Source: Candidatus Woesebacteria bacterium
GTDB lineage: Bacteria > Patescibacteriota > Microgenomatia > UBA8517
NCBI GenBank assembly: GCA_016432525.1
Contig: CP066693.1
Coordinates: forward strand, 224,815-288,814
Direction of reading: 5' to 3'
DNA length: 64,000 nt
This document shows positions 1 to 64,000 of the stretch, piece after piece. The translations under genes were made by a program, and so were the position numbers. The notes beneath the pieces were generated by a model. The model searched no databases, was not told where the DNA came from, and saw nothing but the letters and a program-made list of their open reading frames with translations. Position 1 is the first letter of the stretch, and each line of letters starts with the position of its first letter.

Positions 1-923
1 CGTTTAGTGTTTTCAGAGGTGTAATCGTGATTAAATTTATTTACAACACCCTTTTCGTAAAATTCTTCATATTTACTACTTTTAGTTGTGCTAATTCTAA
101 AATATCCTCCCAAATCTTGAGCGCAAGCTATTTCAGCTTGAGTTGCAAGTGTTTCATGGATTTTTTCTCCTGCTCTAATTCCAATTATTTTGATTTTATT
201 TTTAACATTAAAAATATTAAGAATAGCATGGGCTAGATCCCCAATCGTGGCAGCAGGAGCCTTTTTAATGAACAAATCTCCTTGATTTCCTTTTTTAATT
301 GCTAGTTCGACTAGTCGAATAGAGTCATCTAGAGAGAGAAGAAACCTTGTCATTAATGGATGTGTAACTAGTAGTGCCTTTTTTTGTTTAATTTGATCGA
401 TAAATAGGGGAATAACTGAACCGCGGGTTGCCATAACATTTCCATATCTTACAGCACAAAAGACAGTATCTTTTGAATTTCGTGCATGACTTCCTACAAG
501 TTTTTCTGCCAGAGCTTTGCTCATACCCATGGCATTGATTGGATAGACAGCTTTATCAGATGATAAAAGTACTACCTTTTTAACTTTATTTTCTTCAGCT
601 GCCGAAAAAACATTTTCAGTGCCTAGGATATTTGTTTTTACAATTTCGAGGGGAAAAAATTCTCCAGTTGGAACCTGTTTTAAAGCCGCAGCATGGAAGA
701 TAAAATCTACCTCCCGACAAGCTTTAGTAATAGAATCTTTATCACGTACATCACCAATAATATAAGAAAGTTTGGGAGAATTAAAATAATGGAACATGTC
801 GTGTTGTTTTTTCTCATCACGACTGAAAATAATAATTTCTGAAATTTTCTTGTCTTTTAAAAAATGCTTTGTAACAGCATTACCAAATGATCCTGTTCCT
901 CCAGTAATAAGCAATTTAGACAT
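1..923 (-). CDS. UDP-N-acetylglucosamine 4,6-dehydratase, PseB/FlaA1/CapD family (3'-partial; the C-terminus lies beyond the window start)
   Basis: Reverse-complement translation from ATG (complement of 921-923) gives MSKLLITGGTGSFGNAVTKHFL...IIFSRDE...IGDVRD...HAAALKQVP...RYGNV...GSVIP. The LITGGTGSFG Rossmann motif and SRDE/HAAALK blocks are typical of PseB/FlaA1/Cap5E. The ORF track misses it because it has no in-window stop. Confidence 0.8.
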   Translation of the reverse strand, partial: MSKLLITGGTGSFGNAVTKHFLKDKKISEIIIFSRDEKKQHDMFHYFNSPKLSYIIGDVRDKDSITKACREVDFIFHAAALKQVPTGEFFPLEIVKTNILGTENVFSAAEENKVKKVVLLSSDKAVYPINAMGMSKALAEKLVGSHARNSKDTVFCAVRYGNVMATRGSVIPLFIDQIKQKKALLVTHPLMTRFLLSLDDSIRLVELAIKKGNQGDLFIKKAPAATIGDLAHAILNIFNVKNKIKIIGIRAGEKIHETLATQAEIACAQDLGGYFRISTTKSSKYEEFYEKGVVNKFNHDYTSENTK

Positions 924-927
924 AATA

Positions 928-1605
928 TCAAATAAATTTCTTAACTAATTTTGCTGATTTTCCCCAATATGGAATATCGTAGGCTCTAATAATACCCATG
1001 CGTTTTCTACCAGTTTTTTGTAATATTTCCATTGCAAATTTATGTCTGAAACTGATGACGGGGTAAGGGGAAAGAACACAAATCATTTTTCTTGGAGTCA
1101 CTCGCAATCCTTTTTCTATATTCACTCTCCCCATTTCTCCACTTAAATGAGCTGGCGTGCCATTGGGGAATTTAGCATATCTTTCCTCCAAAGCTTCTAT
1201 TGTTAATTCTCTGGGTGCTATCATTGTACAATTTCCAATGCGATTATTCATTGAATAAGTTGGTTCGCCAAAAGTGAAAAGTGCCCATCTATGCATGTTG
1301 TATGCAAAGGTATCCATCGGAGGTCTGTAAAAACTATAATGACCTTTTGGATATAAAGTATCATCATCAGCGATACCAATATAAGGAGTTTTAGCTGCCT
1401 TAGCACCTCTTAAAACTTGAAAAAAGACATTTGAAACACTCTCCGGTTCTGTTTGAATTATATTCATTCCCCATTTCATCGGTTTTCTTGAAATGGTAAT
1501 AATAGGGTAACCTTCTGCTGCTTCAAGTAACTTTTTTTTATGGTACCGCGCCCATTTTTCAGGAACTTTATTTTGAGTTAGCATTATTATGGTTAGATCT
1601 GGCAT
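928..1605 (-). CDS. Putative GT-A-fold glycosyltransferase (DxD motif ADDD); paralog of 4007..4687
   Basis: 225 aa. N-terminal M-DLTIIM, PIITISRKPMKWG, ADDDTLYP and C-terminal PYWG blocks are shared with the 226-aa product of 4007..4687. Only 2 nt separate it from the upstream gene. Confidence 0.45.
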   Translation of the reverse strand: MPDLTIIMLTQNKVPEKWARYHKKKLLEAAEGYPIITISRKPMKWGMNIIQTEPESVSNVFFQVLRGAKAAKTPYIGIADDDTLYPKGHYSFYRPPMDTFAYNMHRWALFTFGEPTYSMNNRIGNCTMIAPRELTIEALEERYAKFPNGTPAHLSGEMGRVNIEKGLRVTPRKMICVLSPYPVISFRHKFAMEILQKTGRKRMGIIRAYDIPYWGKSAKLVKKFI

Positions 1606-1607
1606 AT

Positions 1608-2393
1608 TTAGGAATTATACTCCCATTTATAATCTCCTCTTAAATAGCAATCTTTAGCTGTGGTAGCTTTCTTTTTTATATCTAATATAGATAGTCTTTC
1701 GCCGTTTAAAAATCTTTTTTCCAATTCTTCAACCGAAATGCCAGTTATATGGCTTGGAAAATCGGTTTGCACCTGATTTGCAATGTTGTTTATTATTTTA
1801 GGTTTATCAAAACAAATCGTTAAAGAACGATTCGGAGGATTAGCCCATAACGCACCTTCCAAAAAATTGGGATTTTTCATATCATTTACCTCTATAATTG
1901 TAAGGATATCTTCTCTTTTAAAGATATGTCCTCCCACTGCCATCGGATAGCCCCAATTGCGTAAGCGGTGATTATACAAATTTCCTCCTTTGGCGTACGG
2001 TCTCCATTCCCATTTATTACTCTTTAATATTGGTTGATTTTTATATCGGTAATTTGGAGCCATTCTTAAACTCAAAGTCAATATATCTGGATTTTTTTTA
2101 AATTCATTAAACTCCGGACAATTTTCCTGAAAAGGATTTATCATAACATCATCATCAACTAAAAAAAATATGTAATCCGTACCGTTTTTTATAAGTTCTA
2201 GTAGTTGTATTTTAAAGTCGTAACGCAAAACAAAATTAACTGAAGGATACATTTTAATTAATTTGTCATATCCTGCCTTAAATGGGGGATCATAAAAATA
2301 AAGAACATTCACTGGAATTGATAGACCTCTTAGTAAAAGCTCTAGTTGGCAAGCTCTATTTCTGCTGAATGCAATTGTGGTGATTTCTGGCAT
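1608..2393 (-). CDS. Glycosyltransferase, GT-A fold (LVDDDVM DxD motif)
   Basis: 261 aa with FFLVDDDVMINP in a nucleotide-diphospho-sugar transferase-like arrangement. Reading-frame-coupled to neighbours. Confidence 0.5.
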   Translation of the reverse strand: MPEITTIAFSRNRACQLELLLRGLSIPVNVLYFYDPPFKAGYDKLIKMYPSVNFVLRYDFKIQLLELIKNGTDYIFFLVDDDVMINPFQENCPEFNEFKKNPDILTLSLRMAPNYRYKNQPILKSNKWEWRPYAKGGNLYNHRLRNWGYPMAVGGHIFKREDILTIIEVNDMKNPNFLEGALWANPPNRSLTICFDKPKIINNIANQVQTDFPSHITGISVEELEKRFLNGERLSILDIKKKATTAKDCYLRGDYKWEYNS

Positions 2394-2396
2394 ATT

Positions 2397-2684
2397 TTAT
2401 AAGTGTAATAAATTATGAAAATTGCTTAGTACTGTAGTGTATGGCTTCTCCCGGTTGAAATCTATACGGTATTTAAATAAGGGATATATTTCACGAAATC
2501 TAAATTTTCTTTCCGTCCCCGGATTTGTATCATGAACAACAATATAATCTGCTGAATTTGTTAATCTTTTTATTTCCTCTTTTCTTCTTGATGGAGGATC
2601 ATGGTCCACTAAAACCACACTCCAGTATCCTGTCATATCAATTTTATTCCAGTCCTCAACGAGATGAATTTCATGGTAATCGTT
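2397..2684 (-). pseudogene. N-terminally truncated paralog of the adjacent SAM-dependent methyltransferase (C-terminal half only)
   Basis: In-frame translation upstream of the annotated Met continues to a stop at 2685-2687. It reads VEDWNKIDMTGYWSVVLVDHDPPSRRKEEIKRLTNSADYIVVHDT, which aligns with residues ~80-140 of the 165-aa methyltransferase (VANWDEVDISSHMGVVFIDHMPSIRRGIDAIRFRNLADYIVLHDT). The glycine-rich SAM-binding motif I is absent. Confidence 0.55.
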
Positions 2685-2694
2685 TTAAACTTTA

Positions 2695-3192
2695 CTAGGA
2701 TGGCTTTAATTCTAAAAACGATAAATCTTTAAAATTACTTACTACAGAAACCCAACCAAGAGCTTCTTTCCATGTATATTGATATTTAAAATGCGACCAC
2801 ATTGTTTCATAACCATATTTTGTTCCTTCTGTATCATGCAATACAATATAATCAGCTAAATTTCTAAATCTAATTGCATCTATGCCACGTCTTATTGAAG
2901 GCATGTGGTCTATAAATACAACTCCCATATGGGATGAAATATCTACTTCATCCCAGTTGGCTACGAATTTAATTCTGTGGAGTTTGCTTTGATATTGCCT
3001 GGCAAAATTGTAGTATTCTGGATCACTTTCCAAGCTTATTAAACGTCGATTCATGTCCCTACATAGCCAATGAAGAAGTGGCGTACTATAGATTCCAGTT
3101 CCTAGTTCTACGATATCTCCTTCACTTTTTAGAAGGATATTAACCAAAATAGCCATATAGGATGTATATCTTTTACCTAAATTTATTTTCAT
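2695..3192 (-). CDS. Class I SAM-dependent methyltransferase
   Basis: 165 aa. VELGTGIYSTPLL is a glycine-rich motif I, followed by acidic motif II and FIDH motif. Confidence 0.65.
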   Translation of the reverse strand: MKINLGKRYTSYMAILVNILLKSEGDIVELGTGIYSTPLLHWLCRDMNRRLISLESDPEYYNFARQYQSKLHRIKFVANWDEVDISSHMGVVFIDHMPSIRRGIDAIRFRNLADYIVLHDTEGTKYGYETMWSHFKYQYTWKEALGWVSVVSNFKDLSFLELKPS

Positions 3193-4004
3193 TATTTTAC
3201 TCCATATCTATTAAATATTTTTACTAATCTTTCAGGTAGAATTTGTACACCGACTCTATTTTTGCCTCGTAAAAAGAAATCGAGTTGGTCGGGACGTGGA
3301 TTTCCAGGATTTATTGGCCTTGGAGCGAAATGGAAATGTGCCACCCTGATTGGTTTTAACGCAGCAACGTAATTTGAACCGACATTGAAGGAGTGGAAGT
3401 TATAGGTTATGTTTGCTTTTTTAATTCTTTCATAAATGTTTTTAGCTAAAGGTATTTTAGGGGAGGGATAACTTTTAAACCATTTTTGAGGACTATGACA
3501 ACAATAGCTAACTCTTGTTAGCACACAAAAAGCCTTTTCTTCATCGATTTGATATTTATACATAATATTTTTAATCGAATTAAAAATATCTTCTGATGAA
3601 TCTTTAAAAAAGAAACTTCCAGTGCTCCATTTTGGATATCGGCCAAAATCTGGCAGTAAAATATCTACCTTGTCAAATTCTAACTCAGATTCTGCAAAGT
3701 TAATTAATTGGTAAGCATCAAGATCATGAAACCAATATATTGTTCCTTTTTCAATTAATTTTCGTTCCAATAAATTAATGATGACGTTAATTTTGCTTGC
3801 TGCCGGACAAAAAGGGCAAAAATTTTCATCTCCTATTACAAACGACTTAACTCCATTGTATTCGTACGCAAAATTGGTTACTAATAGTAAGTCTTGTCTT
3901 TTCCATCCCAAATCTAAACTATTGTCAATTTGAATTTTTACTGCAATTTTTCCCTCATCATCAAAGTCCCTTTTGGGGTTTATATAAATTAATAAATTTT
4001 TCAT
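3192..4004 (-). CDS. Conserved hypothetical protein (unknown family; paralog of 5577..6308; possible sugar transferase)
   Basis: 270 aa. Shares QIDNSLDLGWK, VTNF.EYNGVK, HD.DA, GSFFFKD, NITYNF and HFH blocks with the 243-aa product of 5577..6308. Confidence 0.5.
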   Translation of the reverse strand: MKNLLIYINPKRDFDDEGKIAVKIQIDNSLDLGWKRQDLLLVTNFAYEYNGVKSFVIGDENFCPFCPAASKINVIINLLERKLIEKGTIYWFHDLDAYQLINFAESELEFDKVDILLPDFGRYPKWSTGSFFFKDSSEDIFNSIKNIMYKYQIDEEKAFCVLTRVSYCCHSPQKWFKSYPSPKIPLAKNIYERIKKANITYNFHSFNVGSNYVAALKPIRVAHFHFAPRPINPGNPRPDQLDFFLRGKNRVGVQILPERLVKIFNRYGVK

Positions 4005-4006
4005 CC

Positions 4007-4687
4007 CTAATGTCTATAGCCAATGTCATAATATTTTTTTCTAAAATCAGATCCAGATCCCCAATAGGGGAGCTTATGCCGATCTAATCTATCAGAATGG
4101 GTATAATGCCGCATGCTTTGAGATGTTTTTATCTGAACAACGGCATTTTTAGTCTCATAAAACTCAATTTCATTTTGTAAAAATACATCCTCTTGTTTTT
4201 GATGAGTACGCTCTTTTGGGAAATTTTTTTCTTCAACTGACCAATCTGGAGCACCTTCAAAAAGTTTATTCAAAGTTTCCAGATAAAATTTAGTTCCTAC
4301 AATTTGTGCATGAGTTGCCCCTTCTTCTTTTTTCCAAAAAAATGCCCGATACGTAGGCATTACATACAAATTTCTATTGCGAAAGCATCGATCATCTCTT
4401 TTTGGAATAAATTGAAAATAATCTGGTGGATATAAACAATCAGCTTCGGCAGAAAGTATGAAGCGAGTTTTTACCTCTCGACAAGCAATTTGAACTTGTC
4501 TAAACATATTAAATCCAGATGCTCCAACATCTCCAACGCAAATATTCTTACCAAAGTCGATTGGTTTTTGGGTAACACTAATAATTGGCAATTTGCCACA
4601 AACCTTTAAAATATTATCTCTAATTCTTTGTTCAAATTCAGGTTTCTCACGATTGGATGAATAATAAATAATTGTTACATCACCCAT
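4007..4687 (-). CDS. Putative GT-A-fold glycosyltransferase (paralog of 928..1605)
   Basis: 226 aa. M-DVTIIYYSS, PIISVTQKPIDFG, AEADCLYP and PYWG blocks parallel 928..1605. Confidence 0.45.
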   Translation of the reverse strand: MGDVTIIYYSSNREKPEFEQRIRDNILKVCGKLPIISVTQKPIDFGKNICVGDVGASGFNMFRQVQIACREVKTRFILSAEADCLYPPDYFQFIPKRDDRCFRNRNLYVMPTYRAFFWKKEEGATHAQIVGTKFYLETLNKLFEGAPDWSVEEKNFPKERTHQKQEDVFLQNEIEFYETKNAVVQIKTSQSMRHYTHSDRLDRHKLPYWGSGSDFRKKYYDIGYRH

Positions 4688-4689
4688 TG

Positions 4690-5553
4690 CTATATTTTAA
4701 ATTCTTTCGCATATTCAGAAAGTGCTAAATGCCAATCACGCATTTCTGAGAGTCCAGTTTTAGTAAGCTTTTTGTCACTTAAAACCTCCGATCTGGTATG
4801 AGGGCACTGAAGAGGGAATAGCTTAAAATATTCATTATAAGTAACAGGAATAAGTTCAATTTTTTTAGAAAGCCCTAAAATAGAAACAAACTCCTTAAGA
4901 ACTTCAAAGCGACTCGCCTCTCCCTTTCCAGGGCAGTTATAAGTTCCAAAGGAAGGTTTTTTTTCAACAATATTTTTCAAAGTTTTAGCAAAATCCATTG
5001 TATAAGTTGGGTTACCATAAACATCAGAAATTCCATATATCTTTTTCGCGTCTAATTTTATTTGTTTATAAATTTTATTGACAAACTTTTTATCAACAAG
5101 AGGTCCTCCTCCCATAGCCCATCCGCTTCTTATAATGTAGTGTTTAGGATATGTTTTGACTGCAACTTCGCCATAATATTTACTTCTACCATAGTGATTA
5201 ATAGGATCAGCTGTATCGTTCTCGGAATAAATTTTTTTCTTGCCGTTAAAAATCCCAGCAGTACCAATATATACAATAGGAATGTCTAAAATTTTTGCAA
5301 GCTCAACCATATTTTGGGTTCCAGTGTGATTTGTTAAATATGCGTCAGTTGGATTAAATTCTGCTTTAAAATGATCAGTTTCAGCAGCCAAATGAAGTAT
5401 TAAATCTATTTTTCGGGAAGCATAGGACGTTACTTGCTTTATGTTTCGGACATCGAGCTCAATACTTCCGGTTACAATTAAATCATGGTTATTAAACACC
5501 TTTTTAACTGAGGTGCCTAACATTCCATTAGCGCCGGTGATTAAAACTTTCAT
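4690..5553 (-). CDS. RmlD-like NAD(P)H-dependent sugar-nucleotide 4-reductase (dTDP-4-dehydrorhamnose reductase family SDR)
   Basis: 287 aa. MKVLITGANGMLG N-terminal Rossmann motif, HLAA, and YGRSK catalytic Y-x3-K are typical of RfbD/Cap5F/FnlB-type reductases. Confidence 0.75.
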   Translation of the reverse strand: MKVLITGANGMLGTSVKKVFNNHDLIVTGSIELDVRNIKQVTSYASRKIDLILHLAAETDHFKAEFNPTDAYLTNHTGTQNMVELAKILDIPIVYIGTAGIFNGKKKIYSENDTADPINHYGRSKYYGEVAVKTYPKHYIIRSGWAMGGGPLVDKKFVNKIYKQIKLDAKKIYGISDVYGNPTYTMDFAKTLKNIVEKKPSFGTYNCPGKGEASRFEVLKEFVSILGLSKKIELIPVTYNEYFKLFPLQCPHTRSEVLSDKKLTKTGLSEMRDWHLALSEYAKEFKI

Positions 5554-5576
5554 TTTATAATGTAATCATTTCAAGC

Positions 5577-6308
5577 TTAGCTTATTCCATGGTATTTAAA
5601 AATCTTTATCAAACGCTCGCTCATTAAAGGCATATTAAGACCATTTTTGCCATACATAAAAATATCAAGAGTGGGAAGTCGCCTGCTAAAGGGGTGAAAA
5701 TGTACAATCCGTATCGGCTTAATTGCTCTTTCATAATTTGACTCAACATTCCTCATCCCAAAGTTATAAGTTACATTAAGTCTTTTGCATCTTTCAGAAA
5801 TTGCAGGATCTTGAGTCAGCTCCATCATTACAGTCTCATCTTCAATATCCTTAAAAATCTCTGGCCTTGTTTTTACAAAAATATCCTTGCTATTGTCCTT
5901 AAAAAAGAAACTGCCCATGCACCATCTAGGCCTCCAACCATAATCAGTAAGTCCGCAATCTATATTATCAAGCTCTAACTCTTTTTCTGTTATGGATGAA
6001 TTTTGAATTGCATCAGAATCATGATTCCAGTATATTTTTCCTTTTTCCACTATCTTCTCATCAATTAAAAAGGGGATAATAGCAGTCTTAATTGAACGAG
6101 GCCTCACAGCACAAAAATGTTCATCGGGAACTATAATTGCTTTTACGCCATTATATTCCCAGGAAAAATTTGTAACTACCAAAATATCTTTTGGCTTCCA
6201 TCCCAAGTCCAGACTGTTATCAACTTGTAGTCTAAATTCAGTAACATAAGGATCACCAAATTTTTTCTGTGGAGAAATAAAAACTAATAAATTTTTTAAA
6301 TTTTCCAT
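5577..6308 (-). CDS. Conserved hypothetical protein (paralog of 3192..4004)
   Basis: 243 aa with the same conserved blocks as 3192..4004 (QVDNSLDLGWK, VTNFSWEYNGVK, HDSDA, GSFFFKD, VTYNF, HFH). Confidence 0.5.
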   Translation of the reverse strand: MENLKNLLVFISPQKKFGDPYVTEFRLQVDNSLDLGWKPKDILVVTNFSWEYNGVKAIIVPDEHFCAVRPRSIKTAIIPFLIDEKIVEKGKIYWNHDSDAIQNSSITEKELELDNIDCGLTDYGWRPRWCMGSFFFKDNSKDIFVKTRPEIFKDIEDETVMMELTQDPAISERCKRLNVTYNFGMRNVESNYERAIKPIRIVHFHPFSRRLPTLDIFMYGKNGLNMPLMSERLIKIFKYHGIS

Positions 6309-7078
6309 TTAGGTCTAATTTCCTTTTCATAATACTCCTCCCAAATTCTTAAAGAATAAGCCCAACATTCCTCATTTTTGGAAGGGTTCTCAGCTGTTCC
6401 ATTGTTGTGAGTCCTTGGAAAATCTCTGTGTCTATGAGCATGCCAAGTGTTTTTGTCTATCATCAATTTACCCCCGGCTTTCCAGGTTTTAAATACCATT
6501 TCGTGGCTATCTTGATAATGGGGGCCATAACCTTCATTTTCAAGCTCCCCAATGACTTTGTCCCACCAAGCTCGCCTCATTACCCAACAGGACCCTTGCA
6601 TTGCCATAGATTCTTGAATCGGCTGAGTTGGATCTCCAGGAGCTTCAACTCCTGAGAATTTTCTAACTCCAGGTGCCATGTTAACAATCTTAAGCTTCAT
6701 GAAATCAACTGGTGGTATATTCATAACTTCCCATTTTGTGGGATCAAGGAAATATCGTCTTGGGGTGATGATCCAGTTTGGTTGGCAATCGCGGGTTAAA
6801 ATGACATCATAACCCTTGCCAAACATCTGATGTTCATCGTTGCGCATTAAAAATTCGCCTCTCGAAATTGCGACACCAGCATTAATTGCACGCCTCATTC
6901 CGCGATTTTTGCCAAGATGGAGGACTCTCACTCTTTCTTCATTTTTTATCGGGGTACTTGGCCAGTAACCATCAAGGACAGCAATAATTTCTATTTCTCC
7001 CTCGGCATTTTCAAGAAGTGAATCAATGGTCTTGTGGAGTAGGGGATCTTTATAAGATGGAATTACGACTGAAAGCAT
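6296..7078 (-). CDS. Family 2 glycosyltransferase
   Basis: 260 aa. N-terminal VVIPSYKD, DG and GKNRGMRRAINAGVAISRGEF match the GT2 signature. It is the first gene of the minus-strand operon. Confidence 0.8.
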   Translation of the reverse strand: MLSVVIPSYKDPLLHKTIDSLLENAEGEIEIIAVLDGYWPSTPIKNEERVRVLHLGKNRGMRRAINAGVAISRGEFLMRNDEHQMFGKGYDVILTRDCQPNWIITPRRYFLDPTKWEVMNIPPVDFMKLKIVNMAPGVRKFSGVEAPGDPTQPIQESMAMQGSCWVMRRAWWDKVIGELENEGYGPHYQDSHEMVFKTWKAGGKLMIDKNTWHAHRHRDFPRTHNNGTAENPSKNEECWAYSLRIWEEYYEKEIRPKWKI

Positions 7079-7121
7079 TTGCAGTGATTATATGACACTC
7101 TTGACTCATTCGCTAGTATCT

Positions 7122-7267
7122 AAGGCCGTTGTATATGGGCCAAAAATAGTCGTTATCACAAGAAGAAATAGCATGACTTAATAGATTACGAGAACGTTCT
7201 TTAGAAAAAATAAATTACCCAAAAAAATAATATTGGCTTCATCTCAAGCCGTTTATATGGGCAAAAA
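7122..7267. repeat. Two copies of a ~22-25 bp imperfect direct repeat in the operon's upstream region
   Basis: AAGGCCGTTGTATATGGGCCAAAAA at 7122-7146 and AAGCCGTTTATATGGGCAAAAA at 7246-7267, about 125 bp apart in the 260-bp intergenic region. Possible regulator binding sites. Confidence 0.4.
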
Positions 7268-7338
7268 CTCCTTTCAGAGAATCACAAAAACCGCTCTCAA
7301 AGATAAACGGGAGAGCAGGCTCTGATCCAAAAATAACA

Positions 7339-7947
7339 CTAAAATACATTGTGGAAGTAATCGTATCTTAGTTGCACACGCTTATCCCAGTTGCCTGGGA
7401 ATCCAGAATCTCCCTTAGTGTAACGAAACGAACTCGTGTCTGTATCTTCTCTCATGATAAACCACTTTCCATCCTTATTTGTAAATCCATAGTAAGTGAT
7501 AACATTATCATCAATCTCAGAAATCCTATATCCATCTGTAGGTTGAAGTTGAGCTGGATCAATTTTATTACCATTGATATCTTCTAAAGCAGTCGTTGCG
7601 GGTCCTGTCACTTTTCCAAAAAATGGAACTTGGGTTCTTTTACCAAGAATTGAAAAGAGGAAAAAAGAAAGACCCGCAGCCCCAATAACCTTAAGAAATC
7701 CTCGCTTGTCGATATCGGAAACCTCTTCCTCTTTTTGAATACTTACTGACGGCTTGACTTTGACAATCGACAATTTTGACATCTTATGATCCTTGTCTAA
7801 AAAAGCCTTAAGAGCAAAATAAACAAGCCCTGGATAAAGAACAATAGCAACAGCTAGTTGGACGTAGGTTGTAGCAGTTACAAACATTGCAATTACTACA
7901 AGACTGGAAATTAAAAAGCTGGAATAAACCAAAAACTTACGCATCAA
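7339..7947 (-). CDS. Membrane-anchored hypothetical protein
   Basis: 202 aa with two N-terminal hydrophobic helices. Overlaps the upstream gene's stop by 4 nt. Confidence 0.45.
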   Translation of the reverse strand: MMRKFLVYSSFLISSLVVIAMFVTATTYVQLAVAIVLYPGLVYFALKAFLDKDHKMSKLSIVKVKPSVSIQKEEEVSDIDKRGFLKVIGAAGLSFFLFSILGKRTQVPFFGKVTGPATTALEDINGNKIDPAQLQPTDGYRISEIDDNVITYYGFTNKDGKWFIMREDTDTSSFRYTKGDSGFPGNWDKRVQLRYDYFHNVF

Positions 7948-9032
7948 TTTGGTTCTCCTATATCTATATATATTGCCGATATAAAACCTGTAGAACCGTC
8001 TGTTAATTTAATTCCAAACCATCCTTTATGTTCCGAAATAAGTTCGAAGCTGTCACCATCACGAGCTTCACCGATCTTATCTGATTGGATTGATGGCTTT
8101 TGACGAATATTCACACTCATCACTCCATCTGTAATTTTAACTATTACTCTCGGTTTTGGAGAATCTGTAGGTTTAACAGATTCTGAAAGAACCTGTGAAG
8201 AAATTGGAGTGGGTGAAACTGTAGAATTTTTGTGTACAGAAGCATCAATGTTTCTTATTCCCAAAAAAAGAAGAACAAAGAAAACCCCCGTAGCTGTAAA
8301 TAGTTCAGCCAATCTAGATAAAGGTTTTAAACCTAATCTTTTAAGGTATCTCCTTTCAAGTTGCTTTTGATCATTAGATTCTACTTTTTCCTCGTTGGCT
8401 TTGTATTTTTCAACTAATTCTTCGTAGCCACCAGCAGAAGTTATTTTTGGTTTGATCCAAGCAGTTTCCCTTAACCCCAAATATTCAGGATAAGACGAAT
8501 AACCATCCTTACTATGAAGCTTGCAAGTAAACTCCAAAAGTTTACTCTCCGTTATCTGGCTAGACTTATAAGGTCCAGCGAACAAAGAACCTTTACGCTG
8601 GTATTTTTTATTAAAGTACATTGAATATCTAGTGCAAAGTGATCTCATAAAATTTTCGATAGACTTTTTTATAGTTTGATTCAAAATTAAGTGGAACTCC
8701 GAAGGTGTCAAATAATAGGCAATAAGCTCAACTTTGTCGAAATAATTTTTTGGCAAATGAGGTACGCCTTTATACATACGACCTTTCACTTTAAAAACTT
8801 TTTTGTTAATCTGGAGGTCGAGTGGAGAAGACAAATAGTCTCTCAAATAACCGATAAAGATTTCATAATCTTTTGAATCTTTAAAAATTATCTTATCCTC
8901 AATACCATTATTGTGAATATGAAAATATACGTTTTCTTTGCTTTTACTTGAAAGGTCCTTGGCAAGCATAATTAAAGTTAACTTGTAAGAAGAATCCTTG
9001 CAAGTATGTATCTTAGAGTATAACTGTAACAA
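7944..9032 (-). CDS. IS200-like (HUH/Y1 transposase-like) domain protein fused to a transmembrane segment and a C-terminal SH3b domain
   Basis: N-terminal ~190 aa match the REP-associated/IS200-like pattern: YFHIHNNGIEDKIIFKDSKDYEIFIGYL, AYYLTPSEFHLIL, FMRSLCTRYSMYFNKKYQRKGSLFAGPYK. The HUH motif is degenerate (E-F-H). Then comes the hydrophobic helix GVFFVLLFLGI, and C-terminal VNIRQKPS...GWFGIKLTDGSTGFISAIYI is SH3b-like. Confidence 0.6.
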   Translation of the reverse strand: MLQLYSKIHTCKDSSYKLTLIMLAKDLSSKSKENVYFHIHNNGIEDKIIFKDSKDYEIFIGYLRDYLSSPLDLQINKKVFKVKGRMYKGVPHLPKNYFDKVELIAYYLTPSEFHLILNQTIKKSIENFMRSLCTRYSMYFNKKYQRKGSLFAGPYKSSQITESKLLEFTCKLHSKDGYSSYPEYLGLRETAWIKPKITSAGGYEELVEKYKANEEKVESNDQKQLERRYLKRLGLKPLSRLAELFTATGVFFVLLFLGIRNIDASVHKNSTVSPTPISSQVLSESVKPTDSPKPRVIVKITDGVMSVNIRQKPSIQSDKIGEARDGDSFELISEHKGWFGIKLTDGSTGFISAIYIDIGEPN

Positions 9033-9100
9033 ACCATCTAATTTTTAAAGCCATTGCATTCAAAGTTCATTCTTTTAGAATAAATATATACTTAAATAAG

Positions 9101-9475
9101 ATGAAACAAGAAAATAAACTTAAAGGTTCAAAAGGAGAAAACATAGCAAGGGTATATCTTCAAAATAAAGGTTACAAAATTATTGATCAGAATTTTGAAA
9201 ACAAATTTGGAGAACTCGATTTAATAATGAGTAAAGAAAATACCCTGATTTTTATTGAAGTAAAATTAAAAACAGGTGACGATTTTGGATCTCCAGAAGA
9301 AATGATTAATTCGCACAAATTAAGACAAATTCAAAATACTGGAGTATCATATCTCCAAAAATTTCCTGAAATAGATAATTTATACGCACAAAAACAAATA
9401 GACGCTGTTTGCATAGTTCTGGGACCAAAGGGTAAGGTAATAAGAATAAATCATTACGAAAATATAACCTTTTGA
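9101..9475 (+). CDS. yraN: YraN family (UPF0102) putative endonuclease
   Basis: 124 aa. ARVYLQNKGYKIIDQNF..GELDLIM...LIFIEVK is the characteristic YraN core. Confidence 0.75.
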   Translation: MKQENKLKGSKGENIARVYLQNKGYKIIDQNFENKFGELDLIMSKENTLIFIEVKLKTGDDFGSPEEMINSHKLRQIQNTGVSYLQKFPEIDNLYAQKQIDAVCIVLGPKGKVIRINHYENITF

Positions 9476-9479
9476 CGAT

Positions 9480-10343
9480 ATGAATTACAAAGATTACAAG
9501 ATCCAAAAAATAAAATTAGGAGATAAAAATTACCCTAAAAACCTAAGCTTAATTAAAAATCCACCAAAGTTTTTATTTTCCAGAGAAAACCCGAATAAAA
9601 ACATATTTAAAAAATCTATTGCAATAGTCGGAAGTCGTTCTATAACTCGTTACGGAAAAGATATTATAGATCGCTTTGTTTCTTTCTTTGCTTCTCAAAA
9701 AATTACCACTATCAGTGGTTTCATGTATGGGGTAGATTCAGAAGTTCACAAAAAGACAATAGAATATGGAGGTTTAACTTCTGCAGTTTTTGGCTGTGGT
9801 CTTGATGTGATTTATCCTCCTGAAAACGAAAAACTCTATAGTGACATACTAAATAGTGGGGGAATGATTTTCTCTGAATATCAAAATAATGCCAAGCCTC
9901 ATCTTTGGAAATTTCCACAAAGAAATAGAATCGTTTCAGGATTATCTTCATTTGGAGTTTTGGTAATAGAAGCAGCTCTAAAAAGTGGAAGTTTACTAAC
10001 AGTTAAAATAGCCAAAGAACAAGGCAAAAAAGTTTATGCAATTCCTGGCCCCATAAACTCAACCGTCTCAGAAGGTACAAATTTTCTGATAAAAGAAGGT
10101 CTCGCCCAGATGGTTACAGACCCATCAGAGATTCTTGGCAAACTGCTTAAAGAAAATATAACTACAAAATTAGATCTAACCAAAGAAGAAAAGTTAATTT
10201 ACGACGAACTCTCAAAAGAAGAACTGTCCTTAGATGAACTTTCGGCTAAATTACAAAAATCAATTATCGAACTTTCAACAACCCTTTCATTAATGTCCAT
10301 AAAAGGATTAGTTAGAGAAAGTGGGGGAAAGTTTTATATCTAA
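9480..10343 (+). CDS. dprA: DNA processing protein DprA (Smf)
   Basis: 287 aa. IAIVGSRSITRYG and VDSEVHKKTIEYGGLTSAVFGCGLDVIYPPEN match the DprA Rossmann-like domain. Confidence 0.85.
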   Translation: MNYKDYKIQKIKLGDKNYPKNLSLIKNPPKFLFSRENPNKNIFKKSIAIVGSRSITRYGKDIIDRFVSFFASQKITTISGFMYGVDSEVHKKTIEYGGLTSAVFGCGLDVIYPPENEKLYSDILNSGGMIFSEYQNNAKPHLWKFPQRNRIVSGLSSFGVLVIEAALKSGSLLTVKIAKEQGKKVYAIPGPINSTVSEGTNFLIKEGLAQMVTDPSEILGKLLKENITTKLDLTKEEKLIYDELSKEELSLDELSAKLQKSIIELSTTLSLMSIKGLVRESGGKFYI

Positions 10344-10398
10344 GGAAAAGAAAGAGTATAATTATAGGTAGCTAAAAGTTCTTTGAAAGGAGAACAAG

Positions 10399-10647
10399 AT
10401 GGAGCAGGCAATAGACCAGATAGTTGCCCAAAACGATCAATACAAAGTTATTGTCTATCTAACAAAAGGAGATATTGCCTTAAGAATTATTTCAATCGTA
10501 TCAAATATCACTATCGAATATTGGTATGCCTTGATACCCATAAGCGACGCGTATCTAAAAATACTCGAGAGTATTATGAAGAAAAACGGAACCTCTGATC
10601 TGTTTGATGAGGTGAAATGCTACCTTGTGAGCAGCCATTTAGCTTAA
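10399..10647 (+). CDS. Small hypothetical protein
   Basis: 82 aa. AAAGGAG sits 6-7 nt upstream of the ATG. Confidence 0.4.
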   Translation: MEQAIDQIVAQNDQYKVIVYLTKGDIALRIISIVSNITIEYWYALIPISDAYLKILESIMKKNGTSDLFDEVKCYLVSSHLA

Positions 10648-10654
10648 TTTAATC

Positions 10655-10697
10655 TGCACCCGATTTGAAGTTTTTTAAAAAAACCAAAACGGGTGCA
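10655..10697. terminator. Nested palindrome: GC outer stem TGCACCCG/CGGGTGCA around inner GTTTTTTAAAAAAAC
   Basis: 8-bp GC-rich outer stem enclosing an AT-rich inner palindrome, with T/A-rich flanks, after the small ORF and before galU. Confidence 0.35.
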
Positions 10698-10729
10698 CGT
10701 TTATTTAAACAGGTGTAAAATAATATTCC

Positions 10730-11602
10730 ATGGCAATAAAAGCAGTCATTCCAGTTGCAGGTTTTGGAACCCGCTTCCTTCCGCAGACCAAAGCAATGCC
10801 CAAAGAAATGCTTCCAATAGTTGATAAACCAATTATCCAAATCATCGTCGAAGAACTAGTAAAATCCAAAATTAAAGATATTATTTTAGTAACGGGTTGG
10901 CACAAACGCGCTATCGAAGACCATTTTGATACCCATCCCGAGCTTGAAGCTCAGCTTGAAGTGAACGGAAAACACGATCTTCTTGAAGAAATAAGACGTA
11001 TCACATCTCTTGCAAACTTTATTTATGTTCGCCAAAAAGGCCCTTACGGAAACGCAACCCCTATTCTAAATAGCATGCAGGTTACAGATGATGATCCTTT
11101 TATAGTCTGCTGGGGTGACGAATTTATTCTCTCAGATCCTCCCATGGCAACCCAGTTAATTAACGCTCACCAAAAATATGGTGGAATGATTCTAGGAGCA
11201 ATCAGAACTGAAAATCCAAATGATCGAAAAAGATTTGGATTTGCAACAGGGAAAAAAGTAGAAGAAGGAATAATTGAGGTAAAAGAAATTATAGAAAAGC
11301 CAGGAGTGGGGCGTGCTCCTTCAAATCTTGCAACTGTAGCAGGCTTCCTTTTTACTAAAGACATAAAGCCACATTTAGAAAAAGCAGTTAAAGAAATAAA
11401 TGATCGCGAACCAAACTATATAGATGCTTTAAGAAGTGTCATAAAGGGAGGTAAAACAGATGTTTTTGCACTTGAATTCAAAAACTCAAAATATTACGAC
11501 ACAGGAAGTAAACTTGGATATTTAGAAGCAGTTGTTGATTTTGGTCTACAACACAAAGAAATCAAAAACGAATTTGAAAAATTTTTAAAAACCAAAATTT
11601 AA
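10730..11602 (+). CDS. galU: UTP-glucose-1-phosphate uridylyltransferase
   Basis: 290 aa. AVIPVAGFGTRFLPQTKAMPKEMLPIVDKPIIQ is the GalU N-terminal signature. Confidence 0.85.
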   Translation: MAIKAVIPVAGFGTRFLPQTKAMPKEMLPIVDKPIIQIIVEELVKSKIKDIILVTGWHKRAIEDHFDTHPELEAQLEVNGKHDLLEEIRRITSLANFIYVRQKGPYGNATPILNSMQVTDDDPFIVCWGDEFILSDPPMATQLINAHQKYGGMILGAIRTENPNDRKRFGFATGKKVEEGIIEVKEIIEKPGVGRAPSNLATVAGFLFTKDIKPHLEKAVKEINDREPNYIDALRSVIKGGKTDVFALEFKNSKYYDTGSKLGYLEAVVDFGLQHKEIKNEFEKFLKTKI

Positions 11603-11604
11603 AT

Positions 11605-11826
11605 TTACTTCTTCATCCAAATTGGCATTAAATGCCCTAAAACCCCCAAAGTTAAAAGTGAAAGCCCCCATCTAACAGGATGAGCTCCAACATAAGGATA
11701 TGTTATAAGTATTCCAATCCCAACACCCGCTACTACATGTACTGTCGAATTATAAATTGGATGCTTTTCGAAATATTTCATTACCTTCTTGTACATTATT
11801 CTCACCTCCTCATTTATAATAACCAT
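11605..11826 (-). CDS. Small membrane protein (hypothetical)
   Basis: 73 aa with two predicted TM helices. Confidence 0.35.
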   Translation of the reverse strand: MVIINEEVRIMYKKVMKYFEKHPIYNSTVHVVAGVGIGILITYPYVGAHPVRWGLSLLTLGVLGHLMPIWMKK

Positions 11827-11828
11827 AT

Positions 11829-12503
11829 ATGGCGCAAAAAGTAAAAGTCCTCTTTACTGAATTTGTAACTCACGATGTCAAACATTTTATTGTCGAAAAA
11901 CCTATCGGTTTTACATTTATTCCCGGCCAAGCAACTGATGTTTCAATCCCGCGCCCTGGCTTCGAAGATCAAAAAAGGCCATTTACCTTCACCTCAAGCC
12001 CTCAAGATCTAATTTTAGAATTCACAATTAAATGCTATGTTGACCATAATGGCGTTACTAAAGAGCTTCATAACCTTAAACCAGGGGATGAGATTGTGCT
12101 CGAAGATCCTTTTGGAACAATCAATTACAAAGGTCCAGGTGTCTTTTTGGCGGGAGGCGCAGGAATAACTCCTTTTATTTCAATTTTAAGAAATCTTAAA
12201 AAACAAAATACTCTATCAGGAAATACTCTCATTTTTTCAAACAAAGAAGCCAAAGATATAATTTTAGAACCAGAATTCAAAGAAATGTTCACCCTTCCAG
12301 ACACAAAATTAGTACTTATCTTAAGTAGGGAACAAAGGCAAGGCTATGAATATGGACATATAGATAAGACTAATTTACCAAAATATGTCGCTGATTTTTC
12401 CAAAAACTTCTACTTATGTGGCCCTCCAAAATTTGTTCAGGTTATGAAACAAACCTTGTCTGAGTTGGGAGCAAAAGCTGATTCAGTTGTTTTTGAAGAA
12501 TAA
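11829..12503 (+). CDS. FAD/NAD(P)-binding oxidoreductase, ferredoxin-NADP reductase-like
   Basis: 224 aa. RPFTFTS is an RxYS-like FAD motif, GGAGITP is the NAD(P) motif, and CGPP is at the C-terminus. Confidence 0.7.
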   Translation: MAQKVKVLFTEFVTHDVKHFIVEKPIGFTFIPGQATDVSIPRPGFEDQKRPFTFTSSPQDLILEFTIKCYVDHNGVTKELHNLKPGDEIVLEDPFGTINYKGPGVFLAGGAGITPFISILRNLKKQNTLSGNTLIFSNKEAKDIILEPEFKEMFTLPDTKLVLILSREQRQGYEYGHIDKTNLPKYVADFSKNFYLCGPPKFVQVMKQTLSELGAKADSVVFEE

Positions 12504-12510
12504 ATTTTAT

Positions 12511-12544
12511 GCCGGAAAGCAATTGTCTATGTTCGCTCTCCGGC
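12511..12544. terminator. Hairpin GCCGGA...TCCGGC between convergent genes
   Basis: 6-bp GC stem with a 22-nt loop, A/T-rich flanks on both sides. Confidence 0.35.
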
Positions 12545-12559
12545 AAATTTAAATTCTAC

Positions 12560-12901
12560 CTATGACGCATCATTTATGCCCATTATTATTCCAATAATGA
12601 CTACTGGAATAAGAACGCAACCGACAAAAAAACCTACAAATATTGTTGTGTTGTATATTATAGATTTCTTATCTTTGGGCACCTGGCTCCAACTATGAAA
12701 TCCATTACTTATCCTTAATGTCCATCCATAGAGATAGACTAAAAAAGCTCCAACTGCAGCAATAACCAGCCCTCCGGCAATACTTTCAAAAGTACGATTC
12801 TGGTTTGAAAGGACGGCAATACCAATCAAAATCATCGCAACTCCTGCCAATGCGCTGCAAAAATTAAAGTACCCCAACCAAGGATGCCTCTCTTGCCACA
12901 T
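12560..12901 (-). CDS. Membrane protein (hypothetical)
   Basis: 113 aa with three or four hydrophobic helices. Confidence 0.4.
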   Translation of the reverse strand: MWQERHPWLGYFNFCSALAGVAMILIGIAVLSNQNRTFESIAGGLVIAAVGAFLVYLYGWTLRISNGFHSWSQVPKDKKSIIYNTTIFVGFFVGCVLIPVVIIGIIMGINDAS

Positions 12902-12977
12902 TTCGTTTACTCTCCTTATGGGTATTATTTAAAATCTTTTCATAATACACTAAAAACAATCATATTTCTAGCTTAAG

Positions 12978-13049
12978 AGGCCAGAGCGGGAATCGAACCC
13001 GCGCATAGTGGTTTTGCAGACCACGGCGTTTCCACTTCGCCATCTGGCC
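12978..13049 (-). tRNA. tRNA-Cys (anticodon GCA)
   Basis: Reverse complement is GGCCAGAUGGCGAAGUGGAAACGCCGUGGUCUGCAAAACCACUAUGCGCGGGUUCGAUUCCCGCUCUGGCCU. It has a 7-bp acceptor stem, a GG-containing D-loop, anticodon loop CUGCAAA with U33 and A37, and a T-arm GCGGG-UUCGAUU-CCCGC. No encoded CCA. Confidence 0.85.
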
Positions 13050-13099
13050 AGGGTAATTCCATATTTTACCACAAGAAATTACCCAAAAACGAACTCACA

Positions 13100-13483
13100 T
13101 CACTTTGCCTTTACGCTAATTTTTCGAGGTCTTGAAGCTTCAGTTTTTGGAATTGTAATTTTTACAACTCCGTTCTCAACTTCAGCCTCAGCTTTATCCC
13201 AAGCTCCTCCTGACAAAGCAGTAGTGTAATAATATTGATAATTTAAAGATGAATATTCTTCTTTCTCTTTCTTTTCCTCACTAACATGTGCCTTAATGGT
13301 TACAACTCCATCTTCTATATCAATATCAACATCGGATGGTTTGACTCCAGCAACAACTGCTTCGACAACGATATCTTTCTCGGTATCTCTGACTTTCAAA
13401 CCTCTTTGAAAGATAGCTTCATCAAAGTCGTTAATCCAACTTGATAAACTTCGAAATGGATCTCGCCTTATTATTGCTGACAT
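13100..13483 (-). CDS. Hsp20/alpha-crystallin family small heat-shock protein
   Basis: 127 aa. N-terminal RRDPFRSL and an alpha-crystallin domain with A..NGV..I..PK at the C-terminus. Confidence 0.85.
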   Translation of the reverse strand: MSAIIRRDPFRSLSSWINDFDEAIFQRGLKVRDTEKDIVVEAVVAGVKPSDVDIDIEDGVVTIKAHVSEEKKEKEEYSSLNYQYYYTTALSGGAWDKAEAEVENGVVKITIPKTEASRPRKISVKAK

Positions 13484-13506
13484 AATTTATCACCTCCTTT
13501 TTTCAA

Positions 13507-13533
13507 TTAGCACTCACACTAATTGATTGCCAA
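13507..13533. promoter_or_regulatory. CIRCE-like inverted repeat (HrcA operator) upstream of hsp20
   Basis: TTAGCACTC-N9-GATTGCCAA; the left half is perfect and the right half matches 7/9 of the consensus TTAGCACTC-N9-GAGTGCTAA. Lies 24 bp upstream of the hsp20 start. Confidence 0.6.
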
Positions 13534-13600
13534 AATCATAATAATGACTCTCCCTTTTATTGTCAAGTCTTTTTTGGACTGTTAAACTTGTTAATACTAA

Positions 13601-14172
13601 ATGAGCTTCCTTAAGCCTCTAACACTAACTCTTGTAATCTCTATTTTAATTTTATTTTTAATAAATCTTTTTCAAAACATAAAATCACAATCCTCAAAAC
13701 TAGTTATAGATTCAATACCAAAAACAGAAGTTTTTATTGACGGAAACAGAATCGGGGAAACTCCAGTAAGTGAAATATCCAAAAAAGAGGAAGTTCAAGT
13801 CAAATTAAAAAAAGACGATCTCTCATATGAAAAATACATAACTCTAACAAAGGGAGTTGAAACAATCTTGAAGATTTCTTTAAATCAGGATATTCACAAA
13901 ACCGAAGAACAGATTCTAACTCTTGAAGCCACTGGTGAAAAAAAATCATCTATTTCTCTAACAACAGAGCCAGATGGAGTTCAAATTTATTTAGACGGAA
14001 ATTTGTAGGTGTTAGTCCACAAAAAATTGTAAACATAGAACCATCTATCCATGAAATAACCATGCTAAAAGACGGATTCAATCAAAAAGAGGTTACTATT
14101 AAAACCACCGAAGGCTATACTCTCGATTCTTTCGCTAAACTAGCCAGTAGCGATTCCTCCGTACAAAATTAA
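13601..14172 (+). pseudogene. PEGA-domain secreted protein interrupted by a single-base frameshift in a T-run (~14002-14004)
   Basis: ORF 13601..14008 ends ...GVQIYLDGNL*. The next frame continues (F)VGVSPQKIVNIEPSIHEITMLKDGFNQKEVTIKT to a stop at 14170-14172. Restoring one T gives the PEGA consensus Y.DG.FVG.SP. This is either an authentic frameshift or a homopolymer sequencing error. Confidence 0.5.
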
Positions 14173-15102
14173 AACAACCATTAATATCCAAACAATAACC
14201 GAAGAGACTAAAGCGACATCTTTAAGAAGAAGTTTTTCAGGCGCCTCAGCTCGTCCCTCAAAAATTAAAGCCTCATATCTCATAATGCCAAAAATAGTAA
14301 CAGGAATTGTAATCATTAAAAGTTTTGTTATAGTTGTAGCTTTAGAAATCTCAGCCAAGAAAATCCAAAGTGGAGTAGAAGAGGATGGCGACTCAAAGAA
14401 AGTAAACAAAGCCCAAGCAATCCAAGAAGCACTTCCAAACATAGTGACATAAGAGTTCAAAAGTTCAGGGCTGTATTTTGCCAAAGATTTTCTTGTTTGT
14501 CCGCTTGTTCCCATTACACCAAGCTCAGCCCTTCTTTTTCCTGATGCCAAAAACAGAGCTGTTGATATAACACAAAGTAAAAACCACACTGATAAATGTG
14601 CATCAATTGCAAATGCTCCAGCATAAACTCTAATTACAAATCCCGATGCAATAATTAAAATATCAATTACAGCCAAATTCTTCAAAAACAAAGAATATGC
14701 AACTTGCAACACAAAATAAAAGATTACAAGAATAAAAAATAAATAAGGAAGATGATAAGAAATTTTAAGCGACATCGCGACTAATACGATAAGTTCTATT
14801 ACTGCAAAGGAAATAGGTATTTTTCCAGAGGCGATAGGCCTATTTTTTTTGATTGGGTGAAGTCTGTCTCTTTTTGCATCAATTAAATCATTAAAAATAT
14901 ATGTCGCACTTGTAATGAAATTAAACGCCAAAAATGCCCAAAATACGTAAATAAATCTAGCTCTCCAAAATAATTGTCCTGAAAAAACTAGTGCGGCGAA
15001 AATTGAAAAATTTTTGACCCAATGAATAGGTCTGGCAACAGTAATTAAAGAGTAAAGAGAAAATTTAGTATTTATTTTTTTAACTGTCGGTGTGTTAGCC
15101 AT
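14140..15102 (-). CDS. UbiA-family polyprenyl-phosphate prenyl/phosphoribosyl-transferase (decaprenyl-phosphate phosphoribosyltransferase-like)
   Basis: 320 aa polytopic. YIFNDLIDAKRDRLHPIKKNRPIASGKI carries the NDxxDxxxD plus RP.ASG signature. Confidence 0.7.
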   Translation of the reverse strand: MANTPTVKKINTKFSLYSLITVARPIHWVKNFSIFAALVFSGQLFWRARFIYVFWAFLAFNFITSATYIFNDLIDAKRDRLHPIKKNRPIASGKIPISFAVIELIVLVAMSLKISYHLPYLFFILVIFYFVLQVAYSLFLKNLAVIDILIIASGFVIRVYAGAFAIDAHLSVWFLLCVISTALFLASGKRRAELGVMGTSGQTRKSLAKYSPELLNSYVTMFGSASWIAWALFTFFESPSSSTPLWIFLAEISKATTITKLLMITIPVTIFGIMRYEALIFEGRAEAPEKLLLKDVALVSSVIVWILMVVLILYGGIATG

Positions 15103-16145
15103 AAAATAAGCCCTCCAACAAATATTGCTACTCCGACTATTGTATAGAACTTATTCCGACTGTTCAAATTTAAAGCCACAACCCCAAGTAAAGAAGTTGC
15201 AAACCAATAAAAATAAGCCACTTGTCTTTTACTAAGCCCCGCATCCAGTAGTCTATGGTGCAAATGCCCTCGATCTCCCCAAAAAGGGGATTTTCCACTC
15301 AGTACTCTTCTAATTAATACATATCCCGTGTCAATTAAAGGAATTGCCAAAACAACAGCCAAAACTCCAACTTTCGTGGTAGATATTATCGATAAAATTG
15401 CAAGTATATATGCTCCCAAGTTAGATCCTCCGAATGAGGGCATTATTTTTTGAGGATAAATATGATATGGCAGAAAACCTAAAAATGCGCCAGCTAAAAT
15501 TACTGCAAGTATCAAAACAACAAGCTGGCTCGGGTCATTTATAAATTTTAAAGACAAAAAAGCAATGGTAAGAGCCGAAATAACCATCACTCCAGATAGT
15601 TGTCCATCAACTCCTTTAGCTCCAAAATTAACTGCGTTCATCATATAAACTATCCAGAAAATTGCAAACAAAGAAGACAAAATCCATATTGAATGCATTC
15701 CATAAAAATCAAAAATAATTTTAGGATTTGATAAATCTATTATTTTTCCATTTATTGGGTTGGTCACAAAAGAAATTCCAATCCCTGCTAAAACAGGAAA
15801 AAGCGCAGCTACAAACTGCAGCCCTAATCTAAGATAGGGGCTCAAATCATATTTATCATCCAAAAGCCCTACGATAGTTATAAGTATTGCTCCCAGAAGA
15901 ATTCCCAAAATGTGTTTATCAATTGGCAAAAACAAAAAAACAGAAATCAAAATTGCCAAAAATACTGCAAGTCCACCTCCTCGGGGGACAGGGTAAGTGT
16001 GTATTACTTTAATATGTTTATGCTTTTTAGGATCATCGATAATATTCAATCTCCAGGCAAGTTTAATTACTAAGGGAGTTATTAAATAAGAAAAAATTGA
16101 AGCAAAAACTAAAGGGGCTAAAAAAATTCTTATAAAAAGATCCAT
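15072..16145 (-). CDS. MraY/WecA-family polyprenyl-phosphate N-acetylhexosamine-1-phosphate transferase (GT4 family)
   Basis: 357 aa polytopic. VPRGGGLA, GLLDDKYDL (DDxxD) and G..D.Q match the family. Confidence 0.8.
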   Translation of the reverse strand: MDLFIRIFLAPLVFASIFSYLITPLVIKLAWRLNIIDDPKKHKHIKVIHTYPVPRGGGLAVFLAILISVFLFLPIDKHILGILLGAILITIVGLLDDKYDLSPYLRLGLQFVAALFPVLAGIGISFVTNPINGKIIDLSNPKIIFDFYGMHSIWILSSLFAIFWIVYMMNAVNFGAKGVDGQLSGVMVISALTIAFLSLKFINDPSQLVVLILAVILAGAFLGFLPYHIYPQKIMPSFGGSNLGAYILAILSIISTTKVGVLAVVLAIPLIDTGYVLIRRVLSGKSPFWGDRGHLHHRLLDAGLSKRQVAYFYWFATSLLGVVALNLNSRNKFYTIVGVAIFVGGLILWLTHRQLKK

Positions 16146-16477
16146 TAAAGTTTTGCTATTAAAAAAAATATTCTTAAAATCGTAATTACAGAAAGAAGAG
16201 TTAAAACTATAGAAGTGCCTTTAAATATTTTCCCTAAAAACTTGTTACTTAGTTTTTTGTCTGCAAAAAAATTGAAAGCCACAAACACAATTGAAACAAT
16301 CAAAGGCATAATTAAATAATTACTCTTCGCAAGTTGTTGCTCTCCAATTGCTCTCCCATACAAGAGTGGCACTTCAGGAGGAAGGTTATTCCTAAAAATA
16401 AACAAAAATACCAAAACAATGAAATTCACCAAAAATAAAGTCCCAAAAAACCAATCTCTTTTTATGTCGAAAATCAT
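16145..16477 (-). CDS. Small membrane protein (hypothetical)
   Basis: 110 aa with three TM helices. Shares its start/stop nucleotide with the downstream gene. Confidence 0.4.
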   Translation of the reverse strand: MIFDIKRDWFFGTLFLVNFIVLVFLFIFRNNLPPEVPLLYGRAIGEQQLAKSNYLIMPLIVSIVFVAFNFFADKKLSNKFLGKIFKGTSIVLTLLSVITILRIFFLIAKL

Positions 16478-16511
16478 GCCTTATTTTACCATTTCTATTG
16501 GCATTATCACC

Positions 16512-17984
16512 CTAAAGCTTCGTATTTAATCTCCAAATATTTGCCCCATCTAATTGGAGAACATTGAAGTAATTTCTAGCCAAAAAACTATAAAGTTCAG
16601 GGAAGTTATCAGAATTAGGCAAAACAACAATATACGCAGGTTTATTCTTATTAAGAGCCGATATCACGTCTCCATGTGTTGTAAAGTCATTAATATGATA
16701 TGGTGCAACATATTTTAATGGTGGAAGTCTTCTTGAAAGAGCATAAATTGGCGGAGAATCACCCCAAACAAAAACTTTAGTCCCGGGCATTGTAGTTTTT
16801 GACAAAAAATCAGAAACCATATAGTTTCTGATTACGTTTCCATCAAACTCGGAAAAATACTGCTGCTTAGTTATTCTTCCTGTCGCAAAGCTTAAAAATC
16901 TATTGTAATACGAAATAGTATTATAGTGATAATACTTATAATAAACAGGAACCAGAAGAGCCAAGAAAAGTGGAATTATGGCAAAACTTTGCTCAATATT
17001 TTCATACCCTATTAAAATTGCAACAAGAATTGATGCTGGTGCCGCAACCTGTAATAAATAATGAGGATATGGCCTTTCAGATAAAGTAGCAGCAAAAAGT
17101 GAAGTCAAAAGCCAAACTGTTCCCAAAATAAAAGGAAGGCTCAATTTCTTTCTTTTTATAAAAAGGATTATTGTTCCAATTAAAACAATTGCTCCTCTTC
17201 CTAAAAGTGGTGCATTTCGAACCAAGAATGGTTTTTGTATATCTCCAGGCCTAAACGAAGAAAGATAACCCACATTTTCCAGATATGCAGCTTTAATATA
17301 ATCAAATAAAGCCCCTTTGGTATAATACCAGACAAAAAAGAAAATTATTGGAACCAAAAATGCAACAGAAATAATTAAAGTTTTTCTAATAATGTCTTTT
17401 TTATTTTTCTCAGTTATAAAAAAGTACAAAATTAAGGCTGGTAAATCAAAAGCCGCAGGGATTTTAAAAAGAGCAGCCAAAGAGAATAGTATTCCAGCTA
17501 CAATCAAAGCCCAATTCTTTTTATATCTTAGTGCAATAAAAAATCCTAAGATAATAAACCCAATCAAAAAATTCTCTGCATTAACAATATTTCCCTCCAA
17601 AAGAGGAAGAGTAGTGATAATTGCAAAAAATGTTGTCGCAGCTTTTTGAAGTTTTTCTTTTTTAGGAAACATCATCAAAGTTAGCTTCCAAAATGCATAA
17701 ACAGTCACCAAACTCCAAAAAAGCAAGATTGCTTTAAAAGATACTAAACTTCCAGAAAAACCTGCCAGATAATACAAAAGAGGCGGCTTGTTGTCGTGGA
17801 TATCCTTGTAAAGTGTCAATCCTTGCCTTACCCCTGTGCCCAGCGTCATATAAATCATCTCATCTCCATAGGAGTAAGGCTCAAAAAGTGAAGGGATTCT
17901 AAAAATGACCACGAATGCCAAAACCAAAACTACCCAAGCCGGAGCATGAATTTTCTGTAAAAATTTATTCATTTTGTAAACCAA
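16512..17984 (-). CDS. GT-C fold glycosyltransferase, ArnT/PMT-like (GT39/GT83)
   Basis: 490 aa polytopic. N-terminal PYSYGDEMIYMTLG...KPPLLYYL matches the DE..Y and KPPL.YW hallmarks of ArnT/PMT-like enzymes. Confidence 0.65.
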   Translation of the reverse strand: MVYKMNKFLQKIHAPAWVVLVLAFVVIFRIPSLFEPYSYGDEMIYMTLGTGVRQGLTLYKDIHDNKPPLLYYLAGFSGSLVSFKAILLFWSLVTVYAFWKLTLMMFPKKEKLQKAATTFFAIITTLPLLEGNIVNAENFLIGFIILGFFIALRYKKNWALIVAGILFSLAALFKIPAAFDLPALILYFFITEKNKKDIIRKTLIISVAFLVPIIFFFVWYYTKGALFDYIKAAYLENVGYLSSFRPGDIQKPFLVRNAPLLGRGAIVLIGTIILFIKRKKLSLPFILGTVWLLTSLFAATLSERPYPHYLLQVAAPASILVAILIGYENIEQSFAIIPLFLALLVPVYYKYYHYNTISYYNRFLSFATGRITKQQYFSEFDGNVIRNYMVSDFLSKTTMPGTKVFVWGDSPPIYALSRRLPPLKYVAPYHINDFTTHGDVISALNKNKPAYIVVLPNSDNFPELYSFLARNYFNVLQLDGANIWRLNTKL

Positions 17985-19291
17985 ATAAGCTTAAGATCAC
18001 CAAAATTTTTTACTTCACTTTCATTGTAACCAGGTAATTTAACTTCTTCAACAGGTCCTGAAGTAATTACTCCAATTCTGATGTATCTCTTTTTAGGTAA
18101 TTGATTCACGATATCAACTTTCTCCATTAAAGCAGTCCCAACAAAATAGGGAAGAGCGCCTCCCGGATTATAAATAGGAGCAGGTATTCCATAATATTTA
18201 GACTCCCACAAGTGGTGTGCAGTACCATTCCAGTTAATTAAATAATCATCGCCATGTTTAACTTCTTTAACATAGTCTGAAAATTCTCGAAATGGTAATT
18301 TAGTGGGGTGCGTAAAGTAATTAAAATCAATAACCAAAAACATAGCAATTATAGCTCCCAATAAAATTATATGAATCTTTCGGGTATTTGAGCTCAAAAG
18401 TATCATCGACGCAGGAATGGAGTATAAAAGATATCTATTATAAAAAATTGAACTAAATTTCTGAGAAATTCCAAATGCTAAAAGTATTGGAATCAAAAAC
18501 CAGCTTAATACAAATAAACTTTGTTTTAAATTCTGCCTCCATTTTCTTAAAACTAGTCCTAAAATCACTAAAATCAAGGCATAATCCGAAAGTTTATTAG
18601 AAATTCCAGTAGCTAAATAATCATAAATTAACCGCCTTAAATCAAGAAGCGTCGGTCTTCCAAGCCAAAATCCACTTCCTACCATTTTTGTTTGTGCATA
18701 TAAAAATGGAAGCCAGGGAAGATATAAAATCCCAACAGCTATAAAAGACAAAAACATTTGTCTAATTAGTTTTCTCTTCTTAATCTTGGCCGCCCCATGT
18801 GCAGGTTTAATAAGTTCATACAAAAACCAAAATCCCTGAACAAATAAAGCAAAAAAGGCAAAATGATGGCTGTATAAAGCAAAAAGTGTCGCAACAATAT
18901 AAGCTTTCCAATTTCTCCTCAAAAAAAAGTACATTGAAGCAACAACTCCCAAAGCTAGAATAGAATACATCCTGCCTTCAAAGGCATAGATAAAAAAGAA
19001 AGGATTAAAAAAGCTAAACAAAGCTGCTAGAATTCCTGTTTTTTTGCCCCACAAAAAAGAGGCGATTTTATAAACAAAAAAGATAGCGATACAGTAATAA
19101 AAAAAAGATAATCCTCTGATTACAATCTCAGAAGTCCCAAACAATTGAAATGCAATATGCTCAGTAATGTTATATAAAGGTGGGGAAGTGTCATGGGAAA
19201 TAATTTTTAAAATATCTGGAAGGCTTTTCATCGACAAAATCGCCGAAAAAGCCTCATCTCCCCAGATACTAACATTAAACTGATTGAGCAT
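17969..19291 (-). CDS. GT-C fold glycosyltransferase, ArnT/PMT-like (second paralog)
   Basis: 440 aa polytopic with N-terminal WGDEAFSAILS...SPPLYN. Confidence 0.55.
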   Translation of the reverse strand: MLNQFNVSIWGDEAFSAILSMKSLPDILKIISHDTSPPLYNITEHIAFQLFGTSEIVIRGLSFFYYCIAIFFVYKIASFLWGKKTGILAALFSFFNPFFFIYAFEGRMYSILALGVVASMYFFLRRNWKAYIVATLFALYSHHFAFFALFVQGFWFLYELIKPAHGAAKIKKRKLIRQMFLSFIAVGILYLPWLPFLYAQTKMVGSGFWLGRPTLLDLRRLIYDYLATGISNKLSDYALILVILGLVLRKWRQNLKQSLFVLSWFLIPILLAFGISQKFSSIFYNRYLLYSIPASMILLSSNTRKIHIILLGAIIAMFLVIDFNYFTHPTKLPFREFSDYVKEVKHGDDYLINWNGTAHHLWESKYYGIPAPIYNPGGALPYFVGTALMEKVDIVNQLPKKRYIRIGVITSGPVEEVKLPGYNESEVKNFGDLKLIWFTK

Positions 19292-19310
19292 TAACTAAAG
19301 TGTAGCAAAT

Positions 19311-20801
19311 TTATACTTTCTCCGTCACCTTATACTCCATATACTTTCCAAGCATAAGCCTGGTGTGAGCATCCAATCCCGGAAGTGCTCCAAAAATAAA
19401 TCCGGTAATAGGCATTAAGATAAATTCAAATGGAACTAACAAGGCTCTCCAAAGTGGGAAAGTTGCAGGCCTTTTTGGTTTATAAAAATAATCAATTACA
19501 AACATAATAAGTAGAAACACAAGTCCAACAGTCAAAACAAAAGATGAAAGTTTTGGAACAGTGTACCCCAAAGTTGTTCTTCCAAATGCAGGATTCAAAA
19601 GCGTTGGAAGTGTAAGCCCCACAGTAATCAAAAACCAGTTTACAGGCCACAAAAAATGAGATTTTATAACATTCATAAGTCTCATTGTTTTATCAATCAA
19701 AGGTACTTTATCCACTAAAAAATAATTTTTAATAATCCATGGGACATCTGATACTCCCCAAGCCCATCTCTTAAATTGATCATATTGATTTTTCAAAGTC
19801 TTTATAAGTGTTGGCGATTTTGGAGCATCAGCATAAAGTGGAATATATAAAGGCTCAACTTCAACATTTCCTCCTCTTTTAAAATATGCCTTAAAAAATA
19901 TTCCCCAGTCTTCAGGAATTTTGTCAGGATCCCAGTATCCTGCATCATCCAAAAGCTTCAAAGATAAAGAATAATTTTGTCCGTTAATTAATTTATCTTT
20001 GCGCGAAAGCTGAGATAAATTCCAGATAGATCCAAATGTATTAGGAACTCGCGTGAGTGCTGGCACTTCCCAAATATTATTATAAAACAAAACAGCAGGT
20101 TGCCAAAAATGACTAAACCTATCTGGGTTATCCAAAAACTTAAATGTCAAAACTGAAAAATGCTTTGGGTGAAAAGTATGATCCGCATCCGAGCTTGTAA
20201 CTGTAATATAATTGATATCTTTTTTCATCTCTTTTACTAACTTATTTTTAACCCAAATTGCAGCATATCGCTCATTTGAAGATTTGCCAGCGATTTCACC
20301 GCTTGTTAATGTGTGTTCAGTAAAAAACAAATTCCCAAATTTCTTCCCAAATTTTTCTTTTAAGACTTTCATCTTTAAGGATCTATCCGTCTCATCCTCT
20401 TTTTTCTCCATCGCAACAACCGGAACAATTTGTTTTAAAGGAAAATCCTGTTTAGCGATAGAGTTTAAAGTTCGCTCTATTATATACAAAGGCTCCTTGT
20501 AAGTTGGAATAATAATTACATGAGTGACTTTTTTGTAATCAGGGAAATTTTTAATGTCAGTTAACCAATCATAAGCAATAGTTGCCTGAATTCTAAAATG
20601 GGAAATAATTGCAGCTGTCGCAAGTTCAAATGATTGATAAAACCAATAAATATTAAATAGAAGTATAAAATAGGCAACAAAAGTAGGAATAAAAAATACT
20701 CCCCAATAGGGGAGAAGAATAATATTCCAAGAAACTAGTCCTGGAATTATCTCCAAGATCCGAGTTATCAGTTTTTCATGAGCTCTGATAAATTTTGTCA
20801 T
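19311..20801 (-). CDS. Membrane-embedded family 2 glycosyltransferase (processive/synthase-like)
   Basis: 496 aa. TM helices flank a GT2 domain with VIIIPTYKEP, SSDADH, and the Q..RW motif (QYDQFKRWAWG). Confidence 0.7.
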   Translation of the reverse strand: MTKFIRAHEKLITRILEIIPGLVSWNIILLPYWGVFFIPTFVAYFILLFNIYWFYQSFELATAAIISHFRIQATIAYDWLTDIKNFPDYKKVTHVIIIPTYKEPLYIIERTLNSIAKQDFPLKQIVPVVAMEKKEDETDRSLKMKVLKEKFGKKFGNLFFTEHTLTSGEIAGKSSNERYAAIWVKNKLVKEMKKDINYITVTSSDADHTFHPKHFSVLTFKFLDNPDRFSHFWQPAVLFYNNIWEVPALTRVPNTFGSIWNLSQLSRKDKLINGQNYSLSLKLLDDAGYWDPDKIPEDWGIFFKAYFKRGGNVEVEPLYIPLYADAPKSPTLIKTLKNQYDQFKRWAWGVSDVPWIIKNYFLVDKVPLIDKTMRLMNVIKSHFLWPVNWFLITVGLTLPTLLNPAFGRTTLGYTVPKLSSFVLTVGLVFLLIMFVIDYFYKPKRPATFPLWRALLVPFEFILMPITGFIFGALPGLDAHTRLMLGKYMEYKVTEKV

Positions 20802-20810
20802 CTATTTATA

Positions 20811-22232
20811 TTAACTAATTCGGGGAAATAGCGGTTCACCACTTTTAATTTTTCCTGAGAATTGTTTTTGGATTTTTGCTGTGGTTTCAGGCAAAAATGG
20901 TTCTAAATAGACACCTATTTGCTGTAAACCTTCGACAACATCTAAAAGTATATTGATTTTATTGTTTGTGTCTCTCCAGAGTTCGTTTTCGCTAACCAAA
21001 CCATCTAATTTTTTAATTTTTTCCCAGATATCACCCAAGGCAAAATCAAAGCGGAATTCTTCTATATGCTTTTTGAGGTCAGTTGGAATTTGTATCGAAT
21101 AAAAGTATGATTCAAGATTCGCTATTTCTGCAAGTCTTGCAACCCTGGAAACCAAATTTCCAAGCCCATTTGCTAAATCTGCATTATAAGTTTCCTTAAA
21201 TTTTTCTTCAGAAAAATCTCCATCATTAAAAGGTGAAAATTTAGCCAAAACATAATATCTTAAAGCATCAGCTCCGTATTTATTAATAATCTCGACTGGG
21301 TCAATTACATTTCCCAAAGTTTTACTCATCTTAGCTCCATTAACAGTAAAATAATCATGAACAAATAAAGCTTTTGGAAGATCTAATTTTGCAGAAAGTA
21401 AAAATGCCGGGAAGTATACAGCATGGAAGCGAATTATTCCTTTTCCAATTACATGAAGATCAGCTGGCCACCATTTTTTATATTTTTTCTCATCCCATCC
21501 AAATCCAACTCCTGATTGGTAAATATTTAACGCATCAAACCAGACATAAATTCGCTGCGAACTATCTCCCGGAACTGGTACACCCCAATTTTTTGCGCGT
21601 TCATTGGTCCTTGAAATACTAATATCCTTTAATGGCTCTTTCAAAAAAGACAAAACCTCGTTTTTTCTTTTTTCTGGAAATATTTTAAGCTTATCCGTTG
21701 AAATCAAATCAATTAACTGTTTTTGGTATTTAGAAAGCTTAAAAAAATAATTTTCTTCAGATATCTCTTCAAGTTTTCGTCCTGGATGTTCAAAGCATTC
21801 ACCGTTTTCATTAAGCTCTGATTTCTCATAAAACTGCTCACACCCAACACAATAAAGTCCTGTGTAAGTTTCTTTGTAAATATCGCCCGACTTACCGCAA
21901 AGTTCCCAAAGTTTCTGAGAAGAGGAAAAATGATGAGATGAATCTGATCCTTTCTGCCAAACGTTATAATCACAATTTAATTTCTCAGTTAACTCCAAAA
22001 ACAATTTATTATTTTTGTCAACAAATTCTTGAACAGGCACTTTTTCTTTTTCAGCTGCTTGAACATTCTTTAAAGCATTTTCATCTCCTCCAGATAAAAG
22101 AAGAACTTCCTCTCCAAGAAGTTTATGATATCTGGCAATTGTATCTGCCTGTACAAACTCCAAAGCATGTCCAATGTGAGGCTTTGCGTTCACGTAAGGA
22201 ATAGCAGATGTAATATAAAACTTTTTTCTCAT
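20811..22232 (-). CDS. metG: Methionyl-tRNA synthetase (short form)
   Basis: 473 aa. ITSAIPYVNAKPHIGHA is the HIGH motif, and KMSKTLGN is the KMSKS motif. Confidence 0.85.
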   Translation of the reverse strand: MRKKFYITSAIPYVNAKPHIGHALEFVQADTIARYHKLLGEEVLLLSGGDENALKNVQAAEKEKVPVQEFVDKNNKLFLELTEKLNCDYNVWQKGSDSSHHFSSSQKLWELCGKSGDIYKETYTGLYCVGCEQFYEKSELNENGECFEHPGRKLEEISEENYFFKLSKYQKQLIDLISTDKLKIFPEKRKNEVLSFLKEPLKDISISRTNERAKNWGVPVPGDSSQRIYVWFDALNIYQSGVGFGWDEKKYKKWWPADLHVIGKGIIRFHAVYFPAFLLSAKLDLPKALFVHDYFTVNGAKMSKTLGNVIDPVEIINKYGADALRYYVLAKFSPFNDGDFSEEKFKETYNADLANGLGNLVSRVARLAEIANLESYFYSIQIPTDLKKHIEEFRFDFALGDIWEKIKKLDGLVSENELWRDTNNKINILLDVVEGLQQIGVYLEPFLPETTAKIQKQFSGKIKSGEPLFPRIS

Positions 22233-22277
22233 AGGTGAGCTTATTTTACCATTCCAAGATCTTAATCTAAAATAAAA

Positions 22278-22303
22278 GCCCTTAGTTTTTAATTTCTAAG
22301 GGC
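22278..22303 (-). terminator. Intrinsic terminator hairpin GCCCTTAG-N10-CTAAGGGC
   Basis: 8-bp stem with a U-rich tract 3' on the minus strand, between the 303-aa gene and metG. Confidence 0.5.
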
Positions 22304-22312
22304 GAATCCTGC

Positions 22313-23224
22313 CTAATCCTGTTTAAGTTTTTTAACATCCAAGGATGGCTGTTCATCACTAGTATCTGACTCATCCTCCTCGTAAACTTCCACCGCTTTA
22401 GATTTAAACTTATCACGATTATAAGCAATGTGAAGGATTTTAGATATCCATAGGTTACTATTATTAGGCGTTGACCAGTCAGTTTCATGCTGTATCAAAA
22501 TTTCAACGAAATCATTTGTCTCTAAATAGAGAGAGATATTTCTTACCTGTTCAAATTGTCCCTTCGGAGCAAATTCGTCTAGATATCTCAATAACTCCTC
22601 AGAGTTTCCATCGTAAAGATCCAAAATATCCTTTGTTACAATTACGAGATGAATCTTTTCATTGGAAAGTAGAGATAAGGCTAAAACCGAAAGCTCTCGG
22701 GTAAGATATCTATCCCGAAAATAACCAAAACATCTTTCTTGATTAATCCATGACAAGCTGATTTGTTCATCTCCAGAAAGTTTTGCAATCAAGTCTCGGC
22801 CCCAGCGAGCAGTATATTCAATTGAAACGCTTCGTTCCTGATACGAAATTACAAAAAAATCTCCGTTCTGACGTACGTCTTTTACCTCAGGTCTTCCTTC
22901 TCCTTTAGGTACAAATCTGGATAAAATCTTTTCGGGAAAATATCCTGATTCAATATATTTTTTTACCAAATCAGGATCAATGTAAAGATAATGCAGGCTT
23001 CCCGAATCATCACTCATAGTAGTAACGTCAATGGCTACTACATCAGTTTTTTCTCTTAATGCCAAATCTTTAAGGCAATATGTAATTTCTCCCAGTCCAC
23101 GCCAAAACCCAAAAAACATAAAAGGTGACGATATATTTTTGTTAGGTTCTCTTAATCTCTTTTCCTCAAAACGCTCAAGAAACGATATAATCTTCTCCAA
23201 AAATTGAATCAACTTCCTAATCAT
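22313..23224 (-). CDS. Hypothetical cytoplasmic protein with acidic C-terminal tail
   Basis: 303 aa with no recognisable motif; ends EEDESDTSDEQPSLD. Confidence 0.45.
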   Translation of the reverse strand: MIRKLIQFLEKIISFLERFEEKRLREPNKNISSPFMFFGFWRGLGEITYCLKDLALREKTDVVAIDVTTMSDDSGSLHYLYIDPDLVKKYIESGYFPEKILSRFVPKGEGRPEVKDVRQNGDFFVISYQERSVSIEYTARWGRDLIAKLSGDEQISLSWINQERCFGYFRDRYLTRELSVLALSLLSNEKIHLVIVTKDILDLYDGNSEELLRYLDEFAPKGQFEQVRNISLYLETNDFVEILIQHETDWSTPNNSNLWISKILHIAYNRDKFKSKAVEVYEEDESDTSDEQPSLDVKKLKQD

Positions 23225-23403
23225 GGTGTTTGTTCCTCACTTTGTTAACGAGCTCGCATATTTTACTACTAAATTCTACTAAAAGATAATTTTGCCAGTT
23301 GCAATAAATCCTTATTTCATAGAAAAATATTATTACTGCCCACATTCTTCTTTTGAAGTAATTCATTGGGCAAATTCATTTTTCAAGAAAGGAGGTGATT
23401 ACA

Positions 23404-23997
23404 TTGAGAAAAACTATCATAAGTTTAGGTTTAGGAGCGGCAAGTACATTTCTCATTGCTGGCTCAGTTTTTGCCTCGAACTCATCAATTGATGGAAACG
23501 GAGCCGGATCCATAAATACTATTGTATTAAAAAGCAAAATACACACACTTGTAAGTCAGTCAAACGAAGCCAATTTTTATAACAAAGTTGGAATAAAGCT
23601 CTCATCTGGTAAAAATAAGGCTAACAAAAATACAAATAGTGATGTGACCGTTGGAACAGGTGATTCAACTGCCTTAGTTGATATTACAAACCAAGCAAAT
23701 GCCAATTCAGCATCAGATCCATCAAAAAGCTGTTGTCCTTGTCAACAAAGTCAGTTAGACCCTTCAATTATTGGTAATGGAGCTGATTCAACAAACAAAA
23801 TCATTGTTGAAAATAAATGCTCAACAACTTTGGTTCAGTCAAACGACGCAAGTATATCAAATAACGTTTGGGTAAGCTCAAGTACTGGCGGTAATGTAGC
23901 TGACAAAAATACAGGGGGAAGTGTAAGTTTAAAAACTGGCTCCTCAGACGCAACAGTTACTCTTAATAACTCAGCTAATGTAAATACAGCAAACTAA
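23404..23997 (+). CDS. Secreted protein with two ~85-aa internal repeats and a CCPC motif
   Basis: AGGAGG then 8 nt then TTG start. Signal peptide MRKTIISLGLGAASTFLIAGSVFA. Repeats begin GNGAGSINTIVLKS... and GNGADSTNKIIVEN..., each ending ...N.ANVNTAN/NQANANSA. (The ORF track begins at GTG 23395.). Confidence 0.55.
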   Translation: MRKTIISLGLGAASTFLIAGSVFASNSSIDGNGAGSINTIVLKSKIHTLVSQSNEANFYNKVGIKLSSGKNKANKNTNSDVTVGTGDSTALVDITNQANANSASDPSKSCCPCQQSQLDPSIIGNGADSTNKIIVENKCSTTLVQSNDASISNNVWVSSSTGGNVADKNTGGSVSLKTGSSDATVTLNNSANVNTAN

Positions 23998-24014
23998 TTT
24001 ATATTACTGAATTC

Positions 24015-24041
24015 AAAAAACCCCATTTTTGGGGTTTTTTG
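24015..24041. terminator. Bidirectional rho-independent terminator AAAAAACCCCATTTTTGGGGTTTTTT
   Basis: CCCC/GGGG stem flanked by an A6 tract and a T6 tract, between convergent genes. Confidence 0.75.
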
Positions 24042-24042
24042 T

Positions 24043-24393
24043 TTACTTCTTTAAAAAATAAAATTCAGCAATTAAAGCCGAAATAATCAAAAGCAAAAAA
24101 TTTAAAAAGTTTCCAATTCCCAGGTATCTAAGTATTAAAAAAATTACCACTACTAAAGAAATCAATAGCCCTCGTCTGCTACTCCCAAGTAGGACCGAGA
24201 ATGTAAAAAGACAAGCAAAAAAAAGATTTACAAAAAATAAAACTAGAATTCCCTTAAAATTCGGATCCAAAAAATAAATCATAAAGAAAAGTGTTACCCA
24301 GAACAAAAAAATTACAAAGAGCGTAGGCAAAATATTTTCCCGGGTGTTTATTTGCTTTTTTTTCTGCCTGTGTATAATGTGAGTTGTGGACAT
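24043..24393 (-). CDS. Membrane protein (hypothetical)
   Basis: 116 aa with three or four TM helices. Confidence 0.4.
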   Translation of the reverse strand: MSTTHIIHRQKKKQINTRENILPTLFVIFLFWVTLFFMIYFLDPNFKGILVLFFVNLFFACLFTFSVLLGSSRRGLLISLVVVIFLILRYLGIGNFLNFLLLIISALIAEFYFLKK

Positions 24394-25240
24394 AATTTTC
24401 TTAATTTTAATACTTCTTCTTTTATGTTTTATAGTTTATTTGTTAACTAAAAAAGAAAACTCATCTGAGCTTGTCGGAATAATAAGTAACACCCTAAACC
24501 AAAGGCTTTTGGACTTACAAAAAAGTCTTGGCGAAATCGGAGAGATCGGGCGTGGTATGAAAGATTTTCAGGAATTTCTCAAAAGTCCAAAACTGAGAGG
24601 AAATGTAGGGGAACATGTTCTCAAGCAGTTATTAACAGAAATGCTTCCCAAAAACTCATTTCATCTTCAATATTCGTTTTCTAGTGGCGAGAAAGTTGAT
24701 GCAGCAATTAAAACAACTGGAGGAATTATTCCAATCGATTCCAAATTTCCAATGGAAAATTTCAGAAAAATGACTAAGGCAACAAATGATTCAGAAAAGC
24801 TAAATTTTGAAAAACAATTCATCCGTGATATCAAAATCCATATAGATTCAATTTCAAGAAAATATATTCTGACCACTGAAGGAACAATGGATTATGCCTT
24901 AATGTATATCCCATCTGAATCTGTCTATTACGAGGTAGTAAACAATGCCGACCTGTTTGATTATGCAGGCGCCCATAGCGTTCTTCCTGTTTCGCCAACA
25001 ACTTTTTATGCCTATATGAAAGTTATCTTAACAAGCTTTGAAGGAGTCAAAATTGAGAAGAAAGCAAAAGAAATTCTAAAAAATCTTAAAGCCATCCAAA
25101 AAGATTATGAAAAAGTTGAAGAAAATCTCTCTGTATTACAAAAACACGTCACAAATGCCAAAAATACAATGGATTATGTAACTAACGCTTTTGGTAAGCT
25201 CGGCCAAAAAATCTCCCATACCAAAAAGCTTCAAGGATAA
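24386..25240 (+). CDS. rmuC: DNA recombination protein RmuC
   Basis: 284 aa. N-terminal TM helix, coiled coil, and RmuC core (LRGNVGEHVLKQLL, IPIDSKFPMENF, YALMYIPSESVYYE). Confidence 0.75.
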   Translation: MDIIFLILILLLLCFIVYLLTKKENSSELVGIISNTLNQRLLDLQKSLGEIGEIGRGMKDFQEFLKSPKLRGNVGEHVLKQLLTEMLPKNSFHLQYSFSSGEKVDAAIKTTGGIIPIDSKFPMENFRKMTKATNDSEKLNFEKQFIRDIKIHIDSISRKYILTTEGTMDYALMYIPSESVYYEVVNNADLFDYAGAHSVLPVSPTTFYAYMKVILTSFEGVKIEKKAKEILKNLKAIQKDYEKVEENLSVLQKHVTNAKNTMDYVTNAFGKLGQKISHTKKLQG

Positions 25241-25261
25241 ATAGTATAATCCTCTTAACAT

Positions 25262-28057
25262 ATGCCTAAAAAGAAATTAAATAGAGAGCAGCTTACTGCA
25301 ATTAAATACACCAAAGGGCCTCTTTTAATTGTTGCAGGAGCAGGGACTGGAAAAACGACTGTAATTACTGAAAAAATAAAATATTTAATTAAAAACAATT
25401 TTGCAAACCCCCAAGAAATTTTAGCTCTCACCTTTACAGAAAAGGCATCATTTGAAATGCAAAGTAGGGTAGACGAAGAGCTAGCAGGTTTTTTAGATCT
25501 TTGGATCATGACTTTCCACAGTTTCTGCGACCGCATTCTCCGCGAATATGCTTTTCATGTAGGCCTTCCTAGAAATTACAAACTTTTACAAGAACAGGAG
25601 TCCATTGCTCTTCTCAAAAAAAACATTTTCAAACTTAAACTTGATTACTTCGCGCCTCTTGGAAATCCAACCAAATTTTTAGAAGATTTAAAAAATCACT
25701 TCAGCCGCCTTCAGGATGAAAATATAACCCCCAGTGAGTATTTGAAATTTGCAAAAGGCAAAAAAGACAGAATGACGAAAGAATTAGCCCAAGCCTACAA
25801 AATTTATGATGAAATAAAAATCAAAGAATCCTTTTTGGATTTTGGAGACCTAATCACAAAAACCATCCAACTTTTAAAAACCCGCCCCAATATTAGAAAA
25901 ATTTATCAAGAGAAATTTAAATATTTTTTAATCGATGAATTTCAAGATACAAACTATGCCCAAAATGAGCTAGCTCTTCTTTTAGTAAACAAAGACAAAA
26001 ACATCACAGTAGTGGGGGACGATGATCAGGCAATTTACAGATTTAGGGGCGCGGCGATTTCAAACATTCTAAATTTCCGAAACAAATTTCCGGATTCAAA
26101 AGTAATAGTTCTCAACAAAAACTACAGATCCCCACAAATAATTTTAGATAAAGCATATGATCTGATCAAACACAACAATCCCGACAGACTTGAAGTAACA
26201 GAAAACGTCAATAAAAAACTAATTTCAACCAAAAAGCTTAAAGGAAAAATTAAGTTTATTCACAAAAACAAAGAAACCGAAGAAGTTGAAGAGGTTGCAA
26301 AAAACATAATTGAGTTGACCAAAAAATCTTACGATTTCAAAGATATAGCAATTCTTGTTCGGGCAAATAATCATGCAAATTCATTCATAAAATCTTTTGA
26401 AAGATTAGGTATTCCTTACCAATTCTTAGGTCCAGAAAAACTATTTCAGAAAAAAGAAGTTTTAGAATTAACCTCTTATTTAAAAGTACTACAGGACCCC
26501 GACAACTCGGCATCTTTGTTTAAAGTTTTATCAATTGAAGAGCTGGGGATTAGATCGTTAGATTTAATAAAAATTTCAAATTTGGCAAAAAAGAAAAATA
26601 TAAGCTTATTTGATTCTTGTAAAGATTCAAAAAACGATAAAATTCTGAATATAGTTAATATTGTTGAAAATGATATAGAAAAAACAAAAAAAGAAACAGG
26701 TGGGCAAATCCTATTTTCCTTCTGGGAAAAATCAGGAATTTTATCTCAACTCTCCAAAAATATAGAAGGAAGTCAAGCGAAAATTGAAAACATTGCCAAA
26801 TTTTTTGAAAAAATAAAAACCTTTGAAGAAAACCAAAAAGATCCAAATATTTTTAACTTAGTGGATTGGATTGACTTAAATAGTGAAAAAGCTGATTCAC
26901 AATTTGAAAATAGTAATTGGCAAAACACAAACGCAGTAAACATATTAACTGTTCACGCCTCGAAAGGATTGGAGTTTCCTGTTGTTTTCTTGGTAAATTT
27001 AGTCTCTCTTAGATTTCCATCCCTAGGCAGAAGTGAAGTAATTCCAATTCCAAATGAGTTAATAAAAGAAACTCTTCCAAAAGGCGATTATCACCTCGAG
27101 GAGGAAAGAAGACTTTTTTATGTAGGTGTTACTCGCGCCAAAGAAAAACTTTTTTTAACAGCTGCAAATTACTACGCCGATGCAAAAAGAGAAAAAAAAC
27201 TCTCACCATTTATTTTTGAATCTCTGAGAGATGCAGTCGTTTCTGCTGAATTACCAATTACCAACCCACAACAGCTAACCCTTCGAAATTACGAGAAGGC
27301 TCTTTCACCTCTCCATGTAGATTATTTATCTTATTCTCAAATCGAAACCTTCCAAATCTGTCCGCTTCATTACAAATTAAGATATATTCTAAAACTTCCA
27401 CCAAAAGAGTCAGCAAGCCAAAGTTTTGGTATATCAATCCACAACACACTCGAGGATTTTTACGAAGAGGCAAAAATAAAAAAAATAAATTTAAAATCAC
27501 TTTTTAATCTTTATCAAAATAATTGGATAAACCAAGGATTTCTAGATAAAATCCACGAAGAAAAATTCTTTCAAAAAGGCAAAGAAATGCTCAAAAACTA
27601 CTATCAAAAAGAATTTAACAAAAAAAATATTCCCATTCTTCTTGAACAAAATTTTGTAGCATCACTTACTCACGAAAACCAAAAAATTCAAATAGGAGGC
27701 AAAATTGATAGAGTAGATGAGCTTTCCAATGGGACTATTGAAATAATTGATTACAAAACTGGTAAGTCAAAAACCCAAAAAGAGGTAGATTCTGATTTAC
27801 AACTTACTTTCTATGCTTTAGCGGCAACTAGAATTAAAGAATATCCATTTAACAAAAACCCACAAAAAATAAAATTAACTCTTCATTATCTGGATGAAGG
27901 AATAAAACTTCACACAACTCGTACAAAAAAAGATCTGGAAAAGGCAGTTAAAGAAATTTTTAAAATTAAAAAACAAATTGAAAACTCAGATTTTAAATGT
28001 AACCACGGTTTTCTTTGCCAAAACTGTGAATACTCTATTTTTTGCAAAGAAGAATAA
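25262..28057 (+). CDS. UvrD/PcrA-like SF1 helicase fused to a C-terminal Cas4/RecB-like PD-(D/E)xK nuclease with Cys cluster
   Basis: 931 aa. Walker A GAGTGKT, DEFQDTN, and helicase motifs through VHASKGLEFPVV...YVGVTRAKE. C-terminal GKIDRVDEL...IIDYKTGK nuclease core, ending CNHGFLCQNCEYSIFC. Confidence 0.85.
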   Translation: MPKKKLNREQLTAIKYTKGPLLIVAGAGTGKTTVITEKIKYLIKNNFANPQEILALTFTEKASFEMQSRVDEELAGFLDLWIMTFHSFCDRILREYAFHVGLPRNYKLLQEQESIALLKKNIFKLKLDYFAPLGNPTKFLEDLKNHFSRLQDENITPSEYLKFAKGKKDRMTKELAQAYKIYDEIKIKESFLDFGDLITKTIQLLKTRPNIRKIYQEKFKYFLIDEFQDTNYAQNELALLLVNKDKNITVVGDDDQAIYRFRGAAISNILNFRNKFPDSKVIVLNKNYRSPQIILDKAYDLIKHNNPDRLEVTENVNKKLISTKKLKGKIKFIHKNKETEEVEEVAKNIIELTKKSYDFKDIAILVRANNHANSFIKSFERLGIPYQFLGPEKLFQKKEVLELTSYLKVLQDPDNSASLFKVLSIEELGIRSLDLIKISNLAKKKNISLFDSCKDSKNDKILNIVNIVENDIEKTKKETGGQILFSFWEKSGILSQLSKNIEGSQAKIENIAKFFEKIKTFEENQKDPNIFNLVDWIDLNSEKADSQFENSNWQNTNAVNILTVHASKGLEFPVVFLVNLVSLRFPSLGRSEVIPIPNELIKETLPKGDYHLEEERRLFYVGVTRAKEKLFLTAANYYADAKREKKLSPFIFESLRDAVVSAELPITNPQQLTLRNYEKALSPLHVDYLSYSQIETFQICPLHYKLRYILKLPPKESASQSFGISIHNTLEDFYEEAKIKKINLKSLFNLYQNNWINQGFLDKIHEEKFFQKGKEMLKNYYQKEFNKKNIPILLEQNFVASLTHENQKIQIGGKIDRVDELSNGTIEIIDYKTGKSKTQKEVDSDLQLTFYALAATRIKEYPFNKNPQKIKLTLHYLDEGIKLHTTRTKKDLEKAVKEIFKIKKQIENSDFKCNHGFLCQNCEYSIFCKEE

Positions 28058-28061
28058 AAAT

Positions 28062-28090
28062 TTGACAACCCATAACTATTTTGATATTAT
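28062..28090 (+). promoter_or_regulatory. Near-consensus sigma70-type promoter TTGACA-N17-TATTAT
   Basis: TTGACA 28062-28067, 17-nt spacer, TATTAT 28085-28090. It points into the gene-free intergenic region between convergent genes. Confidence 0.4.
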
Positions 28091-28096
28091 ATCCAC

Positions 28097-28310
28097 ATCG
28101 TCCGATTCGATTTGTTTTTGGCCAAAATAGCGTCAAAAAAAAGGAGAATTTGTATGAGTCCTCCCAAGAATCGTTTCGCTCAATTCGCTTATTAATTCGT
28201 CACCGGCCCGGCCGCGAAAGTCCTTGAGAGGATAATCGCAAGCGTGACGGGGAGTGAACCGTAAATCGATTTATCTTTATCGGTTTCCACTCCTCGCCAC
28301 GCCTCTTACT
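28097..28310 (+). ncRNA. Candidate structured small RNA of unknown class (GC-rich island with long hairpin)
   Basis: Downstream of the promoter lies AAGGAG then a 13-codon mini-ORF (MSPPKNRFAQFAY). It is followed by a GC-rich segment that folds into GCGAAAGUCCU-UGAG-AGGAUAAUCGC and a ~20-bp interrupted hairpin GCGUGACGGGGAGUGAACCG...CGGUUUCCACUCCUCGCCACGC. Local GC is clearly above its surroundings by eye. Confidence 0.3.
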
Positions 28311-28573
28311 TACTTCAAGCCCATAACTAAAAACCCATATTTTTCAATGTCCTCTTTTTTCCAAAATTTTTGATCCTTAGTTTTCAATACAAAAGTGATC
28401 TTTTTAGAAATTTCTCTCCCTGTATACTTTTGTGTTCCTGGGTCGTATTCTTTCAAGATTAACGTGTCTCCTGGTTCGCACTCAAAATCCGCAATTCTCA
28501 TATCAAAGTTTTTAGTGCCAGATAATATTTTTTCAAACATAGTAGGCCATGTTTTCTTTTCAATTTTTCTCAT
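28310..28573 (-). CDS. ASCH/DUF3850-like small protein
   Basis: 87 aa. KTWPTMFEKILSGTKNFDMR...GDTLILKEY resembles ASCH-fold PUA-like proteins. Confidence 0.45.
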   Translation of the reverse strand: MRKIEKKTWPTMFEKILSGTKNFDMRIADFECEPGDTLILKEYDPGTQKYTGREISKKITFVLKTKDQKFWKKEDIEKYGFLVMGLK

Positions 28574-28630
28574 TTGGATATGTTATAATTCCAAGTAAAG
28601 CATAACACAAGGAGGTGTTTATGCGTGTTC

Positions 28631-29503
28631 TTAACACAGTGGTAGTGGTGGCCGAAAACTCATATTATTTCCTAAAAAATCTGTTTTAACAAAACATCCA
28701 GGGTAACTAATTTCTTTACCTCCAAAACTTTTCTTAAAATGACTAAATCCAAGCCATGATCCATTCGGAAACCTTTTGTCATAAATTCCCTCAAAATCAA
28801 ATATCTTTGCCTTATTTTTCTTGCTCCACAAAATTCCTTCCCAAACTATTTTGTATTGGTAAAGTTTCTTTCTTCCGTCTTTATTAGTAAACGCTTGCCA
28901 ATAGTAAGAAACATCTCCTGAGTTTAAAAATATCGCCCCCGAGTCACTTTTTTCTGAAGTTACAAACAGAGAATTCTTTCTAAAAGCTTTCTTCAGCTCA
29001 ATAAGATGTTGAAGTGGGGGAACATACCTTTTGATTCCAACCGCTCCTTTCCAATAATTTCTAAAATCATTTAAATCTCCTAATTCATACTTTCTAATAT
29101 TCAATCTATTATTTTTTTTAATCGCACTTCTGCAATCTTTTTCAAAATCTGTAAAAATTTTTTCTTTTCTTTGCTTTAAATCAATTTGCAATGTCTTCGT
29201 TGGAAGATATGGAGATTTACTTAACTTAAATCCATTTGCTTTGCATTCTGCGCTTTGAGTTTCATTTATAGGTTCAATAATAATCTGAAAAACTCTGTGT
29301 TTTTGGGCAATCTTTCCAATTTTTTGAAAATCCATATTTTGACCAGGTCTCTGAATTTTCAAAACACTTCCAATTAAAGGAAATTTCTTTACAAAAACAG
29401 AAACTTTGTCAATTTTTTCTACATTCCACCCAATTCTTGAAAGATATCTTGCGTATTCTTTGCTTTGTCTAATATCCTGCATTTCAAAAACTTGGGGAAA
29501 CAA
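28631..29503 (-). CDS. FemAB-family (aminoacyl-tRNA-dependent peptidoglycan aminoacyltransferase-like) protein, short paralog
   Basis: 290 aa. CRSAIKKNNRLNIRKYE (K.R.NIRK block), GDVSYYWQAF and the aromatic-rich C-terminus are typical of Fem/MurM proteins. Confidence 0.55.
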   Translation of the reverse strand: MFPQVFEMQDIRQSKEYARYLSRIGWNVEKIDKVSVFVKKFPLIGSVLKIQRPGQNMDFQKIGKIAQKHRVFQIIIEPINETQSAECKANGFKLSKSPYLPTKTLQIDLKQRKEKIFTDFEKDCRSAIKKNNRLNIRKYELGDLNDFRNYWKGAVGIKRYVPPLQHLIELKKAFRKNSLFVTSEKSDSGAIFLNSGDVSYYWQAFTNKDGRKKLYQYKIVWEGILWSKKNKAKIFDFEGIYDKRFPNGSWLGFSHFKKSFGGKEISYPGCFVKTDFLGNNMSFRPPLPLC

Positions 29504-30413
29504 ACTTACTTTTAGCTCTTAATATTGCCCACCTGAATTTTTCAAGAACCTTATAAATTTGGTAAGAATTGTTATCAATAACCAAATCCCATGTTCCCAG
29601 AAACTCAACAACTTTAGGATTAAACCCTTCTTTAAATTTAGTAAATCCCTTATTTTCTTCTCGTCCCCACAAATCAAAAATTTGCAACTTTAATTTTTGT
29701 CCCATTTTTATGGCCTCCCACATCATCAAATTATTTGGCATTACGTTTTTATATTTTTCTGTGCTTGCCCCGTACGGATAATACAAAAACCCATTATAAG
29801 CAAAGAGTATCCATGTGGTTATAATCTCTCCTTTATATTTAGCAACTAAAAGATGAGCAATTCCTGCTTCGCGAAGATATTTCCACATCAATCTATGATA
29901 TTTTTCGTTATGTGCATAAAACCCCTGTCTTTTAGAAGTCTCGGAAGTTAATTCTAAATATTTTTCAAAAGCTTTATCTGAATTATCCTCTATGACTTTA
30001 ACTCCTTTCCTTTCAGCCAGTCGAATATTGTAACGGGTTTTTGGCTTAAAACTTTTTAAAAGCTCCTCCTCTGATTTTGTCAAATCAATCCAAAAAGTAG
30101 TTGAAGTAAAAATTGTTTTTCCTCTTGCAGCTCCTGAATCCTTCAGTGTTTTAATTAATTTTTCTTCTTTTAAAACATTTGGTTCTAGTTTTATAAAAAT
30201 TAAATCCTTTTCTTCGCCAATTTTTTTAAGATCCAAAAGCATTTTAGAGGTGGGTATTGTTCCTTTTTCAAAAATTCCAATTTTTTTATTCAAAACCGGC
30301 ACTTTGTGAATAGTTAAATATCCATATTTGGTTTCCAAAACCTCATTTCCCCATTTTTTACGAAATTCTGCCCAAGAAGGGGACTGCAAAGGGTGTGTAT
30401 TTGGATTTTTCAT
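29484..30413 (-). CDS. FemAB-family peptidoglycan branch aminoacyltransferase
   Basis: 309 aa. SPSWAEF..WG, KPKTRYNIRLAERKGV, LFAYNGFLYYPYGAS and LMWEAIKMGQ blocks match FemX/FemA/MurM. Confidence 0.7.
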   Translation of the reverse strand: MKNPNTHPLQSPSWAEFRKKWGNEVLETKYGYLTIHKVPVLNKKIGIFEKGTIPTSKMLLDLKKIGEEKDLIFIKLEPNVLKEEKLIKTLKDSGAARGKTIFTSTTFWIDLTKSEEELLKSFKPKTRYNIRLAERKGVKVIEDNSDKAFEKYLELTSETSKRQGFYAHNEKYHRLMWKYLREAGIAHLLVAKYKGEIITTWILFAYNGFLYYPYGASTEKYKNVMPNNLMMWEAIKMGQKLKLQIFDLWGREENKGFTKFKEGFNPKVVEFLGTWDLVIDNNSYQIYKVLEKFRWAILRAKSKFVSPSF

Positions 30414-30452
30414 AAGCTAGTTATTGTAGTATATAACGTCCATTAAAGATAA

Positions 30453-32276
30453 TTAATCAAACTCCCATCTTTTTTGTCTTACATAATTTGCGTTTGATTT
30501 CAAAAGTTTTTCTGGAATGTCAATAACAAACCTGCTCACTGGATTTGAAATATTTTGCCCAAAATAAAGCCGCCTCTCGGCATAAGTCATATATAAAAGC
30601 TCTTTAGCTCTCGTAATCCCAACATAGGCAAGTCTTCTTTCTTCCTCAATTTCACTCGCTTCCATCAAAGATCTTGAATGAGGAAAAATCCCTTCTTCCA
30701 TTCCAACCATGAATACAACAGGAAACTCAAGGCCTTTTGCAGCATGAAGTGTCATAAGTGTGACATTATCTTCTTTCCCTTGCTCTTTCGAAGCCTTGGC
30801 GAATAAGGGTTCTGCTTCAACCAAAGCTACATTTTCCAAAAATTCATAGATTTTGGGAAATTCAATTGCAACCGACCTAAATTCTTTTATATTTTCAAGC
30901 TTTTGAAAATTTTCCTCAGTTTCTCGTTTATATTTTGATAAATAATCAGTCTCTTTTATAACCAAATCAAAAAGACCTAAAGTAGTATATTTCGCAATTT
31001 CCAAATTCTCTTGTAATTTTTTAAATTTTTCAAATCTTTTTACTCCCAATTTCTGAATTCTTTTTAAAGAAACACTATCTTTTGGATTAACTAAAACTCT
31101 CAAATACGACAAAATATCTTTAATTTCAGCCCTTTCATAAAATCTAACCCCTCCAACTAAAACATAAGGAATGCCAGAGTGGAGTAGTGCCTCTTCAATA
31201 ACTCTTGATTGTGCATTTGTCCTATATAAAATCGCAAAATCATTAAACTTAAATCCTAAGTCAAGAAGTAGTTTAATCTCAGAAACAATAAAGGAAGCCT
31301 CATCCATCCCGTTCCTAGCCCCATAAATATTAATTTTATCTCCCTCACTTTTTTCAGTCCACAAGGATAATATAGGGTGGGTTTTGTTATGCATAATTAC
31401 AGCATTGGCTGCTAAAAGTATATTCTTAGTTGACCGGTAATTTTGCTCCAAATTAACTATTTTTATATCAGGATAGTTCGAAATTAAATTATTAATATTT
31501 CTAAAATCAGCACCTCGCCATGAGTAAATTGACTGTGAAGCATCTCCAACTGCAGTTAGCGAATTATTTTTACCAACTAAAAGTTTTGTCAGTTGATACT
31601 GAATTTTATTAGTATCCTGCCATTCATCAACTAAAATATGAGAGAATTTGTTTTGCCATTTTCCTAGAACTTCAGGATTTTCTTTTAGAATATTGTAAGT
31701 TTTTATCAAAAGATCATCAAAATCCAGTGCTCCAATTTCTTTCAATTTCTTCTCGTATAAATTATAAATTTTAAATAAAGTCTCCTGAAAATCCCCTTGA
31801 ACTATTTCTGCGTATTGAAGTGGAGTTAGCATCTGATTCTTCAAATCTCCCAATTGATTTTGAATCAAACCCATTTGATATGATTCCTCAGGCAGATCAA
31901 GATCATCAATAATTTCTTTAATTAAACTTTTCTGATCAGAGTCATCATAAATAATGAAATTAGGCAAAATTCCTATAATTTGGCCTTCAATTCTCAAAAA
32001 CTTCACACAAAACGAGTGATATGTAGAAGCCAACGGAGGATCGTTTCCAATAAGTTTATAAATTCGTTCTTTCATTTCGTTTGCCGCTTTATTTGTAAAA
32101 GTCAAAAGAAGAATTTTGTGAGGATTTATATTTTTATTCAAAATAAAATACGCAGCTCTATATACCAATACTCGTGTTTTTCCAGATCCAGCTCCAGCCA
32201 AAACCAACAAAAATTGGCTCTCGTTCATAACAGCCTCTTTTTGTTGAGCGTTCAATTGGTCTAAAATAAGTGTCAC
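30453..32276 (-). CDS. UvrD/PcrA/Rep-type ATP-dependent DNA helicase
   Basis: 607 aa. LNAQQKEAV, AGAGSGKT, VDEWQDTN, LEQNYRST, MTLHAAKGLEFPVV, YVGITRAK. Confidence 0.85.
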   Translation of the reverse strand: MTLILDQLNAQQKEAVMNESQFLLVLAGAGSGKTRVLVYRAAYFILNKNINPHKILLLTFTNKAANEMKERIYKLIGNDPPLASTYHSFCVKFLRIEGQIIGILPNFIIYDDSDQKSLIKEIIDDLDLPEESYQMGLIQNQLGDLKNQMLTPLQYAEIVQGDFQETLFKIYNLYEKKLKEIGALDFDDLLIKTYNILKENPEVLGKWQNKFSHILVDEWQDTNKIQYQLTKLLVGKNNSLTAVGDASQSIYSWRGADFRNINNLISNYPDIKIVNLEQNYRSTKNILLAANAVIMHNKTHPILSLWTEKSEGDKINIYGARNGMDEASFIVSEIKLLLDLGFKFNDFAILYRTNAQSRVIEEALLHSGIPYVLVGGVRFYERAEIKDILSYLRVLVNPKDSVSLKRIQKLGVKRFEKFKKLQENLEIAKYTTLGLFDLVIKETDYLSKYKRETEENFQKLENIKEFRSVAIEFPKIYEFLENVALVEAEPLFAKASKEQGKEDNVTLMTLHAAKGLEFPVVFMVGMEEGIFPHSRSLMEASEIEEERRLAYVGITRAKELLYMTYAERRLYFGQNISNPVSRFVIDIPEKLLKSNANYVRQKRWEFD

Positions 32277-33352
32277 AAGCTATTCTAATGCAAAAGCTAA
32301 CAAAAAATAAAATTCTATTCCTTAAAATTAAAAGAAAAGCTTTAAAACATCTCTGGTTGGCTAGGTTTTTTCTATTGGCAATAATTTTTGTGATAATCTC
32401 AACTCCTGTTATATTTTTTGTATCCTGGTTTAATAATTCGCTAATAAAAAATTTCACCAATCTCGCCGAAGATTTTTTGTTTGCACCTCAATATAAACTT
32501 TCGAACACAGATGGAAGAGTAAATATTCTAGTTTTGGGAAAAGGTGGCATAGGTCACGACGCACCAGATCTGACAGATACAATGATTCTTGTTTCGGTTT
32601 CTCTAAAATCTCCAAAAATAGTTTCAATTTCAATTCCAAGAGATATTTGGGTGTCCGCTCTTCGAGCAAAAATAAATAGCGCATATTATTGGGGAAATCA
32701 AAAAGAAAATCAAGGCCTAACATTAGCCAAAGCAACCGTTGAAAATATAGTTTCAGTTCCAATTCATTACGCTGTAGTGATAGATTTTGGCGGTTTTACA
32801 AAAGTAATAGACACAATAGGGGGGGTTGACGTAAATATTAAATATTCTTTTACAGATAATCAATTTCCAATTGCAGGTAAAGAAGATGATACTTGTAATG
32901 GAGATTTAACTTATAAATGCAGATATGAAACAATCCATTTTGATCAAGGTATAACCCACATGGACGGGGAAACTGCTCTAAAATTTGTCCGATCTCGTCA
33001 TGCAGTTGGAGATCAAGGAACAGATTTTGCTCGTGATGAAAGACAGCAAGAGGTTATCTTGGCTATAAAAACCAAGATTCTATCCAAAGAAGTTTTGTTC
33101 TCGCCTCAAAAAGTTATAGATTTATTAAATTTAAGTAAAAACTATATTCAAACAGACATTAAAACAGAATCTATAGCTGTTTTAGCGCGATATGTCTTAA
33201 ACGGCAAAACCAATATCAAGACATTTGTTTTTCCTCAAGAATTTTTAATAAATCCTCCAATCTCTTCGACATACGATAATCAATATGTTTTTATTCCCAA
33301 TGGAGGAAACTGGTCAAAAGTTCAAGAATGGATAAAATCAATTCTTCCATAA
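32270..33352 (+). CDS. LytR-CpsA-Psr (LCP) family cell-envelope polymer transferase
   Basis: N-terminal TM helix. GRVNILVLGKGG...DLTDTMILVS...ISIPRDIWV and the RSRH...D.R motif. The true start is probably the ATG at 32288, which avoids overlapping the divergent helicase start. Confidence 0.8.
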   Translation: MSQAILMQKLTKNKILFLKIKRKALKHLWLARFFLLAIIFVIISTPVIFFVSWFNNSLIKNFTNLAEDFLFAPQYKLSNTDGRVNILVLGKGGIGHDAPDLTDTMILVSVSLKSPKIVSISIPRDIWVSALRAKINSAYYWGNQKENQGLTLAKATVENIVSVPIHYAVVIDFGGFTKVIDTIGGVDVNIKYSFTDNQFPIAGKEDDTCNGDLTYKCRYETIHFDQGITHMDGETALKFVRSRHAVGDQGTDFARDERQQEVILAIKTKILSKEVLFSPQKVIDLLNLSKNYIQTDIKTESIAVLARYVLNGKTNIKTFVFPQEFLINPPISSTYDNQYVFIPNGGNWSKVQEWIKSILP

Positions 33353-33355
33353 AGT

Positions 33356-34558
33356 TTAAAACTCCACCCATCCAAATTTATTAATCCAAATTACTCCCCA
33401 TAAATTAACAATCACTCCAATCAAAAGCAAAATCCAGTGATATTTTTTAAGTCCTGTCCTTGCAACTCCTTTTATGGTTAAAAATGTTAAAAACGGATAT
33501 AAATCAACAGCAAATCTGTATCCAAATTGAGCCCAACCAGTTCCTCCATGCATAAAAACAATGAATAAAATCGCAAACGAAGTAATACTTGCAATTTTAA
33601 CAACATTTTCTTTAATGTTTGCCATTAAACTAAAGACAAAAGCAGGAGTAGTAATCCATATAGAAAGTCCCCACCAGGATGGTTCTATAAAAGGTGTCCT
33701 ATCTAAAATTTTAGGAAACGACCAAAAAGCAGCTTTGATATTTGATGGAATATAATAAAAGCTCATTACTCCGTGCATAAACCAAGGCGTTTGTGTTTCA
33801 TGTAAAACTCGAGGAAGCAAAAAATAAGCCTTATCCCAAAATACTCCGAAACGAATAAAATTATAAAATGAGTCAAGACCAAAACTCAAAACTAAAGGTA
33901 AAAAAAATAAAATTATATTTTTAAAATTTCTTAAATCACGATTTAATAAAAATATAAAAAAGGGGAGAGAGATAATTGTATGTACTCTTGAAAGATATGA
34001 AATTCCAATACATAAAGAGACAAACCAAACTGATTTTTTGTATAAAGCTGCCCAGATAGCTACAAATAAAAAAAAGGCAGCTGTTATTTGTCCCAAATAC
34101 CAGCTTGATCCAACAGATCCCATATACCAAAGAATTGATCCTAAAGAGATTAAAATTGAGCTCCAAATTGCAATGCGCAAATCTCGCTTAATCTTTAAAG
34201 ATATGTAAAAAGTTAAAATTGGTATTGCTGCAGTCAAAATATGAGCTAAAATTTGTTGCTGAAAAGAGATACCAAAAACTAAAATAAATGGAATTAATAC
34301 TAAAGAAGGCCCAGGAGAATAGGGAACAAAAAATTTTCCACTTTTCCCTGGTATTAACTCAGAAAGCCATGGCGGATTTTCAGTTAAATAATATTTTCCA
34401 TGGATAAAAGCGTTTGTTAGTCGGGTAAAATAATCATAAGGTGTAGCGCCGGAAGAAGACAAAAAATAAACCATGAAAAAAAACAAAAAGGCCAGAACTA
34501 TTTTCATAGTACTTGTTCTCGGCTTTATTTTGAGAATTTTATTATTTAATTTTGGCAC
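33356..34558 (-). CDS. Polytopic membrane protein, possible GT-C-like glycosyltransferase or polymerase (hypothetical)
   Basis: 400 aa with more than ten TM helices. No catalytic motif identified with confidence. Confidence 0.4.
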   Translation of the reverse strand: MPKLNNKILKIKPRTSTMKIVLAFLFFFMVYFLSSSGATPYDYFTRLTNAFIHGKYYLTENPPWLSELIPGKSGKFFVPYSPGPSLVLIPFILVFGISFQQQILAHILTAAIPILTFYISLKIKRDLRIAIWSSILISLGSILWYMGSVGSSWYLGQITAAFFLFVAIWAALYKKSVWFVSLCIGISYLSRVHTIISLPFFIFLLNRDLRNFKNIILFFLPLVLSFGLDSFYNFIRFGVFWDKAYFLLPRVLHETQTPWFMHGVMSFYYIPSNIKAAFWSFPKILDRTPFIEPSWWGLSIWITTPAFVFSLMANIKENVVKIASITSFAILFIVFMHGGTGWAQFGYRFAVDLYPFLTFLTIKGVARTGLKKYHWILLLIGVIVNLWGVIWINKFGWVEF

Positions 34559-36845
34559 TTTAGATCTTGATTATCATACATTTTTGGCCTGGAGCAACAT
34601 ATTAGTTCATAACGGTTTTAATAATTTTTATAACGGTTGGTCTGATTATCTTCCTGGCTATTTATATATTTTATATTTTTTAGGAAAAATAAAAACCATC
34701 GTTCCTTTACCAGAACTTTTTATTTACAAACTACCAGCAATTTTGGCAGATTTGGCAACTGGATTTCTAATTTATAAAATTGTCAAAAAACTAAAATCAG
34801 AAAAACTAGCCCTAATATCTTCAATTTTATATATCGCAAACCCCGCAATTATTGCAAATTCAACTCTTTGGGGACAAGTTGATTCTTTAACAACTCTATT
34901 TACTCTCGCATCTATTAGTTTATTTCCACAAAATTGGCTTGCATCAAGCCTTATTTTAAGTGTCGTAGCAAGCATTAAACCTCAGGGAGCATTAGCAGCA
35001 CCAATTATTTTATTTATGATGATAAAAAGAAAATGGAGCCTAAAAAGTATATCAATCTATATCATAATTTCATTAATTTTCTTTATCTTGTTATTCGTAC
35101 CTTTTAATAATACAAATAATCTAATAGGCTTTATAATTAACCGCTTAAATGTAACTACCGGACAATATTCATACACTAGTATAAATGCATTTAATTTTTG
35201 GGGACTTTTTGGATTTTGGCAACAAGACAGCCTCGTAAAGGCGGGGATAGGATACAGTTTGATATTCTTTTTCTACATCATTTTTGCAGTAAAATTATGG
35301 GATAAAAAGGGAAGTGAATACATTCTGACTTCTATAATTTTCACGACAAGTTTCTTATTTTTCACGAGAATGCACGAAAGACATTTACTTCCAGCTCTTG
35401 CGCCATTATTAATAACAGCATCAATTTATCCGGCAACCTTTATCACTTACTGCTTACTCTCCCTAGGATACATCGCTAATTTATATTACTCATTTGTGTG
35501 GATAACTCAGTCTTTCAAATCAATCTTTTCAGATCTTATTATAAAAGCGTTTACAATCGTCAATCTGTCGTCATTAATTTTTATAATTAAACCAATTTTT
35601 TTTCAAAATAAAACTGAATTTAAAAAAGATCTCCCCGACCCTCTCCCCTCTTTAAAATTAAATAAAAATCAATCAAAAAAATTTTTATTTCTGATACTCC
35701 TATTTGCATTCCTAACCAGAACTATTTCGCTCTCAAATCCAACTCATGAATATTTTGATGAAGTTTATCACGCATTTACAGCCAGAAGGCTCATTCATGG
35801 CGATATTAAAGTCTGGGAATGGTGGAACCCCTCCCCCGAAGGCTTTGCTTATGAATGGACCCACCCCCCAGTTGCAAAACTTGTGATGTGGACAGGGATG
35901 AAGATTCTTGGTGAAAACTCCTTTGGCTGGAGATTTCCGGCAGCAGTAGTCGGAACCTTAACAGTTTACTTAGTTTACAAACTAACTTTTGAAATATTTA
36001 AAGATGAGGCATTAGGGCTACTTGCTGCAGCTACATTCGCTCTCGAAGGTCTTCCTCTTGTTTTATCAAGAATCGGAATGAATGATATTTATTTTTTATT
36101 TTTCACTCTTCTTTCTCTTTTCTTGTTTATTAAAGATAAAAATTTTCTTTCAAGTGTAAGCCTCGGTTTAGCAGCAGCTTCCAAATGGAGTACATTATGG
36201 GCAATACCTATTTTATTTGTAGCCTTTTTCGTTCTCAAAAAAAAGCTAAAAGTAAGCCATATTTTCTTTTTTATAATTCCACTAATTGTTTATTTGGCAA
36301 CTTACATACCCATGTTTACATCAGGCCACACTCTCGACACATTTATTGGAATGCAAAAACAAATGTGGTGGTATCATACAAATCTTAAAGCAACTCACCC
36401 ATACACTTCTCTTTGGTACACTTGGCCATTTTTAATTCGCCCAATTTGGCTTTATACCAGTGGTGAAATAGGAGGATATATTTCAAATATTTACGCTCAG
36501 GGAAATCCAGTAGTTTTTTGGTTTGGAGTTATTTCAATTGCTACAACAATTTTCTATACTATCAAAACTAAAAGTAAAAAATTAGGATTTATCGTTTTCA
36601 GCTATCTTGTGTTTTTTGTTCCTTGGGCAGCATCCCCTCGTATTATGTTCCTTTACCACTATCTCCCCTCAATTCCATTTATGTGTATGGCAATAGCCTA
36701 TGTATTAAGAAAAAATCCCAAATATATTCCTATATTTTTTACTTTTGCCCTTATTGTATTTATTTATTTATACCCACACTTTACAGGTATAAAAGTTCCA
36801 GTTTGGCTCGATAATTCCTATTATTGGTTTGACAGTTGGAAGTAA
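34473..36845 (+). CDS. Large GT-C fold glycosyltransferase with PMT-like domain (two membrane modules)
   Basis: 790 aa polytopic. The second module carries HEYFDEVYHAFTA...WTHPP, like protein O-mannosyltransferase (PMT/GT39) proteins. The first module is ArnT-like. Confidence 0.6.
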   Translation: MKKNKKARTIFIVLVLGFILRILLFNFGTLDLDYHTFLAWSNILVHNGFNNFYNGWSDYLPGYLYILYFLGKIKTIVPLPELFIYKLPAILADLATGFLIYKIVKKLKSEKLALISSILYIANPAIIANSTLWGQVDSLTTLFTLASISLFPQNWLASSLILSVVASIKPQGALAAPIILFMMIKRKWSLKSISIYIIISLIFFILLFVPFNNTNNLIGFIINRLNVTTGQYSYTSINAFNFWGLFGFWQQDSLVKAGIGYSLIFFFYIIFAVKLWDKKGSEYILTSIIFTTSFLFFTRMHERHLLPALAPLLITASIYPATFITYCLLSLGYIANLYYSFVWITQSFKSIFSDLIIKAFTIVNLSSLIFIIKPIFFQNKTEFKKDLPDPLPSLKLNKNQSKKFLFLILLFAFLTRTISLSNPTHEYFDEVYHAFTARRLIHGDIKVWEWWNPSPEGFAYEWTHPPVAKLVMWTGMKILGENSFGWRFPAAVVGTLTVYLVYKLTFEIFKDEALGLLAAATFALEGLPLVLSRIGMNDIYFLFFTLLSLFLFIKDKNFLSSVSLGLAAASKWSTLWAIPILFVAFFVLKKKLKVSHIFFFIIPLIVYLATYIPMFTSGHTLDTFIGMQKQMWWYHTNLKATHPYTSLWYTWPFLIRPIWLYTSGEIGGYISNIYAQGNPVVFWFGVISIATTIFYTIKTKSKKLGFIVFSYLVFFVPWAASPRIMFLYHYLPSIPFMCMAIAYVLRKNPKYIPIFFTFALIVFIYLYPHFTGIKVPVWLDNSYYWFDSWK

Positions 36846-36846
36846 A

Positions 36847-37251
36847 TTATAAAATCAAGAGTAAGGCTGATATTACAAAGAAAACTGAAGCCCCAATTCC
36901 CATCCAAGTTGGCCAATCAATTCCTGCCTGCGGAAGAGTTGTAACTTTTGAAGTGGGTACAGGTGTTGCTCTAATAATTGGTGTACTTGTAGATTTAATT
37001 GTGGCGATTGGTGTAGCAGAAGGGCTTGCAGTTGCAGTGTTAAATTCAGATCCTCCAACAGTTAAACTGGATGGTGTTGGATTAGGAGATTCAGTCGGTG
37101 GTAAGGTAGCTGCTGGAACATTCTCTGGTGCATTTAAAGAAACGCTCTGGTTTCTGAGTTGGTACAGTCTATAAGCTGTAAAAATTGAAACAGCCCCTAA
37201 AACAACAATTGCAATGACAATTAAAGCAGTAGTTTTCATCTCAACCTTCAA
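36847..37251 (-). CDS. Small Pro/Thr-rich envelope protein ending in LPQAG plus hydrophobic tail
   Basis: 134 aa. N-terminal TM/signal anchor, a PT-rich middle, and C-terminal TTLPQAGIDWPTWMGIGASVFFVISALLLIL. Confidence 0.5.
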   Translation of the reverse strand: MKVEMKTTALIVIAIVVLGAVSIFTAYRLYQLRNQSVSLNAPENVPAATLPPTESPNPTPSSLTVGGSEFNTATASPSATPIATIKSTSTPIIRATPVPTSKVTTLPQAGIDWPTWMGIGASVFFVISALLLIL

Positions 37252-38626
37252 TCTTCTTCCAAGCGATTACGCTTCCTACAAAAAGACCTAAAGCTATAGA
37301 AAGAAGCGCGATCGTTGCTCCACCCTCGCCTGCTGTGGGAAGCGCCGAAGGAGTAGAAGTAGGCTTAAGTGTTGCCTTTGGAGTAGGAGTATTAGTTGCA
37401 GCCACCGTAGGAGTTGGAGCAACTGTTGCCTTAGGACTCGCAGAAGGTGTAGGTGTTGGAGTGGGAGTGGGTGTTGTAGGTTTAAGAGTAGCCGATGGTG
37501 TTGAAACAAAAGATGGCTCGTTAGCTGCCTGAACTATAAATGATCGAGTGATACTTCTAAGTATTCCAGCTGCGTCTGTATAAGAAATAGTTATTGTGTG
37601 CGAGCCAGGCTCCAAATTAGAAGGTGGACTCCATTTCCAAACTCCAGTTGAAGGTACAGTTATTTTTGTGCTTTGTGTAGTAGATTGAACTGTTATGTTA
37701 ATGATCTGCCCAGCTGTTGCTGATCCAAAAAATTCGGGTTTAACACTTTTTACCACTTCTCCATTAGTAACACTATCAATAGTCACCTTTTTTGAAACAG
37801 TTGCGGATTGTTTAATTCCTCCAATATTAAATCCAGCTGAAGATGTAGCATTTGTGTCTTGCGGTAAATTTACTAAAGCCGATGGAGAATTAGTAAGATC
37901 CGTCCCTTGTTGGTTTCTAAAATCATAATTGTTTCCTAAAACTATTGTAGGAGTCGGGTTAGCAGCATTTGCGTAAATTTGTGCTGTGGAAACACCCTTT
38001 GATCCACCTTGAACAAACACTGAAAGCAAACTAGTTCCAGAAACTGTTGAGAAAGACGACAAATCGGTTACTCTTGCAGAAGAAAGCGGCAAAACCCACT
38101 TTCCGCTTAGATTTGTTTTAGTTGAAAGGATACTTATATTATCACCACTTAAATAGACAATGGTGTCAGCTGCGGGACCTCCATTGGAAAGAGTCACTGT
38201 TCCAGTAGCAACATAATTATTAGTTGATCCATTAATTGAAGCTCCAGTTTTAATTTGCCAAGCAATTCCAGAATTGTCATACAAAATAGAATTTGAATTG
38301 ATTTTGAAATAATACATAGTTGAAGGTTTTAGCTGTTGCAAGGTCACATAATGAACAGTTGAAGCACTTGCATTATCGGGTAATGCAGTCGCTCCAGGAT
38401 CTTTTGATTCTCCAAAAGAAACAAATCCACTTGTCGCAGTATCAGTCACCCAAGATACATTAAATGAACTATCAGATACGTTAGTAATTTTAATATCACG
38501 AGGTGCAGTAGACGGATTAGCGGAAGAATTAAATATTTGACGATTTCTAATAAGTAACACTGAAGAAATAAAACCAACAACTAAAAAAATAATGCCTAAA
38601 AGCGTTGGGATTTTTATTTTTTTCAT
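37241..38626 (-). CDS. Surface protein with FN3-like domain, Ser/Thr-rich beta region, PT linker and C-terminal LPTAG-TM-KK sorting-signal-like motif
   Basis: 461 aa. N-terminal signal/anchor. PRDIKITNVSDSSFNVSWVTD...YYFKINS is FN3-like. (PT)n linker, then ...SALPTAGEGGATIALLSIALGLFVGSVIAWKKIEG. Confidence 0.6.
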   Translation of the reverse strand: MKKIKIPTLLGIIFLVVGFISSVLLIRNRQIFNSSANPSTAPRDIKITNVSDSSFNVSWVTDTATSGFVSFGESKDPGATALPDNASASTVHYVTLQQLKPSTMYYFKINSNSILYDNSGIAWQIKTGASINGSTNNYVATGTVTLSNGGPAADTIVYLSGDNISILSTKTNLSGKWVLPLSSARVTDLSSFSTVSGTSLLSVFVQGGSKGVSTAQIYANAANPTPTIVLGNNYDFRNQQGTDLTNSPSALVNLPQDTNATSSAGFNIGGIKQSATVSKKVTIDSVTNGEVVKSVKPEFFGSATAGQIINITVQSTTQSTKITVPSTGVWKWSPPSNLEPGSHTITISYTDAAGILRSITRSFIVQAANEPSFVSTPSATLKPTTPTPTPTPTPSASPKATVAPTPTVAATNTPTPKATLKPTSTPSALPTAGEGGATIALLSIALGLFVGSVIAWKKIEG

Positions 38627-38964
38627 CTAAGTTTGGCTCCTTCTGATGCAACAGCCGACCCACTTGCCGGACTACTAGTACCCACTGGTGTGGCAGTAGG
38701 AGCGATAGCTGGCGTTGCTGTCGGTGTCGCTACTTTAATATTACCAATTTCCTCATCAGAAATGTATACCCTTTGTTCTAATTTGCCCAAAACAGTTGTA
38801 TCAAGTGTTGGATCAATTGGTGATAGAATTTCTGCTGGAACCGAAGGAGGAGGTTTTGTCATAAATATTTTTATCACTTCAAAGGCAATCCACACAACAA
38901 TGGTAATCAAAGTAAAAAAACTTGTTTTTACAATTCCTGGAATTTTTCTTTTAGTAGCACTCAT
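38623..38964 (-). CDS. Membrane-anchored Pro/Thr-rich protein (pseudopilin-like N-terminus?)
   Basis: 113 aa. KRKIPGIVKTSFFTLITIVVWIAFE is a hydrophobic N-terminus with FTLI, then a PT/A-rich tail. Confidence 0.4.
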   Translation of the reverse strand: MSATKRKIPGIVKTSFFTLITIVVWIAFEVIKIFMTKPPPSVPAEILSPIDPTLDTTVLGKLEQRVYISDEEIGNIKVATPTATPAIAPTATPVGTSSPASGSAVASEGAKLR

Positions 38965-39617
38965 TTTTTAATTCCTTCAAAATATATCGCTAATCCATTA
39001 ATAGTTAAAACTATCTGCTTAGTTCCATTGGTAGATTTTATTATGTCCGAGCTAAACCCAATCGAAGTTGGAAAAAGCGGCCTTCTCATGTTTTCAATAT
39101 CAGACAAATATGAAAATAATTGATCATAGTTTCCAGTAATATTTAAAGAAACAGGAAAACCCAAAGCTCCATTCTCAAGACTTTGATCAGGTTTTGTGCT
39201 AACTCCAAGTATTTGTGTTGGTCCAAAACTCTCAGAAATAGGCGAAAGATTATCCTTATTCAAAATTCCTTCAAACTGTCTTTGATAGCTAGAAGGATCT
39301 GGGTTGTCAGGTATAGAAGTCGCCAAAATCTGAATTCTATCTTTTTCCTTTTGATAAAGATCAGAAGCTGCAGTCAAATTTTTAATTTTTTGTTCCATTA
39401 TAGAAATCGTCTCCTCTTTGCCTTTATTTTCTTGAATTAATTGTGCAATGGTTCTAGCAGTTGGTCTAATTGCAAAAAGAAAAAATATTATGATTGTAAA
39501 AATCGAAAGCAAAATTTCAATAAATGCTTTGATATCAGATCTTTCGCGATACAAAACCAATATCCCCAAAAATTGCTTCTGATATTTTAAGTAATCTCTC
39601 TGCCAAGTTGCTGCCAT
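38961..39617 (-). CDS. pilO: Type IV pilus assembly protein PilO-like
   Basis: 218 aa. N-terminal TM, coiled coil, and C-terminal ITGNYDQLFSYLSDIENMRRPL matching the PilO core (G.Y..L..FL..L..L.R...I). Confidence 0.6.
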   Translation of the reverse strand: MAATWQRDYLKYQKQFLGILVLYRERSDIKAFIEILLSIFTIIIFFLFAIRPTARTIAQLIQENKGKEETISIMEQKIKNLTAASDLYQKEKDRIQILATSIPDNPDPSSYQRQFEGILNKDNLSPISESFGPTQILGVSTKPDQSLENGALGFPVSLNITGNYDQLFSYLSDIENMRRPLFPTSIGFSSDIIKSTNGTKQIVLTINGLAIYFEGIKK

Positions 39618-39619
39618 TT

Positions 39620-40165
39620 TTATACTTTAGTTAGTTTAATAGTAAACGTTACAAACGGATTATCTTCACTCATATCAAATCCAGTCAAAGTTATATTTGA
39701 AAACAAATTTGTAGCCTTAAGGTTTGAGATCAATTGAACAATCGATTGTTCAGAAAAACTATCTGCCTTTAAACTTATACCATCCTTGTCTGATGTTAAA
39801 GTGTCCAAAACAATATCATTAGGAAGAGCAGAAGTAATCTTAGAAAAAACTGAAGAAGTCAAATTTTTACTAGAAGTAATTGATGAAAATATAGAAATTT
39901 TTGCTTGTATGTTTTTAAACTCATTTTCAAATTTAGAAAAAGACGCAATTACAGCTTTTTTTGATTGGATCTGATCTGTTAAATCGTTCGACCTGGCGTC
40001 CAAAAAAAATCTTGAAATAAAAGCCAAAATCACAACAAATTCAGTAACAATAACAATAATTCTAAAGCTAGAAAGTACCCAATTTAAAATTCTTGCTCTT
40101 ACATCTGACTCTTCCTGTAAATTTGGAAGTAAATTTATACTGTTATTTTTCTCTCGGGCAGCCAC
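39620..40165 (-). CDS. pilN: Type IV pilus assembly protein PilN-like
   Basis: 181 aa. INLLP N-terminal motif, single TM, and periplasmic domain. Confidence 0.65.
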   Translation of the reverse strand: MAAREKNNSINLLPNLQEESDVRARILNWVLSSFRIIVIVTEFVVILAFISRFFLDARSNDLTDQIQSKKAVIASFSKFENEFKNIQAKISIFSSITSSKNLTSSVFSKITSALPNDIVLDTLTSDKDGISLKADSFSEQSIVQLISNLKATNLFSNITLTGFDMSEDNPFVTFTIKLTKV

Positions 40166-40199
40166 ACTTCAATATACCACAAAAATCTTAGTTTGTGTC

Positions 40200-40490
40200 T
40201 TACTTCTTCAAAACTTTTTTGGATATCTTTTTTGGAGTTTTTTCTTTCTTCATACTTTTCAAAGCTACTGCAGAAATTCTTGCTTTAATTCTTGAAGCCT
40301 TATTTTTGTGAATCAATTTTTTCTTTGCAGCTCGATCAGCCAAAGAATAAACATTATCTATATCCTTTTCGGCATGACTTTTTAGAGCTTTCCTAATTGC
40401 ATAAGAAAGACGCGATGTAATAATCTTATTGACAACGGCCTTTTTCTCGGATGAACGAAGGGCTCTTTTTGCTGTTTTTGTAACTGGCAT
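40200..40490 (-). CDS. rpsT: 30S ribosomal protein S20
   Basis: 96 aa, basic; MPVTKTAKRALRSSEKK... Confidence 0.8.
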   Translation of the reverse strand: MPVTKTAKRALRSSEKKAVVNKIITSRLSYAIRKALKSHAEKDIDNVYSLADRAAKKKLIHKNKASRIKARISAVALKSMKKEKTPKKISKKVLKK

Positions 40491-40526
40491 AGCTTTAAAG
40501 TATAATCCGAAAAAGCCAAAAATTCA

Positions 40527-42176
40527 ATGGTAAATAGTTTTTTTAAAAAAAGTAAAAAAATATTGCTTTCTCAACAGCAATCAACTCTTTCTGCTGCTGC
40601 AATAATTATAATAATGTCTGTAGCTTCATATATTCTAGGATTTGTCAGACAAAGAATTATTTTATCCTATTTTACTCCTCAACAGACCAGCCTTTTCTTT
40701 GCAAGCTTTAGGCTTTCAGATCTCATTTTTGAAATCTTAATCTTTGGAACTTACACTTCAGCTCTTATCCCGATACTTACAAAAACATTAAAAGCTGATG
40801 GAGAAAAAAAAGCCTGGGAAGTTTCATCACGATTTTTGACTATCACTATTGTAATTTTTGCCCTCTTTGCAACTATCGTAGGCCTTTTCTCAAACTCATT
40901 CTATAAAATAATAACCCCAGGCTTTTCAGATCTCGATATTCAAAAAGTAGCAAATCTTTCTCGAATTCTTCTAATCTCTCAGGTAATTTTTGTCGCAAGC
41001 TATATTCTTTCAGGAACTCTGGAAGCCTCCAAGAGATTTTTAATTCCAGCTCTAGCTCCAGTCTTCTACAATCTCGGAATAGTTATTGGTATTTTGTTTC
41101 TGTCTGAAAGATTTGATCTTACGGGTGCAGCAATTGCTGTAGTAATTGGAGCCACTCTCCATTTCATGATCCAATTACCTTTAGCTCTTAAACTTGGTTT
41201 TAGACCAAGTCTTTCCCTGAAACTAACCCAAGAAGTCAAATCGATTACAAAACTAGCCCTTCCTCGAATTGTTGACCTCAGCTTTGATCAAATACAACAA
41301 ACAATAGAACTATTTCTTGCATCTTTAATCTCAACTGCCTCATATACTTATTTCACCCTTGGAACAACAATTAGATTGCTACCTGTAAGCCTTTTTGGTT
41401 CCTCTCTTGCAAAAGCTGCCTTTTCAACTCTTTCAGAGCAAAAAGATGAGCCTCAAAAATTTGCAAGAACATTTCTTGCAACTGCATATCAAATTCTTTT
41501 TTGTGTTATCCCTATAGCAACTCTTTTTATAGTCTTAAGAATTCCAGTAAGCCGTCTTTTCTTTGGTACAAAAAATTTTGATTGGCAGGCAACAGTAGAA
41601 ACAGGTTTTGTAATTGCAGCCTTTGCCGTTGCGATTGTTGTACAGAGTTTAGGTCTACTTTTAGAAAGAGCATTTTATGCTCTTCATGATACCCAAACTC
41701 CTGTCTCAATTTCCTTAATTACAACATCAATAATAATCGTTAGTGAATTTATTCTTGTACAAAACCTTCACCTTCCTGTCTGGAGTCTGGCTGCTTCAGC
41801 TTCAGTAGGAATATCATTCCAAATAACCATTCTTATCTTTTTGCTTCAAAAGAGAACAATAAAACTTGTGAGTTTTAAAAATTTCATTCCAATCTTCAAA
41901 ATTATATTAAGCTCTTTCCTGGCTGGTTTAGTAATGTATCTTTTAATGAAAATTTTAGATGTAGCCATTTTTGACACTCAATACACTATAAATCTCTTAA
42001 TTCTTACCCTAATCGTAGCTCTGTCAGGTTTGATAACCTATATAGGAATTTGTTTCATTCTAAAACTAGACGAAGTAACTCTAATTATAAAACTTGTCAA
42101 AAACCAAATTAAGCTTGCTAAACCGAAACCAGGTGTCGAGCCTCTTACTCCCCCTGCTAGTGAAAACCTAAGCTAG
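40527..42176 (+). CDS. murJ: Lipid II flippase MurJ (MviN)
   Basis: 549 aa with 14 TM helices. N-terminal ...SRILGFVRQ...-like block and conserved Arg/Asp positions. Confidence 0.85.
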   Translation: MVNSFFKKSKKILLSQQQSTLSAAAIIIIMSVASYILGFVRQRIILSYFTPQQTSLFFASFRLSDLIFEILIFGTYTSALIPILTKTLKADGEKKAWEVSSRFLTITIVIFALFATIVGLFSNSFYKIITPGFSDLDIQKVANLSRILLISQVIFVASYILSGTLEASKRFLIPALAPVFYNLGIVIGILFLSERFDLTGAAIAVVIGATLHFMIQLPLALKLGFRPSLSLKLTQEVKSITKLALPRIVDLSFDQIQQTIELFLASLISTASYTYFTLGTTIRLLPVSLFGSSLAKAAFSTLSEQKDEPQKFARTFLATAYQILFCVIPIATLFIVLRIPVSRLFFGTKNFDWQATVETGFVIAAFAVAIVVQSLGLLLERAFYALHDTQTPVSISLITTSIIIVSEFILVQNLHLPVWSLAASASVGISFQITILIFLLQKRTIKLVSFKNFIPIFKIILSSFLAGLVMYLLMKILDVAIFDTQYTINLLILTLIVALSGLITYIGICFILKLDEVTLIIKLVKNQIKLAKPKPGVEPLTPPASENLS

Positions 42177-42196
42177 CTAATGCTGAAATAAAGTAA

Positions 42197-42532
42197 ATGA
42201 AACCTCTCCATGAAATTAAATGCGTTCCCTGTGAAGGGGGTGTTGCTCCCCTTAAACGAGATGAGTTTAATGCATATCTCCCTCAAATTCCAACCTGGCA
42301 AGTAGTCAACGACGATCATGCTCTTCAAAAAAACTTTGAATTTAAAAACTTTAAAGAAACTCTAGATTTTGTGAATAAAGTAGGAGCCCTGGCAGAGCAA
42401 GAAGGTCACCATCCAGATTTAAATCTTCACGACTGGAACAAATTAACTATAACTCTTTCAACTCATGCAATTGGAGGCCTTTTTATAAACGATTTCGCCC
42501 TAGCTTCAAAAATCGATCGACTTATGAGATAA
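42197..42532 (+). CDS. Pterin-4a-carbinolamine dehydratase (PCD/DCoH)
   Basis: 111 aa. EGHHPD and F.NF...F.....A.LAE blocks. Confidence 0.8.
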   Translation: MKPLHEIKCVPCEGGVAPLKRDEFNAYLPQIPTWQVVNDDHALQKNFEFKNFKETLDFVNKVGALAEQEGHHPDLNLHDWNKLTITLSTHAIGGLFINDFALASKIDRLMR

Positions 42533-42579
42533 TATCTTCAGCTAATTTCAACTCAAGCACTTTGAAAGGTTGATTAAAA

Positions 42580-42816
42580 ATGAAAGCAGCCAGTTACGTT
42601 CTTGGATTTTTTGCGATAATTGGATTAGGTAGCATAGCTTTACTTTTGATGTTTGTAGCGATGATAGTTTGTCTCACCATTTTAACTCCTTTGTTTCTCG
42701 TAATGTCACTCACAGCCAAAGGAAGAAAGGAAAGAAATCGTTTCATAGCAAACATTCTCGCAGGTCCAGATGGAGGTTATTTTCCAGACGAAGAGGAAGG
42801 TCGAGAATGGGAATAA
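42580..42816 (+). CDS. Small two-helix membrane protein (hypothetical)
   Basis: 78 aa with two TM helices; weak GAAAGG ribosome-binding site. Confidence 0.35.
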   Translation: MKAASYVLGFFAIIGLGSIALLLMFVAMIVCLTILTPLFLVMSLTAKGRKERNRFIANILAGPDGGYFPDEEEGREWE

Positions 42817-42979
42817 CTCATTACCAACACGAAGGTTTTAGAATCATCGTAGGAAGTGCTGCATTCACATTTTGGTTAGGAATGTTTTTCGTTACAATGT
42901 TACTTTCTCTTTTCTAGATTATATAGCGGGCATTCTCACAAAAACTTTGGGAATGCCCTAATCTTTTTTATTAACCCTC

Positions 42980-43016
42980 TTGACAGCTATTAGCACTCAT
43001 GTTATCTTACTGCTAA
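42980..43016 (+). promoter_or_regulatory. hrcA promoter (TTGACA-N17-TATCTT) overlapping a CIRCE operator TTAGCACTC-N9-TACTGCTAA
   Basis: -35 at 42980-42985 and -10 at 43003-43008. CIRCE at 42990-43016, with the left half perfect and the right half 7/9, overlapping the hrcA ATG. Confidence 0.7.
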
Positions 43017-43744
43017 TGACAGATGGACTAACAGCAAGGCAAGCGGAAATTCTCAAAGCTCTGATTACAGAATACATTGAAACAGCCATCCCTGTTGGTT
43101 CTCTCGCTCTTGAAAAGAAATATAGTTTGGGCATTTCCCCAGCAACAATAAGAAATGAAATGGCAAATTTGACCAAATTAAAATATTTAAAACAGCCTCA
43201 CACTTCAGCAGGTAGAATTCCCACTCCTCTTGCTATGAAGTTCTACATAAACCAGCTCATGGAAGAAAAATCCTTAAGTGTAGTTGATGAGGTAAAAACT
43301 AAAGAAAAAGTTTGGGATTCAAGATCAAATTTTGAAAAACTGATGGAGGAAGCAACAGAGGCCTTAGCTGAGAGAACAAATTCTTTGGCAGTCGCAGCAA
43401 CCGACGAAGGCGATGTCTGGCGAGCTGGTTATTCTCACGTTTTTGAAAGCCCAGAATTTTTTGATATTGAAGTTTGTCAAAACGTTTTTTCTTGTCTAGA
43501 AGAGGCAAAACGTATTCACGAACTTTTTTTTGAACATTTAACCGGCCTTTCTCTTGTTGAAGTTTTGTTTGGAGAAGAGTTAAACTGGCCTTTCTTTGAT
43601 CAAATTGGAGTAGTGGGAACCCGTTTTGATGTAGGCGGTCACAAAGGAGCCATCGGTGTAATTGGCCCATTTAGACAAAACTATATGGAAGTTATTCCAA
43701 CAGTAAGATATTTTAGAAATTTAATAGAAGAATTAAGTCGATGA
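43016..43744 (+). CDS. hrcA: Heat-inducible transcription repressor HrcA
   Basis: LTARQAEILKALITEYIETAIPVGSLALEKKYSLGISPATIRNEM is the HrcA wHTH. The likely start is ATG 43016; the ORF track extends to an upstream TTG at 42980. Confidence 0.85.
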   Translation: MTDGLTARQAEILKALITEYIETAIPVGSLALEKKYSLGISPATIRNEMANLTKLKYLKQPHTSAGRIPTPLAMKFYINQLMEEKSLSVVDEVKTKEKVWDSRSNFEKLMEEATEALAERTNSLAVAATDEGDVWRAGYSHVFESPEFFDIEVCQNVFSCLEEAKRIHELFFEHLTGLSLVEVLFGEELNWPFFDQIGVVGTRFDVGGHKGAIGVIGPFRQNYMEVIPTVRYFRNLIEELSR

Positions 43745-44217
43745 AAAAAGTCAAAGAAGAAAAAGTCGCACATAAAAATCCAAAAGAAGAAGAGCTAAAA
43801 AATCAATTAGCAAAAGCATTAGCAGATTATGATAATTTAAGAAAGAGGACAGATGAAGAGAAAAAAGTTTGGATAACGTTTGCAAGCCAAAGAATTTTAG
43901 AACAATTATTGCCAGTTCTTGATAATTTAGAAAAAGCACTAAAACACACTCAAGATCAAGGTTTGGCAATAGCTGTAACTGAATTCAAAGCTTTATTAAA
44001 AGATGAAGGATTAAAACAAATCAATCCCCAAAAAGGAGACGATTTTAATCACGATTTAATGGAGGCAATTGAAACTATTGAAACAGAAGATAAAAATATG
44101 AATAATAAAATAGAAAGCGTGGCAGTTGCGGGTTGGAAATTCGAAGCCTCGCCTGCCGGCAGACAGGATGGTCCAGTTATTCGTCACGCAAAAGTAAAAG
44201 TTTACAAACAAAAATAA
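43741..44217 (+). CDS. grpE: Nucleotide exchange factor GrpE
   Basis: 158 aa. Coiled-coil N-terminus and [18 protein letters not shown]-terminal beta region. Overlaps hrcA by 4 nt. Confidence 0.8.
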
Positions 44218-44222
44218 ATAAT

Positions 44223-46124
44223 ATGGGAAAAATAATTGGAATTGATTTAGGAACAACCAATAGCTGTGTAGCAGTAATGGAGGGTGGCTCACCCAAAGTT
44301 ATTCCAGCATCTGACACAGGTAGAAATATTACTCCTTCAGTTGTTGAGCCAATCAAAAATTTAGTTGGCGACGTTGCCAAACGTCAAATGGTTTTAAACT
44401 CCAAAAACACTGTTTATTCAGCAAAACGTCTTATGGGTCGAAGAATTGATGATAGCGAGGTTAAAAGAACTCAAAAAATGGTTCCTTACGAAATTGTTGC
44501 TGGCAAAAATAAAATGGCATCGATTGAAATCGAAGGCAAAACCTATACTCCCCAGGAAATTGCTGCTCGAGTTTTGATGAAACTCAAAAAAGATGCTGAG
44601 TCTTATTTAGGTTCCAAAGTAGATCAAGCTGTCATTACAGTACCTGCTTATTTTGACGATGCCCAAAGACAAGCAACAAAACAAGCTGGTGAAATTGCCG
44701 GCCTTAAAGTTGAGCGCATTATAAATGAACCAACAGCAGCGGCCCTGGCCTATGGTCTTGATAAGAAAAATGCCCACAAAATTGCTGTTTATGATTTAGG
44801 TGGAGGAACTTTTGATATCTCAATTTTAGAACTTGGTGATGGAGTTTTTGAAGTCAAATCCACAAATGGTGACACCCATTTAGGTGGAGATGATTTTGAC
44901 GAAGTTTTAGTTGATTACATTTGTGATGAATTCAAAAAAGATAACAGCGTTGATTTAAGAGCAGATAAACAAGCTCTTCAAAGAGTCAGAGATGCCGCAG
45001 AAAAAGCAAAAATTGAACTCTCCGCGGCCGATGAAGTTGAAATAAACCAGCCTTATATTACTCAGCAAAATGGCGCTCCTCTTCATTTGACCATGAAATT
45101 AACTCGAGCAAAACTTGAAAGCCTAGTTGATGAATTAATTCAAAAAACAATAAAGCCAGTTGAAGCAGCTCTCAAAGATGCAAAATTAGATCCACACGAT
45201 ATTAATGAAGTAGTTTTAGTTGGTGGTATGACTAGAATGCCAAAAGTAATTAAAGTAGTAAAAGAGTTCTTTGGCAAAGATCCAAATCAATCAGTAAATC
45301 CAGATGAAGTTGTCGCAATTGGTGCGGCAATTCAAGGTGGAGTATTAGGTGGAGAAGTTAAAGATATCTTACTTTTAGATGTTACTCCTCTAACTTTAGC
45401 AATTGAAACATTAGGCTCAGTTGCAACTCCTATGATCAAAAGAAATACAACTGTTCCAGCTTCAAAAACTGAAACTTTTTCAACAGCAGCTGATAATCAA
45501 ACTCAAGTTGAAATTCATGTAACTCAAGGCGAACGCCCAATGTCATCTGATAACAAAGATTTAGGACGCTTTGTTCTTGATGGCATTCCCCCAGCCTCTC
45601 GCGGAGTTCCTCAAATCGAAGTTACTTTTGATATTGATGCATCAGGAATACTTAAAGTTACAGCCAAAGATAAAGCAACTGGAAAAACCCAGCACATAAC
45701 AATATCTGGTGCAGTAGGGCTATCTGATGATGAAGTCAAAAGAATGCAGGAAGAAGCAGAAAAACATAAAGAGGAAGATCAGAAGAAAGCAGATGTTATA
45801 ACAGCCAAAAATCATGCTGACAATTTAATTGCAACAGCCGAAAAAGCTCTCAAAGACGCAGGTGACAAAGCGTCAAAAGATGTTAAAGAAAAAGTTGAAG
45901 AAAAAATAAAAGCATTAAAAGATGTTTTGGAAAAAGGTGACAAAAATGAAATTGAGACAAAAACAAAAGATCTTTCAGAAGAGCTTCAAAAAATAGGTGA
46001 GGCAATGTATAAACAAGAAAAACCAGGTGAAGAAGCAAAATCTGAAGAGAAAGACGATAAAGAGAATAAAAAAGAAGACAAAAAATCAGATGGCAAGGTC
46101 GAAGAAGGCGAAGTGGTTAGTTAA
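44223..46124 (+). CDS. dnaK: Chaperone DnaK (Hsp70)
   Basis: [34 protein letters not shown]. The ORF track's 44133 start is a no-stop extension; ATG 44223 with the canonical N-terminus is the true start. Confidence 0.9.
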
Positions 46125-46146
46125 CTTCAACACTAATAAAAAAATT

Positions 46147-46202
46147 CACCCTCCCTTGCTGACTAATCATTTTTAAAATGATATCTGCCAACAGAGGGAG
46201 GG
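46147..46202. terminator. Bidirectional terminator: nested palindrome ACCCTCCCT...AATCATTTTTAAAATGAT...AGGGAGGGT
   Basis: 9-bp GC outer stem around an inner AT palindrome. A7 upstream and a U-rich tract downstream give terminator geometry on both strands between dnaK and the convergent gene. Confidence 0.5.
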
Positions 46203-46209
46203 TATTGGT

Positions 46210-46749
46210 TTATTCGCTAACTTCTTCTTCAAGTTTGAAGAAGAATCTCATAGCGCGAGCGACATGTTCCAGTTCTGATATCCTTAGCTTCATACTCCAA
46301 ACCAGATTTGGCTCCGCTCCCTCAAATATTCGAGCATTATAGTGGCACCCCCAGTGTGTAATATACATAATAGTCCATTCACCCCAGGTAGGAGCTGGCT
46401 TCAATTCGACTTTCATCTCTGCCACTATATGGAAGCAATTTACTCCATATTCCGTTACCCAGAAATGTGATTCTTCTGAATCTTTGATTTTCTTGAGTAG
46501 AGGAATTGCTTCAGTAAATGCTACCGCTTGGTCTGCGCTAGCAGACCAAACATATTCATATCCCCGAGAATCAATCAAAGGTTTGTCAAGTTCTATGTAG
46601 AATCCTGCAACATGGTGTTGTTGCTGTACTACGAACTTAATCCAATGATTACCGCGCCTTATGGTATAGCTCAGATCTAACACGAGATTCCTCCTGTCCA
46701 CCCGTCTAGTTAAGAGGGGTAGAGATACTAAAGGACGATAAGTTGTCAA
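46210..46749 (-). CDS. Hypothetical protein (locally GC-elevated ORF)
   Basis: 179 aa with no recognisable motif. Higher GC than the surrounding genes by eye. Confidence 0.45.
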   Translation of the reverse strand: MTTYRPLVSLPLLTRRVDRRNLVLDLSYTIRRGNHWIKFVVQQQHHVAGFYIELDKPLIDSRGYEYVWSASADQAVAFTEAIPLLKKIKDSEESHFWVTEYGVNCFHIVAEMKVELKPAPTWGEWTIMYITHWGCHYNARIFEGAEPNLVWSMKLRISELEHVARAMRFFFKLEEEVSE

Positions 46750-46823
46750 AGATCAAAATCTGATCTGATAGAATATATCACGACTTTTGATTTTTCTCGC
46801 CTCTTCCCTTAAAATACACAAAT

Positions 46824-47615
46824 ATGGAAAAAAGTAAAGTTTTAATTCATGTTCCAAATAAAGATAATCCAATACTTCAAAAGGTAATTAATCTTATAAA
46901 TGAAAACAAAGAAGTTCAAACCCTTTGGAAAGTAAACAACATTAACGCAATTGATCGTCTTGGAATGAGTGACCATGGCCCAGTTCATTTTCAGATTGTT
47001 GCCAACTCAGCCATTCGTATTGCCCGACTTCTTAAAGAGGCAGACGTCAAATTCTCTTTAAAAAAAGACTACAATTTAGATTTTAATTATTCAGAACTAG
47101 TCATTTTTCTTGCAAGCATTTTCCACGACTTGGGAATCTCAATCCACAGAGATGGCCACGAAGAATTTAGTTTATTTTTAGCCAATAACTTACTTCGCGA
47201 AATTCTTTCATTTTTAGATGTTGAAGAGCGCGTAATAGTAACATCTGAAACTCTTCATGCAATCATCTCTCACAGAAGTGGAGGAAAACCTCTTACAATT
47301 GAAGCTGGAATCGTCAGAATTGCGGATGCTTTGGATATGACCAAGGGTCGTGCCAGAATTCCATATGAACTAGGGAATGTAAATATTCATTCAATATCGG
47401 GAGCTGCAATCGATGATATTGAAATCAAAAAAGGAGAGAAAAAACCAGTTCAGATAAATATTACTATGAATAATTCAGCAGGTATTTTCCAAATCGACGA
47501 CCTTTTAAATAGCAAATTAATGGGATCTGGCATTGAAAAATATGTATCAGTCAACGCCTTCATTAAAAGAAAAACAGAAAAAAAGCTCCTTCAGGAATTT
47601 GTTATTGAAAGATAA
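46824..47615 (+). CDS. HD-domain phosphohydrolase
   Basis: 263 aa. H...HFQ, FHDLG (HD), H and D blocks in the HD superfamily arrangement. Confidence 0.7.
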   Translation: MEKSKVLIHVPNKDNPILQKVINLINENKEVQTLWKVNNINAIDRLGMSDHGPVHFQIVANSAIRIARLLKEADVKFSLKKDYNLDFNYSELVIFLASIFHDLGISIHRDGHEEFSLFLANNLLREILSFLDVEERVIVTSETLHAIISHRSGGKPLTIEAGIVRIADALDMTKGRARIPYELGNVNIHSISGAAIDDIEIKKGEKKPVQINITMNNSAGIFQIDDLLNSKLMGSGIEKYVSVNAFIKRKTEKKLLQEFVIER

Positions 47616-47678
47616 TTTTTATTGACACCTCATGAAAAGTCTGCCATTCTTATTTATAAGAATTGGTGGTGAAAAATC

Positions 47679-48215
47679 ATGGTTAAGAAAAATTTAGGAA
47701 ATCTGCCCAGCAACTTAATGATAGGTCTTCTTGCAGCATCTATAGCCATTTTAGCTTTGGTGATAGCATTAAGATTTCAAAACATTAAAACTGCTTTCAG
47801 TGCAGGAGGCTTTGATCAATTTGGATATAATTATCAAGCAAGAATTTTTAGCGGTTTAGCTGATGGAGTCGACAAAAATTTAGATGGTAAAGTTTGGGGA
47901 GATCCAACTTATGCCAAAGATCATCTAGTTATGAAATGGTCTAAAGCATGGAATGATGCAAGATTTAACGGTGCCTCTTGGACGCCTGATGCCTATGAGG
48001 ACAATGAATGGAATGGAAAAGTTCCAGGTGGAAGCGGTGAAGTCTGGCATTATAAAATTGTCTGGGTAGGTCCAGAACTAGAAAAAAGCCAATATTGGCG
48101 AACGGGTGGTTATGCAATTTGGGGACAATTTGAAGTAATAATGGATCAAGGCTCTGTTGCTAATGAACATTTTTGGAATGCACATAGCTCGCCAAACGGC
48201 TACGGGATATATTAA
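47679..48215 (+). CDS. Secreted/anchored Trp-rich hypothetical protein
   Basis: 178 aa. N-terminal TM/signal, then an aromatic-rich domain. Confidence 0.45.
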   Translation: MVKKNLGNLPSNLMIGLLAASIAILALVIALRFQNIKTAFSAGGFDQFGYNYQARIFSGLADGVDKNLDGKVWGDPTYAKDHLVMKWSKAWNDARFNGASWTPDAYEDNEWNGKVPGGSGEVWHYKIVWVGPELEKSQYWRTGGYAIWGQFEVIMDQGSVANEHFWNAHSSPNGYGIY

Positions 48216-48303
48216 AAAGCTTTTCAAAGGATTTGTTATTGAAAGATAAAAATCTGAAAGTGAGATATGCTTAAGGTAAGAATACCTCACTTCCTTATAT
48301 TAC

Positions 48304-48576
48304 TTAGCGTTCAACCCATTGATATGGTTTTGTATTTCCTCTTAAAAACATCCATGAAATTGGTAGTAAACTCAAAATTGTAATTATTGACCAAAAGATG
48401 AGCTGCCCCAAAGAACTATGGTTCATTAAAGGCCAGTACCCCAAATATGCTTCTCCAAAAATTACCCCATAATATATGCAAGAAAAGGACATCACGATTA
48501 TAATCTTCTCATGTGCAATTTGATTGCACTTCCGTTTGATTTCGTTGGCTGCCCCCTTGGAAATACCTGTAATCAT
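48304..48576 (-). CDS. Small membrane protein (hypothetical)
   Basis: 90 aa with two or three TM helices. Confidence 0.4.
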   Translation of the reverse strand: MITGISKGAANEIKRKCNQIAHEKIIIVMSFSCIYYGVIFGEAYLGYWPLMNHSSLGQLIFWSIITILSLLPISWMFLRGNTKPYQWVER

Positions 48577-48666
48577 TTAAGCCTCCATATGAAATTGAGT
48601 TAACGAACTGTAACATTATTATAAGATAAGCTTGATATTTTGTACAGAATTAGCAATAATACTACC

Positions 48667-49521
48667 ATGAGTGCTAATTATTACGACACATTAGGAGTTA
48701 CAAAAGAAGCAACTGATGCCGAAATCAAATCAGCTTACAGACGAGAGGCTCTAAAATGGCATCCTGATCGCCACACCAGTGGAGATAAAACCGAAGCAGA
48801 AAAGCGCTTTAAAGAAATAAACGAAGCCTACCAAGTTCTATCAGATCCACAAAAAAAATCTCAATACGATCAATTTGGATCTGTTGGAAGTACTGCCTCG
48901 GGAAATCCTTTCTCAGGAGGATTTTCTGGCCAACAAGGTCCTTTCACTTATACTTACACAAATCAAGGTGGAGCAAACCCTTTTGGCAATTTTGATTTTG
49001 GCGACCCTTTTGATATTTTTGAAACCTTTTTTGGAGGAGGTTTTGGTCGTCGCTCTCCTCGCCTTCCTCAATATTCCATTCAAATTGAATTTATGGATGC
49101 AATAGAAGGAGTTGAAAAAGAAGTAAAAATTGAAGGTAAAAAAAGAAAAATAAAAATTCCAAGAGGAGTCGAAGATGGCACTCGCATTAACTTTAAAGAT
49201 TTTATTCTGACAATTAAAGTTAAGCCCGATAAGCTTTTCAAACGTGACGGCGCAGATATTTATTTAAATTTAAACATTCCATATTCCTTAGCTGTTTTTG
49301 GTGGAAACATAGAAGTTCCAACAGTTAGAAAAGAGGTAAAAATCAAAATCAGGCCAGGCACTCAGCCAGGTTCAATGCTTCGCTTAAAAGGCGAAGGTAC
49401 TCCTATTCTTAATAGTAGAAGCTATGGTGATCAGTATATAAAAATAAACATTGAAGTCCCGGAGCATTTGTCTCGTTCTCAAAGACAGGCAATTGAAGAT
49501 TTAAAATCAGAAGGACTATAA
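48667..49521 (+). CDS. DnaJ-family co-chaperone lacking the zinc-finger (class B/CbpA-like)
   Basis: J-domain YYDTLGV...HPDRH, a G/F-rich region, and a C-terminal substrate-binding domain, with no CxxCxGxG repeats. The start is taken at the Met preceding the J-domain; the ORF track starts at 48640. Confidence 0.75.
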   Translation: MSANYYDTLGVTKEATDAEIKSAYRREALKWHPDRHTSGDKTEAEKRFKEINEAYQVLSDPQKKSQYDQFGSVGSTASGNPFSGGFSGQQGPFTYTYTNQGGANPFGNFDFGDPFDIFETFFGGGFGRRSPRLPQYSIQIEFMDAIEGVEKEVKIEGKKRKIKIPRGVEDGTRINFKDFILTIKVKPDKLFKRDGADIYLNLNIPYSLAVFGGNIEVPTVRKEVKIKIRPGTQPGSMLRLKGEGTPILNSRSYGDQYIKINIEVPEHLSRSQRQAIEDLKSEGL

Positions 49522-49550
49522 ATTTATAATCCTTCTGAATTAGGAAAACT

Positions 49551-49985
49551 CTACATCAATTTGAAAGCCTCCTTTAATATCTCCAAAGTGCTTTCCACAG
49601 GAAAAAGCCAAAGTTGATATCGAATGACAATTCTAGGTTGACCAAATTCGACATGAGCTTGAACAGAGAATAAAGTTCCACGCTCAAAAGACTCTCTAGC
49701 CCAACCTTCAAAGTTTGCCGCAAGCCTCTCAATATCATTGATCCCAATCAGATCTTTATGAATATAAACCTCATGAACCTCTCCATTTTCGTTCGTCCTC
49801 TTGAGTATGAAGAACTTTTTCTTCCGTCGTTTGTAATCATCTGAATATAATCTTTCCGAAACATACTTGGCCACGATATCCTGCAGGTTCTCAGAATCAT
49901 AACCCAAATGATCTACATTCATCTTATTCCTCTTTCTTAAAATGTGCTTATCTTTCGATACTAAAATTATCCCATATTCTGTCAA
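49551..49985 (-). CDS. Hypothetical protein
   Basis: 144 aa with no recognisable motif. Confidence 0.4.
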   Translation of the reverse strand: MTEYGIILVSKDKHILRKRNKMNVDHLGYDSENLQDIVAKYVSERLYSDDYKRRKKKFFILKRTNENGEVHEVYIHKDLIGINDIERLAANFEGWARESFERGTLFSVQAHVEFGQPRIVIRYQLWLFPVESTLEILKEAFKLM

Positions 49986-49989
49986 CAGT

Positions 49990-50066
49990 TTGACTCCTAT
50001 ATTTCAAAGTAGTAAACTTCATCTAGATCGAATACATGAGGTGGGTTATAGCCCGCCTTTTTTTTT
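49990..50066 (+). promoter_or_regulatory. Promoter (TTGACT-N17-TAAACT) followed by an intrinsic terminator hairpin with T9, abutting the nusA start: candidate leader attenuator
   Basis: -35 at 49990-49995 and -10 at 50013-50018. Hairpin GGUGGG-UUAUAG-CCCGCC at 50040-50057, then nine T at 50058-50066. The nusA ATG is at 50073. Confidence 0.45.
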
Positions 50067-50072
50067 AACAAT

Positions 50073-51092
50073 ATGCCAAGACAAGTAGCCAGAACAGAAT
50101 TTGCCCAAGCACTAAAGGCTCTCGCAACCGAAAGAGGGCTAGATCCTAATGTCATCATCGAAACCACTCAAAGAGCAATTGAAGCAGCTTTCCGCCGTGA
50201 TGCTCGTGATCGTGGAGAAGATTATGATGAGCAGGAAGTTTTAGCCGAAATGAATAATGTCACAGGCGAAACAAAAATTTTTGCCTGGCCAAAAGAGCAT
50301 CCAGAAGAAAAAAAGGATGTAACTCCTCCAGGTTTTGGTCGAATTGCAGCTCAAACAGCAAAGCAGGTAATTCATCAAAAAATCCGTGAGGCCGAAAAAG
50401 AAAGTGTTATGGATGAATTTTCAGGACGTGTTGGAAACCTAATCTCTGGAATGATTTTAAGATTTGATGGAGCCTCAGTTCGTGTAGATATTGGTAAAAC
50501 CGAAGGCTTAATGCCAGCCGAAGAGCGCATTCACGACGAGCGCCTTGCCTTAAACCAACGTCTAACCTTCCTTCTAAAAGGAATTGAAGATACTCCTCGT
50601 GGAAAACAAATTATTTTGTCACGAGCAGATTCACAATTTGTAATAAAACTTTTTGCTCGTGAAGTACCAGAAATTGGTTCAGGCAGTGTTGAAATTAAAG
50701 GAATTGCTCGTGAAGCTGGCGCTCGAACCAAAATTGCTGTTGCCTCATCTCAATCTGGTGTTGATCCAGTAGGAAGCTGTGTTGGACAAAAAGGAGTTCG
50801 AGTTCAAGCAGTTACAAATGAGTTGGGAGGCGAACGTGTTGATATTATTCCTTGGACAGAAAACCAATCTGAATTCATAAAAGGCTCTCTCTCGCCCGTT
50901 GAAATAGTAAACATTGCACTCGATGAGGAAGGTAGGAAAGCCAAGGTTACAGTGCCAGAAACCCAACTTTCTCTTGCAATTGGAAAAGACGGTCAAAATG
51001 TGAGATTGGCTAGTAAATTAACAGGTTGGACTATTGATATTGATGGCGCGCCAGTTGTTGTTTCAAAGGATTCACAGTCAAATGAATCTTAA
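50073..51092 (+). CDS. nusA: Transcription termination/antitermination factor NusA
   Basis: 339 aa. N-terminal domain, S1 and two KH domains (GSCVGQKGVRVQAV, IALGKDGQNVRLAS). Confidence 0.9.
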   Translation: MPRQVARTEFAQALKALATERGLDPNVIIETTQRAIEAAFRRDARDRGEDYDEQEVLAEMNNVTGETKIFAWPKEHPEEKKDVTPPGFGRIAAQTAKQVIHQKIREAEKESVMDEFSGRVGNLISGMILRFDGASVRVDIGKTEGLMPAEERIHDERLALNQRLTFLLKGIEDTPRGKQIILSRADSQFVIKLFAREVPEIGSGSVEIKGIAREAGARTKIAVASSQSGVDPVGSCVGQKGVRVQAVTNELGGERVDIIPWTENQSEFIKGSLSPVEIVNIALDEEGRKAKVTVPETQLSLAIGKDGQNVRLASKLTGWTIDIDGAPVVVSKDSQSNES

Positions 51093-51103
51093 TATGTTTA
51101 CTT

Positions 51104-52492
51104 ATGCAAAAAACAGCCTCGAGACCTCCAGTTATTGCAGTTTTGGGCCATGTGGATCATGGTAAAACTACGCTGCTTGATAAAATAAGAAAAACCAATA
51201 TAGCCTCTCGTGAAGCAGGTGGAATCACACAATCAATAGGAGCCTGTGTTGTCAAAACAAAAGAAGATGAAAATATTACTTTTATAGATACTCCTGGTCA
51301 CGCTGCATTCACAAAAATGAGAAGTAGGGGCACGCTGGCCGCTGATATCGCAATTCTGGTTGTTGCCGCAGATGATGGAGTTATGCCTCAGACAAAAGAA
51401 GCTCTTCAAATTATTCGCGATTCTAAAGTGCCTTTCTTGATTGCAATAACAAAAATAGACTTACCCTCAGCAAATGTAGAAAATGCTCTAGTCTCGCTTG
51501 AAAAAGAAGGAGTTTTTTTTGAAAAAAGAGGAGGAGATACACCTTTTGCAGAAGTTTCAGGAAAAACAGGCAAGGGAGTTGACGAACTTCTTGAGCTTTT
51601 AAGTTTAATCTGGCAAGTAAATGAATCAAAATCGACATCTCCAAATCTTTCTGCAATTGTTATTGAATCAGAAAAAGGAAAAGGCGGTGTGGTTGCAACA
51701 GTTATTGTAAAAGAAGGTTCCTTAAAAGTTGGTCAACAAATTTCAAACGATAAAATGACCTGTAAAGTAAGAGGACTTTTCGACGAAAATCAAAAATCCA
51801 TAAAAGAAGTACTTCCCGGCTTTCCAGCTCAAATTTTAGGTTTTGATGAGAGCCCTCAAGTAGGGTCAATTATTCACGAAGGCGTAAAAGTTGCTTCTTC
51901 TCTAGTCTCAAAAATTGAAAACAAACTTGTTGAAAATAAACTATCAATTTTTGTTAAGGCCAAAAAAGATGGGAATCTTGAGGCTCTTTTAAACAGCATT
52001 CCCGACAATTTTCAGGTAATTGGATCAGGTGTTGGAGATGTAACTCAGTCAGATATTACGCTTGCAAAATCAGCTGGAGCTTTAGGAATTTTCACTTTTG
52101 AATCAAAAGCATCTCCACAGGTAGCTAAACTTGCAGAATCAGATGGTGTAAATATCTACTCATTTAGAATTATTTACGAACTTTTAAAAAAATTAGAAGA
52201 ACTTGGGAAAACAGATACAAAGCAAATCCTAGGGAAAGCCGAAATTCGTGCAATATTTCCATTTGATGGCAAACGAGTTGCAGGAGTCAAAATTTCTTTA
52301 GGCAAATTTACAAAAAATATTAAAACTAATTTAATGCGAAAAGAGGAAAAGATAGCCGAAGTTAGAATCGTGTCTCTAAGGAAACAAAAAGAAGAAGTTT
52401 CTGAGCTCAAAGAAGGCGAAGTTGGTGGAATCCTTTTCGTTCCGCAGCTTGATTTCGCTATAGATGATGTGTTACTATCGCTTGAAAAATAA
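51104..52492 (+). CDS. infB: Translation initiation factor IF-2 (short form)
   Basis: 462 aa. VIAVLGHVDHGKTTLLD, DTPGH, and TKID GTPase motifs plus domain II/C-terminal domains. There is no long N-terminal extension. Confidence 0.9.
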   Translation: MQKTASRPPVIAVLGHVDHGKTTLLDKIRKTNIASREAGGITQSIGACVVKTKEDENITFIDTPGHAAFTKMRSRGTLAADIAILVVAADDGVMPQTKEALQIIRDSKVPFLIAITKIDLPSANVENALVSLEKEGVFFEKRGGDTPFAEVSGKTGKGVDELLELLSLIWQVNESKSTSPNLSAIVIESEKGKGGVVATVIVKEGSLKVGQQISNDKMTCKVRGLFDENQKSIKEVLPGFPAQILGFDESPQVGSIIHEGVKVASSLVSKIENKLVENKLSIFVKAKKDGNLEALLNSIPDNFQVIGSGVGDVTQSDITLAKSAGALGIFTFESKASPQVAKLAESDGVNIYSFRIIYELLKKLEELGKTDTKQILGKAEIRAIFPFDGKRVAGVKISLGKFTKNIKTNLMRKEEKIAEVRIVSLRKQKEEVSELKEGEVGGILFVPQLDFAIDDVLLSLEK

Positions 52493-53341
52493 ATGCAAAA
52501 TTCATTTAATAAAATTTTAGAGTCAACAAACGCAAAATCTATCGTAATTCTTCTTCCAACAAATCCATATTTTGACCAGGTAGCGGCAGGATTATCTCTT
52601 TACCTTTCTCTAAAAGACAAATTTGATGTATCAATAGCATCTCCTTCTCCGATGCTCGTCGAATTTAATCGTCTTGTATCAGTTGATAAAATAAAAACTG
52701 AACTTGGAAATAAAAATCTCATTATAAAATTTTCAAATTATGATGCAGAAAATATTGACCGGGTTTCTTTTGACGTCGAAGGAAAAGTGGCTTACTTAAA
52801 AGTAATCCCCAAGCCATCATTTGCTCCTCCTAAAAAAGAACAAATTGAGGCTCAATACTCAGGTGTCTTAGCTGACCTCGCAATCTTAATTGGCGGTGGC
52901 TCTGAAATCCATTTTCCAGCCATAAACACAAAAGATTTTTTGGATGTAAAACTTGTTCATGTTGGGATTCGTGAATTAAGATTAAATGAAGGTCGCGAAG
53001 TAATTTCCTTTGCTCGCCAAGCCTCATCAATTTCAGAACTTGTAGCCAATTTAATCAAAGAAAATGAGTTGAAATTAAATGAGGATATATCAAGCAATTT
53101 GTTAATGGGAATTGAAGAAGGAACCAGAAATTTCACTGGCATTGATGTGACAGCAGATACATTTTTAACCTTTGGTCAATTGATGAAAGCAGGAGGTAAA
53201 AGAATGCAAAAAGTAAGCGAAAGAGAAAGAAAAAGCTTTCCTCCTGGATCAATTCCTGGTGAGCCGCCAAAACCACAGTCTCCTCAAGCTCCAAAATCTT
53301 GGTACGAGCCAAAAATCTTCAAAGGCACCTCAGTAAGTTGA
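52493..53341 (+). CDS. Hypothetical protein; possibly a degenerate DHH/NrnA-like protein
   Basis: 282 aa. The N-terminal IVILLPTNPYFDQVAAGLSL is laid out like the NrnA motif I region but lacks the catalytic His/Asp residues. Pro-rich C-terminus. Confidence 0.3.
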   Translation: MQNSFNKILESTNAKSIVILLPTNPYFDQVAAGLSLYLSLKDKFDVSIASPSPMLVEFNRLVSVDKIKTELGNKNLIIKFSNYDAENIDRVSFDVEGKVAYLKVIPKPSFAPPKKEQIEAQYSGVLADLAILIGGGSEIHFPAINTKDFLDVKLVHVGIRELRLNEGREVISFARQASSISELVANLIKENELKLNEDISSNLLMGIEEGTRNFTGIDVTADTFLTFGQLMKAGGKRMQKVSERERKSFPPGSIPGEPPKPQSPQAPKSWYEPKIFKGTSVS

Positions 53342-54370
53342 TTTTAAATATTTATCAAAAAAAGCCAAAGACCTCTCCATTGCTACATTAAATGAAGCGC
53401 CAGATATATTATGATCAGCTCCTGAATAGGTATAAAATTCAACAGTTTTATTTAAAGCCTTAAATCTATCGTAAAGTCCTTGAGAAAATAGATATGGCAC
53501 CTCCTCATCAGAAAGCCCAGCGTGAAGCTGAACTGGGGTAGTTATGTCAGACAAATAATAATTTGGATCAATCGAATGCCAAAAGTCAGGATTTTCAGAT
53601 AAACTTCCATATTTATTGATTAAATTAGATCTACTTCTGTTTCTTAAGGAAAGCTCACGAGGTGATGGTCTATAAGGCACTTTTCTTTGCCAATTGTTCA
53701 TCAAATCATCATATGTTCCTACAACTCCTCCCCAAATAACCGCCACTTTTATATCACTTGTGTTAACTGCAATATTTCTTAAAGTTATATTTCCACCCAT
53801 TGAGTGCCCCCACATTCCAATTTTATTTGGATTGACGTCTTTATATTTTTTAAGCGACGCAACAGCGTTTAATACATCAGTGGCATACGCTTTTGAATAA
53901 TACGCGCCTTCTGGCTCTCCCTCAGAATTTCCATTTCCTCGATAATCAGATTTAAAAACTATATAATTATTTCTCGCAAAATAATCAACATAGGCAACAT
54001 ATCGCTCAGTTGTCTTATATTGCTCTGGTGGAATATATCCATGATTAAAAATAATAACAGGCCAGCCTCCAGTTGGTTTTTCTCCCAAAGGTACAGTCAA
54101 AAGACCATAAATTTTAAGCCCCTCAGATTTATAAGAAGAAATATACTGCCTATATGTCGAAGTTGAGTCTAAAGTTTGCTCTATTACAAGATCAGATCCA
54201 GGATATGTATCTGCCCGCATTGCCTGAATTGTTAAAGAATCAAGGCTCTTTTGAGAAGCCAAATTCTGGACAATTCCTTTTGAAGCCATATTTGAGCTTT
54301 TCTTTGTTATGACCAAAAAAACAATAAGTCCGAAAATAACAACAAAAATTCCTAAAATTATTTTCTTCAT
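53330..54370 (-). CDS. Alpha/beta hydrolase (S9 prolyl-oligopeptidase/dienelactone-hydrolase-like), membrane anchored
   Basis: 346 aa. N-terminal TM, nucleophile elbow GHSMGG, and downstream D and H positions. Confidence 0.7.
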   Translation of the reverse strand: MKKIILGIFVVIFGLIVFLVITKKSSNMASKGIVQNLASQKSLDSLTIQAMRADTYPGSDLVIEQTLDSTSTYRQYISSYKSEGLKIYGLLTVPLGEKPTGGWPVIIFNHGYIPPEQYKTTERYVAYVDYFARNNYIVFKSDYRGNGNSEGEPEGAYYSKAYATDVLNAVASLKKYKDVNPNKIGMWGHSMGGNITLRNIAVNTSDIKVAVIWGGVVGTYDDLMNNWQRKVPYRPSPRELSLRNRSRSNLINKYGSLSENPDFWHSIDPNYYLSDITTPVQLHAGLSDEEVPYLFSQGLYDRFKALNKTVEFYTYSGADHNISGASFNVAMERSLAFFDKYLKSTY

Positions 54371-54501
54371 TTTATAAATATATCATCAAATATTTCTGAA
54401 ATCTTGCTTTAAGATAATCTCCCTGCTATACTACCCATTGATGAACTTTCAGTTTAAGGTAATGTTCCTTTTACTTAAAGTTGCATGACGAAAGAAAAAC
54501 G

Positions 54502-54768
54502 ATGGCATTAACATCAGAAGAAAAAATAAAAGTAATTAAAAAATTTGCTCGAGAAAAGGGCGACACTGGCTCTCCAGAAGTTCAGATTGCTCTCCTTTCA
54601 TCATCAATTGAGAAATTAGTTAAGCACTTAGAAGAACATGGAAAAGATGTCCATTCTCGAAGAGGGCTTCTAAGCATGGTAGCAAAAAGGCGAAGGCTTT
54701 TATCCTACCTTCAAAAACGAGATAAAACTCGTTTTGAAAACCTCAAAAAAACACTTAATTTAAAATAA
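54502..54768 (+). CDS. rpsO: 30S ribosomal protein S15
   Basis: MALTSEEKIKVIKKFAREKGDTGSPEVQIALL...HSRRGLL..V.KRRRLL.YL. The ORF track starts at an upstream TTG at 54481. Confidence 0.9.
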   Translation: MALTSEEKIKVIKKFAREKGDTGSPEVQIALLSSSIEKLVKHLEEHGKDVHSRRGLLSMVAKRRRLLSYLQKRDKTRFENLKKTLNLK

Positions 54769-57063
54769 ATGCAAAAAGATAAAATAGTAGAAGTAGAAAT
54801 CGGCGGTAAAAAGCTAATCCTCAAAACAGGTAAATTAGCTGGTCAAGCATCTGGCGCAGTTTTGGCCCAGTTAGGTGATACAGTAGTTTTATCAGCAGTT
54901 GTAGCATCTCCTTTAAAAATAGATTTGGGTTACTTTCCATTAACAGTTGAATACCAGGAGCGTCTTTATGCAGGTGGAAGAATTAAAGGTAGCCGCTGGG
55001 TTAAAAGAGAAGGTAGAGCAACAGACGAAGAAATTTTATCTGCTCGTCTGATTGATCGCTCAATTCGTCCTCTTTTTCCTTCAGAATATAAAAAAGAAGT
55101 CCAGGTAATTGTCACAGTTTTATCAGTTGATTTAGAAAACGACCCAACTGTTTTAGGTTCAATTGCGACATCGGCTAGCTTAGCCATCTCAAATATTCCC
55201 TGGCTTGGCCCTATCGGTACTTTGAAAGTTGGTCTTAAAAGCGGTAACTTTTTAATTAATCCCATTTCTTCTGAGCTTAAAGACTCTGAAATGGATCTAG
55301 TTGTTTCTTCAACAAAAGATGCGGTTGTAATGATTGAGGGAGGTATAAAAGAAGTTCCAGAAGAAAAAGTAGGAGAAGCAATAACTCTTGCCAAAAACGA
55401 AAACGACAAAATAGTTGATGCAATTGAAAAACTCGTAAAAGAAATAGGTAAAGATAAAGAACCTCTTCCAAAAACAGAATCAAATACTGAATTACTTAAA
55501 AAAGTTCAAAAATTGCTGCCCGACAAAAAACTAAAAGAAATTGTCTCAGATCTCGCAGTTCACGAAGGTGGAGATTCTTACACAAATGAATTAAAAAAGG
55601 CAATTATAGATGAACTTCCAGAGGAAGACCCAGTTAAAATTTCTGAAATTTTTGAAAATCTTTTACACAAAAAAACAAGAGAAATCATTCTAAATGGTGA
55701 TCGCCCAGATGGAAGAAAACCAAGAGAAATTAGAAAAATTTCAGCAGAAGTGTCAGTTCTTCCTAGAACCCATGGTTCAGGTCTCTTCCAAAGAGGTCAA
55801 ACACAAGTTTTAACAATTGCAACTTTAGGTCCTCGCTCTCTAGGTCAATTAATTGAAACAGCAGAAGGTGAAGAAGAAAAAAACTATATCCATCACTATT
55901 CAATGCCTCCATTTGCAACCGGAGAAGCAGGTCGTTTCACAGGTCCATCAAGACGCGAAATTGGTCACGGAGCATTGGCCGAAAGAGCTCTTCTTGCTGT
56001 TATCCCAGATGAAACAACATTTCCTTATGCAATTCGAGTTGTTTCAGAAGTTATGAGCTCCAATGGCTCAACCTCAATGGGTAGTACTTGTGGTTCAACT
56101 CTTGCTCTTATGGATGCAGGAGTCCCCATAAAAGCTCCAGTTTCAGGAATCGCAATGGGAGTTGTTGTTGAAAATAGCAAAAAATACGCAATTCTTTCAG
56201 ATATAGTAGGATTCGAAGATCATCACGGAGATATGGATTTCAAAGTTGCAGGAACTGAAAAAGGAATCACTGCTCTTCAATTAGATGTTAAAAGCTTGCT
56301 TCTTACGGATAAAATTTTATCCGAAGCTCTTATTCAAGCAAAAGATGCCCGCCTCGAAATTCTTAATGTAATGCTTAAGGCAATAGACAAGCCAAACAAA
56401 AATGTCTCAGCTTTCGCACCAAAAATTGAAATATTAACTATTCCTGTTGAGATGATCGGTGAGTTTATTGGTCCATCAGGCAAAAACATTAAAAAACTAA
56501 TTGCTGAAACTGGCACTCAAATCGAAGTAGAAGATAGCGGTAAAGTTTACGTTTCCTCAACTAACGAGACATCAGTTACCAAAGCCGCAGAATACATCAA
56601 AAACATGACCAAAATACCTCAATCAGGTGAAATTTATCAAGGAGAAGTCAAAAAAGTTTTAGATTTTGGAGCTTTTGTTGAAATCCTACCAGGAAAAGAA
56701 GGAATGGTTCATGTATCTGACATGGCTGAAGGCTATGTCGAAAACGCAAATGATGTAGTCAAAGAAGGAGATAGAGTCCAAGTTCGTGTAAAAGAAATTG
56801 ATAAGATGGGGCGACTAAATTTATCAATGAGGATGGACCCTTCAACCGACAAGGAAAGAACTCCAAGAGAAAGAAATGGAAGAGGTAACTTTGGTGGCAG
56901 AGGTGGAGGATTCGGCGGCAGAAGAAACGGAGGAGATAGAGGAAGGTCAGATAGAGGTGGAGATAGATCCTCGCAGAATAGAAGAAGTGGTCCACATTTT
57001 CCAACCAGTCGTTTTGTAAAAGATAATCCTCGCAGTGGTGGCTCAAAACGTTTTGGAAGATAA
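54769..57063 (+). CDS. pnp: Polynucleotide phosphorylase (PNPase) with Arg/Gly-rich C-terminal extension
   Basis: 764 aa. Two RNase PH domains, KH and S1 domains, then an ~70-aa tail rich in RGG/RG repeats. The start abuts the rpsO stop (TAAATG). Confidence 0.9.
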   Translation: MQKDKIVEVEIGGKKLILKTGKLAGQASGAVLAQLGDTVVLSAVVASPLKIDLGYFPLTVEYQERLYAGGRIKGSRWVKREGRATDEEILSARLIDRSIRPLFPSEYKKEVQVIVTVLSVDLENDPTVLGSIATSASLAISNIPWLGPIGTLKVGLKSGNFLINPISSELKDSEMDLVVSSTKDAVVMIEGGIKEVPEEKVGEAITLAKNENDKIVDAIEKLVKEIGKDKEPLPKTESNTELLKKVQKLLPDKKLKEIVSDLAVHEGGDSYTNELKKAIIDELPEEDPVKISEIFENLLHKKTREIILNGDRPDGRKPREIRKISAEVSVLPRTHGSGLFQRGQTQVLTIATLGPRSLGQLIETAEGEEEKNYIHHYSMPPFATGEAGRFTGPSRREIGHGALAERALLAVIPDETTFPYAIRVVSEVMSSNGSTSMGSTCGSTLALMDAGVPIKAPVSGIAMGVVVENSKKYAILSDIVGFEDHHGDMDFKVAGTEKGITALQLDVKSLLLTDKILSEALIQAKDARLEILNVMLKAIDKPNKNVSAFAPKIEILTIPVEMIGEFIGPSGKNIKKLIAETGTQIEVEDSGKVYVSSTNETSVTKAAEYIKNMTKIPQSGEIYQGEVKKVLDFGAFVEILPGKEGMVHVSDMAEGYVENANDVVKEGDRVQVRVKEIDKMGRLNLSMRMDPSTDKERTPRERNGRGNFGGRGGGFGGRRNGGDRGRSDRGGDRSSQNRRSGPHFPTSRFVKDNPRSGGSKRFGR

Positions 57064-57089
57064 ACTCTCTCCGTGGTATATTATTCGTA

Positions 57090-58130
57090 ATGGACAATGC
57101 TCAAAACCAGCTCTCAGAATTAGTTGAAAAAATAAAGTCAGCTCAAATTCCAGACGATTTAAGAACTCAAGTAAATATTCGCTTAGATCAACTTGCAAAA
57201 TTAACTCAGTCACAAGCCTTTTTGCCAGAATATGATCGTTTGAGCAGATATATTGACTGGATTGCAAATCTCCCTTGGTTTAAGTTAACTCAAGATAATT
57301 TAGATTTAGATCATGCCAGAAAAGTTCTAGAATCTCACCACTTTGGTTTAGTAGATATTAAAGAACGTATTCTTGAATATATTTCAGTTCTTAAATTAAA
57401 AGGTCAAGAAAAAGAACAAATTGGTCGTGCTCCAATTCTTTGTTTTGTAGGATTAGTTGGAACTGGAAAAACAACAATCGCTTATTCGATCGCAGAAGCT
57501 TTAGGTCGCCAAATTGCTCGTATTCCATTTGGAGGTATGGGAGATCCACTAGATTTAAGAGGTCAAAGTAGAATGCATCCAGAAGCAGAACCTGGAAAAA
57601 TTATAAAAGCACTTCGAGTAGTTCAAAGCAAAAATCCAGTTATACTTTTAGATGAAATTGATCGTGTTACAGAACAAGGCAGATCTTCAATCATGGGAGT
57701 CCTAGTTGAACTTTTGGATCCAACTCAAAATAAAGCTTTTGTTGACCATTACATTGATTATCCTTTTGATTTATCACAGGCTCTTTTCATAGCAACAGCC
57801 AATAACACAATAAATATTGCAACAGCAGTCATGGATCGTATAGAGCCTCTAGCTCTCCCCAGCTACACCGATGAAGAAAAAATAACAATTGCAAAAACAT
57901 ATACTCTTCCAAGAGTTTTAAAAGAAGCAGGAATAAAACCAGATGCAATAGTAATTGATGACGATGTCTGGAAAGCAGTAGTTCGTCCTTTTGGTTTTGA
58001 TGCTGGAATTAGAACTTTAGAAAGAACAATAGAAGGATTAGTTAGAAAAGTTGCCAAAATGGTTGTTGAAGGTCAAGGCGCTCAATTTCATATAACCAAA
58101 GATAACGTCAAACAATTTTTGCCCCAGTAA
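57090..58130 (+). CDS. Lon-like AAA+ ATPase module without LAN N-domain or S16 protease domain
   Basis: 346 aa. YIDWIANLPW...LDHARKVLESHHFGL..IKERILEY matches the Lon pre-ATPase linker. GLVGTGKTT is Walker A, LLDEID is Walker B, and sensor regions are present. The ORF ends straight after the ATPase alpha-subdomain. Confidence 0.7.
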   Translation: MDNAQNQLSELVEKIKSAQIPDDLRTQVNIRLDQLAKLTQSQAFLPEYDRLSRYIDWIANLPWFKLTQDNLDLDHARKVLESHHFGLVDIKERILEYISVLKLKGQEKEQIGRAPILCFVGLVGTGKTTIAYSIAEALGRQIARIPFGGMGDPLDLRGQSRMHPEAEPGKIIKALRVVQSKNPVILLDEIDRVTEQGRSSIMGVLVELLDPTQNKAFVDHYIDYPFDLSQALFIATANNTINIATAVMDRIEPLALPSYTDEEKITIAKTYTLPRVLKEAGIKPDAIVIDDDVWKAVVRPFGFDAGIRTLERTIEGLVRKVAKMVVEGQGAQFHITKDNVKQFLPQ

Positions 58131-58189
58131 ACCTCAAAAGAGTATAATACCCATAATGTTCAGTTCTTTAACAAAACAATAAAGTAAAG

Positions 58190-59392
58190 GTGTGTCTCCC
58201 AAAGGAGGAAGTCATGAAGATCGTAGTCTATTTAATTGTGTTTGTCTTGGTTATGTCGATCATTACCAATAACCAAACCAAAACAGAAGCAAAAGAGGAG
58301 CCAAGTGTTCAAAACCTACAATGGTCACCTGATGGAAAACAGGTCGTGTTTGTTGAGGATTTAGATAAAGGCAATCAGGCTATCATGATAGCCAACTCAG
58401 ACGGTACTAATATTTGGCAATTAACTTTCGTAAATGCTGCAACCATCATAGATTGTGTCCTTTGGTCATATGATTCGAAATATCTACTAGTTGGTACAAG
58501 TGGTGGAAGTGGTATTGATCTTAAACTTTTCGAGTTAAGTTCAAAAAAAACAAAAGACATAGAAGCACTTCTTAAACCGTTAAAAATGAGTTTTGCTTCT
58601 TGGTCAACTCCTTCGTGGTCTCCTGACTCCAAACAGATCACATTTGGAGGCAGAGTTAAAGACGGAGAGGTACACCTTCTAATTTTAGATATAAATTCAG
58701 ATAATCTAAGAGATCTAACAAATGAATTCAATCTGCCGCTTGATTTAGAAGAAATAAACCCAGATTGGTCAAAAGATGGAAAACAGTTACTTTTCATTTT
58801 ATCACACTACTCTCATATAGATTATGCGACACACGCTCGTTTGTATTTAGCCAACATTGACGGGTCAGGCTTAAAAGCTATTTGGCCAGCAGATGGAGAA
58901 TCTAACCATTCTATTTCTTATGCTAAATGGTCGCCTGATAACAAGTTGATACTCATTCAAGGAAGTCACGAAGAGACCGAAAATAAAATCATTCCTCCAG
59001 GGATGCCTGATGTTTTCATTCTCGATGTGGAAACATTAAAACTAAAAACCATTAAGCCAGATTCAAAACCTTGGCCTAAATTAAATGCCACTTGGTCTCC
59101 AGATGGAACCAAAATTGCGTTTATGGATCTAATTCCCTATCCGGTTAATTATGGAGTGGATACTGATTTCTTTATTTATGTTTTAGCTATTCACGACGAC
59201 AATTTTTCTTTCGAAGAAGCAATACAAATCGCTTCACCTGTTAACTCAAACCACTATGCATGGTCACCTGACGGAAAACAAATAACATACGACTTAGGAA
59301 TTTCAGGGGGAGATAACACTCATTTTTCAATCTATGTCGTAAATGTAGATGGATCATATACTCACACTTTCCACTTCGACTGGAAGGATTAA
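58190..59392 (+). CDS. PD40/TolB-like beta-propeller repeat protein, secreted
   Basis: 400 aa. N-terminal anchor and at least five WSPDGK(Q/L) PD40 repeats. Confidence 0.7.
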   Translation: MCLPKEEVMKIVVYLIVFVLVMSIITNNQTKTEAKEEPSVQNLQWSPDGKQVVFVEDLDKGNQAIMIANSDGTNIWQLTFVNAATIIDCVLWSYDSKYLLVGTSGGSGIDLKLFELSSKKTKDIEALLKPLKMSFASWSTPSWSPDSKQITFGGRVKDGEVHLLILDINSDNLRDLTNEFNLPLDLEEINPDWSKDGKQLLFILSHYSHIDYATHARLYLANIDGSGLKAIWPADGESNHSISYAKWSPDNKLILIQGSHEETENKIIPPGMPDVFILDVETLKLKTIKPDSKPWPKLNATWSPDGTKIAFMDLIPYPVNYGVDTDFFIYVLAIHDDNFSFEEAIQIASPVNSNHYAWSPDGKQITYDLGISGGDNTHFSIYVVNVDGSYTHTFHFDWKD

Positions 59393-59473
59393 CACTTTAT
59401 TGTTTTAACCAAAGCTTGGGTAAGAACTAACCTCAAAAAGGAATTTACCCAAGCATTCATTTATAATTACACT

Positions 59474-60040
59474 ATGACCAAACAAGAAGCCCTCAGGCTT
59501 CTCAAAATAATAATTCAAAAAGACAAATCACTTCCCTTACGTGATCAAGCAACACAACTAGTTTTTGGAGTGGGAGCGCCTTCTGCCAAAATTTTCTTTC
59601 TAGGTGAAGCTCCTGGCTTTTATGAAGATCAAAAAGGAGAACCTTTTGTAGGAGCTGCAGGAAAACTTCTTAACCAAAATCTTGAAAGAATTGGAATCAA
59701 AAGAAAAGATGTTTTTATTTCAAATATCGTTCTTTTCAGGCCTCCAGCAAATCGTGACCCAGAAGAAAAAGAAATCAAAAGCTTTGAAAAATATATAGAT
59801 AAAATGATTGCCGTAGTCTCTCCCAAAATTATTGTTACCTTGGGAAGATTTAGCATGGCCAAATTCTTAAAAAATGTTAAAATATCCTCTGTTCACGGAA
59901 AAATTTATAAACTACAATTAAAGAACAAGGATATAATAGTGCTACCAATGTTTCATCCAGCTGCAGCCTTAAGAAATCCTCAATTTATGGATAGTTTCCA
60001 AAAAGATTTTTTAAAACTAAAAGAATATGTCAAAGCTTAA
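59474..60040 (+). CDS. Uracil-DNA glycosylase, family 4
   Basis: 188 aa. GEAPGFYEDQKGEPFVGAAGKLL is the family-4 GE(A)PG motif, with HPAA C-terminal motif B. Confidence 0.8.
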   Translation: MTKQEALRLLKIIIQKDKSLPLRDQATQLVFGVGAPSAKIFFLGEAPGFYEDQKGEPFVGAAGKLLNQNLERIGIKRKDVFISNIVLFRPPANRDPEEKEIKSFEKYIDKMIAVVSPKIIVTLGRFSMAKFLKNVKISSVHGKIYKLQLKNKDIIVLPMFHPAAALRNPQFMDSFQKDFLKLKEYVKA

Positions 60041-61682
60041 ATTTATTGCGATATCGGGTACAACTGGAGTTACTGAAAATTGCTATGTTTATGAGTATGG
60101 CAACGACATAATTGTTGTTGATTGTGGCGTTGGTTTCCCGGAGCCTGAAATGTATGGCGTTGACCTTGTTATTCCAGATTTTACATATATTAAGGAAAAC
60201 AAACACAAACTCAAAGGAATTTTAATCTCTCACGGCCACGAAGATCACTTAGGAGCTCTTCCTTTTTTACTTCGTGATGTAAAGTCAGATATCTACGCAA
60301 CTCGTTTAGTTGCAGGTTTCATTAAAGAAAAGTTTGATGATCAAAAAGTCCCTCTTCCCAAACTTCATGTTTTTGATCCAGAAAAAGACTCTTTAACTCT
60401 TGGAGTTTTTAGGGTAACTCCGTTTAGAGTTTCTCACTCAGTTCCAGATGGGGTTGGCTTTTGCATTGATACTCCAGAAGGAAAAATTTTCCATGTTCCA
60501 GATTATAAATTTGATTGGACTCCAGTTGATGGAAAACCATTTGATGTTGCAAAAGCATCAAGTTTAGCATCAGATGGAGTTTTAGCTCTCGCTTCAGATG
60601 CTCTAGGCTCAACAGCTGCAGGTTACACTGAATCAGAAAAAGGAATTGAAGATCATATAAATGCAATTGCAGAAAAAGCAAAAAGCAAAATCCTTTTTAC
60701 GACTATCTCAAGTAACATCTCAAGAGTAAAACAAGCCCTGAATGTGGCAACTCGTCTCAAAAGAAAAGTTTGCTTTATTGGTCGCTCGATTGACAGAAAA
60801 TCCAAAATTGCAGAAAGCCTAGGTTATCTTAAGTATCCCCACAATTTAGTAATAAATAAAAAACAGGCTTTAAAGCTTCCCGATAACCAAATAATGTTTA
60901 TTATTTCAGGTTCCTACGGTCAGCCTGGAAGCGCCTTGTATAGGGTAGCAACAGGCGAGCACGAATGGCTTAAATTGGAAGAAGAAGATGTTGTCATTTT
61001 TTCCGCTGATCCAGCTCCTCCTGGATCCAAAACCAATGTCGATTTTGTTGTCGATAAATTAATCGAAAGCGGGATTGATGTTCACTATTATGACATTCAG
61101 GAAAACCTTCATGTCTCAGGTCATGGATGTCAAGGAGATATTAAAATGCTTGTAAGCATTATAAAGCCCAGATATCTTATTCCAATTGGAGGTTCAATTC
61201 GCCACATGCATGCCTATAAAAAACTTATCATTGAAATGGGGCTTAATGGCCAAAACGTTTTTGAGCTCGGATCAGGCGAAATTGTTGAATTTGAAAAAGG
61301 CTTTGCTCGTAAATCAAAAGAAAAAGTAAATGTTAAAGATGTACTAGTTGACGGGCTAGGTGTTGGTGATGTTGGAAACGTTGTTTTAAGAGATAGACAA
61401 GTCCTAGCCAAAGATGGAATAGCTATAGCTTTAATTCAAATCGACCGGACTAATAACAAGTTATTGGCAGATCCAGAAATAATAAGCCGTGGCTTTGTCT
61501 TTGAAGGCAAAAGTGCAAAGTTTATGAATGAAACTGCCAAAAAATTAAAAATTTTTCTTGAAAGTAAACAACATCTTGATAAACATTTGGCCAAGGATCA
61601 TACGATTGATTTCTTAGAAAAATTTTTCTATCACAAACTCGAACGCCGCCCCATGATCCTTCCAGTTATTGTAGAGGTTTAA
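60027..61682 (+). CDS. rnj: Ribonuclease J (metallo-beta-lactamase/beta-CASP)
   Basis: 551 aa. ISHGHEDHLGALP, the beta-CASP region, and a C-terminal domain. Overlaps the UDG stop by 14 nt. Confidence 0.85.
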   Translation: MSKLKFIAISGTTGVTENCYVYEYGNDIIVVDCGVGFPEPEMYGVDLVIPDFTYIKENKHKLKGILISHGHEDHLGALPFLLRDVKSDIYATRLVAGFIKEKFDDQKVPLPKLHVFDPEKDSLTLGVFRVTPFRVSHSVPDGVGFCIDTPEGKIFHVPDYKFDWTPVDGKPFDVAKASSLASDGVLALASDALGSTAAGYTESEKGIEDHINAIAEKAKSKILFTTISSNISRVKQALNVATRLKRKVCFIGRSIDRKSKIAESLGYLKYPHNLVINKKQALKLPDNQIMFIISGSYGQPGSALYRVATGEHEWLKLEEEDVVIFSADPAPPGSKTNVDFVVDKLIESGIDVHYYDIQENLHVSGHGCQGDIKMLVSIIKPRYLIPIGGSIRHMHAYKKLIIEMGLNGQNVFELGSGEIVEFEKGFARKSKEKVNVKDVLVDGLGVGDVGNVVLRDRQVLAKDGIAIALIQIDRTNNKLLADPEIISRGFVFEGKSAKFMNETAKKLKIFLESKQHLDKHLAKDHTIDFLEKFFYHKLERRPMILPVIVEV

Positions 61683-61976
61683 TTATGGAAAAATATCCTC
61701 CTAATCACCACTCCTCAATGACCTTGAAAGAAGCAATTGAATTAGGAGAATATAATCCTCAATTTCAAACGATAAGGGAGCTCTTGAAAATAGAAGACAC
61801 CATCTTTTGGTTCAATGGGCAGAAATAAACAACATGTTTGATTTTAGTAAAAAACCAGACCTACAGGAAGCTTTAAAAAATATTGAAAAAGATAGGAAAA
61901 AAATCTATTTTGAATTCTCCAAGGTCGCATAACTTCTCCTAGCCTCTTTTAATGATACTGCTATAATGAATCTACA

Positions 61977-64000
61977 ATGGGTAAAAAGAAAAAAAAGAAT
62001 CGAGCAAAGAATAAAAAAGCTTTTAGATTAAAGTTAAAGCCACATACAGTTCATTCTGTTGCTCAACTTACTTTCTTCGCCATGGCTGCTCTCATTTCCA
62101 TTTCTTTCGCAAGACGTGGTCTAATTCTAATCGGAATAAATGATTTTCTTTTTGATTTCTTTGGCTGGGCAACAATTTTTTTACCATTTATATTTTTATC
62201 TTTCGGTTTTTACGTTTCAAAATTCAAAAACCCACTAAGTCAGCCAAACGTTGTTTTAGGAGGTCTAATTTTTTCAATTTCAATGACAGCTCTCACAAAA
62301 TCAGGCAAAATTGGACTTCAAATTTCTGACTTTTTCATAACTTTATTAACCTCAACCGGAGCAACAGTTCTTTTTTTAGCAATGTTATTTATCGGTATTG
62401 TTATTCTTTTCAATACTTCCGTAGATCAACTCATGAAATCTTTTGTTTCGCTTCTCAAATACACTAAAAAATTTCTAGTCGCAGAAAAAGAAACAGGTTT
62501 AGGCAAAAATATAAAACTAGACAGAAAAGAATTAAAAGTGATAGGAGGGAATTCCAATTTTAAGATAAATTCTCCTCCAAAGCTCGATGCGAACAAAAAG
62601 CCAGTTGAAGAAAAACTAGAAGCAAAGCTCGTAAGTAATATGCCCGGTGAAGAACAGGTTTGGAAATACCCTCCAGTGAATCTTTTGGTAAGTGAAGAAA
62701 CTCACAAAGCCGATCGTGGAGACATTAAAGGGAATGCAGCAGTTATAGAGCAAACCCTCGAATCATTTGGAATAACAGCACGAGTTGTCGAAGTAAACAT
62801 GGGCCCAGCAGTTACTCGCTACGCTCTAGAAGTAGCCCTTGGCACTAAGCTCTCAAAAATTACAGCTCTCGAGCGAGATCTTGCTCTTGCCCTTGCAGCT
62901 CCAGGCGGCTCAATCCGTGTAGAAGCCCCAATTCCTGGAAGATCTTTAGTTGGAATTGAGCTTCCAAATAAGAGCCCAGAATTTGTTCCATTAAGAAAAA
63001 TGATGAGCTCGGATATAATGAGAGAATCCACTTCCAAGTTAACTGTAGCCTTGGGTCTTGATGTTGCAGGTGAGCCAGTTGTTGCAAATATTTCTCGTAT
63101 GCCTCATGTTTTAATAGCTGGCCAAACAGGATCAGGAAAATCAGTCTGTATCAATACTTTTCTAGCCTCACTTCTCTTTCGCGCCTCACCTCAAGAAGTA
63201 AAACTTATTCTAGTTGATCCTAAAAGAGTAGAGCTTACAGGCTATAACGATATTCCTCATCTTTTAACTCCAGTAATAGTTGAACCCGAAAAAGTAATCT
63301 CTGCTCTTCGTTGGGTCCTCTCAGAAATGGAAAGGCGCTACAAGCTCTTCCAGCAAGCAGGAGTAAGAAATCTTGAAAGTTACAATGAAATGTCAGGATT
63401 TCAAGCTCTTCCTTATATTGTTGTAGTTATAGATGAACTTGCAGATATTATGCTTTTCTCTCCAGTCGAAGTTGAGGATTCAATTACTCGAATAGCTCAA
63501 ATGAGCCGCGCCACAGGCATACACATGGTTCTTGCAACCCAAAGACCATCCGTTGATGTTATAACAGGTCTTATTAAAGCAAACATTCCAGCTCGTATTG
63601 CATTTGCAGTAAGCTCTCAAGTTGATTCTCGCGTTATTTTGGATGGCAAAGGAGCTGAAAAATTATTAGGCCGTGGAGATATGCTTTATTTAACTCCAGA
63701 ACAGGCAAAGCCAATGCGTATTCAAGGCGCTTTTATTTCAGATAAAGAAATTTCATCTCTAGTCTCATTCATTAAAAACCAGGGCATTGCTCCTCAATAC
63801 ACCGAAGAGGTAACTGCAATGTCCCGACCAGGAGCTGTTAAAATTGCAGGAATTGAAGGGGACACAGACGATCTTTTCAAAGAAGCAGTAAAAGTAGTGG
63901 TTCAATACGATAAGGCATCAGCATCTCTTTTACAAAGGCGTCTTTCAATAGGTTACGCGCGGGCAGCACGAATAATTGATCAACTAGAAGCAGCCGGCGT
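61977..64000 (+). CDS. ftsK: DNA translocase FtsK/SpoIIIE (5'-partial in window; continues beyond the end)
   Basis: N-terminal TM helices, a linker, then the motor: LIAGQTGSGKSV is Walker A, VVVIDELAD is Walker B, and LATQRPS, through the start of the gamma-domain (ASASLLQRRLSIGYARAARIIDQLE). There is no in-window stop, which is why the ORF track omits it. Confidence 0.85.
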   Translation, partial: MGKKKKKNRAKNKKAFRLKLKPHTVHSVAQLTFFAMAALISISFARRGLILIGINDFLFDFFGWATIFLPFIFLSFGFYVSKFKNPLSQPNVVLGGLIFSISMTALTKSGKIGLQISDFFITLLTSTGATVLFLAMLFIGIVILFNTSVDQLMKSFVSLLKYTKKFLVAEKETGLGKNIKLDRKELKVIGGNSNFKINSPPKLDANKKPVEEKLEAKLVSNMPGEEQVWKYPPVNLLVSEETHKADRGDIKGNAAVIEQTLESFGITARVVEVNMGPAVTRYALEVALGTKLSKITALERDLALALAAPGGSIRVEAPIPGRSLVGIELPNKSPEFVPLRKMMSSDIMRESTSKLTVALGLDVAGEPVVANISRMPHVLIAGQTGSGKSVCINTFLASLLFRASPQEVKLILVDPKRVELTGYNDIPHLLTPVIVEPEKVISALRWVLSEMERRYKLFQQAGVRNLESYNEMSGFQALPYIVVVIDELADIMLFSPVEVEDSITRIAQMSRATGIHMVLATQRPSVDVITGLIKANIPARIAFAVSSQVDSRVILDGKGAEKLLGRGDMLYLTPEQAKPMRIQGAFISDKEISSLVSFIKNQGIAPQYTEEVTAMSRPGAVKIAGIEGDTDDLFKEAVKVVVQYDKASASLLQRRLSIGYARAARIIDQLEAAG

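Follow-up and report, generated by a model that had tools for sequence, protein, structure and literature searches.

Genes for PilN and PilO in a Candidatus Woesebacteria genome form one conserved unit with genes for envelope proteins, two of which end in a tail that resembles a sortase sorting signal. Two such proteins in a pilN-pilO operon suggest, short of proof, an attachment of the pilus platform to the cell wall. We favor, with modest confidence, the reading that PilN and PilO are combined here with lineage-specific partners, probably anchored by sortase and possibly glycosylated, as a monoderm substitute for PilP/PilQ. The window analyzed is the whole stretch of 64,000 nucleotides in which the block lies.

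PilN, PilO, and Envelope Proteins Are Encoded in a Conserved Block

The ORF list confirms five minus-strand ORFs in the window (Table 1), which the original prediction had described as overlapping. All five genes are real, but of the four junctions only PilO/P3 and P3/P4 overlap, in both cases by a 4-nt ATGA, and gaps of 1-2 nt separate PilN from PilO and P4 from P5. The ORF and LPQAG tail of the last gene are equally real; its proposed length of 134 aa requires a TTG start, and the ATG chosen by gene callers, which yields 130 aa, is more likely. A co-directional string is headed by rpsT, which lies 34 nt upstream of pilN and precedes the block at every locus listed with called genes.

Table 1. 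Features of the pilN-pilO block and its neighbors in the window
Feature	Position	Strand	Basis
rpsT (ribosomal protein S20)	40200..40490	-	ORF; Pfam Ribosomal_S20p on identical Logan contigs, L003-L005
PilN, 181 aa	39620..40165	-	Pfam PF05137 above cut-off
INLLP motif of PilN, residues 10-14	40124..40138	-	read directly
PilO, 218 aa	38961..39617	-	four-orthologue profile to 3jc8; Pfam below cut-off
P3, 113 aa	38623..38964	-	without known family
P3 TM segment	38860-38922		
P3 conserved external peptide	38767-38841		
P4, 461 aa	37241..38626	-	Pfam fn3, Pur_ac_phosph_N, Big_13
P4 N-terminal helix, aa 6-32	38531-38611		
P4 Pro/Thr linker, aa 366-428	37343-37531		
P4 tail, aa 429-461, LPTAG-EGGATIALLSIALGLFVGSVIAW-KKIEG	37244..37342	-	read from ORF
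P5, 130 aa from ATG at 37239	36847..37239	-	gene callers; TTG reading 36847-37251, 134 aa
P5 N-terminal TM and juxtamembrane module, VSIFTAYRLYQLRN	37150-37239		
P5 Pro/Thr-rich middle	36937-37149		
P5 tail, aa 102-130, LPQAG-IDWPTWMGIGASVFFVISALLLIL	36850..36936	-	read from ORF
PMT-family protein O-mannosyltransferase	34473..36845	+	Pfam PMT, PMT_2, PMT_4TMC
LCP (LytR-CpsA-Psr) family transferase	32270..33352	+	Pfam 114.6 bits; TIGR00350 98.6 (cut-off 62.3)

Conservation of the block in related genomes had been suggested as a check. We found the order PilN-PilO-P3-P4 unchanged at 22 of 22 independent loci, taken from genomes in NCBI, Logan, and GTDB, and at 5 additional loci from metagenomes. 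Together with rpsT it recurs at about 26 independent Woesebacteria-type loci, and it holds even where P4 identity falls to about 36%. PilN, PilO, and the envelope proteins are thereby supported as products of one conserved unit. The searchable literature yielded no description of PilN/PilO arranged with sorting-signal-tailed proteins, in agreement with the claim that such an arrangement is undescribed.

The first two proteins of the block were correctly recognized as PilN- and PilO-like. PilN scores 38.3 bits on Pfam PF05137 (cut-off 22.8), and a profile of its orthologues matches M. xanthus PilN in 3jc8 (E = 2e-6); a single TM segment joins its cytoplasmic N-terminus to an external domain. 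SINLLP occupies residues 9-14 of PilN. INLLP is the PilM-binding peptide of canonical PilN in the type IV pilus (T4P) alignment complex, and [IVL]NLLP is kept in 21 of 22 PilN loci, with INLIP in the remaining one. PilO, a bitopic protein with a coiled-coil region, itself stays under the Pfam cut-off (17.1 bits versus 22). A four-orthologue PilO profile matches M. xanthus PilO in 3jc8 over positions 44-197 (E = 9e-8), and the orthologue in locus L005 has a Pfam PilO match. It is on the identity of PilN and PilO and on the INLLP motif that the proposed link to T4P rests.

P3 follows PilO in every locus. A basic N-terminus precedes its TM segment, the external peptide reads VPAEILSPIDPTLDxxVLGKLExR, and the Pro/Thr/Ala-rich tail is dispensable; length varies from 66 to 148 aa, and the motif is kept. 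The family has no matches in Pfam, NCBIfam, or the PDB. A pseudopilin-like N-terminus had been proposed for P3. The FTLI string is indeed present, but the Gly-1 and Glu+5 of the prepilin signature are missing, and we rejected this assignment.

P4 and P5 Combine Conserved N-terminal Modules with Pro/Thr-rich Spacers

P4 was confirmed as an FN3-bearing protein with an LPTAGEGG-hydrophobic-KK end. Its conserved N-terminal helix is followed by an FN3 domain (aa 41-126), a second beta-sandwich (aa 139-235), a Big_13 Ig-like domain (aa 287-365), and a disordered Pro/Thr linker composed to 76% of P/T/S/A (24% in DnaK). The fn3, Pur_ac_phosph_N, and Big_13 matches all lie above their Pfam cut-offs, and the architecture is common to 260 homologues. 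An AlphaFold2 model (mean pLDDT 80) used as a Foldseek query returned generic FN3/Ig tandems, with no resemblance to PilP or PilQ. The tail begins with LPTAGEGG, continues with a hydrophobic stretch, and ends in KKIEG.

In 16 of 18 assessable loci P4 is followed by a member of the P5 family (130-619 aa), and both P5 and protein X vary in presence among loci. The N-terminal module of the family, LAGxAIFTAxRLYQLRQxxVAPxxP, hardly varies among 80 cluster representatives. The P5-slot protein of locus L023 contains SdrD_B, SpaA, and Cna_B domains and that of L015 a DUF11 domain, all of them typical of sortase substrates. In P4 and P5 the N-terminal hydrophobic segments are conserved much more strongly than ordinary leader peptides would be. 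These segments may stay in the membrane, which could anchor the proteins at both ends and speaks against the reading favored here.

The C-terminal Tails Resemble Sortase Sorting Signals

LPxAG-hydrophobic tails occur in P4 and P5 only, out of 241 ORFs of 60 aa or more in the window. Their orthologues share the consensus [LIV]Px[A/S/T]G-xx(W/L)PT-hydrophobic. The motif is kept in orthologues: 108 of 120 P4 homologues have [IVLTQ]-P-x-[S>A>T]-G-x-L-T-P-T-hydrophobic tails, and 92 of the 120 have a K/R near the end. In 18 aligned P5-type tails the L, P, and G and the P further on do not vary, and T hardly does; the P5 tail has no basic C-terminus. Other proteins with the same ending exist as well, and neither result refutes the original prediction. 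An exhaustive search with a tail profile returned 294 protein clusters from several unrelated families, and in all 150 clusters listed of the 294 the match ends no more than 4 residues from the C-terminus. Carriers in these clusters are 29-1152 aa long and have several unrelated N-termini, and the genes of some lie apart from the block, with dnaJ/nusA, VKOR, or a HAD hydrolase as neighbors. Because the motif is kept across >100 orthologues and about 290 clusters, the P4 and P5 tails are not a chance resemblance.

We compared the tails with models of known sorting signals. Only TIGR01167 (LPXTG_anchor) and NF053819, a model of enterococcal sortase-dependent surface proteins, matched recurrently, the latter with 13-22 bits against a cut-off of 47. 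On TIGR01167 (cut-off 15.9) the recurring matches of tested tails scored 13-16.5 bits: a P4 orthologue ending in LPETG passes with 16.5 bits, three of four other P5-type tails reach 13-14 bits, and both window tails fall under the cut-off, that of P5 with 10.5 bits. VPDSG_CTERM matched one tail only, faintly, that of window P4 (8.8 bits, cut-off 22), and the PEP-CTERM, PGF-CTERM, and GlyGly-CTERM models gave no match even at E <= 10. These comparisons support the view that both C-termini represent a genuine, conserved, and modular sorting-signal-like tail, with the sortase LPXTG anchor as the nearest model.

The resemblance to sortase signals claimed in the original prediction stands in its conservation and modularity, but the motif is broader than LPxAG. 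Like LPXTG signals, the tails are built in three parts, with a pentapeptide before a hydrophobic stretch and, in P4, basic residues to close; they are found on unrelated proteins, among them carriers of SdrD_B, SpaA, or Cna_B domains. A Pro/Thr wall-spanner precedes the motif, as is classical for wall proteins of Gram-positive bacteria. In contrast to LPXTG signals, about 77% of tails have Ala or Ser at position 4, a conserved xx(W/L)PT comes after the Gly, and the basic end is missing from P5-type tails; the N-terminal hydrophobic modules, moreover, are highly conserved, unlike generic leaders. The element after the Gly is foreign to classical signals and, with the prevalence of Ala/Ser, counts against a sortase. 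Position 4 is Thr in 21 of 143 tails, which grade into LPxTG, IPxTG, and VPxTG.

Wall-biogenesis Genes Surround the Block

The conserved neighbors are wall-biogenesis genes encoding MurJ, two FemAB-like proteins, LCP, and PMT. The PMT gene is convergent with P5, and its product matches the NCBIfam protein O-mannosyltransferase model with E = 5e-17, far below the equivalog cut-off. In loci L003-L005, too, a PMT-type gene follows the block and an LCP gene lies near it. From its neighborhood, the PMT protein is a candidate enzyme for glycosylation of the Pro/Thr linkers; this neighborhood argument is circumstantial. A FemAB protein nearby has its best NCBIfam match in the PEP-CTERM-associated FemAB model (57 bits versus a cut-off of 260). 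A 400-aa polytopic membrane protein, always adjacent to the block, was ruled out as exosortase-like, as it has no conserved cysteine.

PilM, PilB, PilC, and a sortase had been noted as missing from the window, and our Pfam searches likewise found none there, nor any within 10 kb of the block at loci having that much flank. No sortase was seen in any of about 45 loci examined, a TLxTC-type motif occurs in no real ORF of the window, and exosortase and rhomboid families are missing from the window as well. Sortase has been reported as near ubiquitous in Microgenomates (PMC6744442), and a complete Microgenomates genome encodes one (PMC7143001). From this literature on Microgenomates, a sortase is predicted for this Woesebacteria genome. 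The single T4P locus of the complete genome is listed with PilM and without PilN or PilO (PMC7143001), which fits PilN/PilO being encoded separately from the machine's other components.

Possible Roles of the Block

In our favored reading, PilM and the pilus motor would be encoded elsewhere and dock on the block's PilN, and P3 would be a small adaptor on PilN/PilO, occupying the PilP slot by gene order, without homology to PilP. P4, and P5 where present, would be exported by Sec, and their Pro/Thr spacers may receive glycosylation from the adjacent PMT and LCP enzymes. A housekeeping sortase would cut the tail between residue 4 and Gly and then join P4/P5 to peptidoglycan cross-bridges. The predicted outcome is a stalk with its base at the pilus platform and an anchorage in the wall. 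If true, it would replace the wall anchorage that PilP/PilQ (AMIN domain) provide in diderms, in a cell with no outer membrane. The proteins could alternatively serve as a wall-displayed adhesin set co-made with the platform; an adhesion role of P4/P5 is conjecture.

The block resembles the diderm PilM-PilN-PilO-PilP(-PilQ) subcomplex of M. xanthus (3jc8), with PilN and PilO homologous by profile and INLLP kept, and its order of PilN, PilO, a small protein, and a large beta-rich envelope protein mirrors pilN-pilO-pilP-pilQ. Unlike in diderms, pilM is not adjacent, P3 is bitopic and shows no similarity to the lipoprotein PilP, and P4 consists of FN3/Ig domains in a string and a sorting-signal tail, whereas PilQ is a secretin. 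Any wall attachment in Woesebacteria would be covalent, in contrast to AMIN domains.

It is unlikely, in our estimate, that the tails are unprocessed TM anchors that hold P4/P5 in the membrane at both ends, or at the C-terminus after leader cleavage, with Px[A/S]G-xxPT as a helix-capping or packing motif at the membrane surface. AlphaFold2 predicts a confident helix at P4 residues 435-460, P5-type tails have no basic stop-transfer residues, the window tails stay under the LPXTG_anchor cut-off, and no sortase was found locally; CPR PamC, PamD, and PamR have been described with C-terminal TM helix anchors (bioRxiv 10.64898/2026.03.03.709456). However, an anchor would not need an invariant L-P-x-x-G and P-T exactly before the helix in several unrelated families, and it leaves aside the gradation into LPxTG-type motifs, the sortase-substrate passenger domains of some carriers, and the reported near-ubiquity of sortase in the lineage. 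Recognition of the tail by an exosortase-, archaeosortase-, or rhombosortase-like enzyme, or an unknown one, as with PEP-CTERM, VPDSG-CTERM, and GlyGly-CTERM, appears very improbable. NCBI describes VPDSG-CTERM as intermediate between PEP-CTERM and LPXTG, and the P4-orthologue consensus I/V-P-D/E/V-S-G resembles it. With VPDSG-CTERM and PEP-CTERM (TIGR03778, TIGR02595) the tails share a short motif-plus-TM C-terminal domain, P4 orthologues having [IV]P[DE]SG; the faint VPDSG_CTERM match, the FemAB neighbor, and the extra xxWPT and missing basic end, which are not classical sortase features, point the same way. Yet that match is far under its cut-off, the other three models are unmatched, no exosortase-like gene was found in the window, the polytopic neighbor lacks the cysteine, and the context is monoderm. 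Exosortase systems are a feature of diderm, EPS-producing bacteria.

Somewhat less doubtful, though still not probable, is that P3, P4, and P5 stand outside the pilus platform. The PilN/PilO pair, with or without a T4P motor, might work in the manner of type II secretion and assist P4, P5, and X in passing through the wall, or the genes might merely share transcription as parts of a larger supercluster for the cell envelope (murJ, FemAB, LCP, PMT). At every locus the genes around the block serve wall biogenesis or housekeeping rather than pili; tails are also found on proteins encoded far from pilN/pilO, and P5 and X are present variably. Moreover, pilM, pilN, pilO, and other T4P genes of Clostridium perfringens are needed for the matrix protein BsaC to be secreted efficiently through the wall (bioRxiv 10.1101/2024.11.04.621531). 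Against this, the invariant gene order with overlapping stop/start codons at about 26 loci goes beyond what loose co-transcription would give, P3 and P4 have conserved TM modules that suggest intramembrane contacts, and INLLP argues that PilN works with PilM.

Comparison with Other Surface Systems

Wall anchoring after glycosylation, as in our favored reading, has a parallel in Actinomyces oris, where the LCP-family enzyme LcpA glycosylates GspA before sortase anchors it to the wall (PMC6381275). As in that GspA-LcpA-SrtA pathway, LCP (and PMT) genes neighbor Pro/Thr-spacer tailed proteins here; the glycosylation proposed for P4/P5 draws on neighborhood and composition only, and the A. oris pathway has no PilN/PilO. 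Pam pili, CPR-specific surface structures reported in Microgenomatia and Saccharimonadia, include PamR with tandem FnIII domains and a C-terminal TM helix proposed as its anchor, a likeness to P4 by description (bioRxiv 10.64898/2026.03.03.709456). Unlike the block, the pam operon encodes chaperone-like PamC, PamD, and donor-strand pilins near ATP synthase genes, and PilN/PilO and a sorting motif are undescribed for it. The C. perfringens system is also monoderm, and PilM, PilN, and PilO affect the passage of a surface/matrix protein (bioRxiv 10.1101/2024.11.04.621531). Its cargo genes lie outside the pilN/pilO operon, a functional rather than syntenic link; strain 13 BsaA and BsaB have no LPXTG, and a sortase gene and LPXTG proteins are found in the neighborhood (bioRxiv 10.1101/2024.11.04.621531).

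Conservation of a PilN-PilO operon extended by three genes

Five overlapping minus-strand genes had been predicted downstream of rpsT, and all five proved to be there, with rpsT located 34 nt upstream of PilN. Only the PilO/P3 and P3/P4 pairs overlap, each by an ATGA, whereas the other junctions are gaps of 1-2 nt. The last gene had been assigned 134 amino acids; its reading frame is present but is shortened by the start that the gene callers select. The window belongs to a Microgenomates (CPR/Patescibacteria) genome of ~34% G+C. Scanning the block for promoters and terminators gave nothing above the shuffled expectation.

Coordinates of the gene block, its neighbors and related features (window positions unless a related locus, L006 to L023, is named)
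Feature	Position	Strand	Remarks
PilN	39620-40165	-	ORF present
PilO-like	38961-39617	-	ORF present
P3, 113 aa	38623-38964	-	ORF present
P4, 461 aa	37241-38626	-	ORF present
P4 N-terminus	38531-38611		N-terminal module region
P5	36847-37251	-	ORF present; gene callers start at ATG 37239, giving 130 aa
P5 N-terminal module	37150-37239		near-invariant in the family
400-aa polytopic membrane protein	33356-34558	-	between PMT and LCP genes; 9 loci; C-terminus WINKFGWV[ES][FY]
Two adjacent FemAB-like genes	28631-30413	-
P5-slot protein, 619 aa	L023:12060-13919
P5-slot protein, 326 aa	L015:12480-13460
Gene X, examples	L006:11352-12551, L008:3951-5393, L009:11354-12514, L012:11338-13032		between P4 and P5
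ORF of ~100 aa just after P5	L010:13914-14213, L015:13453-13755, L019:13168-13470
Glycan-biosynthesis cluster	928-7078	-	contains the apparent paralogue pair
Apparent paralogue pair	3192-4004 and 5577-6308
362-aa protein	7944-9032	-	C-terminal SH3_3
tRNA-Cys(GCA)	12977-13049	-
FtsK/SpoIIIE-like ORF	61700-64000	+	runs off the window end

The first gene was correctly recognized as PilN. It passes the Pfam model PF05137 (38.3 bits, cut-off 22.8, residues 106-178), and a profile of its orthologues matches PilN of 3jc8, the Myxococcus xanthus type IV pilus (T4P) machine structure (E=2e-6). The sequence SINLLP occupies residues 9-14, in the cytoplasmic N-terminus, and is followed by one transmembrane (TM) segment; [IVL]NLLP is kept in PilN of 21 of 22 loci. 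In canonical systems, the INLLP peptide of PilN binds PilM. The second gene had been called PilO-like, a label that falls short by Pfam PF04350 (17.1 bits, cut-off 22) but is upheld by a four-orthologue profile, which matches M. xanthus PilO in 3jc8 over positions 44-197 (E=9e-8). It lies directly after pilN in all loci, and its orthologue beside one P4 homologue (L005) carries a precomputed Pfam PilO match. As predicted, neither PilM, PilB, PilC nor a sortase was detected when essentially all window ORFs of at least 110 aa were searched with Pfam. Nor did PilM, PilB, PilC or a sortase turn up within 10 kb of the block wherever the flanking sequence was that long, including the contexts of three P4 homologues (L003-L005). 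The complete Microgenomates genome Ch65 is reported to have one T4P locus with pilins, PilD, PilB, PilT, PilC and PilM, PilN and PilO being unlisted (PMC7143001). This would fit, if weakly because the missing mention may reflect annotation, with PilN/PilO being encoded separately, as in the window genome.

We examined three contexts of P4 homologues, 19 loci from GTDB genomes and five long metagenome loci with HMMs representing the window proteins and their orthologues. All loci have the order PilN-PilO-P3-P4 (~26 independent ones, P4 identity down to ~36%), and a P5 family member lies downstream of P4 in 16 of 18 assessable loci. Where genes have been called, one flank holds rpsT and a divergent murJ-hrcA-grpE-dnaK-dnaJ cluster, and the opposite flank genes for PMT-type (protein O-mannosyltransferase family) glycosyltransferases, a LytR-CpsA-Psr (LCP) transferase, UvrD and FemAB proteins. 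Among NCBIfam models, one of the two FemAB-like window genes best matches PEP-CTERM-associated FemAB (57 bits, cut-off 260), followed by FemX (49 bits), which probably reflects generic FemAB similarity. The two genes matter here, since the cross-bridges that sortases attack are made by FemAB enzymes.

Two observations concern the loci themselves. Two contigs of one metagenome-assembled genome (L023 and L024; CAZGEA010000005.1 and CAZGEA010000003.1) have identical ORF coordinates and HMM scores across the block, owing to a duplication or to redundancy in the assembly. Among the block-carrying GTDB records, several are titled 'uncultured Gammaproteobacteria bacterium' and appear to be mislabeled.

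Architecture of P3, P4, P5 and X

P3 contains a conserved TM segment, in which T, T and W residues are invariant across orthologues, as well as an external peptide, VPxEILxPLxPTLD, that is likewise conserved. The Pro/Thr tail of P3 is dispensable, as orthologues vary in length between 66 and 148 aa. The pseudopilin-like N-terminus originally proposed for P3 is not borne out: the sequence reads ...KTSFFTLITIVVW, with no Gly before Phe and no Glu at +5. Both the Gly-1 and the Glu+5 of the class III signal peptide are thus missing, and we therefore rejected P3 as a type IV pilin or pseudopilin. Neither P3, P5 nor X, an extra gene of related loci, belongs to a Pfam or NCBIfam family, and P3 also has no match in the PDB.

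P4 has the predicted fn3 domain and additionally matches Pur_ac_phosph_N and Big_13, all above the Pfam cut-offs. An AlphaFold2 model calculated with 40 homologues (mean pLDDT 80) predicts an N-terminal helix (6-32), three β-sandwich domains (43-126, 139-235 and 290-365), disordered linkers (246-276 and 369-433) and a C-terminal helix (435-460). The P/T/S/A content of the 366-433 linker is 76%, compared with 24% in DnaK. In the N-terminal helix, residues P7, T8, L15, G18 and G22 show little or no variation among homologues, a degree of sequence conservation that is unusual for a cleavable leader. We rejected a PilP- or PilQ-like fold for P4, as Foldseek searches of the PDB yielded generic FN3/Ig tandems only.

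Proteins of the P5 family (130-619 aa) share the near-invariant N-terminal module ...LAGxAIFTAxRLYQLRQxxVAPxxP and a tail of the form LPx[A/S]G-xx(W/L/T)PT-hydrophobic that terminates in LLAL or LLAI; the middle is variable and either Pro/Thr-rich or domain-bearing. P5 of the window is a minimal member, lacking a folded domain and having a middle that is 62% P/T/S/A. The same two terminal modules enclose four SdrD_B/SpaA/Cna_B-type repeats in the P5-slot protein of locus L023 and a DUF11 repeat in that of L015. SdrD_B, SpaA, Cna_B and DUF11 domains are typical of sortase-anchored proteins. As for a sortase-assembled pilin of the SpaA type as a possible identity of P5, no sortase adjoins the gene. 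Most loci encode X (~250-560 aa) between P4 and P5, with a Pro/Gln/Asn-rich N-terminus (MPDQNNP...) and the conserved C-terminus RFTINGxxRPEVTTKKPGTEEFYDEYTIPEGxTxFTIxAQIHHxTLGW. The window has no X in the corresponding place (37239 to 37241); its genome either lost the gene or never had it. In three loci, the conserved ~100-aa ORF just after P5 ends in ...YYPFDKFFP(K/H)SG-hydrophobic-basic, a Px[S]G plus TM C-terminus distinct from the P4/P5 tail.

A modular C-terminal tail resembling a sorting signal

Among 241 window ORFs, P4 and P5 are the only two with an LPxAG motif followed by a hydrophobic segment, as had been noticed for these neighbors. The tail is retained in orthologues: in 108 of 120 P4 homologues it reads [I/V/L/T/Q]-P-x-[S 64, A 25, T 7]-G-x-L-T-P-T, then a hydrophobic stretch, with K/R near the C-terminal end in 92 of the 108 (window P4 ends in KKIEG). 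P5-type tails are uncharged at their end (LLLAL or LLLIL). An alignment of 18 P5-type tails shows L, P, G and a downstream P to be invariant and T nearly so; Pro and Gly vary in none of these 18, nor in any of the 108 motif-anchored P4 tails.

The search for other proteins with this tail was successful. An earlier profile search of a word-indexed protein database, whose candidate selection favored short sequences, gave 17 short fragments only. Exhaustive comparison of our tail profile with 1.84 billion representative proteins returned 294 clusters with E<=1e-3, and each of the 150 listed has a match that ends within four residues of the C-terminus, in proteins of 29-1152 aa. The 143 newly listed tails comprise LPxAG (68), LPxSG (42), [LIV]PxTG (21) and LPxVG (7); the variant therefore grades into canonical LPXTG, Thr at position 4 being in the minority and the window motifs being LPTAG and LPQAG. 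Eighty of the 143 carriers have a P5-type N-terminus. Others have P4-like, X-like or 'SPFEI' N-termini with a TM + AGVxLVRQQQxIxEKA module in common, and there are further carriers with classical signal peptides, mini-proteins of 76-81 aa and one 1152-aa NHL/fn3 protein. Some are encoded outside the block: between dnaJ and nusA, beside VKOR or beside a HAD hydrolase. The same C-terminal tail thus occurs on several N-terminal families, as is characteristic of sortase signals.

The predicted resemblance to a sortase signal is supported by this modularity and by the NCBIfam LPXTG_anchor model TIGR01167, which recurs among the tails and which one orthologue (LPETG) passes, but the window tails themselves stay below its cut-off of 15.9 bits (P5 scores 10.5 bits, P4 has no match; other tails of these families reach 12.9-16.5 bits). 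The other recurrent sorting-related model at E<=10 is NF053819, an enterococcal sortase-dependent surface-protein family (13-22 bits, cut-off 47).

We also observed that tail carriers have one of two N-terminal TM-plus-juxtamembrane modules, the P5-type LAGxAIFTAxRLYQLRQxxVAPxxP or GxxAGVxLV(R/K)QQQxIxEKA, both conserved far beyond ordinary leader peptides. They may represent a specialized export or retention signal, presumably comparable, if loosely, to the YSIRK-type leaders of Gram-positive LPXTG proteins.

A candidate wall-anchored pilus platform and its alternatives

CPR/Patescibacteria rely on T4P to attach to hosts, to move and probably to take up DNA, and we know of no account of how the pilus machine, lacking PilP and PilQ, is held in or crosses a wall resembling that of Gram-positive bacteria. 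A strictly conserved operon joining PilN/PilO to proteins with a wall-sorting-type tail makes P3, P4, P5 and X candidates for the missing envelope part. By positional analogy, PilN-PilO-P3-P4 might correspond to pilN-pilO-(pilP)-(pilQ). We favor, with moderate confidence, a mechanism in which PilN/PilO would associate with PilM and a motor encoded elsewhere, while P3 would contact PilN/PilO within the membrane, as would P4 through its conserved N-terminal helix. P4, together with P5 and X where present, would span the wall on Pro/Thr spacers, which may be O-glycosylated by the neighboring PMT and LCP enzymes. A housekeeping sortase would then cut LPx[A/S]G before its Gly and couple the proteins to the cross-bridges of peptidoglycan; genes of the FemAB type are among the neighbors. 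A precedent for the glycosylation proposed on the spacers comes from Actinomyces oris, where the sortase substrate GspA is glycosylated in an LcpA-dependent manner (PMC6381275).

A sortase itself was not found with TLxTC-type regular expressions in the window, which is 64 kb of a 916,571-bp contig, nor in ~45 related loci, with flanks of up to 10 kb, searched for the same type of motif; around tail carriers of other families, the contigs were either short or showed no sortase. Sortase is reported to be near-ubiquitous in Microgenomates (PMC6744442). That another sorting enzyme acts on the tails is very improbable. For an exosortase-type system, NCBIfam searches at E<=10 gave no match to PEP-CTERM, PGF-CTERM or GlyGly-CTERM, and VPDSG-CTERM scored 8.8 bits (cut-off 22) on a single tail; no exosortase family was matched by Pfam in essentially all window ORFs of at least 110 aa. 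We considered the 400-aa polytopic neighbor as an exosortase-like enzyme and rejected it, because it matches no Pfam or NCBIfam family and lacks a conserved Cys. This protein, always adjacent to the block in related loci, has many invariant aromatic and Pro residues and may be a GT-C-type glycosyltransferase that is not yet classified. It is unlikely, too, that the tails are simply unprocessed C-terminal anchors: the basic end is missing in P5-type tails and Pam proteins offer a precedent for TM anchoring (bioRxiv 10.64898/2026.03.03.709456), yet an invariant motif common to unrelated families speaks against this explanation. The Pam pilus system as such was rejected as an explanation of the block, its operon content being different and PilN/PilO missing from it. 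The block might also have no structural tie to the pilus, serving as a T2SS-like export aid, a role described for BsaC of Clostridium perfringens (bioRxiv 10.1101/2024.11.04.621531), or being merely co-transcribed within an envelope supercluster. We regard this as rather unlikely; it is compatible with sortase anchoring, and even simple co-transcription would leave a small CPR surface-protein family and a motif definition.

Alignment proteins of T4P and signals of the LPXTG type are both familiar, and CPR sortases have already been noted. In line with the original prediction, we found no description in the literature of PilN/PilO operons extended by sorting-signal proteins; we also found none of the signal variant LPx[A/S]G-xx(W/L)PT. 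A broader extrapolation, doubtful in its entirety, is that Woesebacteria, and perhaps other Microgenomates, build a monoderm T4P basal body in which PilN/PilO are extended by an adaptor (P3), a three-domain stalk (P4) and accessory proteins (X and P5). These would be membrane-rooted via their N-terminal modules and have their C-termini fixed by sortase to peptidoglycan through LPx[A/S]G-xx(W/L)PT, often without a charged end, replacing the PilP/PilQ connection to wall and outer membrane; if so, they would be the first sortase substrates known to serve as structural components of a T4P machine. The lineage-specific variant, with its ~290 carrier clusters, could help to catalogue the surface proteins of these uncultured bacteria and to probe CPR sortase specificity.

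Other features of the window

The glycan-biosynthesis cluster encodes an RmlD-like reductase and a GT2 protein, interleaved with six proteins without a Pfam family; both members of its apparent paralogue pair begin with ...NLL(I/V)(Y/F)I(N/S)P...DNSLDLGWK. The 362-aa protein with a bacterial SH3_3 domain also matches the IS200-like Y1 transposase family, though below threshold (20.5 bits, cut-off 23). The tRNA-Cys gene is the only RNA gene identified by an Rfam scan of the 64 kb. The long ORF at the window end has N- and C-terminal sequences that look FtsK/SpoIIIE-like by eye.
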